A DNA stretch of 64,000 bases from an uncultured cyanobacterium. Lineage in GTDB: Bacteria > Cyanobacteriota > Cyanobacteriia > Cyanobacteriales > CAWCAG01. Positions 1 to 64,000 of this stretch are shown in pieces. Location: contig CAWDOD010000007.1 of NCBI GenBank assembly GCA_963803805.1, forward strand, positions 192,001 to 256,000, in the 5' to 3' direction. Numbering within the stretch: position 1 is the first letter of the stretch; each line of letters begins with the position of its first letter. The notes beneath the pieces are model-generated. The model saw only the letters and a list, made by a program, of their open reading frames with translations. It did not search any database and had not been told where the DNA came from. A program made the position numbers and the translations under genes.

Positions 1-693
1 CGTATCAGGGTCAATGCCTAAGTCTCGAAGCTTGTCTAGGGCTTTATTCAGTTTAGCTCTAGCTTGCTCTTCTTGTAAACGAGCCTGATCCCGCTCTACT
101 CGCGCCTGATCCCGCTCCAGCAAACTTACTTCGGGTTCAGTAAATGTCTCACCATTGGGATAAAATACAGACAATCCATCCTCAAATAGTTCAAACCGAA
201 TCTGCAAAAGGGGCGATGTCCAAGGCAAATACAATGCAGTAACCAAAGTATAAACATCATTATTCTGTTGGCGTACAAAGCCCCAGAAATCCTTACGCTG
301 AATGTCGTAGTAATAGGCTTCTAAAACCCCATATTCTTCATAGAATTTCTGTTTTTCTGCCATTTCCCGACGAGTGTTGCTGGGGGAAAGAATCTCAAAC
401 ACAACTTGGGGGGCAATCTGTTCTTCCTGCCATTGTTTATAGCTACCTCGATATCCTTGGGAACGACCTAAAACCACCATCACATCTGGCGCTTGGCATG
501 GGGCAGGGGGTTCTTCCACTTCCACAGGATACCACAGCAAATCTCCTGCAACAAAGGCCACTTCATCTTTTAGTAAATGTTTGAGATTAGTAACTAGACG
601 GACAATCCATTCATACTGTTCTGTGTTGTCGGCCATAGGTTTACCGTCAGAATCAGGGTATAGTGTTAAAGGAGAACGAGGAGTTTGAACCAT
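1..693 (-). CDS. Uma2/DUF820-family PD-(D/E)XK endonuclease-like protein, 3' end runs off the window
   Basis: Manual translation from ATG at 693: MVQTPRSPLTLYPDSDGKPMADNTEQYEWI...APDVMVVLGR...PQVVFEILSPSN...FYEEYGVLEAYYYD, then a C-terminal coiled tail (ERDQAR x2, KLRDLGIDP). Absent from the ORF track because it is truncated. Confidence 0.9.
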   Translation of the reverse strand, partial: MVQTPRSPLTLYPDSDGKPMADNTEQYEWIVRLVTNLKHLLKDEVAFVAGDLLWYPVEVEEPPAPCQAPDVMVVLGRSQGYRGSYKQWQEEQIAPQVVFEILSPSNTRREMAEKQKFYEEYGVLEAYYYDIQRKDFWGFVRQQNNDVYTLVTALYLPWTSPLLQIRFELFEDGLSVFYPNGETFTEPEVSLLERDQARVERDQARLQEEQARAKLNKALDKLRDLGIDPDT

Positions 694-799
694 GAGTCCT
701 TGCAGACGACTGTTGATCGAGGGCAGTTTAGGTAAAGTTAGTTTATTATAACCCAGTGTTTGGTGGGTATGACACCCTTTCAAGAATAATGGTTGATTA

Positions 800-3466
800 T
801 TAACGCCAATTGCCTACTAAAATAAAAGGACTCCAGTAGTAAGGTTTGCGATATTCACCCTCTCTGTTTAATAAACTTAACTGAGCATTTTGTAAAGCTT
901 GTGCTTTCGTCAACCATTCTCCTGCTTCGGTTTTGCTCCCTAACTCCTGATAAAATTTCCCCATCAACATAGCAGTGGATTGATCGTTAACCGGATATAA
1001 AGAGGCAACAGCACTACGCGCCCCTGCTTGCAGTGCTACACCTGCCATACCTAATGCAGCACGTTTGTCGCCACTGGCCGTTTCACAAGCACTCAAAACT
1101 AATAGTTCTATTGCTGTGGTGTTGATTTCTGTTTGGTTTCTAATTAGGTTATCAAATTGGATTAAATTAATTTCTTCTTGGAAGGCATAAAGATAAGTTT
1201 CTTCAGGGCGAGAACTAAAAATGCCGTGGGTAGCAATATGAACTATAGAAAAGGGTTTTGTTTCTATTTGTTGTTGGAAGGTAGCTTTGGTAAAAGTGTT
1301 ATTTTTGATAATTTTACTATTTGGTCTAGATTCCTGAATTTCTATTAGTTCATCCTCAACGTAAGGCAAAGCAGAAGCACCGAGATTTTCTTCGCTAACT
1401 CCTGCTGCTAATAGTAAAGTATCTTGGTCAAGAATTTGTGTATTCTCTGGTATTTGTAAGCCTAAGCTAGAAGCTAAACTATATTTTTCAATTAAATATT
1501 TTTCTCCGTCATGAAGAGTAGCTAGAGGAATACTTCGCAGAGAACCATTTAAGACAAAGGCTAAAGTATCTACTGAATATTTTTGTAATTCTAAGTCGAT
1601 ATCTTGCAAGATCAGTTTATATAATTCTTGAAAAGATGAGGCATTATTAGCAGATTTTTTTTGTTTAATATCTGTTTGTATTTTCTCAACTAAATTATCT
1701 AATTCCTGAGCAGTAATATTAATAGTATAAGTTTTTAGTTCTGATTCTTGGGGTAGCTTAACAACAATTTCTAAACGGTTAGCAAAAATAATCGGATAAA
1801 TAACAGCTACAGGTAAGTTATCTTTGTCAACAATTTCTTGAATAGAAACGCGATCGCCATTTTGCAGTTGACAGCGTAGATAGTCTTCTAATTCCGCTAG
1901 CTGCAACTTTTCCATGACAGCAACTGCTTTTTGCAAATAAGTTTGTCTCTGATCTAAATCTTTGTTGCTGCTTTTTGCTTTTTCTGGTTGTTTAGCAGTT
2001 TGTAACAATAAGTCAGCTAATTCTCGATAAACTGGTTCAACATCATCACGAAAGTTAAATTTGAGGTCAGTATTATTGAGAGACAATAAATCTTTCCTGA
2101 CTTTATCTACTTCATTAATGGCATTTTCATAGGCTGCGATCGCACTCTCTTCTTCTCCCTTTTGACGAATAATTCTGCCTAGCTGCCACTGGGTTTGATA
2201 ACTAAGATCAGCACCATAAACTTCCTGTTTGGCTTGTTGAGTTTCAATTAGTTTGAACGCCTGTTCGGTTAATTGTTGTGCTTCAGCTAATTGTCCGTTA
2301 CTAGCATATAATTGACCTAAATATTTGAGAGCAAAAGCTTCAGAACGAGTATCTCTTAAACTGCGGGCAGATGTAACAGCATTGGTTAATAAATTAAGGG
2401 TATTTGAGTTGAATTGTTTAGCATTGGATAGTTGCATCAAACTATTAGCTAAGTTAAGCTGAGAATAGAGGCGATCGCGCCCAATATGCAAGTTATTAAT
2501 CCCCGCAATAAGTTCAGGTAATTCAGTAAGTAGTTGTCGCAATTGCTGCTCAACTTCTTGGCCAAGTTGAGTATCTTCCTTTGCTAGTTGTAGTAACCAC
2601 GGCTGGGCTTCAATGAGTAAGTTAAGATGGTTCAATTTTGCTTTGTAACTGAGGGCTAAACTAGGAGAATCGGCACTTTGTTGATAATAAATTAAAGCTT
2701 GCCCTAATTTTTCCTTAGCTTTTGTTAAATCATTAGGTATACCAAGGCGTTGATAATTATCTTGCCAGTGGGAGTAAGCTGCCCTGGCAGTATTGCCTAA
2801 ACTGAGGAGAGATTCATGATAACCGGGGGAAAAGTCAGCAGAGATAACTAAACTAGCTTGCAGTAACTCTTCTACTTGTTGCAGATAATCCTTCTCTTCA
2901 TCTCCTGGTAACAGAGGATTTTTTACCTTACCTGTAACTAACAAAAGATTCGCCATCAGCCGCAAACTTGTTGCCTTAATTTCTGAATCTTCTTGCTGCT
3001 GCCAGTACCTAAAAGCAGGAATCAGAGTATTAATTGCTTCACGATGCAACCCTAATTCTTGGAGTGCGATCGCTTGATAAACTTGACTACGATGTAAACC
3101 GGAATTATCCTTCCCTTGGGCATATTGTTCTGCTGCTAGTTGCCAACTGTATAAAGCGGCTTCAGCTTTCCCTATACCAAACTGTATTTTACCTTGAAGT
3201 TCTAACGCTTGGGCTAGCAATTGCCATTTTCGAGGAGAATCAAACTGTTGTAGTTGCGCTAAAGTATTTGCGATCGCTTCCTGGGCTAGTTGCCATTGTC
3301 CCTGTTGTTGATAAACTTGGGCTTGGGCAAGTTGTTTTTCAATTTCTTCTGTAGGTAATGCTTCAGCAACTGTAGTTCCTGTATTTGCAGGCTGAAGGGG
3401 AAAAGCTACTACAGGACAACAGATAATTATTAAGGCGAGGGACAAAGGTAGATGTAGTTTGACCAT
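800..3466 (-). CDS. TPR-repeat + CHAT (caspase-like, HetF family) protease with an N-terminal signal-like hydrophobic segment
   Basis: Helical TPR-like N-terminal region. CHAT catalytic His (HIATHG) and Cys (LSACETA), C-terminal PYYWSPFILVGNW. Confidence 0.92.
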   Translation of the reverse strand: MVKLHLPLSLALIIICCPVVAFPLQPANTGTTVAEALPTEEIEKQLAQAQVYQQQGQWQLAQEAIANTLAQLQQFDSPRKWQLLAQALELQGKIQFGIGKAEAALYSWQLAAEQYAQGKDNSGLHRSQVYQAIALQELGLHREAINTLIPAFRYWQQQEDSEIKATSLRLMANLLLVTGKVKNPLLPGDEEKDYLQQVEELLQASLVISADFSPGYHESLLSLGNTARAAYSHWQDNYQRLGIPNDLTKAKEKLGQALIYYQQSADSPSLALSYKAKLNHLNLLIEAQPWLLQLAKEDTQLGQEVEQQLRQLLTELPELIAGINNLHIGRDRLYSQLNLANSLMQLSNAKQFNSNTLNLLTNAVTSARSLRDTRSEAFALKYLGQLYASNGQLAEAQQLTEQAFKLIETQQAKQEVYGADLSYQTQWQLGRIIRQKGEEESAIAAYENAINEVDKVRKDLLSLNNTDLKFNFRDDVEPVYRELADLLLQTAKQPEKAKSSNKDLDQRQTYLQKAVAVMEKLQLAELEDYLRCQLQNGDRVSIQEIVDKDNLPVAVIYPIIFANRLEIVVKLPQESELKTYTINITAQELDNLVEKIQTDIKQKKSANNASSFQELYKLILQDIDLELQKYSVDTLAFVLNGSLRSIPLATLHDGEKYLIEKYSLASSLGLQIPENTQILDQDTLLLAAGVSEENLGASALPYVEDELIEIQESRPNSKIIKNNTFTKATFQQQIETKPFSIVHIATHGIFSSRPEETYLYAFQEEINLIQFDNLIRNQTEINTTAIELLVLSACETASGDKRAALGMAGVALQAGARSAVASLYPVNDQSTAMLMGKFYQELGSKTEAGEWLTKAQALQNAQLSLLNREGEYRKPYYWSPFILVGNWR

Positions 3467-3496
3467 TGTGATTTGTTCAACTAGTACTCTACCCTC

Positions 3497-3546
3497 TTCT
3501 CTTGTTGTAGTGAGAGATTTTATGCGAAAGAGAAGAATTGTTTACA
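3497..3546 (-). promoter_or_regulatory. Shared upstream motif, copy 1 (TGTAAA-N15-GCATAA-N18-GAGAA), before the CHAT gene
   Basis: Plus strand reads ttctc 3497-3501, ttatgc 3520-3525, tttaca 3541-3546; 30 nt upstream of the ATG. Confidence 0.6.
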
Positions 3547-3631
3547 AAAGTTGACCAAACAACAGACTTTTACCAGTGGAAGCCTGTACAATGCTCCTTG
3601 ATATATTTTTAAGTGTATCTACTAGATAAAT

Positions 3632-5359
3632 ATGAAATCTTGCCTCGTAGCTAAGTATTTCCTCTCCTATTCGTTTTGTTTGCTATTAACTGGATGGTTT
3701 ACCACTACCCTTAGTCTTGCCCAAAACCCACCACCACCAGAAATAGAACCTCCTTCTACCCGTCCTCAACCTTTGGAATCACCACAAAAGCTGCCTCCAC
3801 CGGAAGACTTGTTACCTCCTTTACCTACTCCTACCCCACCAGACAATCCATCTCTCCCGACAGTTGAAACCTTTGAAGTTAAGGAAATTCAAGTAGAGGG
3901 TAGCACATTATTCACCGAAGCAGAGTTAAAGGAAATCATCGCCCCCTTCCTCAACAAATCCCTATCTCTGCCTGAACTTCAGCAGGTAGCATTAGCTGTA
4001 GAGAAATATTACCTTGAGCAAGGATATCTTACTTCGGGGGCTTATGTTTCCCGGTTCGACATTGGGGAAGGCATCTTAACTATTCAAGTAGTAGAAGGGG
4101 GCATAGAAAAGATTAGAATCACTGGTACAAAAAGACTCAATCCTAGCTATATTCGTAGTCGTCTTGCGATCGCTACCACAACTCCCCTCAACAAAGAAAG
4201 ACTCTTAGAAGCTTTGCAACTCTTGCGTAGTGATCCTTTGATTGATAGGATCAGGGCTGATTTATTGGATAGTTCCCGCCTCGGACAAAGTATTCTGGAA
4301 ATTAAAATAACCGAAGCTGATAGTTTTCGCACCGACTTTAGTTACAATAACCAGCGTTCCCCTAGTGTAGGGACTAATCGTTTAGGTTTGAGTTTCAATG
4401 AAGGGAATTTACTAGGATTAGGAGATTCCCTACGCCTAGGCTACTACCACAGCGAAGGCAGCGACAGTTTAGATTTTGGTTATGAATTACCTATTAATCC
4501 CCGTAATGGCAGCATTAGCTTTGCCCATGGTACAACCTCAAGTCAGGTAATCGAAGACCCCTTTGCCATCCTAAATATCGAATCAGACTCCCGCTACTAC
4601 GAAATCAGCCTACAACAACCAGTTAAACGCACACCCAGAGAAGAAATGACCCTTGGCTTAACAGCTTCACGCCAGGAAAGTGAAAGTTCTCTTTTAGGTA
4701 TTGCCATCCCTCTTGCTGTAGGGGCTGATGCCCAGGGGCGTGTCCGTGTCTCCACTTTGCGGTTTTTCCAAGAATGGGTAAAGCGTGGAGACAGGGAAGT
4801 AATAGCTTTGCGATCGCAGTTTAACTTAGGAGTAGGGGCAATGTCTGCCACAATCAACGAAGCTGAACCCGATAGTTTATTCTTCTCCTGGCGTTTGCAA
4901 GGACAGTGGCTGCGCCTACTTGCACCGGATACCTTGTTAGTAGTCAGGGGAAATGTACAACTTGCAGACCAAGCTTTACTTAGTTTAGAACAGTTCGGAA
5001 TAGGTGGGCAAAACACCGTCAGGGGTTATCGCCAAGATTTCTTACTTGCTGACAATGCTGCCACCGTTTCTGGGGAATTACGTTGGCCCATTTTACGGGT
5101 ATCTGATTGGGATAGCGTTTTACAGTTAACCCCTTTCTTTGACTTTGCCACAGTTTGGAATAATTCTAGGAATCAGGGACAACGTAGGGAATTAAATAAT
5201 CATAACTTAGCTTCTGTTGGTTTAGGTTTACGTTGGCAACAGGGGGATAATTTAGCCTTAAGTTTGGCTTGGGGTATTCCTCTGATTAGTGTCGATAGTT
5301 CAGAGAATACCTGGCAGGAACAAGGCTGGCATTTTTCGGTTATTTACAGTCCTTTTTGA
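3632..5359 (+). CDS. ShlB/FhaC/HecB-family two-partner secretion outer-membrane transporter (TpsB)
   Basis: Signal peptide, Pro-rich linker, POTRA-like YLEQGYLTSGA, VRGY motif (TVRGYRQD), C-terminal Phe. Confidence 0.92.
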   Translation: MKSCLVAKYFLSYSFCLLLTGWFTTTLSLAQNPPPPEIEPPSTRPQPLESPQKLPPPEDLLPPLPTPTPPDNPSLPTVETFEVKEIQVEGSTLFTEAELKEIIAPFLNKSLSLPELQQVALAVEKYYLEQGYLTSGAYVSRFDIGEGILTIQVVEGGIEKIRITGTKRLNPSYIRSRLAIATTTPLNKERLLEALQLLRSDPLIDRIRADLLDSSRLGQSILEIKITEADSFRTDFSYNNQRSPSVGTNRLGLSFNEGNLLGLGDSLRLGYYHSEGSDSLDFGYELPINPRNGSISFAHGTTSSQVIEDPFAILNIESDSRYYEISLQQPVKRTPREEMTLGLTASRQESESSLLGIAIPLAVGADAQGRVRVSTLRFFQEWVKRGDREVIALRSQFNLGVGAMSATINEAEPDSLFFSWRLQGQWLRLLAPDTLLVVRGNVQLADQALLSLEQFGIGGQNTVRGYRQDFLLADNAATVSGELRWPILRVSDWDSVLQLTPFFDFATVWNNSRNQGQRRELNNHNLASVGLGLRWQQGDNLALSLAWGIPLISVDSSENTWQEQGWHFSVIYSPF

Positions 5360-5391
5360 GAGAATTTGACTGTTTTGAGTGCGATGGCGAA

Positions 5392-5560
5392 ACCCGCCAC
5401 GGATTAAAATCCATGTCTAGCAGCCTAAGTCATCTTTAAGATGACTTCCAAACGCTGTAGTCTTCCCCAAGAAAAACTGTAACAAAACTCCTAAAAATTA
5501 ATCTCCTAGTCATCTTGAGATGACTTAAGTTGTTAGCCCCGAATTAATTCGCGGGCGGTA
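5392..5560. repeat. Palindromic dispersed REP/MITE-like element with two AGTCATCT-n-AGATGACT hairpins
   Basis: acccgccacggattaaaatcc...agtcatctttaagatgact...agtcatcttgagatgact...gccccgaattaattcgcgggcggt; a related copy lies at ~21254-21385. Confidence 0.7.
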
Positions 5561-5570
5561 TATGAACAAA

Positions 5571-5620
5571 TATTAAGATATCAGTTTCTCTGCATAAAAG
5601 TTGCCGCGTTTTCTAGAGAA
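5571..5620 (+). promoter_or_regulatory. Shared upstream motif, copy 2 (tattaa-N15-GCATAA-N18-GAGAA), before the PEP-CTERM gene
   Basis: gcataa 5592-5597, gagaa 5616-5620; upstream box degenerate; 48 nt before the ATG. Confidence 0.55.
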
Positions 5621-5668
5621 GAAACTAGAAACCCATATTTTAATTTACATGAAAGGGAAGCTTCTACT

Positions 5669-7014
5669 ATGAGATTTAAGCACATTGCTTCTTATCTTAG
5701 CTACAGCGTGCTAACACTTGGTATTTGTTCTCTACCAATTCAAACTGCCCAAGCAGGAACTATTCATAACAATTGGAACTATGTTATAGATTCGCCCAGC
5801 GACGGTACAGAAAGAACAGGGTTTGGATTTAACCCTACTCCTTATCGAGTTGGGGGTTCAGATAACCCCTTTGAAATGTATGGTATGTCCTTGTTGGATT
5901 TAGGCGATCGCGTCACAGTTGCCATAACAGGTAATATGCCTTTAGGAGGGGTTGATGATCCTTGGGGATATGTCAATGACGGTAATACAGCCTGGGGAGA
6001 TTTATTTTTCAACTTTACCGGAGAAGATATTCCTACTGCTAACACACGGGAGAACCTATTTGCTGTTCGCTTTGCAGCTAATAACGAAGCCGGAGTTAGC
6101 GAACTCGGAGTTTACAAAGATATAACTCTCAAAAATGTTGCTTCAATCAACGATGGCTGGCCTACTGTTGATAGATATATCAATGCTGTTGAGGCAAAAG
6201 GCAGTGATCCTTCAATGGGAGATATAGATATAAGAAGTGGCTATTTCGGTGAAGAAAGTTACAACGTAATTGACTCTGGTACAAAAGTAGGTGATGTTGA
6301 ACTCCTTGACTTGCCAGCTTTAACTGCATTAGGGTTAGACTTTGAAAATTTTGATGCTGCTGGTTCAGAAACCTTTGGTTTTAGTTTCGCTAAACCAGAA
6401 GGCTTTATCGGCAGTTTCATCAGCCACATCGTCACAGAATGTTTCAATGATGGAGTTGCCCTCAAAGGTGCTTTAACCCTTGGAGGCCCTGTTCTTCCTG
6501 GCCCAACTCCTGAACCTTGCGTAGTCACAGACGGACAAAAAAATCCTCTGCTACCCAGCTTTATTGATGATGAAGGGTGGGCTGTATTTGAAAATGTAGA
6601 AAGTGGTCTGTGGTATGACCCTGTTGCAGAAATGGGTTTTGAGTTTCAGGCACTAGGGGAAACCCGATTTACTGTGATAGAAGACTTCCCTTGTGGTATT
6701 TCCGAAGATGATACCTTTGATGTTTATGTAGGTTCCAAACCCTATAGGGATCTTGGCCTGATAAAAGCTTAGTTTTTGACTTCCCAGTTAAAGAATTTAA
6801 GATTACTTTTCCCCTTGAAGGTGATTACGGGCGGGAGACTTTCCCTGTGAAACTTGACTTTGCCACTGCAACAGGAACTTTTAGAATGCGTCAAATCCCA
6901 CCACCACCGACTCCTCCTGAACCAGAAAAAATACCTGAACCTGATTCTGTAATGGCAATTCTAGCTTTAAGCCTTTCCGGACTCATTTGGCGATTGAGTC
7001 GCAAGAAAGTTTAG
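5669..7014 (+). CDS. PEP-CTERM (exosortase-sorted) surface protein, with a one-base frameshift near 6757
   Basis: ORF 5669-6772 has a signal peptide (AQA-G). A different frame from ~6758 reads PDKSLVFDFPVKEF...PPPTPPEPEKIPEPDSVMAILALSLSGLIWRLSRKKV*, i.e. PEP motif + TM helix + basic tail, stop at 7012-7014. Confidence 0.85.
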
Positions 7015-7045
7015 GATTTTAGGTTTGTTGCATTTTAATTAGCGG

Positions 7046-7077
7046 AGGGAGATAGCTTGTAAGTTGGCTATCTCCCT
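7046..7077. terminator. Hairpin between convergent genes, likely a bidirectional terminator
   Basis: agggagatagc-ttgtaagttg-gctatctccct, an 11-bp perfect stem. Confidence 0.65.
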
Positions 7078-7094
7078 ATTAATTGTGTTTTCTA

Positions 7095-10000
7095 TCAATC
7101 GTTTCTCAACAAACAACTAGCAAAAGCCTGAGAAGTCAGTATAATTTCACCATCCGGTAATTCAAACCAACCTTGCACTTCTTGAATCGATTGATCTGAA
7201 TGAGATTGCTGTGTATCACTTAATGATGTAACCGATGTATTCAGACTATCAATACTACTACTCAATGGATCAGAAGGGTTAGAAGGTAAACCAGCCCTGC
7301 CGATGTCGATAAAGACAGAATTTTTCTCTCCATTACTTCCTACAGCACAACCTTCAGGTAAACCTTCATCTAAAAAACGATCATCTAAGGGATTAAGGCG
7401 CAGATTGTCATTAACATTGATCTCAACAGTACCATCAATTCCTAACTCAGAACTAGCAGTAAAATCGCTTTCAGAGGTGTTAACCTTTTCAAAGAGTCTA
7501 AAACCAAAAATCCCTTTTGCTGTAGCAGTAATATTACCACCTTGACCTTGTAAAGAACTGGCAATAATATCACTATCTTCTGCAAGAATCGCAACAATAA
7601 AGTCACCAACTCTCAGGGTCATATTACCACCGCTACCTGTACCATTCGCATTGGTCAAAATATCGCTATCCTGGCGCAGAATCACTGATTTATCTACAAA
7701 AAGTTGAATGTTACCGCCATTAGCATTAATTGTTTCTGTTGTCAGCCTTGCACCGTTGGTCATATTAACAGATTCTGCATTGACTAGTATGTCCCCTGCA
7801 TTACCTGAGTTGTTACCACTAAGATTAACTTGCCCACCATTTTCTATGTTTAACAGCTTTGTATTAATTTCAATACCTTGGGCATTACCAGAACCAGAAG
7901 AAGCAAAGACAAGACGACTAGCTTGACCACTATTGGCTACACCACTTACTTTCACTAAGTCTGAAGCATTAACAACTAAAGTTCCGCCTTGACCATCGCT
8001 AACAGTGGATGCGGATACTTCCCCTCCATCTTCAACCAGTAATTGACTGGTGTTAATGACAAAATTACCTGCATTGCCACCACCAAAAGTATCTGATGAT
8101 AAACCACTTCTAACCTGACCATTAGGGGTAGTACCTACAACTTTTACAAACTCTGAAGCATTAATAACAACATTTCCAGCTTGTCCTTGTCCTGATGTCG
8201 AGGCAAAAATCCTTGCACCTTCTTGAAGGGTTAATTGCTTAGTATTAACTGTTAAATTTCCGGCATTTCCTGTACTTGTTGCCCCTAAAAATATGCCGCT
8301 AAAGTTAGCATTGTTAACTGGATTAAAATCGTTACCGATCAAAGTAGCTGACTCGCTGGCATTAACAGTTATTGTCCCCCCTGTTCCTGTACCTTGACTA
8401 AAAGCAGAAACGAAAGAACCATTTTCTAGTTGCAAAGTCTTAGCTTGCATATCAATAACTCCTGCATTGCCATCACCGTTAGTGTTGACGAAAATAAAGC
8501 CTCTGTTTAAAGATATACCTTGTTCTGCGGTTAGAGTAATTTGTCCTGAATCTCCGTTACTGCCTAGGCTATTCATGTCAGCAATGTCACTATTAGCATA
8601 AATACCAGAAGTGTTTTCAATATTAATTTCTTGAGCATCAACACTGATATTTCCTGCTGTTGCTGTACCGATTATTGCCGTTGTACCAGCAGTCCTTGCA
8701 GATAATTCTGCACCATTTTGCAAGGTAAAACTGCCACCACTACTAAGATTAATATCACCTCCTTTCAGAGTAGATGTGTCTGTATAACTCTCATTAAAAA
8801 TTCCTTGAGATAATACCAAAGGCGCGTCGCTGTGGACTCGGACATTGCCTCCCAGTAATCCTCTAGCAAGAATCTCTGCATTAGTAGTAAGTGTTCCTGT
8901 TCCTAAGATAGTTACATCGCCACCATTACCACCGTAAGTATTAAGTGGTAAACCTCCTCCTATATTTTGATCAAGGGCAGAAGCATTTATACCACCTTGC
9001 AAAGTTGTATCTCCCCGTGAATCAATCTGTATAGAACCCCCTCCCTGTACTTCTCTAGTATCTATAACTCCATTAACTGCAATTCCTCCCGGTAAGCTAT
9101 TAGGAAAGAATTGATTTGTTAAAACGACTCTACCTCCGTCACTACCAGCAAACCCAAAAGCAGTAACAATTTCTCCCGTGGTAATATTGGCATTTGCTAG
9201 AGGTGTAGAAAATCTAGGCGGTGGGTTAGCAGTAAAGAAAGAATTACCATCAATTACACTGTTGTCAGGAGTAGGAATCCCCCCTAAAGCGTTCCAATCA
9301 ATGCCTGCCCGTATGTCTAAGGTTGGTCTAGCATTACCATTAATCGTCGGGACTGCTGTACCATCTGATAAATTAAAGTTTGCTAAATCACTATAGGTTG
9401 TAGTTGCGTTAATATTGTTTGTATTTCCAGGGTTAATAGAGTTATTTCCTGTTTCTAAATTATCAATTAATACATCGCCTAAAGCGACGCTACCTCCAGC
9501 TAGAATATGCAAAGAAGCACCCTGATAATCCCCTAAAATCACATCCCCAGAAGTAATAATTATTGGATCATCAGGACTAAATAAATCTCCTAAACTCCCA
9601 TCTAATTTCTCCACACGAAAATTCCCCCCACTCCAATAATGGGCATCACCACCCACTGCATTACCAGAACGCAAAGTTAAATCTCCCCCAGCAAACAAAC
9701 CACTATCAGGATGATTCAGGGCAAAAATATCCACTTTCTCATCACCCTGGACCAACAACTCTCCTCCCGCAGCAGCTACAAAAGGGTTAGTAACACTATC
9801 CCTAATCTTCACTTCGTTTGTCGCCACTAAGTTAACATCACCGCCACCTTGTACTTCACCAGTTAAATCTAAATTCCGTCCTACCAAGGTTAAATCTTGC
9901 CCCACAAGTAACTTACCTCGGTTAACAATTTCCGCACGGGGAACATTGTTTCCATACTGCAAACCAGGACGTATATTAACTGTTAAAAGAGGAGGTGCAT

Positions 10001-10463
10001 CGGGATTAGTAGCACTAAATTCTCTCCCATTTTCTAGCAACAAACTATCAGCAGTGCTAACGAAAAAAGACCCAGCAATATCTAAACGGGCATTTTCGCC
10101 AAAGAAGACACCGTTAGGATTAATTAAGAATAAATTTGCCGTACCGTCAACCCCTAAAGTACCTAATATTTCTGAGGGATTGTTACCAGTTACGCGGGTT
10201 AATATATTGTTGATTGCTGCTGGATTTTCAAAGTAAACCCGTTGCAATTCCCCGACATTAAACTGACTGAAACTGTGAAAAAGATTAGTACCACGAATAG
10301 CGCCGCCAGTGATTAATTCTCCTGGTAGGCCCTTGATTTGGGTATTGTTGATGATTTGGGAGTTTTCTTGTCCCAAGGTTGCATCAGGGGTGATTTGGGC
10401 TTGCAGAGGAGAAGCAGAGAAGAGGGTTGTAGTGAGTAGTAATAAGGTGGTTAGTTTGGACAT
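7095..10463 (-). CDS. Filamentous-haemagglutinin-family TpsA exoprotein (cyanobacterial type)
   Basis: Signal peptide + AQITPD; TPS domain NLFHSFSQF / NLFLINPNG; G/N-rich beta-helix repeats (GNAGNL, GQGGTL); C-terminal IGRAGLPSNP...IQEVQGW. Confidence 0.92.
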   Translation of the reverse strand: MSKLTTLLLLTTTLFSASPLQAQITPDATLGQENSQIINNTQIKGLPGELITGGAIRGTNLFHSFSQFNVGELQRVYFENPAAINNILTRVTGNNPSEILGTLGVDGTANLFLINPNGVFFGENARLDIAGSFFVSTADSLLLENGREFSATNPDAPPLLTVNIRPGLQYGNNVPRAEIVNRGKLLVGQDLTLVGRNLDLTGEVQGGGDVNLVATNEVKIRDSVTNPFVAAAGGELLVQGDEKVDIFALNHPDSGLFAGGDLTLRSGNAVGGDAHYWSGGNFRVEKLDGSLGDLFSPDDPIIITSGDVILGDYQGASLHILAGGSVALGDVLIDNLETGNNSINPGNTNNINATTTYSDLANFNLSDGTAVPTINGNARPTLDIRAGIDWNALGGIPTPDNSVIDGNSFFTANPPPRFSTPLANANITTGEIVTAFGFAGSDGGRVVLTNQFFPNSLPGGIAVNGVIDTREVQGGGSIQIDSRGDTTLQGGINASALDQNIGGGLPLNTYGGNGGDVTILGTGTLTTNAEILARGLLGGNVRVHSDAPLVLSQGIFNESYTDTSTLKGGDINLSSGGSFTLQNGAELSARTAGTTAIIGTATAGNISVDAQEINIENTSGIYANSDIADMNSLGSNGDSGQITLTAEQGISLNRGFIFVNTNGDGNAGVIDMQAKTLQLENGSFVSAFSQGTGTGGTITVNASESATLIGNDFNPVNNANFSGIFLGATSTGNAGNLTVNTKQLTLQEGARIFASTSGQGQAGNVVINASEFVKVVGTTPNGQVRSGLSSDTFGGGNAGNFVINTSQLLVEDGGEVSASTVSDGQGGTLVVNASDLVKVSGVANSGQASRLVFASSGSGNAQGIEINTKLLNIENGGQVNLSGNNSGNAGDILVNAESVNMTNGARLTTETINANGGNIQLFVDKSVILRQDSDILTNANGTGSGGNMTLRVGDFIVAILAEDSDIIASSLQGQGGNITATAKGIFGFRLFEKVNTSESDFTASSELGIDGTVEINVNDNLRLNPLDDRFLDEGLPEGCAVGSNGEKNSVFIDIGRAGLPSNPSDPLSSSIDSLNTSVTSLSDTQQSHSDQSIQEVQGWFELPDGEIILTSQAFASCLLRND

Positions 10464-10506
10464 GGTAGAGTTTTTCTATGAAGATTAGTTGAAATGAAAT
10501 TATGCT

Positions 10507-10739
10507 GTAGGGACGGCCTGCTTGCGTTATTTTTGTACCTCACAAACCGATAAGATTGGGTGATCTTTTCGGGGATTATTGGTGGGGAGGGGGACGTGTA
10601 GGGGCGACCCGCCTACGTTGTTTTTGTACCTCACAAACCAATAAAATTGGGTCGCCCTTTCGGGGTTTATGGGTAGGGAGGGCGACCCAAGATGATTTGT
10701 TTTTGGGTTGCCAAAGTTATGTCAACGGGTCGCCCCTAC
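10507..10739. repeat. REP elements left of RAYT (one degenerate partial unit + one full ~142-bp unit)
   Basis: GTAGGGGCGACCCG at 10598-10611 paired with CGGGTCGCCCCTAC at 10726-10739; internal TTGGGTCGCCCT/AGGGCGACCCAA palindrome. Confidence 0.85.
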
Positions 10740-11269
10740 GGATTGGGATGGGCGATCGCTTGGATATTCATTGAATCCGTTGCCCAGTCCAGAGGATTAT
10801 TGACAATGTAAGCTCGGATTTTTTCTAAAGCAAATTCGTCGGGAATAATTCGGTCATAAAAGTTTCTTTGCCATACTTGTAACTGGGAATTTCTGTTCGC
10901 AATTCTCCATTTTTTGGTAACTTGAGACTTGAACTGCCCAATGATGGCGCTTACAGAATTAGCTGTGGGGCCATTTCTTATTTGAGAAATAGGTTTAGGG
11001 AGAGGAAACTTTCTATTAATAATCATGATGCCATGAAAATGATTGGGCATAATAACATAGCTATCTAACTCAATGTAAGAACGTACTTTAGGAGTTATAA
11101 GCCATTCATGTTCTACAATTTTGCCAAGGGGAGAAAGTTGTACTAATCCGGCCACAATTTTGCTAAGAGTGCATTCTTTGCGGTAGGTACAAATAGTAAT
11201 AAAGTAAGCTCCCGATTGAGTATAATCATATCCCGGTAAACGACGGGAAGAACGATGGTAGTTAGACAC
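10736..11269 (-). CDS. REP-associated tyrosine transposase (RAYT, IS200-like Y1 HUH transposase)
   Basis: RLPGYDY...YFITICT, HUH motif VIMPNHFHGI, VWQRNFYDRII and catalytic Tyr in YIVNNP; flanked by GTAG-type REPs. Confidence 0.9.
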   Translation of the reverse strand: MSNYHRSSRRLPGYDYTQSGAYFITICTYRKECTLSKIVAGLVQLSPLGKIVEHEWLITPKVRSYIELDSYVIMPNHFHGIMIINRKFPLPKPISQIRNGPTANSVSAIIGQFKSQVTKKWRIANRNSQLQVWQRNFYDRIIPDEFALEKIRAYIVNNPLDWATDSMNIQAIAHPNP

Positions 11270-11302
11270 AATTTTTGGTGATTATTTTTGATTAATTATG
11301 CT

Positions 11303-11612
11303 GTAGAGGCGACCCGCCTACGTTATTTTTGTACCCCACAAACCGATAAAATTAGATGTTTTTTCGGGGATTATTTGGTGGGGAGGGCGACCCAATATGA
11401 TTTATTTTTAGGTCGCCAAGGTTATGTCAACGGGTCGCCCCTACGGATTGTTGGGTGGTGTGCGTAAGCGTAGCCATGCCGGAGGCTTATCGTACAGGTG
11501 ACAATTTAAAAATATACCCATCATCAAAATCATGTTGTAGGGGCGACCCGCCTACGTTATTTTTGTACCCTACAACCGATAAAATTGGGTCGCCCTTTCG
11601 GGGTTTATGGTT
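11303..11612. repeat. REP elements right of RAYT (full unit 11303-11444, partial unit 11537-~11612)
   Basis: GTAGAGGCGACCCG 11303-11316 with CGGGTCGCCCCTAC 11431-11444; GTAGGGGCGACCCG 11537-11550; internal spacers nearly identical to the left unit. Confidence 0.85.
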
Positions 11613-11623
11613 GGGGCTGAAAT

Positions 11624-14600
11624 TTAAACTCCAGGAACACGGATATAGCGATCAGGATTACTCGCTGTGTAATCAACAATTCGGTGTAGTGTACCTGCCC
11701 CACCACCATCAAAATTAGTGTTGTAGTGTGATTCTGAAAGAACAACTCGTTTGACTCCATTTTGGTAGTAAGTTTTCTCAACTACAGCTACATGATTTTG
11801 ACCATTCCTTGTCCATTGTGCAATATCACCTGGTTGAGGATCGCTAACGATATACGCTCCATTGGATAGCTGATAGTGCCATTGGTTTGCATTGCCTGAC
11901 ATTGAGTTTAAAGCGGCAGGATTACCTCCTAATTCTTTCACGCGCCCGTGCGCGTACCAAGTACAATTACCTTCAGTTCTACTGTATCCATCAACTAAAT
12001 TTGAGCCATAACTTGCCTGGGAAAAAATATTTCCTGTTGTGTAAAACTGAGGACGAGCTTTGAAATAGTTTACTCCTTGCTGAGTAAGTAGAGGTGTTTT
12101 AACAGTACCTCCGCCTCCACCTCCACTATCTCCGCTACCTTCACTTATATAATAAGCAGCAACATAACCCACCTGACCATTAGCTTCAATCTCATACCAA
12201 TCAGTCCGATTACCTGGATAATAAGCACCACCAGAAACTTGCTTGCGAATTGTCACCGCAGTTCCTTTAGGTAACTTGCCAATAATAGTAGAACCACTAA
12301 CAGAAGGTTTGTTGCGGAAATTGAGAGAAACATTACCTACATTAGCATTAACATGACCTTTCTTCGTAGTATTGCCAGGATCGGAACTGCCACCGGGTTG
12401 AATAGGAGGCTTAGAATTGGGATAGCCGAAAATGTAAGCACTGGGAACCCAATAAGCTTTACCATCACGCCAGTAACGATACCAGAGAGCATCAGGCTTA
12501 TCAGTCCAAATATCATTAACAGACTCCCCGTAAGTCCAGCCATCGAAATGCAAAGTCTTTTTGTAAGGTTCAGCTAAACCACTGCGGTCTTCATGCTTAG
12601 GGCTATTACGCAAAGCTACGCCAATACTAGGCCCTACCCAACCGGAGAAATTCTCCGCACGAAAATCAGTTGGTTGAGAAACAATATCGACATAGTAGGC
12701 AGCGACAAAACCTTGCTGCCCATCTACCTCGACTTTGTACCACTCATCACTTAAACCATTCTCGTAACTTTTTCCTTTGACAGACTCCAAAACCTTCAAA
12801 GTTTTTCCTTTAGGAAGCTGGCCAATCAGATTATCTCCTCTTACTTCAGGAGAAGTTCGGAAATTGAGAGGGTCATTTCCTACTTTAGAATTAACCACAC
12901 CAGATTTAGGTGGTGCAGGCTGAGGTTGAGGCTTGGGACTAGGGGGAGGGTTGGAACCAGTTGCGCTACCTGTGAAGAATTTCTCAATGCCACGGGCAAT
13001 AGCATGACCCGCTTTTTCTACATTGCCACGGCTCATCCCTGGTGCATCAATAAACAAAGATTCTGTGAGAACGGCAGGAACCCCTAAAGGAGCATTGCGT
13101 AATACAGATAAATCTTTTGTTTTTACTCCCCGATTAGGAATCTCGTTATCAGGAAAGACAGCATCTAGTTCACTGTTGACAGCTTTAGCTAGTTCAGAAT
13201 CAGCACTGGGTGCATTGGGATGAGAATAAACTTCGTGGCCTTGGGCATCCTTGTTAAAGGCATTGAGATGCAAAGAAACAAACAGATCGTATCCAGCAGC
13301 CCGTTGACCAATCTGTGCTAAGGATATAGCTTCATCAAGGATTTTTACCTCTGCACCGAGTTGGCGTAGGTGTTCAGCAACAATTTTTGCTTGGTGTAAG
13401 TTTTCTGTTGCTTCATTTGTACCATTACCACCAGCACCAGGATCGAACCCTGTATCAGTAATACCATGGCCTGGATCGAGGATAATCTTTTTACCAGCGA
13501 GGGTATTAGTATTTGGAACTGGAAAGTTTTGGAAAACAGCACGTTCCCAAGGAGTAGTTGGTTCTTTCCCGATAGGAGGAGTTTGCTGCAATTTGGGGTT
13601 GTATACTTCTGGGTCAACGGTTCTTGCCAAACTAACTGCCGCAGCAATGTTTAGCAATCCTGCCCCTGTTTCTAAATCTTCTCCTAACTCGTTTATATCT
13701 GCTGCTGTAGATTTGAGGATGTCAATTACTTGGCGATAATTCAAATTAGGGTTCGCAGCCCAAACTTGAGAGGCAGCCCCCGTTACCTTCGCGGTAGCAA
13801 CAGAAGTACCAGCCATTGTCCCTACACCATTACCAACAGTAGATACGACTGGAGTTTCTAAGTTGCCACCATTAGCAACAATGTCCAACCCTTCGCCATG
13901 ATTTGAATATTCAGCCCGATCAAAGCCTTGCCAAACAGAAGTTTCACCACTAATTTGTTCTGCTGAACCTACGGTAATAACGTTATCAAAATGCTGAGAA
14001 GCTTGTCCCAAAGCTGACATAACTTCACCCTCATTTCCTGCGGCAACGGCAACGAGAACATTGTTTTGACGGGCATATTCTAAAGCTGCCATTTCTGAGG
14101 GGGTAAACTCATAACGGGTGGTTTCTACACCATCAATATCAATTTGAGTTAAATCAAAGCTTAGATTTGCGATTCCATTAGGTTGCCCCGACTCCCTAGC
14201 TGCATCTACAAACTCCATTAAAGATTCCGCCCATTCACCTGAACCAACAGCCCTTCCTAACCAAAGGGGTGCATCATCATTGATACCATCAATCCCAATA
14301 TCATTATCATTCTGGGCTGCGACAATACCTAAAACATGAGTACCATGTTCATTGCCTTCTCCTGGGGTTAGCAAAGGGTTAGCATCGTTGGCAATCTTAT
14401 CTGTTCCTAAACTAATTTTTTCATAGTCTAAGTCAGGATTATCACCACTAAATCCAGTATCAATAAAGCCAATCAGAGGTTGGTCTTCAACAGGGAAATT
14501 ATAATCGGTAACAGGAGGATCTACTTGAGGGTTAGCATATTCTAAAATAGCTTCCCCTAAATCGCTGTCTCGCCACTCTTTCCCCTCTTCAATGACATTA

Positions 14601-15424
14601 TCTAGTAATTCAGCTTCTCCGGTTGCCCCACGTACTTGGAAAATTAAATCGTTGTAATCCCTATCAGAGTTATCATCAACCCGCCAGTCTTCCATCACAA
14701 AGGTGTTGCCATCCCCCGTTACATCAGCAATTTGTCCTAAATGGAAAGCATCATCAGGGTTGGCTGTAGCCACAGAGAAAAGAGGACGCAAATTACCTTT
14801 GTCAGGATTATCGAGAAACTCTTCTACAGTGCCGTTAGGAATAAGCATAAAACCGAAGCGATCGCCCGGCTTCATTTTTACAGGATCTCCTTGTTGATAA
14901 ATACCAGAGTTACGATCAGCTTCTCCTAATTCCCCGGAAAATTTTGCCCCTTCAGTAGCATCAGAAATAACAACATGACCTAATTCAGAATCACTCAAAG
15001 CTCGGTTAGCAGCTTCAAAACTAAAGTCTTCCGACTCTGGGTTCAACCCTTCTAAACTAAAGATGGCTAACTCTCCTTCGTAACCACCACCATCAAAGAG
15101 GAAGTCAACGGTTACTTCCCCAGTGTCCCCAACAGTAAAAACCCCTGAGTCGAAGTTGGGGGAAGAGATATCAGCTATTTCAGCTATTTGATCTGTTTCG
15201 AGTTCATCAAAGAAGCTAATCGGCTCTAATTCTTCATCGCTAAAGTCTTGGTCTATTTCTGCTAAAGGATCAATATCTTCTGGTAGATCAACGTCGAAGA
15301 GGGCTAAGTCAACCCCGTCATCACCGCCATCTAATAGCCCACTGGGGGTAAGAATTGGTTCTAAAATAAAGGCTTGAATTTTGGATTTGCCAGAACGAGA
15401 AGAGTTATTTTCAGGTAGTGCCAT
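11624..15424 (-). CDS. Multidomain exported hydrolase: LEP-type leader, DUF4114-like domain, subtilisin S8, N-acetylmuramoyl-L-alanine amidase (Amidase_3), SH3b-like repeats, CHAP
   Basis: FILEPILTPSG (aa 19-29); MEDWRVDDNSDRDYNDLIFQV; S8 triad FIDTG / EHGTHV / GTSVA; amidase LDPGHG..NEA..SLHLNA..VLTE; SH3b LNFRTSP and LNFRNKP; CHAP GNCTWY...HVAVVE. No Sec signal, no RTX repeats. Confidence 0.88.
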   Translation of the reverse strand: MALPENNSSRSGKSKIQAFILEPILTPSGLLDGGDDGVDLALFDVDLPEDIDPLAEIDQDFSDEELEPISFFDELETDQIAEIADISSPNFDSGVFTVGDTGEVTVDFLFDGGGYEGELAIFSLEGLNPESEDFSFEAANRALSDSELGHVVISDATEGAKFSGELGEADRNSGIYQQGDPVKMKPGDRFGFMLIPNGTVEEFLDNPDKGNLRPLFSVATANPDDAFHLGQIADVTGDGNTFVMEDWRVDDNSDRDYNDLIFQVRGATGEAELLDNVIEEGKEWRDSDLGEAILEYANPQVDPPVTDYNFPVEDQPLIGFIDTGFSGDNPDLDYEKISLGTDKIANDANPLLTPGEGNEHGTHVLGIVAAQNDNDIGIDGINDDAPLWLGRAVGSGEWAESLMEFVDAARESGQPNGIANLSFDLTQIDIDGVETTRYEFTPSEMAALEYARQNNVLVAVAAGNEGEVMSALGQASQHFDNVITVGSAEQISGETSVWQGFDRAEYSNHGEGLDIVANGGNLETPVVSTVGNGVGTMAGTSVATAKVTGAASQVWAANPNLNYRQVIDILKSTAADINELGEDLETGAGLLNIAAAVSLARTVDPEVYNPKLQQTPPIGKEPTTPWERAVFQNFPVPNTNTLAGKKIILDPGHGITDTGFDPGAGGNGTNEATENLHQAKIVAEHLRQLGAEVKILDEAISLAQIGQRAAGYDLFVSLHLNAFNKDAQGHEVYSHPNAPSADSELAKAVNSELDAVFPDNEIPNRGVKTKDLSVLRNAPLGVPAVLTESLFIDAPGMSRGNVEKAGHAIARGIEKFFTGSATGSNPPPSPKPQPQPAPPKSGVVNSKVGNDPLNFRTSPEVRGDNLIGQLPKGKTLKVLESVKGKSYENGLSDEWYKVEVDGQQGFVAAYYVDIVSQPTDFRAENFSGWVGPSIGVALRNSPKHEDRSGLAEPYKKTLHFDGWTYGESVNDIWTDKPDALWYRYWRDGKAYWVPSAYIFGYPNSKPPIQPGGSSDPGNTTKKGHVNANVGNVSLNFRNKPSVSGSTIIGKLPKGTAVTIRKQVSGGAYYPGNRTDWYEIEANGQVGYVAAYYISEGSGDSGGGGGGTVKTPLLTQQGVNYFKARPQFYTTGNIFSQASYGSNLVDGYSRTEGNCTWYAHGRVKELGGNPAALNSMSGNANQWHYQLSNGAYIVSDPQPGDIAQWTRNGQNHVAVVEKTYYQNGVKRVVLSESHYNTNFDGGGAGTLHRIVDYTASNPDRYIRVPGV

Positions 15425-15468
15425 TTTAATTATCTGGTAAGAAAAATCAAATTTGCTGTCTTACCTTC

Positions 15469-15518
15469 TTCTCAGGGTGATAAACCACTATTTATGCACT
15501 GAGATACATTTCTTTACA
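15469..15518 (-). promoter_or_regulatory. Shared upstream motif, copy 3 (TGTAAA-N15-GCATAA-N18-GAGAA), before the hydrolase cargo
   Basis: Plus strand ttctc 15469-15473, ttatgc 15492-15497, tttaca 15513-15518. Confidence 0.6.
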
Positions 15519-15559
15519 ATCAGAGCCTTTAACCCATAACTTCAGTAAAAGTATAGTTT

Positions 15560-15610
15560 TGTAACAAAATCGGTAATTGTGCATAAAAGACTAGGGGTCA
15601 GACCTGAGAA
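15560..15610 (+). promoter_or_regulatory. Shared upstream motif, copy 4 (TGTAAC-N15-GCATAA-N19-GAGAA), before the GT4-M50-HlyD operon
   Basis: tgtaac 15560-15565, gcataa 15581-15586, gagaa 15606-15610. Confidence 0.6.
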
Positions 15611-15671
15611 CAAATAGAAGGCTCAACTAATTCCATAACTAACCATCTGTTTTCTCTTGCCATAACCAACC

Positions 15672-16865
15672 ATGTTCAAACAAAAACCAGGGCAGCACTT
15701 TTTCTTACTTTTCCCCAACATCTTCAACTTCAAAGGGGGTATACAAGTTTACTCTCGCTTTCTTTTAGAAACTCTCCAGGATTTATATCCTGAAGCTAGT
15801 TATGAAGTTTTTCTGAAATACGACAGTAAATTCCCTCAAAACCATTCCTTTCTGCCGCAAACTAACTTTCACTGCTTAGGTAAATTTCCTCGTTGGTGGC
15901 AAAGTTTCTTTTTATTACTACAAACAGTTATTCTTGGTACTTTACAACGCCCAACCTTAGTTATTGCCACCCACATTAACTATGGAATAGCCTGTTATTG
16001 CCTGAAAAAATTAACTGGCACTCCCTATTGGGTTGTCATTCATGGTTTGGAGGGGTGGAACATAGAAAATCCTCTGTTGCAAAGGGTTTTACAATCTACT
16101 GATAAAACCATTGCGGTAAGTGAGTATACCAGGAAACGTTTGCTTAAAGAACAACCGCTTTCCCCCCAACAAGTAGCTATTTTACCAAACACCTTCGATC
16201 CTACACAATTTCGCCCTCAACCAAAACCAGCTTACCTGCAACGGCGTTATGGTTTAACCCCAGATCAACCTGTAATTCTGACGGTAACTCGCTTAGGGAC
16301 TTCAGCAACCTACAAAGGTTACGAACAAGTACTTCAGGCTTTAGTTAAGCTACGTCAACAAATCCCCAACTTACATTACCTTTTAGGTGGAAAAGGGGAT
16401 GATCTTCCCCGAATACACAGTTTAGTACAGCGACTCGATTTAACTGACTGTGTAACTTTGACAGGATTTATTCCTGATGAAGAATTATGTGACCATTACA
16501 ATCTTTGTGATGTCTTTGCTTTACCTAGTCGAGGTGAAGGTTTTGGCATTGTCTATTTAGAAGCCCTTGCCTGTGGTAAGCCCGTATTAGCAGGGTGCGG
16601 GGATGGGGCAGTAGATCCTTTAGGGCAAGGAGAATTAGGTTGTTTGGTGAACCCAAATGATGTTGCAGAAATTGCGGCTAAACTCCAAGAAATTTTAGAA
16701 AAAACTTACCCTAATACTTTGCTATTTTCTCCCCATCTACTCCGGGAAAAAACTATCAGACGTTATGGTGTAGCTCAATTTTGTCATACCTTAGCTAATT
16801 TGGCTGACTTTGAGACATCGGTAGCAAATCCCCGTCCCTACCCATCATTGATAACTGGTAACTAA
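15672..16865 (+). CDS. GT4-family (GT-B) glycosyltransferase
   Basis: KGGIQVY N-terminal motif, YKGYEQV, EGFGIVYLEALACGKPV (EX7E signature). Confidence 0.92.
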   Translation: MFKQKPGQHFFLLFPNIFNFKGGIQVYSRFLLETLQDLYPEASYEVFLKYDSKFPQNHSFLPQTNFHCLGKFPRWWQSFFLLLQTVILGTLQRPTLVIATHINYGIACYCLKKLTGTPYWVVIHGLEGWNIENPLLQRVLQSTDKTIAVSEYTRKRLLKEQPLSPQQVAILPNTFDPTQFRPQPKPAYLQRRYGLTPDQPVILTVTRLGTSATYKGYEQVLQALVKLRQQIPNLHYLLGGKGDDLPRIHSLVQRLDLTDCVTLTGFIPDEELCDHYNLCDVFALPSRGEGFGIVYLEALACGKPVLAGCGDGAVDPLGQGELGCLVNPNDVAEIAAKLQEILEKTYPNTLLFSPHLLREKTIRRYGVAQFCHTLANLADFETSVANPRPYPSLITGN

Positions 16866-16866
16866 A

Positions 16867-18300
16867 ATGGCTGATTATAGTAACTGGATTTGCCCTGATA
16901 TTAGACCCTACTGGAAACTAGTGAGGGAAAAGAATTCTCAGCAATTAGTCCTTGCTGCAATTCAGGGGGAAGCTAAACATTTTCTCTCTGCAACTGAAGC
17001 CTATGCTTTACGATACTTTGTCGGCAAACTTACTGTAGTCCAAGTACAAAAGAACTGCAACAAGAGGCTGCAAACTGCTGCTTCCCCTAACTTGGTAACA
17101 GAATTAATAGCAAAACTGATTAAGCTTGAGGTTATTTCCTTGGAAAGTGATTCGGAGTTGGCAAAGCCTCAAAGTCCCCAATCACATCAACTTAAACCCT
17201 GTTTACAATGGGTTAAACCTGCCCCAGAATATTGGATTTTGCGTAACCCGGAAGATGTTACCTTTCTCCAGTTTGATAACCGTAGTAAGGAAGCGGTTGA
17301 ACAAATTGGGCAAATACCTCCCCAGGAGATTGTTCATCGGTTTGACATCACTCCCCAAGAGTTACAATACCTGCTGCAAATACTGGCAGCAACGGGGATG
17401 TTAGCTGGAACCCATCCTGGTAAACCGAAAAAAGGTAAGTTTCATCCTATGCAACTACTATTTTTTAAGCTTAAACTCTTCAATCCCGATCCTTGGTTGA
17501 CTAATGGGGTTAAATACTTGCAGTGGATTTGGACTTCCGCTTTCAGTTTCATACTTTGCATTTTCTTAGGATTATCAGGGGCAGTAGGATTTAATCAACG
17601 GCGGGAAATTCTCCACCAAGGGCAGGAATTGTGGTTAAGATCAGGAACTTCCTTGCTCTTCTGGTTTGCAGTTCTTTCTTTAACAGTGGTAGCTTTGCAT
17701 GAACTTGGCCACGCTTTTACCCTTAAGCATTATGGGGGCATTGTTCCGGAAGTTGGCTTACTCTTCATGTGCCTCTTTCCTGCTGCCTATACCAACACCA
17801 GTGATTCCTACTGCTTGCCTAAATTTAAGCGTGTTTTAGTTGTGGGGGCGGGGATAATTGTACAAGTTACTTTAGCTGCGGTGGGTTTGTTATTCTGGCA
17901 CATTTCCCTTCCTGGAACCTGGTTGCATACTGGTAGCTTTCTCCTTATGGCTGGGGCTTTATTCACTGTCACCATTAATCTTAATCCTTTAGCTAAGTTC
18001 GACGGCTATTACCTCGCCGTTGCAGCTACAGGCATCAACAACCTCCGCAGCCGTGCCTTTGGTTTGTATGGTAACTTGCTCCGGTTGCAACCGATACAAG
18101 AAACCTGGCGCGATCGCCTGATTTTAGCAGTCTATGCCCCTTTTAGTCTTGTTTATATTTGGTTTGTGTTCGGTTTCCTTTTTTATCGCTTAGGAGACTG
18201 GATTTTAAGCAATGTACCCATGACAGCCCTGATTTTGCTAATTATCTGGGCAATTTATTTTTACTTTCCTCGCTCCTCCACTGCAAAATCAGAGAGCTAG
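16867..18300 (+). CDS. M50 (site-2 protease-like) intramembrane metallopeptidase with two N-terminal PqqD/RRE-like domains
   Basis: HELGH (HExxH) at 17698-17712 and NLNPLAKFDGYY within TM segments. Two N-terminal repeats of strands + helices ending TELIAKLIKLEVI and QYLLQILAATGML. Confidence 0.85.
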   Translation: MADYSNWICPDIRPYWKLVREKNSQQLVLAAIQGEAKHFLSATEAYALRYFVGKLTVVQVQKNCNKRLQTAASPNLVTELIAKLIKLEVISLESDSELAKPQSPQSHQLKPCLQWVKPAPEYWILRNPEDVTFLQFDNRSKEAVEQIGQIPPQEIVHRFDITPQELQYLLQILAATGMLAGTHPGKPKKGKFHPMQLLFFKLKLFNPDPWLTNGVKYLQWIWTSAFSFILCIFLGLSGAVGFNQRREILHQGQELWLRSGTSLLFWFAVLSLTVVALHELGHAFTLKHYGGIVPEVGLLFMCLFPAAYTNTSDSYCLPKFKRVLVVGAGIIVQVTLAAVGLLFWHISLPGTWLHTGSFLLMAGALFTVTINLNPLAKFDGYYLAVAATGINNLRSRAFGLYGNLLRLQPIQETWRDRLILAVYAPFSLVYIWFVFGFLFYRLGDWILSNVPMTALILLIIWAIYFYFPRSSTAKSES

Positions 18301-18332
18301 AAACAGGTATTACCTATTACCCATTACCTATC

Positions 18333-19895
18333 ATGAATAACCCAAACTTGCCTCAAAACACACCAAAGTTTCGTGTTGTCCCCTCTAAAACGACCAAAAA
18401 ACCACAACCCCAAACTCCTCCTCCAGAACCTCAAGATAAACAAGTTGCAGAAGCAGTTAATTCTAATCAGGGTAGGAAAAAATTAGTTATTCTAGGGGGC
18501 ATCTGCTTGGGATTAGGAATTCTTGCTTTGATTCCCATACCTAATTATGTTACTGGCAAAGCGGAAATAACCTCCCGTGTTAATGCCCGACAACGCTTGA
18601 CAATGCCCGTTGATGGCATTGTGGAAATTAAGGTAGAAAGTAACGAAGAAGTGCAAAAAGGAGATGTTATTGCTACAATTGATAGTCCTGAATTAGATAA
18701 AGAAATTGCCCAAGCAAACCGTTCCCTCAAGGAAGCTAAAGGGGAACTAACGGCAGCTAAAAATCAATTAAGTTTGAGTAAAAGCCGCTTAAATCTCGCC
18801 CAGCAAGAAGAAGCGATCGCAACTTCTCAAGTAACTAGGGAACATCGACAGTATGGTGATGCCCCTAAGTTACGTCAATTTGATTATGAACAAGCCGGCA
18901 TACAGGAGGAGATTACAGGGGTACAGAGTGAGATAGTTGGTATTAACAGTCAAGTTGTTGCTACTAAAAATAAAATTGTCGGATTGCAAGGAGAAATTGC
19001 CGGTTTAACCCAACAGCTAAGTAATGTAGAAGAACGTATCCAAGCGAGAGAATATGTGTCAACTCAAGGAGGCTTAGCAAGATTAGATCAAGAAACGGCA
19101 GCTTTGAAGATACAAAGAACTGAGTTAAATAACGATATCAGCCAAAAACGCCACCAAATCATCAACCATGAACAAGAAATTGTCCAAATTCAAAGTCAAA
19201 TTAAACAACGGCAAAGTGTAATTGCTAGCAAGTCCAAAGATATTAATTCCCTATCTGAACGAAGCAAGGATGTTAATCACGAATTGGGAGATGATTTGAA
19301 TAGTTATGAAAATAGTTTAACTCTTAAAGCTGCTCAAAGAGACACTGCAACCAAAGATTTTGAGGCAACAGTAGCCCAGGTGAATAGTAAAACTCAGTTG
19401 GTAGAACAGTGGGAAGATGAGGTGGCAAGGTTAGAGGCACAAAAGAATAATTTGACCTTAATTGCCGAAACTCCAGGGACTGTAATTACCCAAGAGATAG
19501 ACTTAACCAGTAATAGTAGCCTCCAAGCAGGGGAAGATATTTTAGAAATAGCAGATTTGAAGCTTTTAGAGGCTAAGGTTGCAGTACGTCAAGAAGATCA
19601 TAACTTGGTTCAGGAAACCCAAACTGTTACCTTCCAACCCAAAGATGCTAAGAGTTCCCGTTACAAAGCTAAAGTGCAGGAGAAAGATTCTATCATCATC
19701 GTCGAAAATCCTGGAGAGAGTCCCAAGTTAGGAGTAAGAATCTTGATTGAGAATGATAATAAGTTACTGTTACCAGGGGGTGAAGGTTATGCCCATATTA
19801 AAACTGGCAAGATGCCTATTTATAAAAAAGTTAACCATGAGTTGAGTAAGTTAATTGATTTGGGTAAATATTTCCCTTGGTTAACTGGTGAATGA
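18333..19895 (+). CDS. HlyD/membrane-fusion periplasmic adaptor with a very long coiled coil
   Basis: Start taken as ATG 18333 (the track start at 18159 overlaps the M50 gene). Single TM, lipoyl halves MPVDGIVEIKVESNEEVQKGD and AETPGTV, ~250-aa heptad region, LLPGGEGYAHI. Confidence 0.88.
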   Translation: MNNPNLPQNTPKFRVVPSKTTKKPQPQTPPPEPQDKQVAEAVNSNQGRKKLVILGGICLGLGILALIPIPNYVTGKAEITSRVNARQRLTMPVDGIVEIKVESNEEVQKGDVIATIDSPELDKEIAQANRSLKEAKGELTAAKNQLSLSKSRLNLAQQEEAIATSQVTREHRQYGDAPKLRQFDYEQAGIQEEITGVQSEIVGINSQVVATKNKIVGLQGEIAGLTQQLSNVEERIQAREYVSTQGGLARLDQETAALKIQRTELNNDISQKRHQIINHEQEIVQIQSQIKQRQSVIASKSKDINSLSERSKDVNHELGDDLNSYENSLTLKAAQRDTATKDFEATVAQVNSKTQLVEQWEDEVARLEAQKNNLTLIAETPGTVITQEIDLTSNSSLQAGEDILEIADLKLLEAKVAVRQEDHNLVQETQTVTFQPKDAKSSRYKAKVQEKDSIIIVENPGESPKLGVRILIENDNKLLLPGGEGYAHIKTGKMPIYKKVNHELSKLIDLGKYFPWLTGE

Positions 19896-19914
19896 AGTTT
19901 TTCACTTTCCTTAA

Positions 19915-20253
19915 GCTGTTAATGATATTAAACGAGCTGTTCGAGAACGAGCAAAATATCTCTTTTACTTAGCTATTAACGAATTTCTTGAATTTGACAA
20001 CTATAAATTACGATCTGCTGGTAAAAAGTGGGAAGTTTACGAACTAGGTGCTTCTCAAATTGATTTGTCACATCCCTACGAAAATTCAGTTCAAATAACA
20101 CACATTTTTATTGACGAACAAAATAAAAAGAGTTCAAAAACATTTGAATCTTTCCCCCGGACAGGAAAAATTTCCAGAATGTTTGCGGAAAATTCTATCA
20201 GGGCTAACAAACATAATCTCTGGCCTGGCTACTTTGCGAAATACTATGAGTGA
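19915..20253 (+). pseudogene. Start-less open frame, probable gene remnant of unknown function
   Basis: Frame open from 19915 (after TAA) to 20253: AVNDIKRAVRERAKYLFYLAINEFLEFDNYKLRSAGKKWEVYELG...WPGYFAKYYE*; no ATG in the 5' half. Confidence 0.35.
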
Positions 20254-20449
20254 TTCTCATGTTATATCCTATAAACCATTAAACCATCAGAGCATCACGC
20301 AAGGTTAGCTTTTAATTCGGCTAAAACACTTTGTTACTTTCTATTTGAAACGAAAGAGTATCAAGTGCAGAAGAAAAACGTATCATCTAATAGCTAGAAG
20401 TTTATGGAAAAGCTTGGTAAAATGAATAATCACTCAAACAAAATTAGAA

Positions 20450-20914
20450 ATGGTTGCTCATTATTATTATTATTGCTGTTCCCTTCCCTTAGAATCTGGT
20501 AGTATTATAAAACCGGGAAATTGGGGAAGAATAATGAAAAAATATACTCCTCACACATCGCCAAACATTTTGACTTTGACAAGAGAGCTAATATTTGAAC
20601 AAGTAAGGTTTAAATATTTCTCAGGAAAGCCAAGCCGATTTGAGTCGATTTTTATCTGTCCTGATGAAGATACTATTATTAATTTTAGAAATACTTCTAA
20701 TAGAGTATTAGATATAATTTACAAAGTAGAATTGGTTGATAGTGACGAACCCCAGCACAGGGGAGACTATAATAGAGCGGCTGACATTAGATCAGATGAT
20801 AACTTTAAATCTATAGAAGAAAAAGCAAAAGATTACTGGCAGGGCAACGATATTTCAAATGTAGAACTAGTTACAACAAGTAGAATAAGAATAGTTGAAA
20901 TGACAAGAGAATAG
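20450..20914 (+). CDS. Hypothetical protein resembling the DUF2441 family
   Basis: RELIFEQVRFKYFSGKPSRFESIFIC...IYKVE...AKDYWQG...VELV pattern; AT-rich gene. Confidence 0.6.
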   Translation: MVAHYYYYCCSLPLESGSIIKPGNWGRIMKKYTPHTSPNILTLTRELIFEQVRFKYFSGKPSRFESIFICPDEDTIINFRNTSNRVLDIIYKVELVDSDEPQHRGDYNRAADIRSDDNFKSIEEKAKDYWQGNDISNVELVTTSRIRIVEMTRE

Positions 20915-21253
20915 TTGGCAATATGAGGAGCTATCAAAAAACGAATTGCTCAGCCTATTTTTTATTCATGCAGTAGTCGCTTTTTACTTTTAATGCAATT
21001 ACAACAAGACTATTAAAACAATCTCAAGATGCGAGTTTGTGGATAGTCATTAAATCTTTGGCGTTGGTCAATAAAGGTATGAAAACAAAAACTTAATGAT
21101 CTGAAGTATTTGCAATTCAACGGTTTGGTGATCGCCAGCAAATAACAATCATACTCAAAATTACCAACGCCAAATCTTTTAAGAGCTTCCTGAAAATGAT
21201 AATGTAAATCTTTCACCCTGAGCAGCAAACCAAAGACAAGCAAAAATATCTTC

Positions 21254-21385
21254 AGTCATCTTCAAGATGACTACCAACTCCTAGGATGTCCCTAAGAAAA
21301 AGTGCAACCCATTCATAAAAACTACCTCCTAGTCATCTGAAGATGACTTTTGCTATGAGGCGGCAAATTCATTTGTAGGCGGTAT
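21254..21385. repeat. Second copy (5'-truncated) of the AGTCATCT/AGATGACT palindromic element
   Basis: agtcatcttcaagatgact...ctcctagtcatctgaagatgact...aattcatttgtaggcggtat, colinear with 5429-5561. Confidence 0.65.
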
Positions 21386-21414
21386 TTTAATAATAGAATT
21401 CCAAAATAATTGTT

Positions 21415-21547
21415 TATAGCAGTTCTCAAATTCATGAGGTACATTTGGTCTATTTCCATATTTCTACCAACCACTAGCTACTAGTCACTAGCAAAAGCGC
21501 AAAAACCAGAATCTATGCTGTACCTCACAAGTCTTAGAATTGCCATA
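21415..21547. mobile_element. MITE-like element with ~29-bp imperfect terminal inverted repeats
   Basis: Left arm tatagcagttctcaaattcatgaggtaca (21415-21443); reverse complement of right arm tatggcaattctaagacttgtgaggtaca (21519-21547). Confidence 0.6.
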
Positions 21548-21562
21548 TACCTAATTAATATA

Positions 21563-23704
21563 TTATCCCTTCTCTTCCTTCTTTAAACGTCGCCACCAAG
21601 CCCTAACTAAACTAATTTCCTCATAACTATAAAAATCCCCGATCGCCTCGCGAATCGCTTTCAAAGAATCTGCTCCCACTTTTTCAATCCCTACCATAAT
21701 TACCTCTTGCTTCTCCTTCACCACCAAACGCTGCAAATCCACAGGCTGATTTAACTCAATTAACTCACATAAATGGTTAACAATTGTCCGGGGGGTAAAA
21801 CCTCTTTTTTTCGCTATTTCTTCCACCTCTAAACCCTGTTGAAATAAACCTAATGTATTCATTTGTGTATCAGTAGGCAGGGCTTCCGGGGGTTGCTGTT
21901 CCTGACAAAAGGCGCGAATCTCTGAGACAAAGCGATCGCCATATTGCTTTAGCTTGTAATCCCCCACACCAGAAATCTTGCCAAACTCCGGTAAGGATTG
22001 GGGTTGCTTTTGCGCCATTAATTTTAAAGTAGAATCCCCAAAAACCACATAGGGAGGAATACCTTGATGATCGGCAATTTGTTTCCTTAATCGACGCAAG
22101 CGCCCAAATAGCAACTCCGCTTCCATTGTGCTGGGATTAGCATCTGTAAGCTCCTTGGAGGCTGGTTTTTTGGTGATGGCAATGTTTACCTGGCGTTGAC
22201 TCCGCAACACCTCCCAACTACGCTTATTTAACTTGAGGATGCGATAACCGTCGGTGGTTTGGTTAACTAAGCCTTGATGGAGAAGCGATCGCGCTAACAT
22301 TTTCCAAGCATCAGCCGTCTTATCTTTACCAATACCGTAGGTAGAAAGGAGGTGATGTCCGTATTGCTGCACCTTTTGTTTTTTGGAACCCCGCAACACA
22401 TCAATAATGTGGTTTGTACCAAACTTTTCTCGACACCGGGCTACACAGGAAAGAAATTTTTGTGCTTCAGTCGTCCAATTTTCAATAGGTTTGGGGTTGC
22501 GACAGTTATCGCAGTTGCCACAATCGCCTTTGAACCTTTCTCCAAAATAACCTAAAACAATCGTGCGGCGACAGTCTGTACCTTCAGCATAATCAATAAT
22601 CTGACTTAGTTGTTGTCGCGACACCCTCTGTTCATTGGGGTCTGGTTTTTGAGCAATCAGATAATCTATTCTGGGAATATCTCCAGGGCTGTAGAAAAAG
22701 AGACAATCTGCTGGTTCACCATCCCTACCTGCCCTGCCGGATTCTTGATAATAACCCTCTAAATTTCTGGGTAGATCGTAGTGGATGACAAAGCGCACAT
22801 CTGGTTTGTCAATACCCATACCAAAGGCGATGGTTGCCACCATAATTCTCACATCGTCCCGAATAAAGCGGGTTTGGTTGCTTGCGCGAGCCTCAGATTG
22901 CATTCCTGCATGGTAGGGCAGGGCTTCAATACCATCACTTTGTAAACGGTTAGCTGTTTCTTCTACTTGACGACGACTGAGACAATAAATTATTCCTGAA
23001 CCTTGGCGACTTTGCACTGCTTTTAATAACTGCCCATAGCTATTGCGCTGTTTCGGTTGTACTTCATAATAAAGGTTAGGACGATCAAAACTAGCAAGAT
23101 GGATGCTAGGTTCTTTTAAGCCAAGTTGCTGGACAATATCTTCTTTTACTCGCTTTGTTGCTGTGGCGGTGAGGGCAATAACAGGAATTTTGGGGTAACG
23201 CTTTCTCAAAAGCCGAAGCTGGCGGTATTCTGGCCGAAAATCATGACCCCATTCGGAAACGCAATGAGCTTCATCAATGGCAAATGCAGAGATACCTAAT
23301 TGCATAGATACTAAATCCAAAAAAGGCAGAAACCTCTCCCCCAATAACCTTTCCGGGGCAACATAAAGTAACTTGATCTTCCCTGCCAAAATTTCCTGTT
23401 CTCGCTCTCGTATTTCCCTACTGCTTAAACTACTATTAAGGAAAGTTGCTCCAATGCCGTTGTCATACAAGGTATCTACTTGGTCTTGCATCAAAGCAAT
23501 TAGGGGAGAAACCACCACACTTAAACCAGGTTTCAACAAGGCTGGTAACTGGAAACAAAGAGACTTCCCCCCCCCTGTGGGCATAATCACCAGTAAATCT
23601 CGATCTTGCAGTGCTTCTAGGACAATTTGACGCTGCCCTGGACGAAAATTCTCGTAACCGAAGTAATGTTTGAGGTCTTGCTCCAGAGATTGCAACTGGT
23701 ACAT
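21563..23704 (-). CDS. recQ: ATP-dependent DNA helicase RecQ
   Basis: [41 protein letters not shown], Zn-binding [14 protein letters not shown] and C-terminal HTH. Confidence 0.97.
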
Positions 23705-23774
23705 AGGAGATTTTTGCTCTGATGACTGGAGTTATTCTACCAAATTAAGACCTTGCTATTTAATTGTTATTATC

Positions 23775-23829
23775 TTGACCTCCTCCCACCGCCAAGCCCT
23801 CTATTCTTGGGGCTATGGTGGGGTTCACC
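23775..23829. repeat. Hairpin resembling an IS200/IS605-family end remnant
   Basis: ttgacctcctcccaccgccaagccc...gggctatggtggggttcac: TTGAC followed by a cccacc/ggtggg stem; no transposase nearby. Confidence 0.35.
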
Positions 23830-23911
23830 TGCACGAAGATAGATAAAATTTTCTTCTTCTTTTTAATTTCAAGTGTCATTTTTCCCTATCATTTTCAGTA
23901 CAGCTTGAGAA

Positions 23912-25585
23912 TCAAATCTGTGAAAAACTGTAGATAGTTTGGGTTTCCAAATTGCCAAATAATTGGGAAGGTTTACTGGTTAAAGAAAAATGCTGTCTGT
24001 CTAACTTAATTTGTAAACTTGTCATCGGATCACAACTGGGGGCGATTAAAAACTCTAAACGTTTAATACTAGGCCAAGTAACGAGATGATCAAGTATTTG
24101 GGCGATCGCCTCCAAGTAAGGATGATTTTTATCTTGATACCAATTACTATCAGCTAGTTGAGGTTGATCAAAACCGAGATGAACAGTTAAATTTGGTTGG
24201 CTAAACAGGGCTAAAGCTACGGGTCTAGCTTCTTCTTGCAATAAGAGGTTATGGCATTGAGCTAAATAACGTAATTTCTCTAAACGTTCATAGCCTGCTG
24301 TAATAGGTAACATTTCATCTTGCCAGTCAAGGGCTACGGTGACTAAATAAGTTTGTAATAGTAAATGTCCCAGCTTGCTAGCTTTGGTAGCTAAGTAGGT
24401 AGAATTATAATCAGTAGACTCGATCAATAAAGGAACCCTATCGACAACTTCCAAACCATAACCTTTCAACCCCGCTATCTTACGAGGATTATTGGTAATC
24501 AAACGAATTTGCTTAACCCCCAAATCATTAAGAATTTGCGCCCCCATACCATAGTCTCGTAAGTCAGCAGGAAAACCCAAACGTTCATTAGCTTCTACGG
24601 TATCTAAACCCAAATCTTGTAAGGAGTAGGCTTTCAATTTGTTGATTAAGCCAATGCCTCGCCCTTCTTGACGCAAGTAAACTACCACCCCCACCCCCGC
24701 AGCTTCAATCATTTTCAAAGCAGATTGTAGTTGCCCCCGACAATCACAACGCAGGGAACCTAAAGCATCTCCGGTTAGGCATTCTGAGTGCATTCGCACC
24801 ATAATGGGATAGTCTTTAAACTGCACTGGATTACCCTTGACAATAGCCACGTGTTCTGTATCATCCAGGGCATTATGATAGGCGTAAATTTGGAAATCAC
24901 CAAAGAGAGTAGGGAGTTTAGTAACGGTTTCCCGAAAGACAAAGCGATCATGTTTTAAGCGGTAGCTAATTAAATCCGCAATGCTAATTAGTTTTAAATG
25001 ATGTTTTTGGGCATATTCTTTTAACTCTGGCAACCTCGCCATAGACCCATTAGGATTCTGGATTTCGCAAATCACCCCCGCAGGATATAACCCAGCTAAC
25101 CTGGCTAAATCAACTCCAGCTTCTGTATGTCCTGCCCTTTTCAACACCCCACCTTTACGGGCGCGGAGGGGAAAGATATGGCCAGGACGGCGTAAATCTT
25201 CAGAACGAGTAGCCGGGTTAATAGCGATTTGAATAGTTTTGGCCCGATCTTCGGCGGAAATACCTGTAGTTACTCCTAAGTTAGGGGCCGCATCAATACT
25301 AACAGTAAAAGCAGTTTGATTACTATCAGTATTTTTATTCACCATCAAAGGTAAATCTAGTTCATCAAGGCGATCCCCTGTCATAGCCAAGCAAATTAAG
25401 CCCCTGGCTTCCACAGCCATAAAATTGATGTTATCAGGGGTAGCAAATTGGGCGGCACAAATTAAGTCCCCTTCGTTTTCCCGATTTTCATCATCTACTA
25501 CCACAACAGAAAGCCCAGCTTTGATATCTGCTAGGGCAGAGTCAATAGAGTCAAATTTAAAAGAGTTATTTTGAGGCGATTCCAC
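23912..25585 (-). CDS. ribBA: Bifunctional DHBP synthase / GTP cyclohydrolase II with cyanobacterial C-terminal extension
   Basis: DDENRENEGD, RAGHTEA, RMHSECLTGDALGSLRCDC, RQEGRGIGL. Confidence 0.97.
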   Translation of the reverse strand: MESPQNNSFKFDSIDSALADIKAGLSVVVVDDENRENEGDLICAAQFATPDNINFMAVEARGLICLAMTGDRLDELDLPLMVNKNTDSNQTAFTVSIDAAPNLGVTTGISAEDRAKTIQIAINPATRSEDLRRPGHIFPLRARKGGVLKRAGHTEAGVDLARLAGLYPAGVICEIQNPNGSMARLPELKEYAQKHHLKLISIADLISYRLKHDRFVFRETVTKLPTLFGDFQIYAYHNALDDTEHVAIVKGNPVQFKDYPIMVRMHSECLTGDALGSLRCDCRGQLQSALKMIEAAGVGVVVYLRQEGRGIGLINKLKAYSLQDLGLDTVEANERLGFPADLRDYGMGAQILNDLGVKQIRLITNNPRKIAGLKGYGLEVVDRVPLLIESTDYNSTYLATKASKLGHLLLQTYLVTVALDWQDEMLPITAGYERLEKLRYLAQCHNLLLQEEARPVALALFSQPNLTVHLGFDQPQLADSNWYQDKNHPYLEAIAQILDHLVTWPSIKRLEFLIAPSCDPMTSLQIKLDRQHFSLTSKPSQLFGNLETQTIYSFSQI

Positions 25586-25871
25586 TAGATAAAAATAAAA
25601 TAAGGGGAAGTAGGGGGGGAGTAGAAACAGAAAGTGAACGGTAATAGCATGGAGTCATGCAATAAGGTTCATTTATCATTTTATCTTCTCAAACCTAGGA
25701 TTATCTGAAACAAACTAATTAATTTCTCTCTTCCCTTCTCTGGTGCTTCCTACTCCCCACTCCCTACTTTTGAAAATTAAATACTCAAAAAGGCAGTTTT
25801 GGTACTAAAATGCAGCAGAGCAAGAGATTTAAGAGTAATAGCAGATCAAAGAGTACCTAGGGGTTAAGCTT

Positions 25872-26930
25872 ATGGTTGATTCAGAACGCCTGTCAGTAGG
25901 AATTGTCGGCGCTTCCGGTTATGGTGGCGTACAGCTTGTCCGACTCCTTAGCGATCATCCTCAAGTTGAGATTGTTTATTTAGGGGGAGATAGTAGCGCC
26001 GGCAAGTCTTTTGGTGATATTTATCCCCATTTAGAACATTGCTTTGATAAAACTATTGAAGCGGTTAACTTAGATGAAATAGCTTCCCGTTGTCAGGCAG
26101 TTTTCCTGGGTTTGCCTAATGGGCTAGCCTGCGATATCGCCCCGACGTTATTGGCCAAAGGTTGTCGCGTTTTGGATCTTTCAGCCGATTATCGCTTTGA
26201 TAACTTAGATACTTATAGTGCTTGGTATAAAAAAGAGCGCAGTGATTATGAAACGGCGGGTAAGGCGGTTTATGGCTTGCCGGAATTATACCGGGATAAG
26301 ATTCGTGGGGCGCAGTTAATTGGTTGTCCTGGTTGCTATCCTACCGCCAGTTTGCTTGCTCTTTCCCCTTTGTTGAAACAGGGTTTGATTTTGCCAGAAA
26401 CAGCTATTATTGACGCTAAATCCGGGACTTCTGGGGGAGGAAGACAGAAGAAAATCAACTTACTCTTAGCCGAGGCAGATAATTCTTTTGGGGCTTATGG
26501 AGTAGCCGGACACCGCCATACTCCTGAAATTGAAAGAATTTGTAGTGATTTAGCAGGGCATGAGGTTAGGGTACAATTTACTCCTCACCTGATTCCGATG
26601 GTACGAGGTATTCTTTCTACGGTATATGCCAATTTGCGAGATCCTGGATTAGTGCGAGATGACCTATTAACTATTTACAAGGCTTTTTATCGTAATTCTA
26701 ACTGTGTCAAGGTTTTACCTAATGGAGTTTATCCCCAAACTAAATGGGCTTATGGGACAAACCTTTGTTATATCGGTGTAGAAGTAGATCCTCGCACAGA
26801 TAGGGTGATTGTCATGTCAGCTATTGATAATTTAATCAAGGGTCAAGCAGGGCAGGCAGTGCAATGTCTGAATTTAATGATGGGTTGGGATGAGATGTTG
26901 GGGCTACCTAAGTTGGCTTTTTACCCTTGA
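25872..26930 (+). CDS. argC: N-acetyl-gamma-glutamyl-phosphate reductase
   Basis: [40 protein letters not shown]. Confidence 0.97.
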
Positions 26931-26956
26931 TTTTGTTAATAGCTAGCTGCTAGCAA

Positions 26957-27831
26957 TTAGCGACTTTCCACCACCTGTAAACGTTGAGAAACAATAGTCA
27001 TACCGTCGCTGCGAATTAAGATGGCAGAAATCCAGCGACTACCTGTTTCTAAAGGGGCCCTACCTACTTTATAAATGCCTCCGCAGGTAGTAAATCTAAC
27101 TCAAACTGACTAGGATCAGTGTAGCGTTGTGGATTTACTCCTTCATCTAAAGCGATGCCTAAAAGGATGTCATCTCCTAAAGGTTCAGTGACAACAGCAT
27201 CAAAGAAAAATTGCCGCCCTGCCCTGACTGTTTGGGGTAAATTAATCTCAACTTGGGGAGGGTTATTTCCGGAGGTTAAAACAGTTTTCTCTTCTAAAAC
27301 ATCTTGACGGACAATTTGATTATTTTCCCAATATTGCCGCGATCGCAAAGTTGCTTCTAAGTTGGTGGTTTTTCCCTGAACAGCTTGAATACCGTTGATA
27401 TATGTAGTTGTTTCGACCACGATTTGATTGTTCTGCTGTTCCCAGGAATTAAGTTCTGTACGGTAACTTAGTTGGGGATAGCGTGTCCATAATTCATTGA
27501 TCCCCGCCATCAGATCAGCGCGATTTAAACCATCAGAATTGACAAAATTAGGGCTGTAAAACTGTTCTACTTGTTCAGCATTTTTAGTATTAGCCGACAT
27601 TTCCATTGTGGCAAGAAGTTCTTTAACTTCTTGAGGGGCGCTTTCTGGGCTATCGGCCCGGACAACCTCTGCTAAAGTTACGATTAAGCTTAAACTTAAG
27701 AGTAGAGAAAAAGACCAATTTAAGGGTGCAAAACGAAGTTTAGCTTTGCGTTGGCTTAATTTTTGTAGAGAATGGCTAGCAAAAGGTATTTGGGACATCA
27801 ATGATAGTTGGGATAATAGAACAATGGTCAT
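26957..27831 (-). CDS. Exported NTF2/SnoaL-like domain protein, with a one-base frameshift near 27081
   Basis: ORF 27064-27831 ends at LLPAEAFIK*. Restoring one G gives LLPAGGIYKVGRAPLETGSRWISAILIRSDGMTIVSQRLQVVESR* (stop 26957). NTF2-like FYSPNFVNSDG. The true start may be downstream. Confidence 0.7.
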
Positions 27832-27871
27832 TGGTCGTTTATGTAGAGTTGAATTTTAACAGATAAAGCTT

Positions 27872-28957
27872 GTGTCTAAAGCACCGATTCGATTATTAAT
27901 AGCTGCTAGTGGTACGGGTGGGCATTTATTCCCCGCCGTGGCTGTGGCAGAACAGTTGAGAGATTACAAAATTGAGTGGCTTGGAGTACCAGATCGTTTG
28001 GAAACAACTTTAGTTCCTAAACAATATCCTCTCCATACTATAGCTGTTACAGGTTTTCAAAAGGGGCTGAGTTTGAGTAGTTTGGGTATTTTCCAGAAAC
28101 TGGCTTTTTCAGTTTTGGAGGTACGACGTTTATTAAAAACACGCCAATTTGATGCTGTTTTTACTACCGGAGGTTATATTGCCGGACCAACAATTATGGC
28201 AGCCCGTTTAGCCGGTGTACCAGTTATTCTCCACGAATCCAATGCTATCCCTGGTAAAGTGACTCGTTTGTTTGGCCCTTTTTGCGATCGCGTGGCTTTG
28301 GGTTTTGCGGATGCTGCTTCTTTTTTAAGTCGTTCTCGCACAGTTTGGGTAAGCACCCCGGTTAGGGAAAATTTTCATACCCATCAAGAATTAGATTTAC
28401 CAATTCCTAAATCTATTCCTGTGATTGTGGTGGTGGGAGGTTCCCAAGGGGCCGTAGCCCTTAATCAAATGGTACGCCAATGCGCTCCTATTTGGTTCAA
28501 AACTGGGGCAATGGTAGTTCACCTCACCGGAAAACAAGACCCCGATGCCGATAGTTTACAGCATCCTCAATATCTTGCTTTACCTTTTTATGACAACATG
28601 GCAGCCCTGTTACAAAGGGCTGATTTAGCCATTAGTCGCGCTGGGGCAGGAACTTTAACGGAGTTAGCGGTGACTAAGACACCAGCTATTTTAGTTCCTT
28701 ATCCCTATGCAGCAGAAGACCACCAAGCTTATAATGCTAAGGTGTTTGCTAAAGCTGAGGCAGCTTATGTTTATGATCAAGCTACTTTAACCCCCCAGAA
28801 GTTGGCAGATCGGGTATTAAGCTTGCTAGAGTCCCCGGAAAAGTTAGAGGAGATGGGACGAAAAGCAGAAACTTTGGCTGTGAAAGATAGTGCGGAGAAG
28901 TTGGCTTATTTGTTGCGTTCTGTGGTTAAGGAGAAAAGGGAAAAGGTTAAGGGGTAA
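27872..28957 (+). CDS. murG: Lipid II N-acetylglucosaminyltransferase MurG
   Basis: SGTGGHLFPA, TGGYIAGP, HESNAIPG, GGSQGA, SRAGAGTLTE, DHQAYNA. Confidence 0.97.
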   Translation: MSKAPIRLLIAASGTGGHLFPAVAVAEQLRDYKIEWLGVPDRLETTLVPKQYPLHTIAVTGFQKGLSLSSLGIFQKLAFSVLEVRRLLKTRQFDAVFTTGGYIAGPTIMAARLAGVPVILHESNAIPGKVTRLFGPFCDRVALGFADAASFLSRSRTVWVSTPVRENFHTHQELDLPIPKSIPVIVVVGGSQGAVALNQMVRQCAPIWFKTGAMVVHLTGKQDPDADSLQHPQYLALPFYDNMAALLQRADLAISRAGAGTLTELAVTKTPAILVPYPYAAEDHQAYNAKVFAKAEAAYVYDQATLTPQKLADRVLSLLESPEKLEEMGRKAETLAVKDSAEKLAYLLRSVVKEKREKVKG

Positions 28958-28964
28958 AGGGCAA

Positions 28965-29047
28965 CTAGTAGTCTGTCAATTGGAAATTTAAGGATTAGGG
29001 GTCAGTAATCCTTGTAACCCCAAAATTATAGGCTGACACACTACTAG
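28965..29047. mobile_element. 83-bp MITE-like element
   Basis: Terminal inverted repeats ctagtagtctgtca / tgacacactactag (13 of 14 complementary) enclosing a short internal hairpin. Confidence 0.55.
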
Positions 29048-29103
29048 CAACTAGCGATTAACAAATGGAACAATTCCCTAGCTGCAAATATCTATGTTAA
29101 CAG

Positions 29104-30153
29104 ATGGTTGATATACAGATATTGATGGTGAATACTCTTACTATGCACCGATTACAAAAGCGATATAAAAGACTGCTTTTGTTTTTTCCTAAGCTAGTTT
29201 TTCCTTTCGCTGTGTTAGCTTCTTTGGGGCTTCATGGTGCGGTTTTGATGTTGCCCTTAGAAGAGAAGCCAGAGGAAGAAGTTGTTGAAGAAGAGTTAAT
29301 TGAAGATGTTCCCATTGCAATTTTCGATGCTCCTTCTGATGCAGAAACTAAACCTAATAATAAAGAAATACCATTGCCAGCTTTTCCTTCTCCTCCTCGC
29401 AAAACGGTTTCTCCTGTTCAGCCTACACCAGTTAAGGAAGAAGTTGTTACTGAACCAACTGAGGTTGAAACAGTTCCTGATTTAGATAAAAAAGACGATT
29501 CATCTACAAATAAGTCTAATTCCAAAGCCCCAATTAGTTCAGATTCAGAAGAGGATAATGGAAATGAATCTGATGACGATGGGGGAGATAGTGGTAAAAA
29601 ACAAGTAGATAAAGAGGCTAAGACAAAAGCAGAACAATTTGTAAATAACTTTGCTCCTACTGATTCTACAGGAGTAGAAAAACCATATTTTTTTGAAGCA
29701 TATATTAGATCTAAAATAGACCCTTTGAAACAATCAAAGAAAGAGAAGGAAAAGTCAAAAGAGCATATACAAGAATTAGAAAATCAGATACGAGAATTAG
29801 AAAATCAGATACGAGAATTAGAAAATCAGATACGAGAATTAGAAAATCAGATAAAATTATTTTTCCCTCTCTTTGATAAAGATATGACGGAGAAAAATTG
29901 GTTTGAAGATCGAGAAGCAAGTATCATTAACATAGGATTAGTTCCTGAAAAAACTCTAAAAGAAGTATTTGAAAAAGAGATAGCTCCTCAACTAAAAGCT
30001 AACGGTTCTACTTATGAAAAAAAGGATGAAGGATATGCAGGAGGCGATCTGTATCAAATAAAAGATACTGATTATTATATTGTTGTAGTTCAACTAAAAG
30101 GTCCTGGTAAATTAGTTCTTTGGGCATATTTAGACAAATCTTCTCTAGAATAA
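29104..30153 (+). CDS. Hypothetical single-pass membrane protein with a TonB/TolA-like S-x3-H TM motif, acidic/Pro linker and heptad repeat
   Basis: LASLGLHGAVLMLP TM segment, EEEVVEEE and Pro-rich linker, ELENQIR x4. Confidence 0.6.
   Translation: MVDIQILMVNTLTMHRLQKRYKRLLLFFPKLVFPFAVLASLGLHGAVLMLPLEEKPEEEVVEEELIEDVPIAIFDAPSDAETKPNNKEIPLPAFPSPPRKTVSPVQPTPVKEEVVTEPTEVETVPDLDKKDDSSTNKSNSKAPISSDSEEDNGNESDDDGGDSGKKQVDKEAKTKAEQFVNNFAPTDSTGVEKPYFFEAYIRSKIDPLKQSKKEKEKSKEHIQELENQIRELENQIRELENQIRELENQIKLFFPLFDKDMTEKNWFEDREASIINIGLVPEKTLKEVFEKEIAPQLKANGSTYEKKDEGYAGGDLYQIKDTDYYIVVVQLKGPGKLVLWAYLDKSSLE
29767..29853 (+). repeat. In-frame 21-bp tandem repeat (~4 copies)
   Basis: gaattagaaaatcagatacga repeated exactly at 29773, 29794, 29815 and partially at 29836. 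Confidence 0.95.
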
Positions 30154-30397
30154 AAGACTAAATATTATTTGGTTTAGGTTGGGTTAGCCGTAAAGATATA
30201 TAGCAGGAAACACGACAATTTTTGTGTTGCCGTAACCTAACAAAAAACTACGCATTCAAAAGTTACCAAATATCAACTTATAATCTTTTAAAAGCTTGAT
30301 TTTTATGATGTGATCGCAAATTAGCAACCTTAAAAAGTTAATGGTTTCTCAAGAGAGTTTACTAAAAAACCAGGGATAACGTCGTATTACCAAAATA

Positions 30398-30871
30398 TTA
30401 AAAACCAGCGATCGCTCCTAAATTTCCTTGCACTGCCTTCAAATAATCAACTGGAGAAAGTAAAATCAAGGTTCCACGTACTCCAGCAGAAACAGTTACT
30501 TTCTCAAAAACTTCTATGGTTTCATCAACATAAACAGGATAATCTTTTTTACTAGCCAAAGCTGTTACTCCGCCGCGAATGTATCCTGTTAAAGATTGTA
30601 CTTCCTGGAGGGGAACCATTTCTACTTTGCGATCGCCTATTAATTTTGCTAAGGCTTTGAGGTTAAGGTAGGCATTTCCTGGTATAACAGCAAAATAGAT
30701 ATTATTGGTATTACTACGAACAACTAAAGTTTTGAATACTTGTTCCGGGGGAAAACCAAGTTTCTGGGCTGTAGTTTCTGCGGCGAGATCTTCAGTATCA
30801 ACCTCGTAATCAAGAAGTTGATAAGTAATACCAAGGTTATCTAATAATCGGACAGCGTTGGTTTTTTTCAT
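30398..30871 (-). CDS. ybaK: Cys-tRNA(Pro) deacylase
   Basis: KKTNAVRLLD, QVFKTLV, TGYIRGGVT, VSAGVRG. Confidence 0.92.
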   Translation of the reverse strand: MKKTNAVRLLDNLGITYQLLDYEVDTEDLAAETTAQKLGFPPEQVFKTLVVRSNTNNIYFAVIPGNAYLNLKALAKLIGDRKVEMVPLQEVQSLTGYIRGGVTALASKKDYPVYVDETIEVFEKVTVSAGVRGTLILLSPVDYLKAVQGNLGAIAGF

Positions 30872-30980
30872 AAAATATCAACTCTCTCCACCTAAGTTGA
30901 GGTTAGTTTAAAACACATCTTATCTAAAAACCCAGGAATACTATGATAGATGTTTAATAATAAATAAGAATTGCTATATT

Positions 30981-31646
30981 ATGTGTTGGTTCCAATCATC
31001 TTATCCCCACTCCACTCCCCAGTTGCAACAATTGATGCAGCAAGTAGGCATTTCTAGTTATGAAGAACTTAGGAAAAAATCGGGAGTTGGAGAAAGGCAA
31101 ATTATCCGCTTGCGTTATGGATTAGTATTACAAACAAAGGCAGAAACTCTGGTCAAGTTAGCACAAACTTTACAAATATCTGTAGACGAATTAATTAAAG
31201 TTTTGTCCTCAAAACCTGTGGCGCAAGCATCAGCAATATCTCCAGGGACAAGGCAATTAAAACAGGAATATCAGCGTTTGCAAAAGCAAATGGCAAACCA
31301 AAAAGAAAGTTTGCAACAAGAGTTTCAACAACAGAGTCTGCAAACCCTAGAATCTTGGATGATTCAATGGCCTACTGCTGCTGCGGCTGTGGAGAATAAT
31401 CCTGAGTTGCCAGCTACAAGATTGTTGCCTTTAATTAAACCAGTAAGCCAACTTTTGCAACATTGGGGAGTTAAGGCGATCGCTTCTGTTGGGGAAGAAG
31501 TATCCTACAACCCCCAACAGCATCAACTAATGTCAGGAAAAGCCCAGGCAGGAGATACTGTTAAGGTGCGTTATATAGGCTATTCCTGGCAGAATAAGTT
31601 GCTTTATCGTGCTAAGGTAAGCCCTGTGGGAGAAGGGAGAAAGTAG
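30981..31646 (+). CDS. XRE-type HTH + coiled coil + GrpE-like C-terminal domain protein
   Basis: N-terminal HTH (SYEELRKKSGV...LVKLAQTLQISVDEL); C-terminal VGEEVSYNPQQHQ...VRYIGY..LLYRAKV resembles the GrpE beta domain. Confidence 0.7.
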   Translation: MCWFQSSYPHSTPQLQQLMQQVGISSYEELRKKSGVGERQIIRLRYGLVLQTKAETLVKLAQTLQISVDELIKVLSSKPVAQASAISPGTRQLKQEYQRLQKQMANQKESLQQEFQQQSLQTLESWMIQWPTAAAAVENNPELPATRLLPLIKPVSQLLQHWGVKAIASVGEEVSYNPQQHQLMSGKAQAGDTVKVRYIGYSWQNKLLYRAKVSPVGEGRK

Positions 31647-31700
31647 TCAGTTAAAGAATATACTATTTCCTTACTCCTAATTCGGCTTCCCCCTTGCCCA

Positions 31701-32468
31701 CTAACGAAAATTGTCAGGATTTAAGGTACGTCCAGGAGAAGAACTCTCGGAAGTAGAAGGGCGTAACATTGTACCTGTACCGCCATCCTTATAATCTAAG
31801 TAAGGTTTGAGGTTGATGCCTCTACTTCCTACATTGTTGTTACCCCCCAAGGTGGATAAATCTACCCCCAGGAGATCCCCTACAGGATTTAACCAATCGT
31901 TGTTACCATCTCCTGTATAGGTGTTCACTCCTTGAGTTGACTGCCCGCTATCAGCAACGGTTAGATTCTCAAAAACTAAATCCCTTACTACTTCAGGATT
32001 TTTACCAGGAGGTACAGTTAACACAATGCGACAATCTGGTTCAACTTCTGTAGTGACGCAAAGAACATTATAGTTGTTTTCTACCCCTGTGGTTAATTCT
32101 ACCAAACCGTCAGGGCGATAGGATTCTAAACGGCTGGTAATTGCTTCGCAACGTTTTTGAGGACTCCAACCGCCTCCCATTTGAGAAGGAATAGCCCAAG
32201 CATAGGATTCCTCCGGTTGGCTTTCAGGATTGTACATAACCGTGTACTGACCTTCATAAACTTCGCAGGTAAAACGAACCCCAGTTGTATTGCTGCCCGA
32301 TTCCGTTGTTTGAGGATCAGTGTCAACAACCACATCGGGAGGGGCTTGAGTTAGAAGCAAATCTGCACTGGCGCTACTGCTTAAAAAAGCAATGCTACCA
32401 AGGGAAAAAGTAATGGTTTTTAAGCTAGAGAAGAATAGTTTTTGCGTTTTGGGGTGTGAGGGCAACAT
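31701..32468 (-). CDS. COP23-domain exported protein
   Basis: Signal peptide, RFTCE, GGGWSPQKRCEAITSRLE, NYNVLCV. Confidence 0.8.
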   Translation of the reverse strand: MLPSHPKTQKLFFSSLKTITFSLGSIAFLSSSASADLLLTQAPPDVVVDTDPQTTESGSNTTGVRFTCEVYEGQYTVMYNPESQPEESYAWAIPSQMGGGWSPQKRCEAITSRLESYRPDGLVELTTGVENNYNVLCVTTEVEPDCRIVLTVPPGKNPEVVRDLVFENLTVADSGQSTQGVNTYTGDGNNDWLNPVGDLLGVDLSTLGGNNNVGSRGINLKPYLDYKDGGTGTMLRPSTSESSSPGRTLNPDNFR

Positions 32469-32735
32469 GGGAACTATTTTTTTATAAAGATTAAATGACT
32501 ATGATATTTGGCTTGAGTTACTTCAAGCCCTAAAATTTCCAAGACCTTTTTAATTTTGAATTGTTCCGCTCTTAGTTAGTTGATACGCTTATTCAGTAAA
32601 TACAACAGATATTAGGCAAATAAAAGTAATACTATTCGGAGATTACTCTCCAAGAAAGAGTCTATCAATAGGTGTGAATTCTTAGCTTTTACAGAAGATT
32701 TAATTAAAAATAGGACAGTTACTTAAACATTCAAA

Positions 32736-34487
32736 ATGCCTGAAATGAAAACTTTGACTGTCACCAATACAGCAGATAAAGGGAAAGGTTCTCTGCGAGA
32801 GACAATCAATAATGCGAAGTCAGGAGATAGGATTATTTTCGCTTCTGGTTTGGCTAACAAAACAATTAACATTAGCAGGCTTAGGTTTGATATTGATAAG
32901 GATCTAACCATAGATGGAAACAATGCCCCCGGCTTAACTATTAGCGGTGGCAAAAAGAATCAAATATTTCATTTGAAGGGAAATAATCGAGAATTCAATC
33001 TACGTAACCTAACTTTAGCTGACGGCTTTGTGAAAAATGGTCCTGGGGCAGCTATATGGGCAGCTAATGCTCAAGCCAAAATAGAAGTAGAAAATGTCGT
33101 TTTCACCAATAACATTTCCCGTACAGGAAGTGCAATATGGGCTAAAGATGGGGCTGAGGTTACAGTAATTGGCAGTCAATTTGATGGCAACAAAGCGACT
33201 AAGACAGGTTCTGATGTTGCCGCAGGAGCGATCGCGGTTTTTGATCAAAGTGAACTTGTGGTTCAAGGTAGCAAGTTTACAAACAACCAAGGAGATGCTG
33301 GGGGGGCGATTAGTACTGTTTTTACAGAGGTAATTATTGAAGACTCTGAGTTTATCAACAACAAAAGTAGAAGATTCAGCGGTGCAGTTAATATTGATGG
33401 GGCGAGCATCCCTACGCGAGATCGCTACAACCCAGCGAATCTAGTCGGAGATGGTCAACCAGGAGAAATAATCCTCAAAAATAACCTCTTTAAGAAGAAC
33501 CAAGCTACAGATTCGGGTGGGGGCTTAACAGTGTGGGGTTATGACCAGGATTCAGTATTGATTGATAACAATACTTTCATCGGCAACAAAGTAAGTAAGA
33601 ATTCAAGAGGCGAAGCAAGGGGAGGAGGACTGCGGGTAGCAGGTTTTGCTACCATCAAAAACTCGACATTTACCAACAATGAATCAGAGCAAAATGGTGG
33701 TGGTTTATGGTATCAAGGAGAAGTTCCTATTAAGGTTATTAATAGTAACTTTTCTGAGAACAAAGCCAAAGAATTTGGTGGGGCAATTTATAACGGACAA
33801 TGGGGTAGCGAAACGACTATCAAAGGTACAGAATTCATCAAAAACTTAGCAGGAAAAGAAGCAGGAGCTATTTATACCGCGAAGAATCACCCTATTACCA
33901 TCGAAGATTCTATTTTTGATGATAATGAAGCCAACAACATCGCTGCCACGAAAAACTCGAACTATGAAGTTGTCCGCAAAGCTAGCGACAAGTTTTTGCT
34001 AACAGAAGAAAATATTCTTTATCAAGGTGATCGCCGGGAAGATCAATTTACTGGAGGGGAGGGGGATGATCTTCTTCTAGGAAGCGGTGGCAATGATACC
34101 TTGATAGGACAAGGAGGTAATGATACCCTCCAAGGAGATAGCGGTAAAAATATTCTTGACGGTGGGGCAGGTAATGATCGCTTCATTGGTGGTACAGGAC
34201 AAGATATCTTTATCGGCGGTTTAGGTGCTGACAAGTATATCCTTGGTGATCGTAGGGAGAGTTTTTACAATAAGACTCGTAACCAAGATCAAGCTATTAT
34301 CCAAGATTTTGATGCTGATGAAGATACCATCCAACTCAGGGGTAAGGCTTCTGATTATAGTTTAGGTTCTATTACTATAGGTAAGCACTCAGGTACAGGC
34401 ATTTTCGGTAACAATCTCATTGCTTTAGTAGCAGATGTAGATCCCAAAGATTTTAACCTCAAAGCTGATTATGTTGATTATGTTTAA
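32736..34487 (+). CDS. Type I secretion substrate 1: Pmp-like beta-helix (GGA[IL]/FxxN repeats) + RTX Ca-binding repeats
   Basis: TVTNTADKGKGSLRETI N-terminus, FTNN..GGAI repeats, GGxGxD nonapeptides; no Sec signal. Confidence 0.85.
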   Translation: MPEMKTLTVTNTADKGKGSLRETINNAKSGDRIIFASGLANKTINISRLRFDIDKDLTIDGNNAPGLTISGGKKNQIFHLKGNNREFNLRNLTLADGFVKNGPGAAIWAANAQAKIEVENVVFTNNISRTGSAIWAKDGAEVTVIGSQFDGNKATKTGSDVAAGAIAVFDQSELVVQGSKFTNNQGDAGGAISTVFTEVIIEDSEFINNKSRRFSGAVNIDGASIPTRDRYNPANLVGDGQPGEIILKNNLFKKNQATDSGGGLTVWGYDQDSVLIDNNTFIGNKVSKNSRGEARGGGLRVAGFATIKNSTFTNNESEQNGGGLWYQGEVPIKVINSNFSENKAKEFGGAIYNGQWGSETTIKGTEFIKNLAGKEAGAIYTAKNHPITIEDSIFDDNEANNIAATKNSNYEVVRKASDKFLLTEENILYQGDRREDQFTGGEGDDLLLGSGGNDTLIGQGGNDTLQGDSGKNILDGGAGNDRFIGGTGQDIFIGGLGADKYILGDRRESFYNKTRNQDQAIIQDFDADEDTIQLRGKASDYSLGSITIGKHSGTGIFGNNLIALVADVDPKDFNLKADYVDYV

Positions 34488-34545
34488 GACTAGAGAATGA
34501 AGTGATCGCCTCAGTCTTAAAGAATAAGCAATATTTTTATAACAG

Positions 34546-34579
34546 GTCAGTGAAGAGTCTTTTCTTTCACTGACTTTTT
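34546..34579 (+). terminator. Rho-independent terminator
   Basis: gtcagtgaa...ttcactgac stem followed by ttttt. Confidence 0.65.
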
Positions 34580-34762
34580 CTTGCTTCTTACTTTTCATAT
34601 CTCTAGCGAAATCGTATAAACACGATGCTTTGTAGAATTATCTCCTCATGCAAAATCAATTTACTAAGTATAATTTTTTACTTTCTTAAACAAAAATAAA
34701 TTGTTAATGTTATAAATACTCACTAATATGTAACAATTACTTAAATTATTTAAGATACCTAT

Positions 34763-36505
34763 ATGCAAACTTGGACTGTCACTAATACAGCAGATAAAGG
34801 GAAAGGTTCTCTGCGAGAGACAATTGCTCAGGCTAAATCAGGAGATAGGATTATTTTTGCTTCTAGTTTAGCCAAGAAAAAGATTGTCCTTGGTAAACGC
34901 AGGTTTAATATTGATAAGGATCTAACCATAGATGGAAACAATGCCCCCGGCTTAACTATTAGCGGTGGCAAAAAGAATCAAATATTTCATTTGAAGGGAA
35001 ATAATCGAGAATTCAATCTACGTAACCTAACTTTAGCTGACGGCTTTGTGAAAAATGGTCCTGGGGCAGCTATATGGGCAGCTAATGCTCAAGCCAAAAT
35101 AGAAGTAGAAAATGTCGTTTTCACCAATAACATTTCCCGTACAGGAAGTGCAATATGGGCTAAAGATGGGGCTGAGGTTACAGTGATTGGCAGTCAATTT
35201 GATGGCAACAAAGCGACTAAGACAGGTTCTGATGTTGCCGCAGGAGCGATCGCGGTTTTTGATCAAAGTGAACTTGTGGTTAGAGGCAGCAAATTTACCA
35301 GAAACCAAGGAGATGCCGGGGGGGCAATTAGTACTGTTTTTACAGAGGTAATTATTAAAGACTCTGAGTTTATCAACAACAAAAGTAGAAGATTCAGCGG
35401 TGCAGTTAATATTGATGGGGCGAGCATCCCTACGCGAGATCGCTACAACCCAGCGAATCTAGTCGGAGATGGTCAACCAGGAGAAATAATCCTCAAAAAT
35501 AACCTCTTTAAGAAGAACCAAGCTACAGATTCGGGTGGGGGCTTAACAGTGTGGGGTTATGACCAGGATTCAGTATTGATTGATAACAATACTTTCATCG
35601 GCAACAAAGTAAGTAAGAATTCAAGAGGCGAAGCAAGGGGAGGAGGACTGCGGGTAGCAGGTTTTGCTACCATCAAAAACTCGACATTTACCAACAATGA
35701 ATCAGAGCAAAATGGTGGTGGTTTATGGTATCAAGGAGAAGTTCCTATTAAGGTTATTAATAGTAACTTTTCTGAGAACAAAGCCAAAGAATTTGGTGGG
35801 GCAATTTATAACGGACAATGGGGTAGCGAAACGACTATCAAAGGTACAGAATTCATCAAAAACTTAGCAGGAAAAGAAGCAGGAGCTATTTATACCGCGA
35901 AGAATCACCCTATTACCATCGAAGATTCTATTTTTGAGAATAATAGAGCGAAACAAATAGCAGCCACGAAAAACTCGAACTATGAAGTTGTCCGCAAAGC
36001 TAGCGACAAGTTTTTGCTAACAGAAGAAAATATTCTTTACCAAGGTAATGGTAGAGACAACAAAATTACTGGTGGTAAAGGCGATGATCGCCTAGAAGGA
36101 CGTGGCGGAAATGATATTTTAATAGGGGGGGCCGGTAATGACATCCTCCAAGGAGATAGCGGTAAAAATATTCTTGACGGTGGGGCAGGTAATGATCGCT
36201 TCATTGGTGGTACAGGACAAGATATCTTTATCGGCGGTTTAGGTGCTGACAGGTACATCCTGGGCGATAGTCGAGGCAGTTTTTACAATAAGACCCGTAA
36301 TCAAGGTCAAGCTGTTATCAAAGATTTTAATACTGATGAAGATACTATCCAACTTAGTGGCAAACCTTCTGACTACAGGTTAGGTTCTATTACTGTAGGT
36401 AAGCACTCAGGTACAGGCATTTTCGACAATAATCTCATTGCTGTGATAGCAGATGTCAAACTCAAGGAATTTAGCCTTAAAGCCGACTATATAGATTACA
36501 TCTAA
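34763..36505 (+). CDS. Type I secretion substrate 2, near-identical paralog of 32736-34487
   Basis: Same architecture; ~1-kb core almost nucleotide-identical at an offset of 2018 nt. Confidence 0.85.
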   Translation: MQTWTVTNTADKGKGSLRETIAQAKSGDRIIFASSLAKKKIVLGKRRFNIDKDLTIDGNNAPGLTISGGKKNQIFHLKGNNREFNLRNLTLADGFVKNGPGAAIWAANAQAKIEVENVVFTNNISRTGSAIWAKDGAEVTVIGSQFDGNKATKTGSDVAAGAIAVFDQSELVVRGSKFTRNQGDAGGAISTVFTEVIIKDSEFINNKSRRFSGAVNIDGASIPTRDRYNPANLVGDGQPGEIILKNNLFKKNQATDSGGGLTVWGYDQDSVLIDNNTFIGNKVSKNSRGEARGGGLRVAGFATIKNSTFTNNESEQNGGGLWYQGEVPIKVINSNFSENKAKEFGGAIYNGQWGSETTIKGTEFIKNLAGKEAGAIYTAKNHPITIEDSIFENNRAKQIAATKNSNYEVVRKASDKFLLTEENILYQGNGRDNKITGGKGDDRLEGRGGNDILIGGAGNDILQGDSGKNILDGGAGNDRFIGGTGQDIFIGGLGADRYILGDSRGSFYNKTRNQGQAVIKDFNTDEDTIQLSGKPSDYRLGSITVGKHSGTGIFDNNLIAVIADVKLKEFSLKADYIDYI

Positions 36506-36524
36506 ATTCGTTATTATCTTATCA

Positions 36525-37184
36525 ATGACAAAAGTATTGCAACTTGGTCAACAACAAATACCCTTAGAACAACTTCCTTTTTTATTAGATAAGTATGAGC
36601 TTCTGCCTGCCTTGGCAGAAGAGATGATTATAGATCAGGCGATCGCTTCAATAGATTTAACACCAGAGGAACAGCCCCAGGGGGTAAGAGAGGAACGGGG
36701 AGGCTTACGTAGAGCGAAAATTCATAAGTTTAAACAGCTTACCTGGGGACATGAACTTAAATCTCATTTCCTAAAATACAGAAGAAAGCTAGATCGGGCA
36801 ACCTACTATCTTCTACGTCATCGCGAGGAGAAGATTATTCAAGAACTCTATTTTCGCCTCCAAGAAAAAGAGCAATCTTTTGCAGAACTAGCGAGGGAAT
36901 ACTCTCAAGGCAGTGAAGCAAAAAGGGGGGGTTTGGTTAATGGGGTGCAGTTGAGTACATTGCACCCTACTTTAGCTGCAATGCTATCAAGTAGCGAACC
37001 AGGAGAAATTTTACCAGTGACGAAGTTAGATGATTGGTACATTATTGTTAGCTTGCAAGAGTTTATTCCTGCCCAATTTAATGAAACCCTGCAACAGCAA
37101 TTACTAGAGCAACTTTTTCAAGAGTGGCTAGAATTTCAGTTGTCGCTTATTAATGTAAGAAATCTTATTTCTGTTGATGCCTGA
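36525..37184 (+). CDS. PpiC/parvulin-type peptidyl-prolyl isomerase associated with the T1SS
   Basis: QELYFRLQEKEQSFAELAREYSQGSEAKRGG; directly upstream of the ABC transporter. Confidence 0.85.
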   Translation: MTKVLQLGQQQIPLEQLPFLLDKYELLPALAEEMIIDQAIASIDLTPEEQPQGVREERGGLRRAKIHKFKQLTWGHELKSHFLKYRRKLDRATYYLLRHREEKIIQELYFRLQEKEQSFAELAREYSQGSEAKRGGLVNGVQLSTLHPTLAAMLSSSEPGEILPVTKLDDWYIIVSLQEFIPAQFNETLQQQLLEQLFQEWLEFQLSLINVRNLISVDA

Positions 37185-37255
37185 CTATTGCTTTTTCATT
37201 TTTGACTCTCTAAAAAATGGCAGACTATTAAATTAATTAAAATAAGCTGTAGTTC

Positions 37256-37311
37256 TTACCTATTACCTATTACCTGTTACCTATTAGATCACCTATGGGG
37301 GTGATCTAATA
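37256..37311. repeat. Heptamer short tandem repeat (TTACCTA) followed by a hairpin
   Basis: ttaccta ttaccta ttacctg ttaccta, then tattagatcacc-tatggg-ggtgatctaata. The same heptamer occurs at ~18309-18330 and ~40268-40280. Confidence 0.65.
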
Positions 37312-37324
37312 TACCTGATAGCTT

Positions 37325-40240
37325 ATGACAATGCTCCAATTCTTAGCTCAGGTTTATCCTCTCAATCTGTTGACTCGTAAGGAATTAGAGGAGGTTGCAG
37401 CCCAATTGCAACCCCATCGTTATTCTATGGGTAGGGAGATCCTTAAAGGAGAAATGCTGCCCCGCCATGTGGGTATCCTCCATCAAGGACAAGCTCGTTT
37501 AGTGGCTGATGAACCCTATAGCGATCGCCGGGTTACTTTGAAGTTGTTGCAACCTGGGGCTATGGTTGGGGCTGTGAGTTGGTTGCGTCAAGTTCCTTGT
37601 GAGATTGTTACGGCTAGGGATGAGTGCATTCTTTTGACTTTAACTCAAGAAGAATTTGCTCGTTGCTTAGATATTTATCCTCAACTTAAAAAAGCTTTTG
37701 CACAACAAATTACTTTCCTAGAAATCTTTACTGTTTTAAAGTTGGCAGTGGAGAAACAACCCTATGAGATCGAGGATTTCCGTGGATTAGTTTCTCAAGT
37801 ACTTCCTGCAGCAACCTTAGCTTGCTTACCATTTGGAACAAATGCAACAGAGAACCTAGATAGGGAAAGGATTTGGTTAGTTAGTAGTGGCAAAGTTGTT
37901 GGTTTTTCCATTGGTACTTGTTTGGATCTGGAGCAAAAATATGTGGAGGTTGAGGGGAACGAAGCCAGATTAATCGGTTTGCCGAGAACTCAATGGCAAT
38001 CATTATTTAATAGGGTTACTTCTTCTGTCCCGGAGTTTTTAAAAACAGAAATCACCGATAGTCCAGGATTAGAAGGGCCAATTTCTTTAGATTTTGCCCC
38101 AGTAAAATACCCTTTAGTTCGAGGTAGAGGCTGTGTAAATTCTACCTTAGCTTGTTTGGAGATGGTTAGTAAGTATATGGGTATGCCCTTTCGTAAAGCT
38201 TCCTTGCAGCGCATTTTAATAGAACAAATGGCTCGCAGCGGGAAAATATCTCTGTTGCAATTAGGGGCGATCGCAGAATTAATGGGGTTAAAGGGGCAGG
38301 TAGTTAAATTTAAAGGTGAAGCTATTGCCCGTCTTCCTACTCCAGCTTTGATTCCTTGGCAAGATAGTTTAGTTCTACTTTATGAAAGTGATCCTCGTAT
38401 CTTAATTTTAGCAAGTCCAGAGTTTGGGTTGCGTCACTACAAAGTGGCCCAATTTCTTGATCTTTGGGGAGATGAAGGTGAAGCGTTACTTCTGGAAGCA
38501 ACGAAGGAAACTCCTCAAAAAAAGTTTGGCTTTAGTTGGTTTGTCCCTTCTTTATTACGCTATAGAGGAGTGCTTTTAGAAGTCTTTTTAGCCTCTTTCT
38601 TTGTGCAGCTATTTGCTTTAGCCAATCCTCTACTTATTCAAAATATTATCGATAAAGTTATTGTTCAAAATAACCTAGGTGCGTTGCAAGCATTAGGATT
38701 TCTCCTCTTAATTATGGCGGTTTTTGAGTCTGTCTTGACTAGCTTACGTACTTACTTATTTGCAGATACAACTAATCGAATAGATTTAAGTTTAGGTACA
38801 GAAATCATCAACCATCTCTTACGCTTACCCTTAAGCTATTTTGAAAAGCGTTCTGTCGGGGAATTATCTAGTCGTGTTAATGAGTTAGAAAATATTCGTT
38901 CTTTTTTAACAGGAACAGCTTTAACTATAGTTTTGGATGCAGTTTTTTCTCTTATTTATATTGGGGTGATGCTGCTATATAATCCCCTCCTCACCTTAGT
39001 TGCTTTGGGAACAGTACCTTTATTCATTGGTCTTACTTTAATTGCTTCCCCTTTAATCCAAAAACAGTTAAGACTCAAAGCAGAACAAAATGCTAAAACT
39101 CAATCTTATTTGGTGCAGGTTTTAAACGGTATCCACACCGTTAAGGCCCAGAATTTAGAAAGACATTCCCGTAATGTTTGGCAACAACGCTATGGTCATT
39201 ATGTAGTTGATAGTTTCCAAACTGTAATTACTGGTACTTTAGCAAGTTCTGCTAGCAATTTCTTGAATAAAGTTTCCCAGCTATTAGTAATTTGGGTAGG
39301 AGCCTATTTAGTAGTAACAGGAAAGTTGAGCTTAGGAGAATTAATTGCTTTTCGGATTATTTCTGGTTATGTAACTTCTCCTTTAATGCGCCTCGCACAA
39401 ATTTGGCAAAACTTCCAAGAAACTGCTCTTTCTTTAGAAAGACTGAGGGATATTTTAAATCGCCCCCAAGAACAAAATCCTGAAGAGAGAAACAATATTC
39501 CTCTACCTTTAATTAAAGGGAAGGTTCAGTATAAAAATGTTTCTTTCCAGTTTTCAAATAGTAAACAACTACAACTAGATAAAATTAATTTACAAGTTTC
39601 CCCAGGAACTTTTGTAGCTATTGTTGGTCAAAGCGGTTCTGGAAAAAGCACTTTAACCAAGTTGTTAGTGAGATTTTATCATCCTAACCAAGGGAAAATT
39701 TTAATTGATAACTACGACATTGCAAAGATAGAACTTTATTCTCTACGCCGTCAAATGGGGGTAGTTCCTCAAGATAGTTTGTTATTTGAAGGTACTGTAC
39801 AAGAAAATATTGCTCTAACCAATCCCGAAGCTACCATTGAAGAAATTATTGCTGCGGCTCAAGTTGCCGTTGCCCATGACTTTATTATGAATTTGCCCAA
39901 TGGTTACAACACCAATGTTGGCGAAAGGGGTTCTACTCTTTCCGGAGGGCAGAGACAACGCATTGCCATCGCTCGTACGATACTACAAAACCCCCGAATG
40001 CTTATCCTTGATGAAGCTACTAGCGCCCTAGATTATGCCACTGAACAACAAGTCTGTTTAAATTTAGCTCAAACAGCAGGTGATCGTACAGTATTTTTTA
40101 TTACCCATCGTCTCAATACAATTAAGAATGCAGACTTAATTTTAGTAATGGATAATGGTCAAATTATTGAACAAGGAAACCATCAAGAATTAATGGCTTT
40201 GAAAGGCAATTATTACTGTCTTTACAGCGAAAAAATTTAA
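37325..40240 (+). CDS. Type I secretion ABC transporter (HlyB family) with cNMP-binding and C39-like domains
   Basis: N-terminal CAP/cNMP-like domain, degenerate C39 (STLACLEMV), ABC TM domain, Walker A GQSGSGKS, LSGGQRQR, ILDEATSALD. Confidence 0.93.
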   Translation: MTMLQFLAQVYPLNLLTRKELEEVAAQLQPHRYSMGREILKGEMLPRHVGILHQGQARLVADEPYSDRRVTLKLLQPGAMVGAVSWLRQVPCEIVTARDECILLTLTQEEFARCLDIYPQLKKAFAQQITFLEIFTVLKLAVEKQPYEIEDFRGLVSQVLPAATLACLPFGTNATENLDRERIWLVSSGKVVGFSIGTCLDLEQKYVEVEGNEARLIGLPRTQWQSLFNRVTSSVPEFLKTEITDSPGLEGPISLDFAPVKYPLVRGRGCVNSTLACLEMVSKYMGMPFRKASLQRILIEQMARSGKISLLQLGAIAELMGLKGQVVKFKGEAIARLPTPALIPWQDSLVLLYESDPRILILASPEFGLRHYKVAQFLDLWGDEGEALLLEATKETPQKKFGFSWFVPSLLRYRGVLLEVFLASFFVQLFALANPLLIQNIIDKVIVQNNLGALQALGFLLLIMAVFESVLTSLRTYLFADTTNRIDLSLGTEIINHLLRLPLSYFEKRSVGELSSRVNELENIRSFLTGTALTIVLDAVFSLIYIGVMLLYNPLLTLVALGTVPLFIGLTLIASPLIQKQLRLKAEQNAKTQSYLVQVLNGIHTVKAQNLERHSRNVWQQRYGHYVVDSFQTVITGTLASSASNFLNKVSQLLVIWVGAYLVVTGKLSLGELIAFRIISGYVTSPLMRLAQIWQNFQETALSLERLRDILNRPQEQNPEERNNIPLPLIKGKVQYKNVSFQFSNSKQLQLDKINLQVSPGTFVAIVGQSGSGKSTLTKLLVRFYHPNQGKILIDNYDIAKIELYSLRRQMGVVPQDSLLFEGTVQENIALTNPEATIEEIIAAAQVAVAHDFIMNLPNGYNTNVGERGSTLSGGQRQRIAIARTILQNPRMLILDEATSALDYATEQQVCLNLAQTAGDRTVFFITHRLNTIKNADLILVMDNGQIIEQGNHQELMALKGNYYCLYSEKI

Positions 40241-40292
40241 TTGTAAAATTCAGAACTAAAAATTACCACCTATTACCTATTGCTTGAAAATA

Positions 40293-41898
40293 ATGAAGGA
40301 TTCAACAGTTTTGCCTGTAACTCTTAAACAATCTCCGCGATGGTCTAGAGCCATTTTATGGACGATGATTAGTTTTACAACTTTTGGCATTACTTGGTCT
40401 TATTTCGCTACGATAGAACAAGCAATTACAGTTACAGGGAAACTCAAACCAGAAGGTAATGTTCAAGAAATTCAAGCTCCTGTAGGAGGAGTAATCAAAG
40501 CTATTCATGTTGAGGAAGGAAGCCAAGTACAACCGGGGGAGGGCCTTAATTAGCTTTGATGTTACTACTAGCCAAGCAGAATTGAATGCTTTACAAAAGG
40601 TTCACGACTCTTTAAAAGCAGAAACTGAATTTTATCGCACTCTTTTAGACAAAGCCAATACTCAACCTTTAACAGAAGCTAGAATTCTGGCTTTAAATCT
40701 TCCTAAGAATATAGTAGATTTAGCTTTGAATCGTACTGCTTTAATAGCGGATAATCAATTTCTTCGTAGTCAAATAAATGGTAATCAACCTGATAATAAA
40801 TGGGACAGAGATAAAACAGGGCGCTGGCACTCTACTAAAAGTTATTTAGATTCTGCTACTGCGGCTCAAGGTTTAGAAATTGAACAGAAACAACAACTAT
40901 GGCGACAAAACCAAATTGAACTAGAAAATGCTCGTAAACAGTTAAATACAGAGCAAAAAATTTTGCAAGAAATTAGCCAAAAAAATCAAATTACTACCGC
41001 TACAGCTAAAGATAGTTTAGTTCTTGAGCAAGAGATTTTTGCTAGCCTTGAACCTCTAGTTAAAGAAGGAGCTGTTTCTCAAGTTTACTACCAACGTCAG
41101 GCTCAAGAAGTCAAGCAAAGCTATCAGCTTTTTGAGCAAGAAAAATATCAAGGGCTTATTCAATATGAACAACAGCTACAACAAATCAAAAACATTCGTG
41201 CTGAAATAGCCAAATTAACAGCAGAAGGTAAACGTTTAAAACTAGACACCTTAAAAAGTAAGGAAGAATTAATTAGTAGTAAAGCAGCTTCAGAAACAGA
41301 ACTTTGGGAGCAAATTGCTAACAATAATCAGCAAGTTGCTACCATTAATAGCCAAATTGCTAAAAACATTGTTGAAAATAAAAAACGTTTAGCAGAAGTT
41401 GCTGGAAAAATGAGTAGCTTCCAGCAAGAATTAAAGTATCAACAATTAAAAGCCAGTTCTTCAGGTACTGTATTTGACTTACAAACTAGCTACCAAGAAG
41501 TTGTTAAAGCTGGAGAAACGGTTATGAAAATTGTTCCAGAATCCAAATTGGTTGCAGAGGTATTTATTCCTAATAAAGATATCGGTTTTATCCAACCAGG
41601 AATGCCAGTTAGTGTACGAGTAGAGACTTTTTCTTTTAGCGAGTTTGGTGATATTAAAGGAGAAGTTATTTCCATAGGTTCTGATGCTCTTCCTCCCAAC
41701 GAAACTCATCCTTTCTACCGTTTTCCAGCTAAAATAAAATTAACAGAACAGGTCATTAATTATAAAGGCAATCAACTATCTTTACGCTCAGGTATGTCTA
41801 TTAGCGCTAGTATTATGATTGATACTGACCGTAAAGTTATTAGTTTGTTCGTAGACCTTTTTGATAAAAAAATAGATGCTCTTAAAAGAGTGCGTTAA
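40293..41898 (+). CDS. HlyD-family T1SS membrane fusion protein, with a one-base frameshift in the G-run at ~40535-40543
   Basis: ORF 40284-40553 (LKQSPRWSR, TM, IQAPVGGVIK..VEEGSQVQPG) joins ORF 40507-41898 (ALISFD...KDIGFI...LRSGMS) when one G is removed. Confidence 0.85.
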
Positions 41899-42234
41899 AC
41901 AGCGGGGGGCATTATAAGTAACACTTTTCTTTTGGAAAGTTGTGATTAAATATTTTGAATTTACATAACTTCAAGTTTAAAAATGTCAAGCCCCAAAAAA
42001 TTCTACAAATGACGCAAATTCGTCGTTTAATGGTACAATCAAGAAAATCACAATGCTACTCTTGTGTGCAAAACTCAATTGCAGTCTCTATAAGCTCGAT
42101 AAAGCGTTAAAAAACTGGCTTTCTACCTTTAAATATCTAAAAATAAGGAGCTTAAGAAAATCTAATTTTCGAGGTAAGTTGAGAAGTTTTTTTGACAAAG
42201 TGTTATTTTCATGGTAGCGGATTTGGCTTAAGCT

Positions 42235-43249
42235 TCAATTTCTAAGATTAGCGATTCCAGAATCAATTAACTCACAACCTTGGGCAACACTTTCTAAACG
42301 CGATAGCTTGTCTCTCAACTCCGCAGCCCCTAAAAAACCTTTGGCATACCAAGCCATGTGTTTTCTAGATTGAAGGATACCTCGTTCCCCCTTATATTCC
42401 CACAACCCCTCTAAGTGTTCCTTTGCACATTGCAGCCTTTCTATTGGGGTAGGTTGAGGCAACTTTATACCTCTTTTTAGGTAAGTATCTATTTCCCCTA
42501 CCAAAAAGGGATAACCTAGAGTTCCTCGCGAACACATCACCCCATCTGCCCCAGTTTGAGTCAAGCATTTCACCGCAGCTTCTACTGAAAAGATATCGCC
42601 GTTAGCAATGACAGGAATAGTCAAAACTTCCTTCACTTTCTTAATCCATTCCCACCTTGCAGAACCATTGTAACCTTGAGCGCGGGTACGAGCCATGCAA
42701 CGTTAACATTGCTACCCCAGCATCTTCAAGGGCTTTAGCAAAGTCGAGGATGTTAATTTGGTCATCATCCCAACCTAAGCGAGTTTTTACCGTTACCGGA
42801 GCATCCACAGCTTGCGCCACTGCTTTAACAATAGCCACTGCTACTTCCGGTTGCCTCAACAAAGAAGAACCACCACCCTTTTTGGTAATCTTATTAACCG
42901 GACAACCCATATTAATATCCACAGTATCTGCTCCCTCTGCCACAGCTTTTCGGGCTGCTTCCCCCATAAAATCAGGGCGACAGTCAAAAAGTTGAATACT
43001 AATAGGACGCTCCTGTGGGTCAATTTCCATTAACTTAGGCAATTCCTGGAGATGGTGTATCTCCTTAGCGCTAACCATCTCCGTGTACATCATCGACTCC
43101 GGGGAGTAGCGCCTGACTAAACGCCTAAACACCAAGTCTGTCACTCCTGATAAGGGAGACTGCAAGACACGGCTATTAACTTTCACCGAACCAATTATCA
43201 AAGGGGTAGAAAGCTTGGTTTGTAAAGACGAAGAAAGACTCTCAGACAT
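42235..43249 (-). CDS. dusB: tRNA-dihydrouridine synthase B, with a one-base frameshift at ~42693
   Basis: QSPLSGVTD, DINMGCP, TVKTRLGW, LTLH | RTRAQGY, ANGDI, MCSRG; the two halves join on removal of one base. Confidence 0.9.
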
Positions 43250-43344
43250 TTTTTAAAGATAAGCTATTTGGGATACAGTTAGCTTCAGTATTGCCAGAAG
43301 CTATAGGAGCAAGCTCCATAACTGTTTTTAATTTTTAATTAAAA

Positions 43345-43947
43345 TCAATACCCCCGCCATACCCCGACTAAAACTCCTTGTATATCTACTCTATCTGCGG
43401 CAACTTGGATGGGTGTATATTTAGGATTGGAAGGTCTGAGGGTAACTTGATCTGCTTGGCGATAGAAGCGTTTTAAAGTAGTGCCGTGTCCTTCCACCCT
43501 GGCAGCCACAATTTCACCATTCTTAACTTCATCTTTGGCTGGTACAGAACGCATAATGGCCATATCCCCTTCAGTAATATAGTCTTCAATCATGCTATCT
43601 CCTGTCACCCTCAAAGCAAAACAGTTGGGGCGTTGAATCAAATCTGATAAATCCAACTTCTCCTTTTCATCAGTAAAAGGTTCTACTAATCCCCCTGCGG
43701 CGATCGCTCCTAATACAGGCAATCCTTTTGCTTCTGCATGAAGAATGCGCAGGGTACGAGCTTTCCCTTCTGTCCAATCAATATAACCTTTAGACCGTAA
43801 TCTCTCTAAGCGGCTCTGGATAGGCGCTGGAGATTTGAGGTTCATTGCTCGCATCATCTGTCTAATGGAAGGAGCATATTGGGAGGTGCGAATATATTCT
43901 ACTAACCAATCAAATAGTTCCTTTTGAGCTTCGGTGAGAGGTTCCAT
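43345..43947 (-). CDS. lexA: SOS repressor LexA
   Basis: N-terminal wHTH (APSIRQM), Ala-Gly cleavage site IAAG, catalytic Ser (GDSM) and Lys (TLKR). Confidence 0.95.
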   Translation of the reverse strand: MEPLTEAQKELFDWLVEYIRTSQYAPSIRQMMRAMNLKSPAPIQSRLERLRSKGYIDWTEGKARTLRILHAEAKGLPVLGAIAAGGLVEPFTDEKEKLDLSDLIQRPNCFALRVTGDSMIEDYITEGDMAIMRSVPAKDEVKNGEIVAARVEGHGTTLKRFYRQADQVTLRPSNPKYTPIQVAADRVDIQGVLVGVWRGY

Positions 43948-44030
43948 AATTTTTTGTTCTTGAAAGATAGTTGTTTAATAGTAGTTAGGTTAATAAGAGT
44001 TTTATCCCTTTAACTAACTCCTATAATTCT

Positions 44031-44044
44031 AGAACACTAGTACT
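44031..44044 (-). promoter_or_regulatory. Cyanobacterial LexA box upstream of lexA
   Basis: Minus strand AGTACTAGTGTTCT matches the Anabaena-type consensus RGTAC-NNN-DGTWCB; 83 nt upstream of the lexA ATG. Confidence 0.8.
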
Positions 44045-44085
44045 AGCAAAGAAAGTAATTGCTAATTGCTAGTTGGTTAACCTCA

Positions 44086-45012
44086 TCAACATAATCCCAA
44101 TAAAGCAGCCAAAAGAGCTTGTTGAGCGTGCATTCTATTTTCTGCTTGTTCCCAAACTTTTGATTGTTTTCCTTCAATAACTGCTTCAGTTATTTCTTCG
44201 CCTCTATGGGCAGGCAAACAATGGAGGACAATGGCTTCAGGATGAGCATTGTTGAGAATAGTGCCATTAACTTGATAATTTTGAAATACAGGTAAGCGGC
44301 TATCTGCCAAATCTTCTTGTCCCATACTTGCCCAAACATCAGTATAGATAACATCGGCATTTTTTACTGCTTTCATGGGGTCATCGGTAAGCAAAACTTG
44401 GGAGCGATCGCCTGCAATATTTCGACCTTGTTCGACAATTTTTCTTTCGGGTTGATGATTAATCGGGGTAGCAAGGCTAATATTAATACCCATCAGGGCG
44501 CAACCTAAAAGTAGGGAATGGGCAACATTATTGCCATCTCCTAAATAAGCTAAATTGACCCCACGGAGATCCTCAAAAGATTCTTGTATCGTTAATAAAT
44601 CAGCCAAAATTTGACAGGGATGCTCCAAATCGCTTAAAGCATTGATAATGGGTATTTTGGTATATTTGGCAAAAATTTCTAAATCTTCTTGCTTAAAAGT
44701 ACGAATTGCTAAAATATTCAGGTAACGGTCGAGAACTCTAGCTGTATCTGAGATTGGTTCTCCTCTGCCTACTTGAGTAACATTAGGATTAAGATCAATT
44801 ACTTGCCCTCCCAGACGGTGCATCGCCACAGTAAAACTAACACGGGTGCGAGTGGAAGCTTTATAAAATAGAAGTCCTAGTTCTTTATGGGTACGAAAAG
44901 AACGTTCTCCACTTTTAAGTTCTTTAGCTAGATGCAACAGTTCCTTAATTTCGGAAGAATTGAGGTCTGTTATTCTGAGAAAATCTCGTCCCTTTAAATC
45001 CTGTATGCCCAT
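44086..45012 (-). CDS. argF: Ornithine carbamoyltransferase
   Basis: STRTRVSF, HPCQ, DVWASMG, HCLPA. Confidence 0.97.
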   Translation of the reverse strand: MGIQDLKGRDFLRITDLNSSEIKELLHLAKELKSGERSFRTHKELGLLFYKASTRTRVSFTVAMHRLGGQVIDLNPNVTQVGRGEPISDTARVLDRYLNILAIRTFKQEDLEIFAKYTKIPIINALSDLEHPCQILADLLTIQESFEDLRGVNLAYLGDGNNVAHSLLLGCALMGINISLATPINHQPERKIVEQGRNIAGDRSQVLLTDDPMKAVKNADVIYTDVWASMGQEDLADSRLPVFQNYQVNGTILNNAHPEAIVLHCLPAHRGEEITEAVIEGKQSKVWEQAENRMHAQQALLAALLGLC

Positions 45013-45158
45013 TGTTCAGTTGCTTAATTTACCCAGATTAATAGCAAAGAGTATATTATATGCTGGAATTGAACTTTTGAATCGTATTTAAGTTGAACTT
45101 TTGGCTAGAAACTGGCAGATTTATAGATGGAGGTTTAGTTAAAGATCAACATACATGA

Positions 45159-45755
45159 ATGGCTAGACATAAGGAATTTGATCGGGATGAGGTACTAAAA
45201 AAAGCAATGGAGTTGTTTTGGTATAAAGGTTATGAAGCAACTTCGGTTAGGGATTTAGTTAAGCATATGGGCATCAATCGAGGTAGTCTCTACGATACCT
45301 TTGGTGACAAACATAGCCTTTTTATGGCTGCTTTAGATTGCTATGGTGAAGGTTCTGCTTTAAAAGAGTTAGCCGAGTCTCCTCAAGGGGTTGCGGCTAT
45401 CGGTCAGTTCTTTACTAATCTCCTGGGCTATTACACTACTAAAAAAGAGTGCGAAGGTTGCTTAATGACCAACACCTTAGTAGAATTAGCACTCCATGAT
45501 TCAGATGCAGCTAACAAAATCACTGCTTATCTCCAACAAATGGAAGATGCTTTTTATCAAGCTTTGCTTTGGGGAAAAGAACAAGGAGAAATTAACCCAA
45601 GTCTAAATTTAAGAGCGATCGCTCGTTATCTAACCAGTAGTGCCAATGGTTTAAGCGTTATGGCAAAAGCCAAACCAGATACTCAAGTTTTAAAAGATAT
45701 TGTGGAGATGACTTTAGCTACCTTATCCAACCATTCGTTCCAGAATGGATTATAA
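45159..45755 (+). CDS. TetR/AcrR-family transcriptional regulator
   Basis: MARHKEFDRDEVL..FWYKGYEATS..GINRGSLYDTFGDK; GCLMTN. Confidence 0.93.
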   Translation: MARHKEFDRDEVLKKAMELFWYKGYEATSVRDLVKHMGINRGSLYDTFGDKHSLFMAALDCYGEGSALKELAESPQGVAAIGQFFTNLLGYYTTKKECEGCLMTNTLVELALHDSDAANKITAYLQQMEDAFYQALLWGKEQGEINPSLNLRAIARYLTSSANGLSVMAKAKPDTQVLKDIVEMTLATLSNHSFQNGL

Positions 45756-46091
45756 TTTTAGAAAAGGAAAATAATCCTACTTGCTCCCTACTCCCTTCAC
45801 GAATGAAATATATCTTCAAATTCCAGAATCTATGTAATATCTTCTTTACAAGAACTCTGTCTTAAATTACTCTGTTGGGAACTTACTAACTGATAAAGTA
45901 TTCTTTGGTGAGTCTGGAATCGCCATTATATGTTGAATTAATGACAATTAGCTAAGTTGCTCTATTTATTAGGAATTAAACTAACAAAAGTAAGGTGTAC
46001 CCACACCAGATCTATTGATATAAAACTTCTTCGGAATATAGATTAACCAGGCTCTCGCAAATTTCTTTGCAACTGAACTAGAAGAAAAACT

Positions 46092-46913
46092 ATGCCACAA
46101 CTAAATCTAAGCATTTCTAACCCCAGCCAAAGGCGATCAGGCCAACTAGAATCAACAACCACTGGGGGACAAAAATCAACAGAAATAGACATAGATTTTA
46201 TCAACAAACAGTTTGTCAGGGCTGATGCTAACCAAATAGTTCAGTGGGGGGCAGATACTTTTGGTGATGAGTTAGTAATGACCACAAGCTTCGGCATCCA
46301 AGGGGCAGTTATGCTGCATCTAGTCACGAGGATAGTACCAAACATTCCCGTTATTTGGGTTGATACAGGCTATCTTCCTCCAGAAACCTACAAATTTGCT
46401 GAAGAGTTAACAGAACGTCTCAACTTAAACTTAAAAGTTTATCAATCCCCCATGAGTCCAGCCCGTATGGAAGCTATATATGGTCGTCTCTGGGAAAAAG
46501 GAACTGTCGAAGCCTTTAATTTATATGATCAAATCCGCAAAGTAGAACCAATGCAAAGGGCTTTAAAAGAACTAAGTGCCAAAGCTTGGTTAGCCGGATT
46601 AAGAAGTCATCAAACCGATCACCGCAAAAACCTACCCTTCGTGGGCATCCAGTTGGATATCTACAAAATTTTACCTATACTTGACTGGAACGCCAAGGAT
46701 GTCTATCAATACCTCACCACCAATGATATGCCTTATCATCCCTTCTTTGATCAAGGCTATACTACCGTCGGTGATTGGCACTCTAGCCGTCCTCTCATGT
46801 CTGAAGACGAACATGAACGGGATACCCGCTTTCGAGGGCTTAAACAAGAATGCGGCATTCATCTACCCCAAAATTTTGACCAAGCAAGCAGTCTTGATTC
46901 TAGTTTTTTATAA
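46092..46913 (+). CDS. cysH: Phosphoadenylyl-sulfate (PAPS) reductase
   Basis: TTSFG, DTGYL, RKVEPM, GYTTVG, C-terminal ECGIH; no CC/CxxC Fe-S motif. Confidence 0.93.
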
Positions 46914-47026
46914 TTGCTAGTGGCTAGTTGCTAATGGCTAATTGTTAAGGAATGAGAATAGATATAGATAACTATATACCTTAGCACTGTTCCCCGTAGT
47001 CTGTTCCCCATTCCCTAAGACTTTAA

Positions 47027-48448
47027 ATGTTCAAACTTTTAGATGTACTCTTTGCCTTCGTAATAGTTGCATTGCTAATACTAGTTGGTAGGTGGATTAA
47101 GCAACACATCGGCTTATTACAAAGGCTTTATTTACCTGAATCGATTATTGCTGGAGTTTTGGCTCTATTATTGGGGCCAGAGGTTTTAGGGGCAATTGCC
47201 ACACTATTAGGTGGGAAAGGTTCTTTTTTTGCTGAAAACGGCATTTTTCCTGAACCAATGCGGGTAATTTGGTCAGAATCTCCTGGAGTCTTCATTAACA
47301 TTGTTTTTGCGGCACTATTCTTAGGAGAAATCATTCCTCAACCGCGAGAAATTTGGCGAAAAGCTGCCCCTCAAGTCGCTTTTGGTCAAACCCTGGCTTG
47401 GGGACAATATGTAGTCGGACTTCTGACTACCATTTTAGTACTGGTTCCTATCTTCAAAGTTAGTCCTATGGCTGGGGCTTTGATTGAAATTGGTTTTGAA
47501 GGGGGTCATGGTACAGCAGGAGGTATGCAAGAAACCTTTCAGGAATTAGGCTTTCCTGATGGCGGGGAATTAGCTGTAGGTTTAGCAACAGTAGGGATTG
47601 TTTCAGGAGTTGTAGTTGGAACTCTTTTAGCTAACTGGGGCCGCCGGAAAGGATATGTAGCGGCAGATCTAGAAACGGAAACTCCCCAGGATTTGGAGCA
47701 TATGGTGCAAAGCGAATCCCGCCAAGTTCGCGAAGCAAGACAAAGATTAACCCAGGGACTGCTTATTGATCCCCTCTCCCTTAACTTCGGTTTTGTGGGG
47801 ATTGCGATCGCTATTGGTTGGTTAATCTTAGAAGGGTTGAGATGGATTGAAAGTAATACTTGGGGACAAACAGGTTTTCAGGTTTTAGAATTTGTACCCC
47901 TATTTCCTATTGCTTTAGTGGGGGGAGTTATTGTCCAATTAGTCATGGAACGTCTAGAGTTAGCCCCTTTAATTATCCGCCCCTTACAAGAACGTATTTC
48001 TGGGGTAGCCCTGGATATAGTTGTTGTTACTGCGATCGCCAATATTTCTCTACAAGTACTAGGGGCAAATTTAGGGGTATTTTTGATCCTCTCTGTTGTC
48101 GGTATCGCTTGGAACCTCTTCGCCTTTCTCTACCTTGCCCCTCGTATCCTCACAGATTATTGGTTTGAAAGAGGTATTGGGGATTTAGGTCAATCCATGG
48201 GGGTAACAGCCACAGGAATTTTATTACTACGTATGGTAGATCCTGATAACCGTACCGGAGCTTTTGAAAGTTTTGCCTACAAACAACTCTTCTTTGAACC
48301 CATTGTCGGTGGGGGATTATTTACCGCCGCCGCCCCGGCTTTAATTGTTCAATTAGGTGCGGTAAGTGTTTTAGGCATAACTACAGCTTTATTAATTTTC
48401 TTTATAGGATTTGGGTTTTACAACTACAAGAAGTTCAAAGCAAAGTAG
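47027..48448 (+). CDS. gltS: Sodium/glutamate symporter
   Basis: Polytopic membrane protein with GFEGGHGTA and MGVTATG re-entrant motifs. Confidence 0.85.
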   Translation: MFKLLDVLFAFVIVALLILVGRWIKQHIGLLQRLYLPESIIAGVLALLLGPEVLGAIATLLGGKGSFFAENGIFPEPMRVIWSESPGVFINIVFAALFLGEIIPQPREIWRKAAPQVAFGQTLAWGQYVVGLLTTILVLVPIFKVSPMAGALIEIGFEGGHGTAGGMQETFQELGFPDGGELAVGLATVGIVSGVVVGTLLANWGRRKGYVAADLETETPQDLEHMVQSESRQVREARQRLTQGLLIDPLSLNFGFVGIAIAIGWLILEGLRWIESNTWGQTGFQVLEFVPLFPIALVGGVIVQLVMERLELAPLIIRPLQERISGVALDIVVVTAIANISLQVLGANLGVFLILSVVGIAWNLFAFLYLAPRILTDYWFERGIGDLGQSMGVTATGILLLRMVDPDNRTGAFESFAYKQLFFEPIVGGGLFTAAAPALIVQLGAVSVLGITTALLIFFIGFGFYNYKKFKAK

Positions 48449-48491
48449 AGGCAATGATGTCTACGACAAGGGCAAGCCTTACAATTAGCCA

Positions 48492-50244
48492 TTAGCGATT
48501 ATCAATTTTATCAATTGCAGACAGACATTCTGCTTGCAAAACTATGCTTTCTTCGGTTTCAAACACAGAACAACTTTCGATAAACTCTGAAATAGCGGGC
48601 ATTACTCCTTGCTTCAAACTAGCTACAGCTTGTTCTGCTTCTGGTTCAATGCCCCTAAGCCAACGCTCTTCAGAGATATATTCTGGTGTGAAAGCCTCTC
48701 TGTCTATCAGCAAGAAATCTACCTTGTATTTATTAATTAGGTATTTCAAGTCTGTTAAATCTTGACCATATTGAGCTTTCATTAGATTCAACCATCCTCT
48801 GCTTGATGCGACGATAGTAACCTAGATGGTAAGGAGCAGCAGTTTCAGGACTGATTAAAACAGGGCGTTGAGAAAATGTTGGTATGTTGTTTGTTTCTTG
48901 AGAAAGGGAGGCAATGAGGCTATTTTTAGGTTGTTCAGCGAAAAACTTATATAAAGCAGGTTCGTTAGCAGTTCTGTAGTCTACCCTAGGAAACTTCTTT
49001 AAAGAATTAGGGTATAAGAAAATTAAGCCAGCTACTAGGGTGAAAAGTCCTAATGTTAAAAACTGTTTTACTCTGCTAGAGCGTCTTGGTTGTTGATAAA
49101 TTCGCAAAACAGCATCTAGGAATAAAATTGTTGCAATTCCTCCGGCTATGGCAATGAGAATAGGAACACTATGCTTGGTATAGCGGCTAGGGAGATGCAA
49201 CTTGAATAGCAAAGCATGGGCGAGGAAGAACATCCCTAAAGAAGCTACTAAAATCTGTGACAAAATGATAACTTCAGAAGAAACTTTCTTGCTTAAAGGA
49301 AAGTGGCGCGGGTAACGCAACAGAAAGGGGAGCAATACAGCAGCCCAAACTTGAGGCGGTGGGAACATACATTTGGGTAGTACCCCTGAACGTAAAGCGC
49401 AAAACCAGAACTTGACTGGATCATCATAAAAATAGGCTTTGCGTCCTGTCGATTGAAAAATAGGCATACTTCTGGCTTCTGTAGCTGTAACTACAGGGTC
49501 ATATTCAGAAGTTGTTAAAGCATAGGGTAAGAGCATGAGTACAGTAACCCCTAACCCCGCAACACAGAAAATATAATCACTTTTTTCTGGGGAGAAGCGC
49601 AGTCGCCAATTTTCGAGGCGAAATAGCCGCAACAGCAAAACCCCGGCTGAAATAAACAGGCACTGAGGATAGAATAATCCCTGTAGGGCGATCGCTACTA
49701 AGCAAGGGAAGAGGGAACGCCGTAACAGATAGTAAACAAAAGCGAGAAAGAAGGGATAAAAAAAAGCTCTAGGTGTACCGGAGGGAAGTTCAGGCATCAT
49801 CCAGAAAGTTTGATTTAAAAACAGCGTTGCTACAAACCCTGCTGAGGGGACAGGAAATATAGCCATGACAACCCCAAAACAATAAGCGGTTGAGATTAAG
49901 GACAGGAAGAGGGGTAATATTTTATTGAAGAAGAGGGGATCAAGTCCCAGTGAGGCCACGAGGTGGTAAAGAGTACGGTAACCTCTGGGGGCTACAGATT
50001 GAAAGTAATTAGAAATTAAGTCTTGAGGAAATAAATCAGGGTCTAAAAACCGTCGCATCCAAAATACGTGCGATCGCACATCATCATGAATGATATATTC
50101 ACTACTAAAGACTTCCCTAAGTCCTAGATAGCTATAAATTGCAGCGAAAGCTAAACTCAAACTGAACCAGAATATTACCCGTGAACTATGGGTTTTTGTA
50201 GTTGCAGCCCTTAAAAACCAGTGTAGATGGCTAACTAATACCAT
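48492..50244 (-). CDS. Polytopic membrane protein (possible GT-C-type glycosyltransferase), with a one-base frameshift at ~48788
   Basis: DD motif after the first TM (IIHDDVRSHVFWM), many TMs. ORF 48733-50244 continues into 48492-48791 (RIKQRMV|LMKAQY) on removal of one base. Confidence 0.6.
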
Positions 50245-50402
50245 TTTTGAAAAATAATGTTTGAGTTAATCAATCAAGTTAAAAATCAAGGGTAACAACT
50301 ACCACTATTGTTAAGTCGTTAGCTTGATTATTGTTAACTTCTAACTTGTAACTTTTGATAAATATAAAGAAAATATAAAGATATTAATAGTTACCCTATT
50401 TT

Positions 50403-50416
50403 GTAGCCAATGCTAC
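50403..50416. promoter_or_regulatory. NtcA-binding site in repressor position upstream of gifA
   Basis: GTA-gccaatgc-TAC (GTA-N8-TAC), 12 nt upstream of a TACAAT -10 box at 50429-50434. Confidence 0.8.
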
Positions 50417-50507
50417 AGAAATATCAACTACAATATAAAAGGTGGGAGCGAAACAGCTCTTTAATCACCAAGCAAAATTAAGTCAAGCAATCACAAGGAG
50501 TTGTTCT

Positions 50508-50708
50508 ATGTCTACTCAAAAACAGGCTCGCGCTATAATGATTCGTCACAACCAACTGATTAGAAATCGCCAGCAATCTCTTTTAGGGCGTGCGGCTGCC
50601 GACATCGGCATGGATATTGATAGCGCTCAATACAATGATCATATCCAAGGAAAAATTCGTCCTAGCTCCAGAGATAGTTATGCTCGCAGTAATGTATCTT
50701 TAAGTTAA
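50508..50708 (+). CDS. gifA: Glutamine synthetase inactivating factor IF7
   Basis: MSTQKQARAIMIRHNQLIRNRQQSLLGRAAADIG...IQGK...YARSNVSLS closely resembles Synechocystis IF7; AAGGAG RBS before ATG 50508. Confidence 0.92.
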   Translation: MSTQKQARAIMIRHNQLIRNRQQSLLGRAAADIGMDIDSAQYNDHIQGKIRPSSRDSYARSNVSLS

Positions 50709-50762
50709 AAGTAAAAGTTAGTAGCAGATTATAAAGTTGTTGAATAGTTAGTCAAATCCTTG

Positions 50763-50795
50763 TAGGGTGCTTTTCGAGATGAAAAAAGCACCCTA
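50763..50795 (+). terminator. Hairpin/terminator after gifA
   Basis: tagggtgctttt...aaaagcacccta followed by atttt. Confidence 0.6.
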
Positions 50796-50880
50796 ATTTT
50801 ATAGAATAATTTGAGCCTCTAGCAACGGTAAACCATATAGTTGTCAATGACTAATACTGATTTCTAAACTTAATTACTGA

Positions 50881-52702
50881 CGGTTCGCCGATTGCAAATG
50901 GAGTTAGAGAAAGTTTATCCAGGGGTAAAAGACTGAGCAGTAAGTTGAGTATAGATAGTGGTGGAAAAGCCAAGGAGGGTAAGAATACACTGCTGTAGCG
51001 GTGAAAGAGGAGTTAAATGAGCATAAATAACTTGGGGTTGAACTTCAATCAAAGTGAGTGTAATTTCCTGAAAAACAGCTAGAAGCATCTCAGCAGTAGG
51101 ATGAGCAGTTTCTCTTTGAGGGTTGCCAGCATAAAGACCAGCAAGTTTGTGTTGAGATTGCTTGAGGTTGGAGCGAACCTGGAACTCCAACAGGGTTAAG
51201 ACACGTAAACCAATAGAAAGCAAACGAATCAAGCCAGTAACATGGTCTTCACGTTGTAAGTAGATAGGGGTCAAAGAAAGGGGAAAGCCCTTCAATCTCT
51301 CAAATCCTCTCTCAGTTAAATATTGATGACGATAAGCCCGAACAGCTTGCTTTAAAGAAAGTTGACTACAACTGTGATTAGTCACGTAAATGCGCCATCC
51401 CAATAACTTAATCTGTTGTTCTACAGCCAACGAGTCTATTTCAAAACTAAACTCCACAGAAACTGATTCTATGGTTTGAGAAGGTCTTGTGAGATATCGT
51501 CTCTTCAGTTTTTGCACTCGTTGGAGTTGAAACTCAAGATGAAAAAACTCCGCAGTACCATAGCGTTTCAGAATCGCTTCGGTTGCCAATTTCCATTGTT
51601 CAATATTGGTGAGTTTCCTCTTGCCACGACGGGGAATTTTCAATTGTTTAAGGGCATCTTCAGTTTTCTGCACTCTCTGGCGTAGGGACTTTTCCCGTGT
51701 TTGAGCTAGTGAGAGGGAACGTACTACCAATTGTCGCTCTTTCCAATTCACTTCCACACCTTCTATTTGAGTGGTTTTATCTTGTTCTATTTCAAACCCT
51801 TCAGCAATTTGTTTGTTTTCTCCGTTAGCATAATCGTAGTCAATTGATGTTAGTTGTTGCTTGCCTTGCCAAACTGGTTGAAGATATTGTCTGATTTGTT
51901 CTGCCTTGACTTGCTTAGCACTTAGGGGGCAAAGATAGTAATCTTTCCCTGATGCTATCTCCCCACGAGTTGCTTTTGATGACATTTTACTATCACCGAT
52001 ATAAAGCAATCCTGAGCGTCGCAATGTCGAACGTAGTCGCTTCACTGCTGGCATATATAAAGGGTCGTCAGCTTTGTCTCCTGATAATATTTCTGTGGCT
52101 ACTGGCATTCCTAATGGGTCTAGGGTCGATAACATGATTTTTACCTGGGCTAAGTCAGGGCGATGATCTTTGCTATGACCCCATTGAAATAATCCTTCTG
52201 TGTTTACACCACAATAACTCGAACCTGTTGTACTATCTAAACGTACTTGCTCTAAGCTTAGAGGATATACTCGTATGATGCTTCGGGACAATTGTTCCTC
52301 AAATGATTGCCAATTTTTATCTTGGCTTAGGTAACGCAGTAACGATTCTAGCCTGTCATCGCTCCAGTCTAGTTCACGTATTTCTTCTCCCACTAGTTTT
52401 TTTAAGCTCTCTTTTCGTTTGGCTACCCATCCTTGGACGTGGCTCAAACGATGGTCGGCTTGAGATAGTATGTAGCTCAACCAAATTACTGCCACGCTTC
52501 CCAGGCTTTCCCCTTGCCAGTTTCCATGAGTGACAAAGCACTTATCTAGTAATTGTTTGACACCCATTGTTTCTAATTGCTTGATAATTACAGGGACATC
52601 ATCTACTCGTTCGTTGCTTATTCTCCCCTCTACTACCATACTCCCCTCGCTATACTTTAAATGTCTCTGCTTTTTCTAACTCTATTTGCAATCAGCGAAC
52701 CG
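50881..52702 (-). mobile_element. Complete IS1634-like insertion sequence (1822 bp) with 33-bp TIRs and 3-bp TGA target duplication
   Basis: Left end cggttcgccgattgcaaatggagttagagaaag vs reverse complement of right end cggttcgctgattgcaaatagagttagaaaaag (3 mismatches); tga at 50878-50880 and 52703-52705. Confidence 0.9.
50915..52639 (-). CDS. DDE transposase, IS1634/IS4-like
   Basis: VRLDST, GHSKDHRPDL, IGDSK, YRHQYLTERGFERLK (Y-R-E-K motif). Confidence 0.9.
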   Translation of the reverse strand: MVVEGRISNERVDDVPVIIKQLETMGVKQLLDKCFVTHGNWQGESLGSVAVIWLSYILSQADHRLSHVQGWVAKRKESLKKLVGEEIRELDWSDDRLESLLRYLSQDKNWQSFEEQLSRSIIRVYPLSLEQVRLDSTTGSSYCGVNTEGLFQWGHSKDHRPDLAQVKIMLSTLDPLGMPVATEILSGDKADDPLYMPAVKRLRSTLRRSGLLYIGDSKMSSKATRGEIASGKDYYLCPLSAKQVKAEQIRQYLQPVWQGKQQLTSIDYDYANGENKQIAEGFEIEQDKTTQIEGVEVNWKERQLVVRSLSLAQTREKSLRQRVQKTEDALKQLKIPRRGKRKLTNIEQWKLATEAILKRYGTAEFFHLEFQLQRVQKLKRRYLTRPSQTIESVSVEFSFEIDSLAVEQQIKLLGWRIYVTNHSCSQLSLKQAVRAYRHQYLTERGFERLKGFPLSLTPIYLQREDHVTGLIRLLSIGLRVLTLLEFQVRSNLKQSQHKLAGLYAGNPQRETAHPTAEMLLAVFQEITLTLIEVQPQVIYAHLTPLSPLQQCILTLLGFSTTIYTQLTAQSFTPG

Positions 52703-52731
52703 TGAGTAATTACTTATTACTTAATAAATCA

Positions 52732-54060
52732 ATGCCCACTTCCCGCCAACTAGCTTTAATTGCTTTAGGAGATATTGAACGCGGAGGAGCTTATACTAAT
52801 ATTGCCCTAGATAGAGTAATAGGCTCAGCCAAACTAGGCAGTGCTGACCGTAGACTGGTTACGGAGTTAGTTTATGGTATAGTTCGCAGAAGGCGATCTC
52901 TAGATGCAATAATTGACCAGTTAGGTAAAAAAAAAGCTGAGCAGCAACCCCCTCAATTACGCCTCATTCTGCACTTAGGGCTATATCAGCTACGCTATCT
53001 TGATCATATTCCTGATTCTGCTGCGGTTAATACCAGTGTGGAACTTGCGAAAGAAAACGGCTTGAAAAAACTAACTGGGGTGGTTAATGGTGTATTACGT
53101 CAGTATGTACGTCTAGCTGCCCAGACAAATGATCCTTTACAGCTACCTAAAGATCCCCTAGAGCGGTTAGAGATTTTACATAGCTTTCCTGGTTGGATAT
53201 TGCAGTTATGGCGATCGCAGCTTAGCTTGGAAGAGACGGAGGAATTATGTATTTGGTTTAACAAACCCCCTACCATTGATTTGCGAGTTAATATTTTACG
53301 AACTTCGATTGAAGAGGTGGAGTTAGCTTTAAAAGAAAATAACCTAACGGTTACTCCCTTACCTCACTTACCCCAAGGTTTGAGGATAACCGGAGGCATA
53401 GGTTCTATTCAAAAATTACCTGGTTTCAAAGAAGGTTGTTGGACAGTACAAGATAGTAGCGCTCAACTAGTATCCCATATTCTAGCTCCTCAACCAGGAG
53501 AAACGATTATTGATGCCTGTGCTGCACCAGGGGGCAAAACTACTCATATTGCTGAATTGATGGGAGATCGAGGTAAGATTTGGGCTTGCGATCGTGCAGT
53601 TACACGCTTGAAAAAACTCACTCAAAATACCCAACGTTTAGGATTAAGCTCTATTTCGGTTTGCCCTGGGGATAGTCGTAGTTTTGAGCAATTTGAGCAA
53701 ATTGCTGACAGAGTTTTAGTTGATGCCCCCTGTTCAGGATTAGGAACACTCCATCGTCGCCCTGATCTGCGTTGGCGACAAACCCCCCAAAAAGTCCAAG
53801 ATTTAACTGTACTACAAGGGGAAATTCTCAAGGGAGCAGCAAAATGGGTTAAGCCAGGGGGTATGCTAGTTTATGCTACTTGTACATTGAATAGTTCAGA
53901 AAATGAGGCCGTTATCGACTCTTTTTTATCCTCTCATCCTAATTGGGAAATTGAGCCACCAGCCAATAATTTTCTAGCTACTTCTCAAGGTTGGCTGAAA
54001 ATCTGGCCCCATCGCCAGGAACAAGACGGCTTTTTTATGGTGAAGTTAAGACAAGGATGA
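52732..54060 (+). CDS. rsmB: 16S rRNA m5C967 methyltransferase RsmB (Sun)
   Basis: NusB-like N-terminus, VQDSSAQL, DACAAPGGKT, DAPCSGLG, YATCT. Start taken as ATG 52732 because the track start overlaps the IS end. Confidence 0.95.
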   Translation: MPTSRQLALIALGDIERGGAYTNIALDRVIGSAKLGSADRRLVTELVYGIVRRRRSLDAIIDQLGKKKAEQQPPQLRLILHLGLYQLRYLDHIPDSAAVNTSVELAKENGLKKLTGVVNGVLRQYVRLAAQTNDPLQLPKDPLERLEILHSFPGWILQLWRSQLSLEETEELCIWFNKPPTIDLRVNILRTSIEEVELALKENNLTVTPLPHLPQGLRITGGIGSIQKLPGFKEGCWTVQDSSAQLVSHILAPQPGETIIDACAAPGGKTTHIAELMGDRGKIWACDRAVTRLKKLTQNTQRLGLSSISVCPGDSRSFEQFEQIADRVLVDAPCSGLGTLHRRPDLRWRQTPQKVQDLTVLQGEILKGAAKWVKPGGMLVYATCTLNSSENEAVIDSFLSSHPNWEIEPPANNFLATSQGWLKIWPHRQEQDGFFMVKLRQG

Positions 54061-54066
54061 TAAGTA

Positions 54067-54489
54067 ATGAGCAAAAATTCTAAAACTAAACAACTGCTAA
54101 AAATCCTGATCGGTGCGGCTTGGATAGATGGCACAATTCAAGCAGAGGAAAGAGAGTATTTAAATCAGATGGCTGCGGAAAAAGGGGTAGCAGAAGATCC
54201 TCAGATTAAACCTTTGCTTTCAGAGATTAAACAAGTTAAACCGTCAGAATGCTATAGCTGGCTACAAGAATATTTAGGGGATAATCCCACTGAAGAAGAT
54301 TATCAGCAGCTTTTTGAGTCCTTAAGCGCTTTAATTTATAGTGACGGGGATGTAGATACCGAAGAGGCAAAGTTATTAAATCGCTTACAACTACTTGAAG
54401 CAGAAAACAAATCCCCTAAATCCGGTGTTGATAGGTTTCTTCGTGCGGTACAAAAGCTTTATCGTAAAGCGGTTGTCAACGAACAATGA
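54067..54489 (+). CDS. TerB-family protein
   Basis: AAWIDGTIQAEEREYL and LIYSDGDVDTEEAKLL, the paired DG..E motifs of TerB. Confidence 0.8.
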   Translation: MSKNSKTKQLLKILIGAAWIDGTIQAEEREYLNQMAAEKGVAEDPQIKPLLSEIKQVKPSECYSWLQEYLGDNPTEEDYQQLFESLSALIYSDGDVDTEEAKLLNRLQLLEAENKSPKSGVDRFLRAVQKLYRKAVVNEQ

Positions 54490-54725
54490 TGGCTAACAGC
54501 AACGGTAAGTTGTACAGTTGTTAATGATCAATCTTTAAGTAGCAACAAAATACTTTAAAAAAGCGTCATTGTATTTACGCAGACAGAAACTTTTTGTTAG
54601 CAAATACCGTCAAAAATAGGCTTTTATTAGCTTAATTTGACATAATGGTAGTTTTAGTTTTGATTAGGAACTTACAACTACATCTAATGTCTAATTACTT
54701 AACTAGATAACATAATACTTGGAGA

Positions 54726-55988
54726 ATGCACTCAATGTCCAAAATAAATCGTTGGAAAACTACCACCGCTTTAATGCTAAGTATCGGCATGGGCGCAGCA
54801 ACCCTTGCACCCGTAGTTGCCCCTTTAATATTATCTGCCCCTGCTGTTGCTCAAGCAAATAGCTTCCCCGATGTTCCAGAAGGTTATTGGGCGAAGGAAT
54901 TTATTGAAGAGTTAACAGAGCGAAACATTATTAGTGGTTTCCCCGATGGTACTTTCAAACCAGATGCTCCTGTTACCCGCGCCCAATTTTCTAGCTTAAT
55001 TTCTGGGGCTTTCAGCAAAACTGAAACCCGTAGCAGTATCAATTTTGTTGATGTTAGCTCTAATTATTGGGCAAGATCCTCCATTGATAAATCCTACAAA
55101 ACTGGCTTCTTAGCTGGTTATCCTGGCAACATTTTTCGACCAGAGCAGAACATTCCCCGTGAGCAGGTAATTGTTTCTTTAGCCAATGGCTTAAATTATA
55201 CAACAGGGGCTGTCGATAGCACCCTCAATTATTACAACGACGCTACCAGCATTTCTAGCTGGGCGCGTTCTTCGGTTGCAGCAGCAACTCAACGAAGCAT
55301 GGTTGTTAATTACCCAACTTTGAAAAACCTCAATCCTTCCCGTAATGCTACTAGAGCAGAAGTAGCTGCTTTTATTTATCAAGCTTTGGTTAATCAAGGG
55401 CAAGCTTCGGCAATAGGTTCTCCTTACATCGTTAACCAAGCCCCTGTCGCTAGTAGCTTTACCATTCCTGCTGGTTCAGTAATGCCTGTTTCTTATGATA
55501 AGGACAAAATTCTCCTCACCAAAGATGAGACAGTTCCTGTTACTTTAATGGTGAAAGCTAACATTGTTAATTCAGAACAGAGGGTTTTAATTCCTGCGGG
55601 AACTAAGGTTGAAGGGAAGCTAGAACCTACTGCATCTGGTGGAACTCAGTTTATGGCAGAAAGACTCATTTATGCTAACGGCACAAGCCAAAATATTTCT
55701 GCTACTTCTCAGGTAATTACCGAAACTGAAACTATCAGCAAGGGAGTAAGCATCGGTGATTTAGCTAAGAATGCAGGCATCGGCACAGCCGCAGCAGCAG
55801 CGATTTCCGCCATTACTGGTGATCGGGCGATCGCTACAGAAGAACTCTTACTTGGTGCTGGTTTAGGAGCTTTAGTAGAGTTGATTCCTAGCTTCTTGGG
55901 CTTAAACAAAGTGGATCTTTTAGTTGTCAATCCTAATACTGATCTCAATTTAACTCTAACTAATGATTTAGTCGTTTCTGCTCAGTAG
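54726..55988 (+). CDS. SLH (S-layer homology) domain protein
   Basis: Signal peptide; three SLH repeats (FPDV..GFPDGTFKPDAPVTRAQF, GYPGNIFRP..PREQ, ATRAEVAA). Confidence 0.9.
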   Translation: MHSMSKINRWKTTTALMLSIGMGAATLAPVVAPLILSAPAVAQANSFPDVPEGYWAKEFIEELTERNIISGFPDGTFKPDAPVTRAQFSSLISGAFSKTETRSSINFVDVSSNYWARSSIDKSYKTGFLAGYPGNIFRPEQNIPREQVIVSLANGLNYTTGAVDSTLNYYNDATSISSWARSSVAAATQRSMVVNYPTLKNLNPSRNATRAEVAAFIYQALVNQGQASAIGSPYIVNQAPVASSFTIPAGSVMPVSYDKDKILLTKDETVPVTLMVKANIVNSEQRVLIPAGTKVEGKLEPTASGGTQFMAERLIYANGTSQNISATSQVITETETISKGVSIGDLAKNAGIGTAAAAAISAITGDRAIATEELLLGAGLGALVELIPSFLGLNKVDLLVVNPNTDLNLTLTNDLVVSAQ

Positions 55989-56023
55989 AGATGAGATTTC
56001 GTTAGTTATTTGTAAATATTTTT

Positions 56024-56058
56024 ATAGAGACGTTGGTTACAATGTCTCTATTTTTTTT
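56024..56058 (+). terminator. Rho-independent terminator
   Basis: atagagacgtt...aatgtctctat followed by a T-run. Confidence 0.65.
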
Positions 56059-56147
56059 GTTATTAACATACAGATGAGCAATTTTTAAGAATAGGGGAAT
56101 ATTCATCTCTGGCAAAAGTAATTTTAGCGATCGCCTTATCGTTCATG

Positions 56148-56552
56148 TTTCTAAGCAACAATCTATTGCACTGTTTTAGCTGTGTCACGCCAGTAGGGTG
56201 TGTTAGTGCTGCCAACAATCTCTCGATAAATTAGTAAAATCAAATTCAGCACGTAACGCACCGCAAACCAATTAGAGAGAGCCAAGAAAAGACTTATCTA
56301 AAGCGATAAGCTAATGGCTAGTCGCTAGTTGCTAAAATCTTATACTTGGTGAGGATATTTTATTTATTGGAGTTCTCTTAAAGGGATAGGTCTATGGTGG
56401 AAAAATATTGTTGATTCAACCTCTTCCTGTGTTTATCATAGAAGAATTGGTGCGTTACGGCGGATAAAGGCTTTTTTATTTGACTCCGGTTTGTGATAAG
56501 TCGCCTAACACACCCTACTAGGGTGACACACCTAAAATTGTTGCTTTAGAAA
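56148..56552. repeat. Nested inverted-repeat element (REPIN-like pair inside an outer inverted repeat)
   Basis: Outer tttctaagcaacaat / attgttgctttagaaa and tgtgtcac / gtgacaca. Inner agtagggtgtgttag / ctaacacaccctact and cgtaacgcacc / ggtgcgttacg. Confidence 0.7.
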
Positions 56553-56764
56553 GACAGCAAAAGCTATAGCGCTACTTGCAAGACAACTGGGAATCTGAAA
56601 AAGTTTTTTTGGCTAAAAAGCTAGATATAATCAATGATTGAGAGATTTCAAAACAGTAAATTTCGTCTTGTTGCTAGCTTTTGAGTTATTGAGAAAAAAG
56701 TAATGTGTCACAATAAATGAAAGAAAAATAACCATATAAAAATAATTTAAACAGGAGAAGGTAG

Positions 56765-58492
56765 ATGGTAGCACTCGCCGAAAAAACGGAAAAGCGGCTG
56801 ACGATACAAAAAGCCGAAGTCGCGCCGGATACCCTAACAATACGTTCTTTAGATTGGGATCGGGATCGCTTTGATATTGAGTTTGGTTTGCAAAATGGTA
56901 CAACTTATAACTCCTACATTATTCGTGGGGAAAAGACAGCTTTAGTTGATACTTCCCACGGTAAGTTTCGGCAATTATATCTTGATGCCCTCACTGGAGA
57001 AATTGACCCCAAAGAGATTGATTACTTAATTATTAGCCACACTGAACCAGATCATAGTGGCTTAGTGAAGGATGTTTTGGAATTAGCTCCCCAAGCTGTA
57101 GTTGTGGGTGCGAAAGTGGCGATTAAATTTTTAGAGGATTTAGTTCATGTACCTTTTGAAAAATTAGTAATAAAAAATGGTGATCAATTAGATTTGGGCA
57201 ACGGCCATGTTTTAGAATTTGTCAACGCACCTAACTTACATTGGCCTGATACTATTTTCACCTATGATGCCAAAACTCAGGTACTTTTTACCTGCGATGC
57301 TTTTGGGATGCACTATTGTAGCGATCGCACCTACGATGAAGATATCAAAGCCATTGAACCAGATTATCGCTTCTATTATGAATGCTTGATGGCCCCCAAC
57401 GCTCGTTCAGTACTTTCTGCTATGAAGCGGATGGATAAATTAGGGGAAGTTAACTTAGTCGCTAATGGTCACGGTCCTTTATTGCGTCATAATGTTGGGG
57501 AGTTGCTGGGGCGTTATCGCAGTTGGAGTAAAGCCCAAGCGAAAGCAGAAAAGACTGTAGCCTTATTTTACACCTCAGATTATGGTTATAGCGATCGCCT
57601 TTCCCAAGCGGTGGCTAAAGGTATCACCAAAACTGGGGTAGCGGTGGAAATGATTGATTTTAAATCAGCCGATACCCAAGAAGTTCAAGAATTAGTTAAC
57701 CGTGCTGCTGGTATTGTTGTTGGTATGCCCCCTGCATCTGGGGAACATTATCAAGAAATTACTCAAGTGGTTAGCACAATTTTAGCAGCAGTTAAGGGTA
57801 AGCAAGTTGTGGGGATGTTTGAATCCTACGGTAGTGATGATGAACCCATAGACCCATTGTTAACTAAATTTGGGGATTTAGGATTGAAAAAAGCTTTTCC
57901 TTCCGTCCGTATTAAAGACAACCCAACTGAAGCTACTTACCAACTCTGTGAAGAAGCAGGAACAGATCTAGGACAACTTTTAACTCGCGATCAAGCTATC
58001 AAACAGATGAAGTCCTTAGATAGTGACTTGGACAAAGCTTTAGGGCGTATCAGTGGCGGGCTTTATATCATCACTGCTAAAAAAGGCGATGTGAAAAGTG
58101 CGATGCTAGCTTCTTGGGTTTCTCAAGCCAGTTTTGAACCCCCAGGTTTAACCATTGCTGTAGCGAAAGATCGCGCCATTGAATCTTTAATGCAAGTGGG
58201 CGATCGCTTTATCTTAAATGTTTTAGAAGAAGGCAACTATCAGCATTTAATGCGCCACTTCCTGAAGCGTTTTAAACCAGGTGCAGATCGTTTTGAAGGA
58301 GTCAAAACTCAAACTGCCAACAATGGTTCTCCCATTCTCCGGGATGCTTTAGCTTATTTGGAATGTCAAGTGGTTAGTCGTATGGAGTGTAGTGATCATT
58401 GGATAGTCTACAGTCAAGTAGAAACTGGCCGCGTTTCTAACACAGAGGCTTTAACCGCAGCACATCATCGTAAGGTGGGCAATCATTATTAA
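56765..58492 (+). CDS. flv3: Class C flavodiiron protein (Flv3 type)
   Basis: RSLDWDRDRFDIEFGLQNGTTYNS, canonical diiron ligands SHTEPDH / HWPD / CDAFG / NGHG, flavodoxin and flavin-reductase domains ending HHRKVGNHY. Confidence 0.88.
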   Translation: MVALAEKTEKRLTIQKAEVAPDTLTIRSLDWDRDRFDIEFGLQNGTTYNSYIIRGEKTALVDTSHGKFRQLYLDALTGEIDPKEIDYLIISHTEPDHSGLVKDVLELAPQAVVVGAKVAIKFLEDLVHVPFEKLVIKNGDQLDLGNGHVLEFVNAPNLHWPDTIFTYDAKTQVLFTCDAFGMHYCSDRTYDEDIKAIEPDYRFYYECLMAPNARSVLSAMKRMDKLGEVNLVANGHGPLLRHNVGELLGRYRSWSKAQAKAEKTVALFYTSDYGYSDRLSQAVAKGITKTGVAVEMIDFKSADTQEVQELVNRAAGIVVGMPPASGEHYQEITQVVSTILAAVKGKQVVGMFESYGSDDEPIDPLLTKFGDLGLKKAFPSVRIKDNPTEATYQLCEEAGTDLGQLLTRDQAIKQMKSLDSDLDKALGRISGGLYIITAKKGDVKSAMLASWVSQASFEPPGLTIAVAKDRAIESLMQVGDRFILNVLEEGNYQHLMRHFLKRFKPGADRFEGVKTQTANNGSPILRDALAYLECQVVSRMECSDHWIVYSQVETGRVSNTEALTAAHHRKVGNHY

Positions 58493-58578
58493 ACAGGGTA
58501 AAGGCTAAAGAGTAAGGGGGAAAGGGCTAAAATTGGTAATTAGTTTACAATAACCAAGAAGCTATTATCAATTGCTAA

Positions 58579-61500
58579 ATGATTCCCCTGCAACTCACCT
58601 TAAAAAACTTCCTTAGCTATCGCGAAGCAACTCTCGACTTTCGGGGATTGCATACAGCTTGTATTTGTGGTGCAAATGGTGCTGGGAAATCTTCTTTATT
58701 AGAAGCAATTACTTGGGCTGTTTGGGGTCAAAGCCGTACTGCTAGCGAAGATGACACTATTAACGCTGGGGCAAAAGATGTACGGGTGGATTTTACCTTC
58801 ATTTCTAACCAACAAACCTATCGGGTAATTCGTTCTCGTACAAGGGGCAGGAGTGCTTCTCTTGATTTTCAGGTAGAGAGTAAAAACGGGTTCCGTTCCT
58901 TAAACGCGAAGGGAATGCGAGCAACCCAGCAAGAAATTATTGCCCATTTAAAATTAGACTACGATACTTTTGTGAACTCTGCCTATTTACGTCAGGGAAG
59001 GGCGGATGAGTTTATGTTACGTCGTCCTAGTGAAAGAAAGCAAATTTTAGCAGATTTGTTGAAATTAGATCGCTATGAAGAGTTAGCAGAACAGGCAAAG
59101 AGTTTTTCTAAACAACTGAAAGGACAAGCAGAACAATTACAACAAAGTTTACAACCTCTCCAGGAACAGTTGGGAGAAAAGGCCGCTTTAGTTGAGGAAA
59201 AGACTAAGATTACTCAACAAATCAAGCAACTGGAACAATTGCAAGAAGGTGATCGCGAAAAATTGCAGCAATTAGCAAAGTTGCAAAATCAGAGGCAAAC
59301 TTGGCAACAGCAGCTTAATTGGCAACAAACCCAGTATCAAAATGTCTCCCAAGACTGCGATCGCGCTGTTCAAGAAAGAGAAGCTTTACAAGGGCAGATA
59401 CAGAGTTTACAAGGGTTATTAGGTCAAGAAGAGGAGATTAAACAAGGTTATCAACAGCTTTTACAACTACAAAAAGAAGAAGAACTTTTTAGTGGCAAGT
59501 TCCAAGTTTATCAAGATGCCCAACAAAAAAAGCAGCAGTTGAATCAGGAGTTGGCACAACAAACCAATCAGCTAAACCTACAACTTAGTCAGTATGAAAC
59601 AAAATTAGAAACCTTACTGCAACAGGAACGAGAATTGCAAGAAGTTCTCAGCCGTAGTCAGGAAGTCGCTGTTGCGTTAACACAATTACATAAATGCCGG
59701 CAGCGTCTAGGAGAACTCGATGAGTTGCAACTTCAGGTTTCTCCTTTAGTACAAAGGCGCAATAACTTACAAATGGAATTGGAACGGGTAGAGGCAAGGT
59801 TAAATGCTAGATTAGAACAGTTAAGTAATTTGCGGGGAGAACTTCAGGTTCAAGTTAATCAAGTTCCCCAAACACAGCAACAGATTCTGACAGTAGAAGA
59901 AGAAATTAAGCAGTTAGAGAATAAAAAGATTCGTCAGCAAAGGGTTGAGGAAAAGGGAAATGATCAAAAAAGTTTTCAAGAACGTCTCCAAGAACAGCAA
60001 CGCCTCTTGCAAAGGAACTTAGGAGAGTTACAACAAAAGTTGGAGATGCTACAAACTCCAGGGGCAGTTTGCCCTTTATGTGAACAAGGTTTAGATGAGC
60101 ATTATCGCCAGCGAGTAGTAAGCAAAACCGAAGCACAACAGCAAGAAATTCAGGACAAATGTTGGGTGTTGCGGGAACAAATGGCTACCTGTGAGAGGGA
60201 ATTACAAGGCTTACGGGTAGAGTATGCACAGTTAAGAAAGGAGATGTCCCCCTACAACAATTTATTACAACAAAGGGGGCAATTGGAAGCGCAGTTAGAA
60301 AATACCGGAGGAGTACAGCAGAGACTATTAGCCATCAATACTGAAACAGCAGAGATTGAACGTTCCTTAGCCGTGGGGAATTATGCTTTAGAGTTGCACG
60401 CTGAGTTAGAGAATTTGCAACAAAAAATAACCTCCCTCAATTACGACGAACAAACCCACGCTTTAGCAAGGGGAGAGGTAGAAAATTATCGCTGGGCGGA
60501 AATTAGACAGGCTAAGTTAGAGGATGCAGGGAAAAGGCAAGGGCAGTTACAAATTCAAAAGCCCCAACTAGAGGCACAAATAGTTAGGAGTAAAAGGGCT
60601 ATTGAGGAATTGCATCAAACTTCCCCATTGCAACAGGAAATTGAACGGGTGGAAGAGTATATTCGGGAGTTAGGTTATGAGAGATCGCGCCATAACCAAA
60701 TCGTCACTGCTGTGAGGGAAGCTAATTCCTGGCAACTACGCTACCAACAACTCCAGCAGGCACAACAGCAATATCCCCAATTAGAAGCCCAATCACAACA
60801 ACTTCAACAACGTCTAGAACAACGTTTGCAAGACCGAGAAACTGTAGCAAAGCAGTTGAAAGATTTGCAAGAGCAAATGTCTCAAAACCCCGATTATAGC
60901 CAAGAGATACAGGTATTGCAACAACAAGTTCTCCAAGTCAGAAGAAGACAATTAGATCAGCTTTTAGCACAACAAGGAAGCTATGAACAAAGATTGATTC
61001 AAATAGATAATTTAGCCCAACAATTTCAAGAGACACAAAACAAGTTAGAAGAGATTAAAAAACAATATCGCGTTTATCAAGAACTTGCCCAAGCGTTCGG
61101 TAAAAAAGGTATTCAAGCTTTAATGATTGAGAACATTTTACCACAATTAGAAGCCCAAACCAACCAAATTTTAGCACGTTTAACGGGAAATCAATTACAC
61201 GTTCAATTTTTAACCCAAAGAGCATCTAAAAGTAGTAAATCGAAACGGAAAGCCACCAAACTAATTGATACTTTAGATATATTAATTGCTGATGCTAGGG
61301 GAACTCGTCCCTATGAAACCTATTCCGGTGGCGAAGGGTTTCGCATTAACTTTGCTATCCGTTTAGCCTTAGCAAGATTACTCGCACAAAGGGCAGGAAC
61401 TTCTTTACAGATGCTAATTATCGATGAAGGTTTTGGTACTCAAGATGCGGAAGGATGCGAAAGATTAATCGCTGCAATTAATGCGATCGCGGCTGATTTT

Positions 61501-61608
61501 TCTTGTATTTTAACTGTTACCCATATGCCTCAATTCAAAGAAGCTTTTCAAAATCGCATTGAGGTAAGTAAGAATAATCAAGGTTCTCAAATATTGCTTT
61601 CAAGTTAG
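58579..61608 (+). CDS. sbcC: SbcC/Rad50-type SMC nuclease ATPase subunit
   Basis: GANGAGKS, Zn-hook CPLC, long coiled coils, YSGGE, IIDEGFG. Confidence 0.93.
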   Translation: MIPLQLTLKNFLSYREATLDFRGLHTACICGANGAGKSSLLEAITWAVWGQSRTASEDDTINAGAKDVRVDFTFISNQQTYRVIRSRTRGRSASLDFQVESKNGFRSLNAKGMRATQQEIIAHLKLDYDTFVNSAYLRQGRADEFMLRRPSERKQILADLLKLDRYEELAEQAKSFSKQLKGQAEQLQQSLQPLQEQLGEKAALVEEKTKITQQIKQLEQLQEGDREKLQQLAKLQNQRQTWQQQLNWQQTQYQNVSQDCDRAVQEREALQGQIQSLQGLLGQEEEIKQGYQQLLQLQKEEELFSGKFQVYQDAQQKKQQLNQELAQQTNQLNLQLSQYETKLETLLQQERELQEVLSRSQEVAVALTQLHKCRQRLGELDELQLQVSPLVQRRNNLQMELERVEARLNARLEQLSNLRGELQVQVNQVPQTQQQILTVEEEIKQLENKKIRQQRVEEKGNDQKSFQERLQEQQRLLQRNLGELQQKLEMLQTPGAVCPLCEQGLDEHYRQRVVSKTEAQQQEIQDKCWVLREQMATCERELQGLRVEYAQLRKEMSPYNNLLQQRGQLEAQLENTGGVQQRLLAINTETAEIERSLAVGNYALELHAELENLQQKITSLNYDEQTHALARGEVENYRWAEIRQAKLEDAGKRQGQLQIQKPQLEAQIVRSKRAIEELHQTSPLQQEIERVEEYIRELGYERSRHNQIVTAVREANSWQLRYQQLQQAQQQYPQLEAQSQQLQQRLEQRLQDRETVAKQLKDLQEQMSQNPDYSQEIQVLQQQVLQVRRRQLDQLLAQQGSYEQRLIQIDNLAQQFQETQNKLEEIKKQYRVYQELAQAFGKKGIQALMIENILPQLEAQTNQILARLTGNQLHVQFLTQRASKSSKSKRKATKLIDTLDILIADARGTRPYETYSGGEGFRINFAIRLALARLLAQRAGTSLQMLIIDEGFGTQDAEGCERLIAAINAIAADFSCILTVTHMPQFKEAFQNRIEVSKNNQGSQILLSS

Positions 61609-61925
61609 ACGGACACGTTGTAAACCAAAGTTGTTAATTAAGTACCTTAAATTAATTTACAGATTTGGAGGTTTACTTTACCAGTGTTGATTTTCACTGC
61701 CCGATTTCTTTAATTTATGAAGATGTTGTCTTTCCTCAAAATAGTCTAGAGGAATGATGCTAGAGCAATCCAATACAATTTAATCAATAAAAGATTACGG
61801 GCGATCGCAATAATATTCAGCAGCACAACCCCACACAATTTGACCGAAAAACTTTGGTTTCAAGCCTCCCCTTTCCATTGATATAGTATAAGCTGAGACG
61901 CAAATTATACTAAGGAAACCTGGTA

Positions 61926-62288
61926 ATGTCTACTAAAATAGCTGCTATAGAAGGGGCTGATGGTGAAACTATTTATATTGAATATGATGAAGAAGATACT
62001 GAAGCTTTAGAAGCTGCTGACGATGGCGGATTACAAGCAGTTGGTTATATTGACGATATCAAAGAGCGCACAGAAAAGTTTAAAACAGTGTTGCAAAGCA
62101 CAATTAAAGGTTACTCTACTATGGTGTTGAGTACTGTCAAAGAATCCATGCAAGATAAGCTTCAGCCTAGTAAAGTTAGTATGGAATTTGGTATTCAAGC
62201 TGGGGGAGAAACGGGGGTTCCTTTTGTTACGAAAGGCACAGCTCAAGCTAATATTAAGGTGACGATTGAGTGGGAAATTCAGAAGTAG
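61926..62288 (+). CDS. Trypco1 / CU044_2847-like small protein (trypsin-co-occurring domain)
   Basis: IYIE N-terminus and PSKVSMEFGIQAGGETGVPFVTKGTAQANIKVTIEW C-terminus; a trypsin gene lies 800 nt downstream. Confidence 0.75.
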   Translation: MSTKIAAIEGADGETIYIEYDEEDTEALEAADDGGLQAVGYIDDIKERTEKFKTVLQSTIKGYSTMVLSTVKESMQDKLQPSKVSMEFGIQAGGETGVPFVTKGTAQANIKVTIEWEIQK

Positions 62289-62301
62289 GGAGATAGGGTT
62301 C

Positions 62302-62925
62302 TTATGCGATTGTACTAAGGCGTTTGAGAATTTTTAGGACGCTGTACAGTTCGTTGGTTTGGTTACTGAGAGAAAATTTATCTGCCAAGGAGTATTGGGG
62401 ATTATTTGCCCTGACTAATTTGATAAAGCTGAAGTCAGCGCCGTTGGTAATCATGCCGAAGGTTGAGGTATTTTTATTCGGATCTGCCAACATATAGGTG
62501 AGGATTTGAGCAATACCTTTCTCTAAGGAGAAATCTAATTGCTTTGATTCAATAACTGTCACCCAAAGGTTATTTTCCAAAACTAAAATATCAATCCTGC
62601 TATTAATTTTGACTCCTTCATCTTCGTCGCTTATTTCTATTGATTTTTCACACTTAATCTGAAAAGGAGAAAGGTAAAAACCAGCAACGAATAAAAGAGG
62701 GCTGATGATAGTTAATTTGACCACATTTTCTAGGACAGGGGGATGGTCAACTAAATTAAAGTAGCTTTCTCTAATCCTGTCTAATTGCAGGGTTTCCATT
62801 TCCGTTAACTCTGGTAAATCTGTTTGCCATTCCCTGAAAAAATTGGGATCACGGACACGTTGTAAACCAAAGTTATCGATTAGGTATCTTAAATTAATTT
62901 GTTGTACTGGAGTTGAAATAACCAT
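62302..62925 (-). CDS. HsdR_N-like PD-(D/E)XK restriction-endonuclease-fold protein
   Basis: RIDILV...VIESK...AQILTYM...GMITNG motif set. Confidence 0.75.
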   Translation of the reverse strand: MVISTPVQQINLRYLIDNFGLQRVRDPNFFREWQTDLPELTEMETLQLDRIRESYFNLVDHPPVLENVVKLTIISPLLFVAGFYLSPFQIKCEKSIEISDEDEGVKINSRIDILVLENNLWVTVIESKQLDFSLEKGIAQILTYMLADPNKNTSTFGMITNGADFSFIKLVRANNPQYSLADKFSLSNQTNELYSVLKILKRLSTIA

Positions 62926-63087
62926 GTGATTAAGTTTTGGGTGTTAAGTTCTGGATGATACCTCATAATTTGAATATAATCGATTTCTCAAACAGCAATA
63001 TCTCCAACACAGCCGAAGGAGAATAGTATCATCTTAACCAGAAAATAGACGTAAATAAGTTACACACAGCCTATAATCTTTTAACAG

Positions 63088-64000
63088 ATGGTTATTCATA
63101 CAATTGATAGGTTACGGAAATCCACAGTTAAAATTCTTCATCCTGGCAAAGAAAAAGTAGCAGGTTCAGGTTTTTTTATTCGTAATGATGGTTATTTGAT
63201 TACTTGTCATCATGTCATTTTTCATTTACCTGAATTAAAAGTAGAGTATCAAGGGCAAGAATACCAAGCCCAATGGTGTGCAGAATATTCTCGTCCAGAG
63301 GTTGATATTGCGGTGTTGAAAATTGCCGTGAAGGATGCCCCAGCCGTTAAGATTATTAATCCTTCCCAGTTAAACAAGCCTGTTACGGTTTATGGTTTTC
63401 CTGGTAAAAAAGAGAAAAACTTTCCCCAAGGTTTCGATTTTGTAGCTTCAAATATTGCCCCTAGTGCGCCCATTAATACCCTTTCCACTTTTCGAGATTG
63501 GAAAATCAAAACGGCTCATCCTTGGAATCAATTACCATCAGAAACTGCCTTTTTTCATTCCCACAGAATTAACGCCACTGTAGATCCAGGAACTAGCGGT
63601 GGTCAGGTTTTCGTTCCAGATTTAGGGGGAGTGGTAGGAGTTATTCAGTGTAGTAAAAGTGATGAAAGTTATGTGATTCGCTGGGATAATATTCTTGATA
63701 TTCTTGATAAGTTAGGTTTAGAACCCCAGAAGCAAGCTGTTTATCAGTTTCTTGGGGAGATTGTAGAGATTGTAGAGCAATATCAATATCTAAAACTATT
63801 CCACACCCGAAATAGAATAATTCTCAAAGAGCAGTATATCCCCATTCAAGTCACCTTAGAAAGAAGATATCGCCACGAGGTTGAAACTACTTGGGGTTAT
63901 AGCGAGTCGGAAGCGGAGTTGAAAAAAGCCTACTCCCTAAAAGGAATGGTTGAGGAAACGAAGAAAACTCAAGTTAACTGGGCAGAAGCGAAAAAAAGCC
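63088..64000 (+). CDS. Trypsin-like serine protease fused to a probable NACHT/STAND NTPase, truncated by the window end
   Basis: Manual translation from ATG 63088: GSGFFI, TCHHV (His), VDIAVL (Asp), DPGTSGG (Ser), then LKLFH...LKEQYIPIQVTLER, typical of pre-NACHT segments. Frame open to 64000. Confidence 0.85.
   Translation, partial: MVIHTIDRLRKSTVKILHPGKEKVAGSGFFIRNDGYLITCHHVIFHLPELKVEYQGQEYQAQWCAEYSRPEVDIAVLKIAVKDAPAVKIINPSQLNKPVTVYGFPGKKEKNFPQGFDFVASNIAPSAPINTLSTFRDWKIKTAHPWNQLPSETAFFHSHRINATVDPGTSGGQVFVPDLGGVVGVIQCSKSDESYVIRWDNILDILDKLGLEPQKQAVYQFLGEIVEIVEQYQYLKLFHTRNRIILKEQYIPIQVTLERRYRHEVETTWGYSESEAELKKAYSLKGMVEETKKTQVNWAEAKKS

Follow-up and report, generated by a model that had tools for sequence, protein, structure and literature searches.

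Four transcription units lying close together in a 64-kb window of cyanobacterial DNA (the window being the whole stretch of 64,000 nucleotides that was analysed) are each preceded by the same three short boxes, which raises the question of what these boxes are, what reads them, and whether the genes behind them are expressed together. The motif is probably the promoter of a regulon under an ECF-like sigma factor, and it most likely ties secretion and cell-surface genes into one co-regulated set, a promoter common to the four units being what would join them. The consensus of the four sites, all intergenic, is TGTAA(A/C)-N15-GCATAAA(A/T)-N16/17-GAGAA(G/C), with the first box degenerate in one of them (Table 1). 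As the original prediction had it, the tripartite motif stands upstream of four genes or operons, always oriented toward the gene, and the gap then put at 30-61 nt agrees with the distances measured from GAGAAN to the ATG (30, 48, 44 and 61 nt for sites 1, 2, 3 and 4). Sites 3 and 4 are arranged back to back. The site 3 hydrolase combines DUF4114, peptidase S8, amidase_3, SH3 and CHAP domains, and the site 2 protein was assigned to the XDD3 family on a score of 196.8 bits with NCBIfam NF041930 (cutoff 80).

Table 1. Motif sites and associated genes, in window coordinates.
Feature	Coordinates	Strand	Details
Site 1 promoter region	3488..3558	-	Target: TPR-CHAT gene
Site 1 boxes	TGTAAA 3546-3541, GCATAAAA 3525-3518, GAGAAG 3501-3496	-
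Site 1 predicted start	~3490 (preferred model); ~3510-3512 (rival shifted-box model)	-
Site 2 promoter region	5559..5629	+	Target: XDD3 exosortase-dependent surface protein gene
Site 2 boxes	TATTAA 5571-5576, GCATAAAA 5592-5599, GAGAAG 5616-5621	+	First box degenerate
Site 2 predicted start	~5627	+
Site 3 promoter region	15460..15530	-	Target: DUF4114-S8-amidase-SH3-CHAP hydrolase gene
Site 3 boxes	TGTAAA 15518-15513, GCATAAAT 15497-15490, GAGAAG 15473-15468	-
Site 3 predicted start	~15462	-
Site 4 promoter region	15548..15618	+	Target: GT4 / HExxH (M50-like) / HlyD operon
Site 4 boxes	TGTAAC 15560-15565, GCATAAAA 15581-15588, GAGAAC 15606-15611	+
Site 4 predicted start	~15616	+
TPR-CHAT (caspase-like protease) gene	800..3466	-	ATG 3466; Pfam CHAT 6.2e-52; target of site 1
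ShlB/FhaC-type TpsB outer-membrane transporter gene	3632..5359	+	Divergent from CHAT gene
XDD3 family exosortase-dependent surface protein gene	5669..6772	+	ATG 5669; target of site 2
TPS-domain exoprotein gene (TpsA-like)	7095..10463	-
REP-associated tyrosine transposase (RAYT) gene	10736-11269		Beyond upstream region of TpsA-like gene
Multidomain secreted hydrolase gene	11624..15424	-	ATG 15424; target of site 3
Three-gene operon	15672..19895	+	ATG 15672; target of site 4
GT4 glycosyltransferase gene	15672-16865	+	First in site 4 operon
HExxH intramembrane metalloprotease gene	16867-18300	+	Daptide-type-like, M50-like; site 4 operon
HlyD-family adaptor gene	18159-19895	+	Site 4 operon

That four such sites fall inside 12 kb, in an island with a RAYT transposase and REP-like repeats, might be put down to chance or to the relic of a recently duplicated promoter fragment or mobile element, with no shared regulation. 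Enrichment in the window goes far beyond that of shuffled sequences: the core GCATAA-N17-20-GAGAA has five matches against 0.18 expected, a count reached in none of 100 shuffles, and the fifth (1185-1214, plus strand, spacer 20), antisense within the CHAT ORF, looks like a chance match. TGTAA-N16-GCATAA by itself is not significant (four matches with at most one mismatch against 2.1 expected, and four reached in 14 of 100 shuffles), and GCATAAA occurs only 11 times on both window strands, four of these being the motif sites. A three-box scan of the window allowing mismatches returned the four sites only, besides one weak match with four mismatches at 32382. A weight matrix derived from the motif copies of relatives scored site 4 at 44.4, site 1 at 39.4, site 2 at 29.0 and site 3 at 22.4 bits, with the next-best window match, at 10.5 bits, below all four and a control maximum of 14.7 bits (best non-ascertained match in 733 kb of non-cyanobacterial DNA). 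Sites 1, 3 and 4 fit the pattern of the genome scan below by construction; site 2, which that pattern did not ascertain, provides an independent test. Neither the three-box scan nor the matrix placed a motif ahead of housekeeping genes in the window, in keeping with an earlier impression, and neither found one directed at the TpsB gene or upstream of the TpsA-like gene. The TPS exoprotein class is the commonest gene class downstream of the motif in relatives, among the matches listed.

When 185,579 species genomes were searched with a pattern that fixed all three boxes, at least 120 loci were obtained, at least 43 of them with cyanobacterial titles, nearly all filamentous; among the matches listed, several loci titled ‘uncultured bacterium’ (L008, L023, L038, L041 and L054) also fit the extended consensus, and all nine loci with two matches (9/9) are cyanobacterial. 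Homologous and non-homologous genes alike have this architecture upstream of them in Nostocales, Coleofasciculus, Microcoleus, Roseofilum, Spirulina and others. Cyanobacterial copies share a longer common consensus and are intergenic, whereas the other matches listed lie inside coding frames and have nothing in common beyond the scan pattern; 8 of 46 cyanobacterial and 61 of 71 non-cyanobacterial instances fall within a frame open for 100 codons or more, again among the matches listed. Counted in 32 non-redundant sites among these matches, conservation of bases left unspecified by the pattern extends to T at -8 (27/32) and A at -5 (31/32), a TTT preceding TGTAA (25/32 at each position), another preceding GCATAAA (22-25/32), A at position 28 (28/32) and, from the G of GAGAA, a pyrimidine at +10 (29/32) followed by a purine at +11 (31/32). 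In relatives, the search proposed originally yielded, among the matches listed, phylum-restricted, intergenic and gene-oriented copies with extra conserved bases. Chance or a relic is contradicted already by window enrichment, these extra bases and the intergenic bias, and further by spacers whose letters differ wholly among the window sites while boxes and spacing are kept, and by the persistence of the architecture across the taxa named, before related and unrelated genes; we find it hardly credible. L047 also has a cyanobacterial title, but at under 18 bits it has the look of a chance match. Some copies score high although no ORF is met in the 400 nt behind them (L028 and its relatives in Stigonema).

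What the motif precedes in relatives was read from 66 matrix matches of at least 18 bits among those listed, behind which stand TPS (15), sigma (13), GT4 (2) and DUF4114-S8 (1) genes. They include a Spirulina homologue of the site 3 hydrolase (L020, 58% identity) and Roseofilum homologues of the GT4 gene (L103 and L110, 58-66% identity), all motif-bearing, and a trypsin-PEP-CTERM gene lies downstream of the motif at L052. This recurrence before TPS, DUF4114-S8, GT4 and PEP-CTERM protease genes argues for the single regulon of export modules envisaged at the outset, as far as sequence can tell.

The other prominent target points to the putative regulator. In filamentous cyanobacteria, the motif lies 44-66 nt upstream of at least 13 copies of a gene for a protein of 211-229 aa, named ‘sigma-70 family RNA polymerase sigma factor’ in the sources, followed by a DUF1822 gene; the operon that it heads runs sigma-DUF1822-CHAT/CHASE2-DUF928 and also includes a TPS exoprotein gene. 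Among the matches listed, counting distinct loci for which flanks exist, a sigma-like gene lies in these flanks at 14 of 31 cyanobacterial-like loci versus 0 of 47 non-cyanobacterial ones. Only ECF-type NCBIfam models match the protein, sigma70-ECF at 28.7 bits being under its cutoff of 42.9, and no HetZ-named model does. Its AlphaFold model (mean pLDDT 84.7) has an ECF-like two-domain fold by Foldseek, whose best matches are ECF sigmas, 1or7 sigmaE (E 0.018, probability 1.00) and then SigK, SigH and AlgU, with 0 of 500 at E ≤0.001; a profile search against PDB sequences reached only E ~0.1. The DUF1822 protein, which may be an anti-sigma-like partner, is predicted to clamp the sigma across both domains: the modelled pair gives an ipSAE of 0.89 against 0.01 for the best control, a value attained, in a benchmark roughly valid here (own 14-row alignments), by 116 of the 157 solved complexes and by 2 of the 215 mismatched pairs, with contact agreement of at least 84% between runs and partner pLDDT of at least 79. 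An ECF-like alternative sigma, as first suggested, is supported by these comparisons. Of the proposed link to sigma-70-like or HetZ-like and DUF1822 genes, the part that stands is the ECF-like sigma-DUF1822 operon of relatives; the HetZ-like part found no model, and domain and profile searches detected neither a sigma nor a DUF1822 gene within the 64-kb window, so that the regulator of these sites is postulated from what other genomes encode. The same promoter on the sigma's own gene is the pattern of positive autoregulation.

Which boxes would form the core promoter is less clear-cut. Our leaning, a slight one, is toward the assignment as originally written, with GCATAAAA as the -35 box and GAGAA as the -10 box, favoured by a second-to-third box spacing of 16-17 nt at all sites, a first box that is dispensable (lost, with the other two kept, in window site 2 and the L038 sigma promoter) and a pyrimidine-purine step at a suitable distance for a start site. 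Paralogous sigma promoters read GGATAAAA-N16-GATAG, GCGTAAAA-N16-GATAC and GCAGAGAA-N16-GAAAT. The same sigma and regulon could also operate with the boxes shifted, TGTAA(A/C) being the -35 element, (G)CATAAAA the -10 element and the start ~7 nt beyond the latter; GAGAA...AGA would then fall at ~+10 to +25, within the transcribed leader, and serve as an operator or as a signal at the RNA level. Usual ECF promoters have an ‘AAC’ in the -35 and a ‘CGT’ in the -10 element, which GCATAAAA and GAGAA do not resemble, and those of B. subtilis sigmaX/sigmaW read TG(T/A)AAC-N16/17-CG(A/T)(C/A); TGTAAC-N16-CATA is like these classical elements and favours the shift. So do the first-to-second spacing of 16 nt in 49 of 50 main-family sites (a value that the scan pattern largely imposes), the upstream TrAA/TGTAAA copy, which would fall at the proximal UP subsite, and a simple sigma-70 scan that also takes TAAACA-16-TAAAAT in site 1. 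Shifting the boxes, however, makes an essential element of the dispensable one, and leaves no known role for the AGA, the pyrimidine-purine step or the GAGA found at +16/17 in 64 of 66 sites having the first two boxes, sites that are mostly ascertained. Among paralogues the first-to-second spacing drifts over 15-18 nt, whereas the second-to-third is a constant 16 nt; positions 29-35, where the start would fall, are weakly conserved; and the leaders lack RNA structure (z-scores -0.19, -0.79, -1.52 and +0.37) and have 0 Rfam matches. We regard the shifted arrangement as unlikely, if worth keeping in view.

Decidedly less likely is a composite site for ordinary transcription factors and a housekeeping or group 2 sigma, in which the TGTAA repeat would be bound by an RpaB-like member of the OmpR family and the GCATAAAA and GAGAA boxes by another factor, the ECF-like sigma gene being one more target. 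Reversed and complemented, the upstream box (A/T)(A/T)TGTAA(A/C) gives exactly the HLR1/RpaB unit, whose consensus (G/T)TTACA(T/A)(T/A)-N2-repeat has two 8-nt direct repeats 2 nt apart, and RpaB acts as an activator when its site is centred ~50 nt ahead of the start (excerpted text of PMC6525291). In 18 of 50 sites TGTAA is present twice, with a period of 10 nt, and in the window we read the promoter-proximal unit as 8/8 in sites 1, 3 and 4 and the distal one as 4-6/8. In Nostoc, a response-regulator gene and a histidine-kinase gene follow the motif (L030 and L057). Yet the sites have no acceptable sigma-70-type -10 ending in T, a sigma-70 scan showed no enrichment (20 matches where 23.3 were expected), the HLR1-like box varies more than any other part of the motif, and so close a tie to a sigma gene that bears the motif every time (at least 13 copies) is the mark of an alternative sigma under autoregulation. 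The repeat, which resembles and may be a candidate RpaB-type site, would in the preferred model precede the core promoter, in the opposite orientation to the gene and centred at ~-60 versus -51 in the excerpted text of PMC6525291. As a 10-nt direct repeat that is the reverse complement of HLR1, the upstream box has a precedent, and the claim that the motif matches no recognised cyanobacterial consensus does not hold for that box (PMC6525291, in excerpt).

The explanation that we prefer overall, and consider reasonably likely, is an autoregulated promoter of a divergent ECF-type (group 4) sigma of filamentous cyanobacteria, encoded outside the window, with the boxes as originally assigned; we infer the motif's dependence on this sigma. 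An A/T-rich direct repeat, (A/T)(A/T)TGTAA(A/C)-N2-(A/T)(A/T)TGTAA(A/C), at ~-68 to -51 from the predicted start would be an auxiliary element, UP-like or an OmpR/RpaB-type activator site; TTT-GCATAAAA at -38 to -28 would form the -35 element, followed by a 16-17 nt spacer and GAGAA(G/C) at -11 to -6 as the -10 element, with transcription presumably starting at the pyrimidine-purine step. In relatives, the sigma would activate its own operon and be co-transcribed with the putatively anti-sigma-like DUF1822 protein, the CHAT-CHASE2 membrane protease, which might release it, DUF928 and the TPS exoprotein. In the window, the TPR-CHAT protease, exosortase-dependent surface protein, cell-wall hydrolase and GT4/HExxH protease/HlyD operon would be turned on together.

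Autoregulated promoters of ECF (group 4) sigmas, such as E. coli sigmaE and B. subtilis sigmaW/sigmaX, likewise have two short boxes a fixed 16-17 nt apart, shared by the sigma operon and scattered envelope or secretion genes, and their sigmas are co-transcribed with a partner, here one predicted to bind across both domains. The modelled two-domain fold is common to both, although here the sigma falls below curated ECF cutoffs, the motif has a third conserved upstream repeat and boxes unlike AAC/CGT, the partner is DUF1822, a domain not known as an anti-sigma, and sensing is probably done by a CHAT-CHASE2 protease instead of a site-1/site-2 protease pair. The HetZ-PatU3 pair of heterocyst patterning, in which we take PatU3 to be a DUF1822 protein, is possibly similar in joining a regulator to such a protein in filamentous cyanobacteria, but the sigma here has ~215 aa and matches only ECF models in NCBIfam, and no heterocyst link was seen. 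Kaur, Iyer, Burroughs and Aravind (Kaur et al., eLife 2021; PMC8195603) describe neighbourhoods with the same trio of ECF sigma, DUF1822 and caspase (CHAT), and in the excerpted text propose activation by the caspase domain and a transcriptional output through the ECF sigma; that excerpt names neither promoter nor targets, whereas here there are a consensus and candidate targets (TPS, hydrolases, PEP-CTERM, the GT4 export operon), and the operon adds CHASE2, DUF928 and TPS genes to the trio. In the excerpted supplement on Nostoc punctiforme (PMC6495340), none of the promoters with GCATAAA (11) or TTTGTAA (18) has the three-box motif. The SigJ J-Box of hormogonium gene promoters of that organism (GGGaAtacT, extended -10) differs from it in sequence and, in the excerpted text of PMC6495340, is like it an alternative-sigma consensus that defines a surface/motility regulon in a filamentous cyanobacterium.

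Inspection of the window sequence bears out the predicted four upstream copies of a three-box motif, in their boxes as well as in their orientation toward the gene that follows (sites 1 to 4, listed in the table with the other window features discussed here). Read toward the gene, the layout is TGTAA(A/C), 15 nt, GCATAAA(A/T) (hereafter GCATAAAA), 16-17 nt and GAGAA(G/C), with TATTAA in place of the first box in site 2, and the window sites share a further conserved T-A-(G/A)-(A/G)-A about 5 nt past the third box. The neighbouring TpsB and TPS exoprotein genes have no motif site.

Features of the window, with the motif site upstream of each and the transcription start predicted from it
Feature	Coordinates	Strand	Motif site upstream	Predicted start
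TPR-CHAT protease gene	800-3466	minus	site 1	about 3490
TpsB gene	3632-5359		none	
XDD3 exosortase-dependent surface protein gene	5669-6772	plus	site 2	about 5627
TPS exoprotein gene	7095-10463	minus	none	
Short GC-rich hairpin with ACGTT(G/A)TTTT	10602-10614			
Gene matching the REP-associated tyrosine transposase model	10736-11269	minus		
Short GC-rich hairpin with ACGTT(G/A)TTTT	11307-11319			
Short GC-rich hairpin with ACGTT(G/A)TTTT	11541-11553			
DUF4114-S8-amidase-SH3-CHAP hydrolase gene (1266 aa)	11624-15424	minus	site 3	about 15462
GT4 / HExxH intramembrane protease / HlyD operon	15672-19895	plus	site 4	about 15616
Type I secretion unit	32736-41898		none	
Dihydrouridine synthase gene, first ORF	42235-42696	minus		
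Dihydrouridine synthase gene, second ORF	42641-43249	minus		
Trypco1 gene	61926-62288			
Trypsin_2 peptidase gene	63088-63999			

The motif is real and non-trivial. GCATAA-N17-20-GAGAA occurs five times in the window against 0.18 expected, a count reached in none of 100 shuffles. The fifth match has a 20-nt spacer and runs antisense within the CHAT ORF. First and second box alone are not significant in the window, and a mismatch-tolerant three-box scan of the 64 kb gave no other notable match beyond the four sites. Their spacer sequences differ completely, so the motif is not a duplicated fragment. A weight matrix built from relatives' sites scores site 4 at 44.4, site 1 at 39.4, site 2 at 29.0 and site 3 at 22.4 bits, as against a best non-ascertained score of 14.7 in 733 kb of control DNA; site 2, not having been ascertained by the scan pattern, thus provides independent confirmation.

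A scan of species genomes with TGTAA-N16-GCATAAA-N17/18-GAGAA, all three boxes fixed, returned at least 120 loci (designated here by L-numbers), and its matches in unrelated phyla serve as a built-in control. Among the matches listed, at least 43 loci carry cyanobacterial titles, almost all of them filamentous, with Nostoc, Scytonema, Stigonema, Iphinoe, Tolypothrix, Spirirestis, Coleofasciculus, Microcoleus, Roseofilum, Spirulina, Oscillatoria, Kamptonema and Potamolinea represented. Loci titled 'uncultured bacterium' (L008, L023, L038, L041, L054) behave like the cyanobacterial ones, and L047, cyanobacterial by title, is apparently a chance match. Control matches, among those listed, have nothing in common past the specified bases and lie mostly inside long open frames (61/71), compared to 8/46 of the cyanobacterial instances. 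In 32 non-redundant cyanobacterial sites among the matches listed, unspecified positions are strongly conserved too, and the extended consensus repeats the first box as T(G/A)AA or TGTAAA 10 nt further 5', places a TTT run ahead of both first and second boxes, and adds an A directly 3' of GCATAAA and s-t-a-a-a-Y-R-G-A 3' of GAGAA; counted from the G of GAGAA, position +10 is a pyrimidine in 29 and position +11 a purine in 31 of these sites. Tandem copies 138-196 nt apart precede TPS genes in L007 (9805 and 10001) and L021 (10188 and 10050), the upstream copy being in both the variant GCGTAAAA.

Genes downstream of the motif were counted for the 66 matrix matches of at least 18 bits, at loci among the matches listed. 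They are TPS-domain exoprotein genes in 15, genes for a small sigma-70-family protein (211-229 aa, at a gap of 44-66 nt) in 13, GT4 genes in two (Roseofilum, 58-66% identity to the window GT4) and a DUF4114-S8 gene in one (Spirulina, 58% identity to the window hydrolase); in Roseofilum, a trypsin-PEP-CTERM gene also lies 3' of the motif. The idea of a single regulon spanning distinct gene classes is supported in relatives, where the motif precedes TPS, DUF4114-S8, GT4 and PEP-CTERM genes alike. Stigonema copies are among the highest scoring, at 58.6-69.5 bits (L028 10001-10520; L024, L087, L096, L104), and several of them lack any downstream ORF of 50 aa or more that begins within 400 nt. The copy in L028 is followed first by palindromic repeats and further on by a CHAT gene in convergent orientation; the transcript may be non-coding, or the target may have decayed. 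In Iphinoe, a short conserved frame whose product begins with M-T-(S/N)-E-Y-N-I-F-D lies between the motif and larger genes that are unrelated to one another (L039, from about 10215 onward; L065, from about 3270 downward), and the regulon may thus include a small protein. Two Nostoc genomes have a motif copy divergent from the sigma operon, facing a response-regulator/AraC gene in L030 (9102-9911, minus) and a PAS histidine-kinase gene in L057 (10265-11545), and the spacer 'gcagtagc' is common to these two copies and Stigonema sigma promoters.

Linkage of the motif to sigma-70-like and DUF1822 genes, proposed at the outset as a check, was found in relatives, with 13 sigma copies at loci among the matches listed. 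Sigma homologues occur in the flanks of 14/31 distinct cyanobacterial-like loci versus 0/47 control ones (among the matches listed), and the sigma gene heads a conserved operon that continues with DUF1822 (right after sigma in every case), CHAT-CHASE2, DUF928 and a small unknown gene and in many cases also includes a TPS gene. A motif copy before the sigma's own operon is the classic signature of a putatively autoregulated alternative sigma. The source annotation of the gene reads 'sigma-70 family RNA polymerase sigma factor', and region 2 and region 4 signatures are visible by eye in a 25-sequence alignment. Matches to family models fall below cutoff (TIGR02937, 28.7 bits, cutoff 42.9; SigK, 32.4, cutoff 226; Pfam Sigma70_r4_2, 20.7, cutoff 25.7), and the sigma profile retrieves RpoE and SigK among PDB sequences at E about 0.1. 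In an AlphaFold model (pLDDT 84.7), a low-confidence linker at residues 120-127 connects two helical domains, and the best Foldseek neighbours of the model are the ECF sigmas sigmaE, SigK, SigH, AlgU, CnrH and SigW, with weak statistics (E of 0.018 or more, TM of 0.34 or less). Since its ECF matches are weak and below cutoff, we call the protein ECF-like and not a proven ECF member.

Modeling of the sigma-DUF1822 complex gave an ipSAE of 0.89, compared to 0.01 for the best control, a mark reached by 116/157 solved complexes and 2/215 mismatched pairs, counts that apply here only approximately, our own 14-row alignments having been used. Runs agreed in at least 84% of contacts, with a partner pLDDT of at least 79, and the N-terminal ~160 residues of DUF1822 contact both sigma domains and the linker, much as anti-sigma domains do; the model thus supports a putative binding of the sigma by DUF1822. 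Neighborhoods with an ECF sigma, DUF1822 and a caspase were noted by Kaur et al. (PMC8195603), though the available part of that paper gives neither promoter nor targets for them. Paralogous sigma-DUF1822 pairs occur on cyanobacterial plasmids (L121, from the Tolypothrix PCC 7601 plasmid, L122, L123, L125 and L126), adjoining CHAT, WD40, TPR or CAAX-protease genes. The second and third boxes take a form particular to each pair, suggesting that a single genome may run several insulated sigma/promoter pairs side by side. The more distant plasmid paralogues L124, L125 and L128 (29-32% identity) have upstream regions that yielded no alignment with the motif.

How the boxes map onto a promoter can be argued from these comparisons, and we consider it somewhat more likely than not that GCATAAAA is the -35 and GAGAA(G/C) the -10 element recognized by the sigma. 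The assignment draws on four features: the fixed second-to-third spacing, the change of these two boxes with the sigma paralogue, the dispensability of the first box, and the geometry relative to the conserved purine. GCATAAAA-N16/17-GAGA is found in 4/4 window sites and in 64/66 first-two-box sites, the relatives being mostly selected by the scan pattern; the second-to-third spacing is 16-17 nt everywhere (16 nt in the plasmid paralogues), whereas that from first to second box drifts between 15 and 18 nt in the same set. Promoters of the plasmid paralogues read GGATAAAA-N16-GATAG in Tolypothrix, Fischerella and Nostoc, GCGTAAAA-N16-GATAC in Aulosira and GCAGAGAA-N16-GAAAT in N. flagelliforme, so that the second and third boxes vary with the paralogue while TGTAA stays mostly constant. 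Site 2 of the window and the sigma promoter of L038 keep the second and third boxes but have lost the first, the two boxes in L038 lying some 137 nt upstream of the sigma gene. Counted from the conserved purine, GAGAAs lies at -11 to -6 and GCATAAAA at -35/-36 to -28, and transcripts from the window sites would start 5-6 nt past GAGAA(G/C), a position for which the pyrimidine-purine step at +10/+11 is an indirect sign. Typical ECF promoters contain 'AAC' in the -35 and 'CGT' in the -10 element, neither of which is found in GCATAAAA or GAGAA; AAC is present only in the upstream TGTAAC box, and TGTAAC-N16-CATA, taken as -35 and -10, does resemble classical ECF promoters. That arrangement would put the window starts at about 3510-3512, 5605-5607, 15482-15484 and 15594-15596 for sites 1 to 4. 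It accounts for neither the third box nor the pyrimidine-purine step, and we regard it as rather unlikely.

Besides this shifted register, other readings were considered and set aside. A -10 element TAGAnn with GAGAAG just 5' of it founders on its T, which is C in 7/32 sites (among the matches listed), and on a last hexamer position with no conserved T. The form TAAA-N15-GCCGATAA is that of group 3 (SigF/SigJ) or sigma-28-like promoters, and this reading was dropped because the linked regulator proved ECF-like. Nor do housekeeping sigma-70 promoters account for the motif, these being defined by at least 9/12 matches to TTGACA-N17-TATAAT in which the second base of the -10 hexamer is A and its sixth T: a 9/12 match falls inside the motif at site 1 only, and the scan was not enriched, with 20 matches against 23.3 expected in the region. 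A structured RNA leader or riboswitch was rejected as well, since window positions 1-21000 matched no Rfam family at E up to 1 and the leaders have no significant or shared fold (z-scores -0.19, -0.79, -1.52 and +0.37), and a GGCG...CGCC hairpin around GCATAAAA, seen by eye in relatives' TPS-type promoters, is absent from the four window sites.

The upstream repeat has the form (A/T)(A/T)TGTAA(A/C)-N2-(A/T)(A/T)TGTAA(A/C), perfect in many relatives' sigma-gene promoters and half-good in the window sites, where only the proximal octamer is good; TGTAA is doubled with a 10-nt period in 18/50 sites (among the matches listed). In reverse complement this form gives the consensus of HLR1, the element that RpaB binds, with two (G/T)TTACA(T/A)(T/A) octamers 2 nt apart (PMC6525291). 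The repeat may be a UP-like element or a candidate site for an OmpR-family activator. The J-Box and the second motif of PMC6495340 differ from the window motif in sequence, and at none of the 11 GCATAAA and 18 TTTGTAA places in the Nostoc punctiforme promoters (-60 to +20) of its supplementary file 2 does the three-box motif occur. The main text and part of one supplement of the ECF reclassification paper PMC7826278 mention neither DUF1822 nor DUF928, and searches of open-access full text (DUF1822, DUF928 with CHAT, TGCATAAAA in cyanobacteria) found no description of the motif.

The original reading of an alternative, ECF-like sigma regulon is the best-supported one, and we understand it as a putative conserved regulon of filamentous cyanobacteria under an uncharacterized ECF-like sigma with DUF1822 as predicted partner. 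The 64-kb window itself contains neither a sigma nor a DUF1822 gene. To our knowledge, alternative-sigma regulons of cyanobacteria are poorly mapped, and we know of no regulation or function for the numerous CHAT/TPS/DUF928/DUF1822 clusters that filamentous cyanobacteria carry. A promoter consensus together with a specific sigma and a predicted anti-sigma partner would make the regulon predictable in any genome, yield precise start-site and mutagenesis predictions, and offer an entry point to the signal controlling secretion of large exoproteins and hydrolases. It would also bring a new promoter specificity into ECF biology, perhaps along with DUF1822 as a new family of anti-sigma proteins. 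Possible, though less likely than not, is a wider phylum-specific module of filamentous cyanobacteria in which a CHASE2-CHAT sensor protease would inactivate the DUF1822 anti-sigma and free the ECF-like sigma, which, through GCATAAAA-N16/17-GAGAA and with an RpaB-type HLR1 input, would launch surface and export genes jointly. Its output would comprise TPS exoproteins, CHAT proteases, PEP-CTERM surface proteins, wall hydrolases and the GT4 / HExxH / HlyD exporter, and its purpose might be cell-surface remodelling or kin conflict, with an external cue coupled to light or redox state.

Other features of the window are recorded here in their own right. The gene matching the REP-associated tyrosine transposase model and the three hairpins around it, each followed by ACGTT(G/A)TTTT, probably represent a RAYT and its REP elements. 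They lie as an insertion between the TPS and hydrolase genes, which may have displaced the TPS promoter. The type I secretion unit, in which three-box and weight-matrix scans found no motif copy, consists of two tandem RTX/PMP-repeat paralogues (583 and 580 aa) followed by genes for a PPIase, a C39-peptidase ABC exporter with a cNMP-binding domain and an HlyD protein. The dihydrouridine synthase gene is spread over two ORFs that overlap, one matching Dus profile positions 2-160 and the other 159-303, and this points to a frameshift or sequencing error. At the window end, the Trypco1 and Trypsin_2 peptidase genes, with an HSDR_N-like gene on the opposite strand between them, possibly form a conflict system.

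Follow-up and report, generated by a model that had tools for sequence, protein, structure and literature searches.

The described proteins closest to the protease treated here are the M50 leader proteases of RiPP pathways (EpeP/YydH, the daptide family NF041824 and TglG/TmoG), intramembrane enzymes with HExxH and NxxPxxxxDG motifs whose substrates are short peptides. For EpeP, a role in the cleavage as well as the export of its peptide has been suggested (PMC10885120). RRE (PqqD-like) domains with a beta3-alpha3 winged-helix fold, also in tandem, are found in RiPP enzymes such as ThcOx, TbiB1, LynD/TruD, CteB and TigE, and ThcOx is described as having several RRE copies (PMC8795117). In PCAT/AMS systems with HlyD adaptors and in type I secretion an N-terminal leader, an inner-membrane leader protease and a HlyD-family adaptor are combined in a diderm cell. 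SpoIVFB of Bacillus subtilis, an M50 protease that carries a CBS domain at its C-terminus and works with SpoIVFA and BofA, removes the N-terminal pro-sequence from pro-sigma-K, a substrate which is not membrane-integral and has no transmembrane (TM) segment. EmrA-type adaptors are built of an N-terminal TM helix, a lipoyl domain, a long hairpin and a beta-barrel and have no membrane-proximal domain; to our knowledge, every known adaptor works together with an energised pump.

The locus analysed here shares features with all of these systems. It lies in a stretch of 64,000 nucleotides from an uncultured cyanobacterium (the window), and its features are collected in Table 1. The open reading frames and domains named in the first-pass annotation were recovered by ORF calls, Pfam and motif scans, as was the tight spacing of the genes: the GT4 stop lies 1 nt before the M50 start, so that by position the two are co-transcribed, and 32 nt separate M50 and adaptor. 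The adaptor ORF had been listed from a TTG at 18159, but the ATG is the preferred start because homologues share the nearly invariant N-terminal residues L13, V15, V16, P17 and P18 in the alignment.

Table 1. Features of the locus in window coordinates.
Feature	Coordinates	Strand	Evidence
Tag-bearing multidomain protein (cargo), 1266 aa	11624..15424	-	ORF call, Pfam
Cargo CHAP, residues 1150-1231	11732..11977	-	Pfam E 1.8e-12; Cys and His motifs
Cargo SH3 domain, best stretch, residues 1033-1094	12143..12328	-	SH3_3 E 2.7e-19, 2 stretches
Cargo Amidase_3 (N-acetylmuramoyl-L-alanine amidase), residues 647-813	12986..13486	-	Pfam E 7.2e-24
Cargo Peptidase_S8, residues 315-589	13658..14482	-	Pfam E 1.4e-31; D/H/S motifs
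Cargo DUF4114, residues 184-266	14627..14875	-	Pfam E 1.1e-25
Cargo strongly acidic linker, residues 31-90	15155..15334	-	two 30-residue stretches with net charges of -12 and -10
Tag core FILEPILTPSG, cargo residues 19-29	15338..15370	-	single occurrence in six-frame window
GT4-type glycosyltransferase, 397 aa	15672..16865	+	Pfam Glycos_transf_1 E 4e-32
RRE-RRE-M50 intramembrane metalloprotease, 477 aa	16867..18300	+	NCBIfam NF041824 E 2.4e-37, below cutoff
RRE-like domain 1, beta3-alpha3, about residues 9-90	16891..17136	+	DSSP of AF2 model, Foldseek
RRE-like domain 2, beta3-alpha3, about residues 110-178	17194..17400	+	AF2 model, Foldseek
M50 membrane domain, about 6 TM helices	17479..18270	+	hydropathy, motifs, invariant columns, Foldseek
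HELGH, M50 residue 278	17698-17712	+	motif scan
NLNPLAKFDG, M50 residue 371	17977-18006	+	motif scan
EmrA/MacA-like periplasmic adaptor (HlyD family), 520 aa	18333..19895	+	Pfam HlyD_D23 and HlyD_3

From its N-terminus the giant protein consists of leader, acidic linker, DUF4114, S8 subtilase, Amidase_3, two to three SH3b domains (besides the best stretch, another copy is found around residues 860-920) and CHAP. A motif scan located the S8 triad (DTG 322, HGTH 360, GTSVA 539) and the CHAP motifs (CTWY 1154, HVAVV 1211), and the triad motifs are also present in 25 out of 27 neighbouring S8 proteins. As had been claimed, the protein has no Sec-type signal, since not a single 19-residue window reaches a mean Kyte-Doolittle hydropathy of at least 1.6, and no RTX tail: unlike in type I secretion substrates, neither an RTX repeat nor a C-terminal signal was recognised by Pfam.

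The N-terminal FILEPILTPSG motif turned out to be real. Across 29 aligned leaders L21, T26, P27 and S28 are invariant; a basic and aromatic start is followed by the [F][I]L-E-P-I-L-T-P-S-G core and an acidic linker, and, unlike in a PCAT leader, a double glycine is not conserved. A profile built from these leaders and searched against 1.84e9 protein cluster representatives matched 177 of them with E of at most 1e-3 and 60 with E of at most 1e-10. Among the 150 matches listed, the tag always lies within residues 1-92, its near-invariant 12-residue core occurs in 140, 87 proteins have at least 700 aa, and none has a signal-peptide-like hydrophobic 12-residue window in the first 70 residues. Because the core is so constant and always N-terminal, the tag is conserved far beyond chance, whereas the remainder of these proteins varies. 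In a sample of 34 tag-bearing proteins, S8 subtilase was found in 29 and DUF4114 in 21, followed by variable C-terminal modules (CHAP, M23, LysM, SH3, LGFP, lysozyme, Calx-beta, PPC). The protein had been regarded as the cargo of an export system; it does bear the tag, but it is no arbitrary passenger, as tag, (DUF4114) and S8 subtilase form the conserved core of the family.

The M50 protein, for which 359 homologues were found, matches Pfam only weakly (19.6 bits, cutoff 27.2) and scores under both curated NCBIfam cutoffs (NF041824, 129 versus 300; NF058609 YydH/LiaK, 42 versus 225, E 7.3e-11). It further differs from the RiPP proteases in that its presumed substrates are multidomain enzymes of 700 to more than 6000 aa, no modifying enzymes are linked to it according to clustering, and a periplasmic adaptor accompanies it or forms part of the same protein. 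One Atlas cluster, made up of similar M50 proteins from Actinomycetota, has PqqD on 10% of its members, which we regard as a lead only. The first-pass annotation had assigned two PqqD-like domains to the N-terminus. In fold this holds: the AF2 model comprises two beta3-alpha3 domains (pLDDT 74-83) and a TM domain, and Foldseek relates RRE-like domain 1 to ThcOx (5lq4, E 6.9e-4, prob 1.0), to TbiB1 with leader (5v1u, TM 0.69, rmsd 3.2, 83 columns) and to TruD, LynD, TigE and CteB. In sequence it does not, as neither Pfam nor a profile search of PDB sequences detected similarity to PqqD. We therefore describe the N-terminus as tandem RRE-like domains by predicted fold only. In contrast to the RRE/PqqD enzymes, these domains are fused to a membrane protease, and their number varies from one to three among the homologues; those of the Microcoleus clade keep only RRE-like domain 2, the match beginning at query residue ~96. 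The membrane domain matches MjS2P (3b4r) and the SpoIVFB:pro-sigmaK complex (8vjl, prob 0.98). SpoIVFB acts on a sigma factor, whereas the putative substrate here is an extracytoplasmic-type hydrolase, and the RRE-like domains and the adaptor partner set the M50 protein apart from it.

The HlyD-family protein, comprising a cytoplasmic tail with an [LF]xVVPP motif, one TM helix (residues 48-75), lipoyl domain, alpha-hairpin and beta-barrel, can be considered a genuine periplasmic adaptor by its predicted fold. Its AF2 model (pLDDT 84) matches EmrA (4tko, E 9.4e-17) as well as MacA and AcrA in Foldseek, and it is nearer to EmrA/MacA than to the annotated type I secretion HlyD proteins (TIGR01843 score 35, cutoff 209). 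It has the EmrA layout but a longer hairpin, whose arms have about 125 residues each (whole hairpin 201-318 residues in the homologues), the conserved cytoplasmic motif, and a protease instead of an MFS pump as neighbour or fusion partner. R-x3-L-x6-S is a motif of the adaptor hairpin tip. No clear form of it was found there; a loose form occurs in 11 of 25 adaptor sequences, in some of them off the tip, and the window adaptor lacks even this.

For the neighbourhood survey the best 80 of 442 detected relatives were kept, all of them from filamentous-type cyanobacterial lineages. HlyD is adjacent to M50 in 52 loci, fused in frame in eight and absent in 16, and four loci end with the contig. The adaptor, with no copy next to M50 in 16 of the 76 judgeable loci, is thus either at least partly dispensable or encoded elsewhere. 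These loci belong mainly to the entire Nostocales and Microcoleus/Tychonema clades, which retain M50 with a tag-bearing subtilase, so that protease and tagged protein are the minimal conserved pair. The eight fusions argue for a physical coupling of M50 and adaptor. They fit the predicted topology, in which the RREs lie inside and about six TM helices lead to an inside C-terminus, because the adaptor's own TM helix would then follow.

Co-occurrence of tagged proteins with the operon, which the first-pass annotation had made a touchstone of its proposal, was assessed in 33 fully flanked loci (at least 9 kb upstream and at least 8 kb downstream of M50). A tag-bearing protein of at least 300 aa lies 71-2765 bp from M50 in 21 of them, and a split copy occurs in one additional locus (L020). 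Seventeen tagged proteins are located upstream on the same strand, ten are divergent and six downstream. The remaining 12 loci have no tagged protein within 10 kb of M50-HlyD, and their neighbours are unrelated housekeeping genes according to Pfam. Cargo-like neighbours amount to 36-41 ORFs/loci, and after unbiased clustering of 912 ORFs just two groups proved widespread, M50/HlyD in 80 loci and the cargo family in 36. Tagged giant protein, M50 and HlyD adaptor are therefore supported as a conserved gene module, whose linkage spans many families. In a quick tree the tag variants follow the M50 clades, and in one genome (L016 and L035) each of two M50 paralogues adjoins its own tag variant; shared ancestry can also explain this clade-wise pattern.

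GT4, which had been counted among the core parts, is not one of them. Orthologues with E<1e-50 occur in five of the 80 loci (L010, L025, L031, L048, L065; six by clustering), upstream of M50 or downstream of HlyD, and nothing links GT4 to the glycosylation of the cargo that had been suggested. Like a parvulin-type PPIase and a small secreted protein it is an occasional accessory.

No ABC or RND gene is encoded at 11.6-19.9 kb of the window, as had been stated, and the module has neither an ABC nor a C39 domain, which distinguishes it from PCAT/AMS systems. Nor is an ABC transporter consistently found at homologous loci, an outcome named beforehand as speaking against the proposal: none of the 80 loci has an ABC ATPase closer than 3 kb to M50, and ABC NBD-like ORFs occur in three overall. 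A Pfam scan of 140 ORFs from 12 loci found no transporter beside M50, and the 912 clustered ORFs yielded no transporter family among the recurrent neighbours. A separate and complete cNMP-C39-ABC and HlyD cluster with two RTX proteins is located at 32.7-41.9 kb of the window, including a textbook PCAT-type example (37325..41898).

The RRE-M50 protein could merely recognise and trim the tag, and the adaptor could serve an ordinary pump of the ABC, MFS or RND type together with an outer-membrane channel, both encoded at other sites in the genome, as in a split type-I-like or PCAT-like pathway. This possible, if rather unlikely, explanation draws on the dependence of all adaptors known to us on energised pumps and on the MFS/ABC partners of the nearest structural matches (EmrA 4tko, 8zal; MacA 3fpp, 5nik). 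The complete cluster 17 kb away implies that such pumps exist in the genome, and outer-membrane factors are already unlinked, as none was recognised among 40 window ORFs scanned with Pfam. However, that ABC already owns an adaptor, no transporter recurs next to M50, and where the adaptor is fused, its partner is M50 and not a pump. We consider it improbable that the tagged enzyme is instead an inactive cytoplasmic pro-form, cut by M50 on a signal, with the adaptor-like protein serving the protease as a sensor or scaffold in the periplasm; the wall hydrolase would then act from within or after a local envelope breach, for example in filament-fragmenting programmed lysis. The match to SpoIVFB:pro-sigmaK, the filamentous-type lineages, the wall-lytic modules (Amidase_3, CHAP, M23, lysozyme, SLT) and the persistence of M50 and tagged protein in two adaptor-less clades are in line with such an activation. 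On the other hand, wall-binding and Ca-type modules (LysM, SH3b, LGFP, Calx-beta, PPC) and an S8 protease fit a protein that works beyond the cytoplasm; furthermore, so long a hairpin is odd for a mere sensor and no regulator is consistently linked by clustering.

An accidental adjacency with a merely family-specific motif could account for the 12 loci without a tagged protein and for the frequent absence of GT4. It is nevertheless most improbable and effectively refuted by the linkage in 21 of 33 loci, over less than 3 kb and in varied orientations and many families, and by a tag profile that matches 177 clusters, with a near-invariant N-terminal core in otherwise variable proteins.

In our preferred reading, for which we see about an even chance, filamentous cyanobacteria possess a conserved module that handles extracytoplasmic-type enzymes of very large size via a dedicated tag, M50 and adaptor route; these enzymes combine a subtilase with modules that bind or cut the wall and have no Sec or Tat signal. 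The RRE-like domains, one to three in number and cytoplasmic, would bind the tag, as RiPP enzymes bind leaders, and hand it to the zinc site within the membrane, where it would be removed at the inner membrane much as SpoIVFB trims soluble pro-sigma-K. Recognition and cleavage of the tag by RRE-M50 we infer on good grounds. The dedicated, sometimes fused, EmrA-like adaptor might couple cleavage to a crossing of the periplasm to an outer-membrane channel whose gene lies elsewhere; export and its route are putative, as is its energy source, and the module itself encodes neither an energy source nor a translocation channel. That M50 and adaptor move a 1266-aa protein without a pump, in place of an ABC transporter, is hypothetical, and we know of no M50 protease that moves a large protein.

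As a whole the first-pass observation is confirmed and its interpretation partly supported. No publication describing this module was found in the literature. A protease and an adaptor encoded next to signal-less giant enzymes with a common tag suggest a mechanism, not described so far, by which big proteins are processed and probably exported.

The four genes that the first-pass annotation had placed at 11.6-19.9 kb were found there with the claimed domains by ORF listing, Pfam and motif searches (see table). For the HlyD-family adaptor the downstream ATG is preferred as start because it fits the conserved N-terminus of the homologues. The tagged protein comprises DUF4114, Peptidase_S8, Amidase_3, SH3_3 and CHAP domains according to Pfam, with Peptidase_S8 reaching 110.3 bits against a cutoff of 21.8. 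All motifs of the S8 triad are present (DTG 322, HGTH 360, GTSVA 539), and the CHAP domain keeps both its Cys and its His motif. The N-terminus consists of a short basic stretch followed by the tag FILEPILTPSG at residues 19-29, for which the window has no second match in six-frame translation, and then by a strongly acidic segment whose net charge is -12 and -10 per 30 residues. No hydrophobic segment was found anywhere in the protein (19-residue windows, threshold >=1.6), so nothing in it corresponds to a Sec or Tat h-region, and a HemolysinCabind match indicating RTX repeats was not obtained with Pfam. Promoter and terminator scans of 11200-20500 gave the same counts as shuffled sequences.

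Features of the window and accessory genes of related loci (L numbers denote the loci gathered with the M50 protein)
Feature	Position	Strand	Remarks
Two-partner-secretion set	800-10463		CHAT-TPR 800..3466 (-); ShlB/FhaC-type transporter 3632..5359 (+); TPS-domain protein, 1122 aa, 7095..10463 (-)
REP-associated tyrosine transposase (RAYT)	10736..11269	-	region 10498-11608
Tagged giant protein, 1266 aa	11624..15424	-	ORF listing and translation
GT4 glycosyltransferase	15672..16865	+	divergent from the tagged protein; ORF listing and translation
M50-type protein, 477 aa	16867..18300	+	start 1 nt past the GT4 stop
HlyD-family adaptor	listed ORF from TTG 18159; ATG 18333	+	ATG leaves a 32-nt gap to M50
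Type-I-like cluster	32736-41898		two paralogous RTX/PMP-repeat proteins (583 and 580 aa), PPIC-type PPIase, cNMP-binding + C39 + ABC protein (971 aa), HlyD (463 aa)
Split dihydrouridine synthase (Dus)	42235-43249	-	two overlapping ORFs: 42641..43249 (Dus profile 2-160), 42235..42696 (159-303)
Parvulin-type PPIase	L010:9196-9954, L077:7969-8727, L070:9058-9879, L020:7928-8680, L033:2279-3043, L011:13110-14057
W-P-[ND]-G-C protein	L003:7678-8670, L009:7957-8907, L012:8733-9734, L065:7967-8512, L011:1-519
Small PEP-CTERM-like protein	L073:11092-11766, L079:11134-11826, L069:5409-6101, L072:4053-4754, L074:3120-3794, L076:1230-1907; Nostocales L060:11406-11825 and relatives

Scanning one genome per species with the M50 protein yielded 442 relatives, of which the best 80 loci were analysed by calling ORFs and searching these with the proteins of the window. 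Every locus with an assigned lineage among these 80 belongs to the Cyanobacteriota. The adaptor gene lies directly 3' of M50 in 52 of them and is fused to it in frame in eight; it is absent from 16 loci, and in four the contig ends. The co-occurrence of tag-bearing proteins with the operon, which had been predicted, is borne out within 3 kb of M50: in 21 of the 33 fully flanked loci a tag-bearing protein of at least 300 aa is encoded 71-2765 bp away. Over all loci the tagged gene is found upstream of M50 with the same orientation in 17 cases, divergent in 10 and downstream in 6, and L020 adds a further case in which the copy is split. These neighbours share with the tagged protein of the window the tag, S8 and usually DUF4114; their C-terminal parts are unlike. 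In the remaining 12 fully flanked loci the surroundings of M50 are unrelated housekeeping genes. Clustering of 912 ORFs revealed two widespread families alone, with M50/adaptor in 80 loci and the tagged protein in 36.

An ABC transporter is not a regular member of these loci, in agreement with the earlier claim: no ABC nucleotide-binding domain (NBD) is encoded within 3 kb of M50 in any of the 80, and NBD-like ORFs occur anywhere in only three. In 12 loci whose 140 ORFs were scanned with Pfam, M50 has no transporter as neighbour, nor was there one among the recurrent neighbour clusters. The glycosyltransferase fared differently. It was proposed as a core component and has to be rejected as such, being an occasional accessory in 5/80 loci at E<1e-50 (six by clustering), located either 5' of M50 or 3' of the adaptor. 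The GT4 of the window matches Glycos_transf_1 (111.6 vs 26.4 bits) and Glyco_transf_4 (45.6 vs 28.5 bits) in Pfam, and reached no specific NCBIfam equivalog. PF20706, "GT4 in conflict systems", is reached as well, at 36.7 bits where the gathering score is 26, with generic GT-B families scoring far higher. PADLOC, applied to five proteins, returned only a generic subtilase match and a coiled-coil match and nothing for GT4; a known defence system was ruled out on this result.

In a quick tree, whose clades are backed by SH-aLRT support alone, the adaptor-less loci fall into Nostocales and Microcoleus/Tychonema clades, plus two Phormidium loci. The tag variants go with the M50 clades of the same tree (ALDDIITPSV in Nostocales, ILERI[IV]TPSA in Microcoleus/Tychonema, PLE[QE]ILTPSP in Geitlerinema), a match which can be explained by shared ancestry. 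More telling is one Coleofasciculus genome with two paralogous systems (L016, L035), each having its own tag variant. Two or more paralogous M50 modules are present in several genomes (L016 and L035; L004 and L007; L010 and L077), and in Aerosakkonema two complete modules (L002, L011) lie about 15 kb apart on one contig, each with a separate tagged giant.

Several further genes accompany the module in part of the loci. A parvulin-type PPIase without signal peptide or TM segment is encoded directly 5' of M50 or 3' of the adaptor in 6/80 loci; in the tag, one proline is invariant and one mostly conserved. Five loci have, between the tagged protein and M50, a signal-peptide-bearing protein of no known family with a W-P-[ND]-G-C motif. 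Where complete it measures 316-333 aa (the copies of L065 and L011 are shorter), and the one example scanned had no Pfam match. In the adaptor-less clades M50 is followed 3' by a conserved small protein with signal peptide, VPEP, a hydrophobic stretch and a basic end, which we take to be PEP-CTERM-like. CHAT, CHASE2, DUF928 and DUF1822 genes repeatedly lie close to M50 as well, in 6-7 of the related loci.

The tag itself defines a larger family. The leader consensus comprises a basic/aromatic start (M-x-[WL]-F-x-F-x-x-K-K...G-F), about 15 variable residues and [FV]-I-L-E-P-I-L-T-P-S-G, and in 29 aligned leaders L21, T26, P27 and S28 are the sole invariant columns. A double-glycine leader was rejected, as this alignment shows no conserved GG behind the tag. 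When a profile of the 29 leaders was searched against 1.84 billion cluster representatives (50% identity), it matched 177 at E<=1e-3 and 60 at E<=1e-10; a single-sequence word search with residues 1-60 of the window protein, which is underpowered, gave five matches. In each of the 150 matches listed out of 177 the tag is confined to residues 1-92, mostly from residue 1, and 140 of them contain the core motif. Their size reaches 6442 aa, with 87 proteins of at least 700 aa; the 46 representatives below 300 aa may be fragments. A signal-peptide-like stretch was found in none of the 150 (12-residue window >=2.0, first 70 residues). Among 34 sampled tag proteins, 29 contain S8 and 21 DUF4114, and at the C-terminus they carry, among others, CHAP, M23, phage-type lysozyme, LysM, SH3b, LGFP, Calx-beta, PPC, CARDB and Laminin_B. 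The tag is covered by no model of Pfam or NCBIfam, and the names in the databases ("S8 family serine peptidase" and the like) are not system-specific.

The M50 protein of the window is a weak match to PF02163 (19.6 bits, below the gathering cutoff of 27.2), and its 21 aligned homologues all match Pfam M50 at E<=1, the best at 9e-8. The zinc-site motifs HELGH (at 278) and NLNPLAKFDG (at 371) are unchanged across the 21-sequence alignment, with H278, E279, H282, N371, P374, D379 and G380 invariant. In total 359 homologues are detectable; 120 are listed at 44-100% identity, and the named ones are cyanobacterial. The nearest NCBIfam models are RiPP-type intramembrane metalloproteases, those of the daptide (NF041824, E 2.4e-37) and YydH/LiaK (NF058609, E 7.3e-11) families. 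Judged by sequence, M50 is a relative and not a member of these families, since its scores of 129 and 42.2 bits stay under the curated equivalog cutoffs of 300 and 225, respectively.

According to the same alignment the N-terminal ~190 residues of M50 consist of two repeats, with a third copy in some homologues and the second copy only in the Microcoleus-type clade, where the tblastn match begins near residue 96. The claim that these are two PqqD-like domains holds at the level of the predicted fold but not of the sequence: none of the 21 homologues matches PqqD (PF05402) at E<=1, and a PDB sequence-profile search matched no solved RRE sequence and gave S2P 3b4r alone (E 0.047). In the AlphaFold2 model (mean pLDDT 74.7) a helical membrane domain comes after two beta3-alpha3 domains of winged-helix type, of which the first has the elements E16-20, E27-31, E37-40, H42-48, H57-68 and H76-86 and the second lies at 114-175. 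In Foldseek the best PDB match is the cyanobactin oxidase ThcOx (E 6.9e-4, prob 1.0); TbiB1 bound to its leader superposes with TM 0.69 and rmsd 3.2 Å over 83 columns, and TruD, LynD, TigE and CteB are found as well (prob of the RRE matches 0.94-1.0 overall). The membrane part matches MjS2P and the SpoIVFB:pro-sigma-K complex (prob 0.97-0.98). The label RRE is therefore a fold-level assignment from a model of moderate confidence. A predicted complex of residues 1-190 with the leader alignment scored 0.21 and 0.09 where the mark is 0.32, values which have no bearing either way on binding. As a lead, the ESM Atlas contains similar M50 clusters of ~400 aa in Bacillota and Actinomycetota, with PqqD on 10% of the members of one cluster.

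HlyD_D23 and HlyD_3 exceed their Pfam cutoffs in the adaptor. Its model (pLDDT 84) comprises a disordered cytoplasmic tail, a TM segment (49-64), a lipoyl domain, a hairpin (119-372) with arms of ~125 residues each and a beta-barrel (375-495); a membrane-proximal domain is absent. Structural matches in Foldseek are EmrA (9.4e-17), EmrAB-TolC, MacA, AcrA and MexA. By its predicted lipoyl domain, hairpin, barrel and anchor the protein qualifies as a periplasmic adaptor. A cytoplasmic [LF]xVVPP motif is nearly invariant among the homologues. The motif R-x3-L-x6-S, by which the hairpin tip docks to the outer-membrane factor, occurs in loose form in 11/25 adaptor sequences, some of them off the tip, and in strict form once, off the tip; the window adaptor has neither. 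On these counts the canonical tip motif is not clearly recognisable.

All these parts come from known families (RRE-like fold, M50, EmrA-like adaptor, S8, GT4). Their combination differs from the nearest known systems. In contrast to type I secretion, the locus is missing the ABC exporter, no RTX or C-terminal signal was recognised on the tagged protein, and the adaptor scores 35.3 vs 208.65 with TIGR01843. The C39 peptidase of PCAT and double-glycine systems is missing too, and unlike the pump-paired adaptors of ABC, RND or MFS systems, M50-adaptor has no pump gene beside it in the loci scanned. Because the defining features of these systems are not found here, and M50 scores below the curated RiPP M50 cutoffs, the module lies outside type I, PCAT and the curated RiPP M50 families. 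A literature search covering part of the journals yielded no description of an M50-HlyD-tagged-subtilase module and no paper with the tag motif strings; one preprint (bioRxiv 10.64898/2026.06.08.730779) is about a different Anabaena protein.

A functional module is very likely in view of the genetic linkage, the near-invariant N-terminal tag, the RRE-like fold on an intramembrane protease and the in-frame M50-adaptor fusions, taken together. What the first-pass annotation had observed is confirmed, and its interpretation is supported in part: GT4 is an accessory, and ABC-less export is a candidate reading. In the most economical mechanism the RRE domains of M50 would bind the tag, the M50 site would then cut it off on the cytoplasmic side of the membrane, in the way in which SpoIVFB processes pro-sigma-K, and the adaptor would link tag removal to passage through the envelope. 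The modelled topology is consistent with this, the RREs lying inside, the number of TM helices being even and the TM helix of the adaptor following next. For the epipeptide system, an M50 protein is considered to combine cleavage with export (PMC10885120). We infer tag binding, tag cleavage and export, and foremost among these inferred points is the crossing of the inner membrane by a protein of >1000 residues with no ATPase involved.

The same data allow the tagged giants to leave through a conventional pump encoded elsewhere in the genome. Such a pump would have to act in trans, as none adjoins M50 in the loci, and no member of the OEP/TolC family is among the Pfam-scanned ORFs of the window. 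The host genome does have the conventional leader/ABC/adaptor layout as well: the cNMP-C39-ABC and HlyD cluster is complete and separate, 17 kb from the M50 locus. Also allowed is that a lytic pro-enzyme is activated inside the cell under regulation. The adaptor has been lost in two clades, and therefore protease and tagged protein represent the irreducible pair. For the pump-less reading, M50 would represent a fourth class of adaptor partner next to ABC, RND and MFS, and the acidic linker and the cargo domains, by folding outside the cell or by binding Ca2+, might give the transport its direction. We regard it as unlikely that the locus represents an unrecognised export route of diderm bacteria, in which RREs read a tag on giant hydrolases and M50 cuts it and partners the adaptor with no ATPase, a categorically new, pump-less secretion route.

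The surroundings of the four-gene locus are unrelated to the module and contain the RAYT with REP-like repeats, the two-partner-secretion set with CHAT, DUF2441, RecQ and the cNMP-C39-ABC cluster. Four REP-like copies of ~80-100 nt flank the RAYT (10498, 10589, 11294, 11528), and their core GGCGACCCGCCTACG occurs three times against 0.04 expected. A RAYT also adjoins the tagged protein in L001, L052 and L054. The split of the Dus gene is explained by a frameshift, by decay to a pseudogene or by an error in sequencing.

How cyanobacteria secrete proteins has been mapped only poorly, and recognisable signals are lacking in many exoproteins of this group. The giant subtilase and wall-hydrolase proteins that the tag unites into one family make up at least 177 protein clusters (50% identity). 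For them the module supplies a specific candidate machine, and the natural M50-adaptor fusion argues for a physical complex. If the export reading were true, RRE-guided leader recognition would reach from peptides to megadalton-scale enzymes, beyond small-peptide natural products, a protease would join the known partners of periplasmic adaptors, and cyanobacterial biotechnology would gain a portable export/processing tag. For the organisms themselves, the wall-lytic cargo suggests a role in filament fragmentation, cell-wall remodelling or competitor killing.
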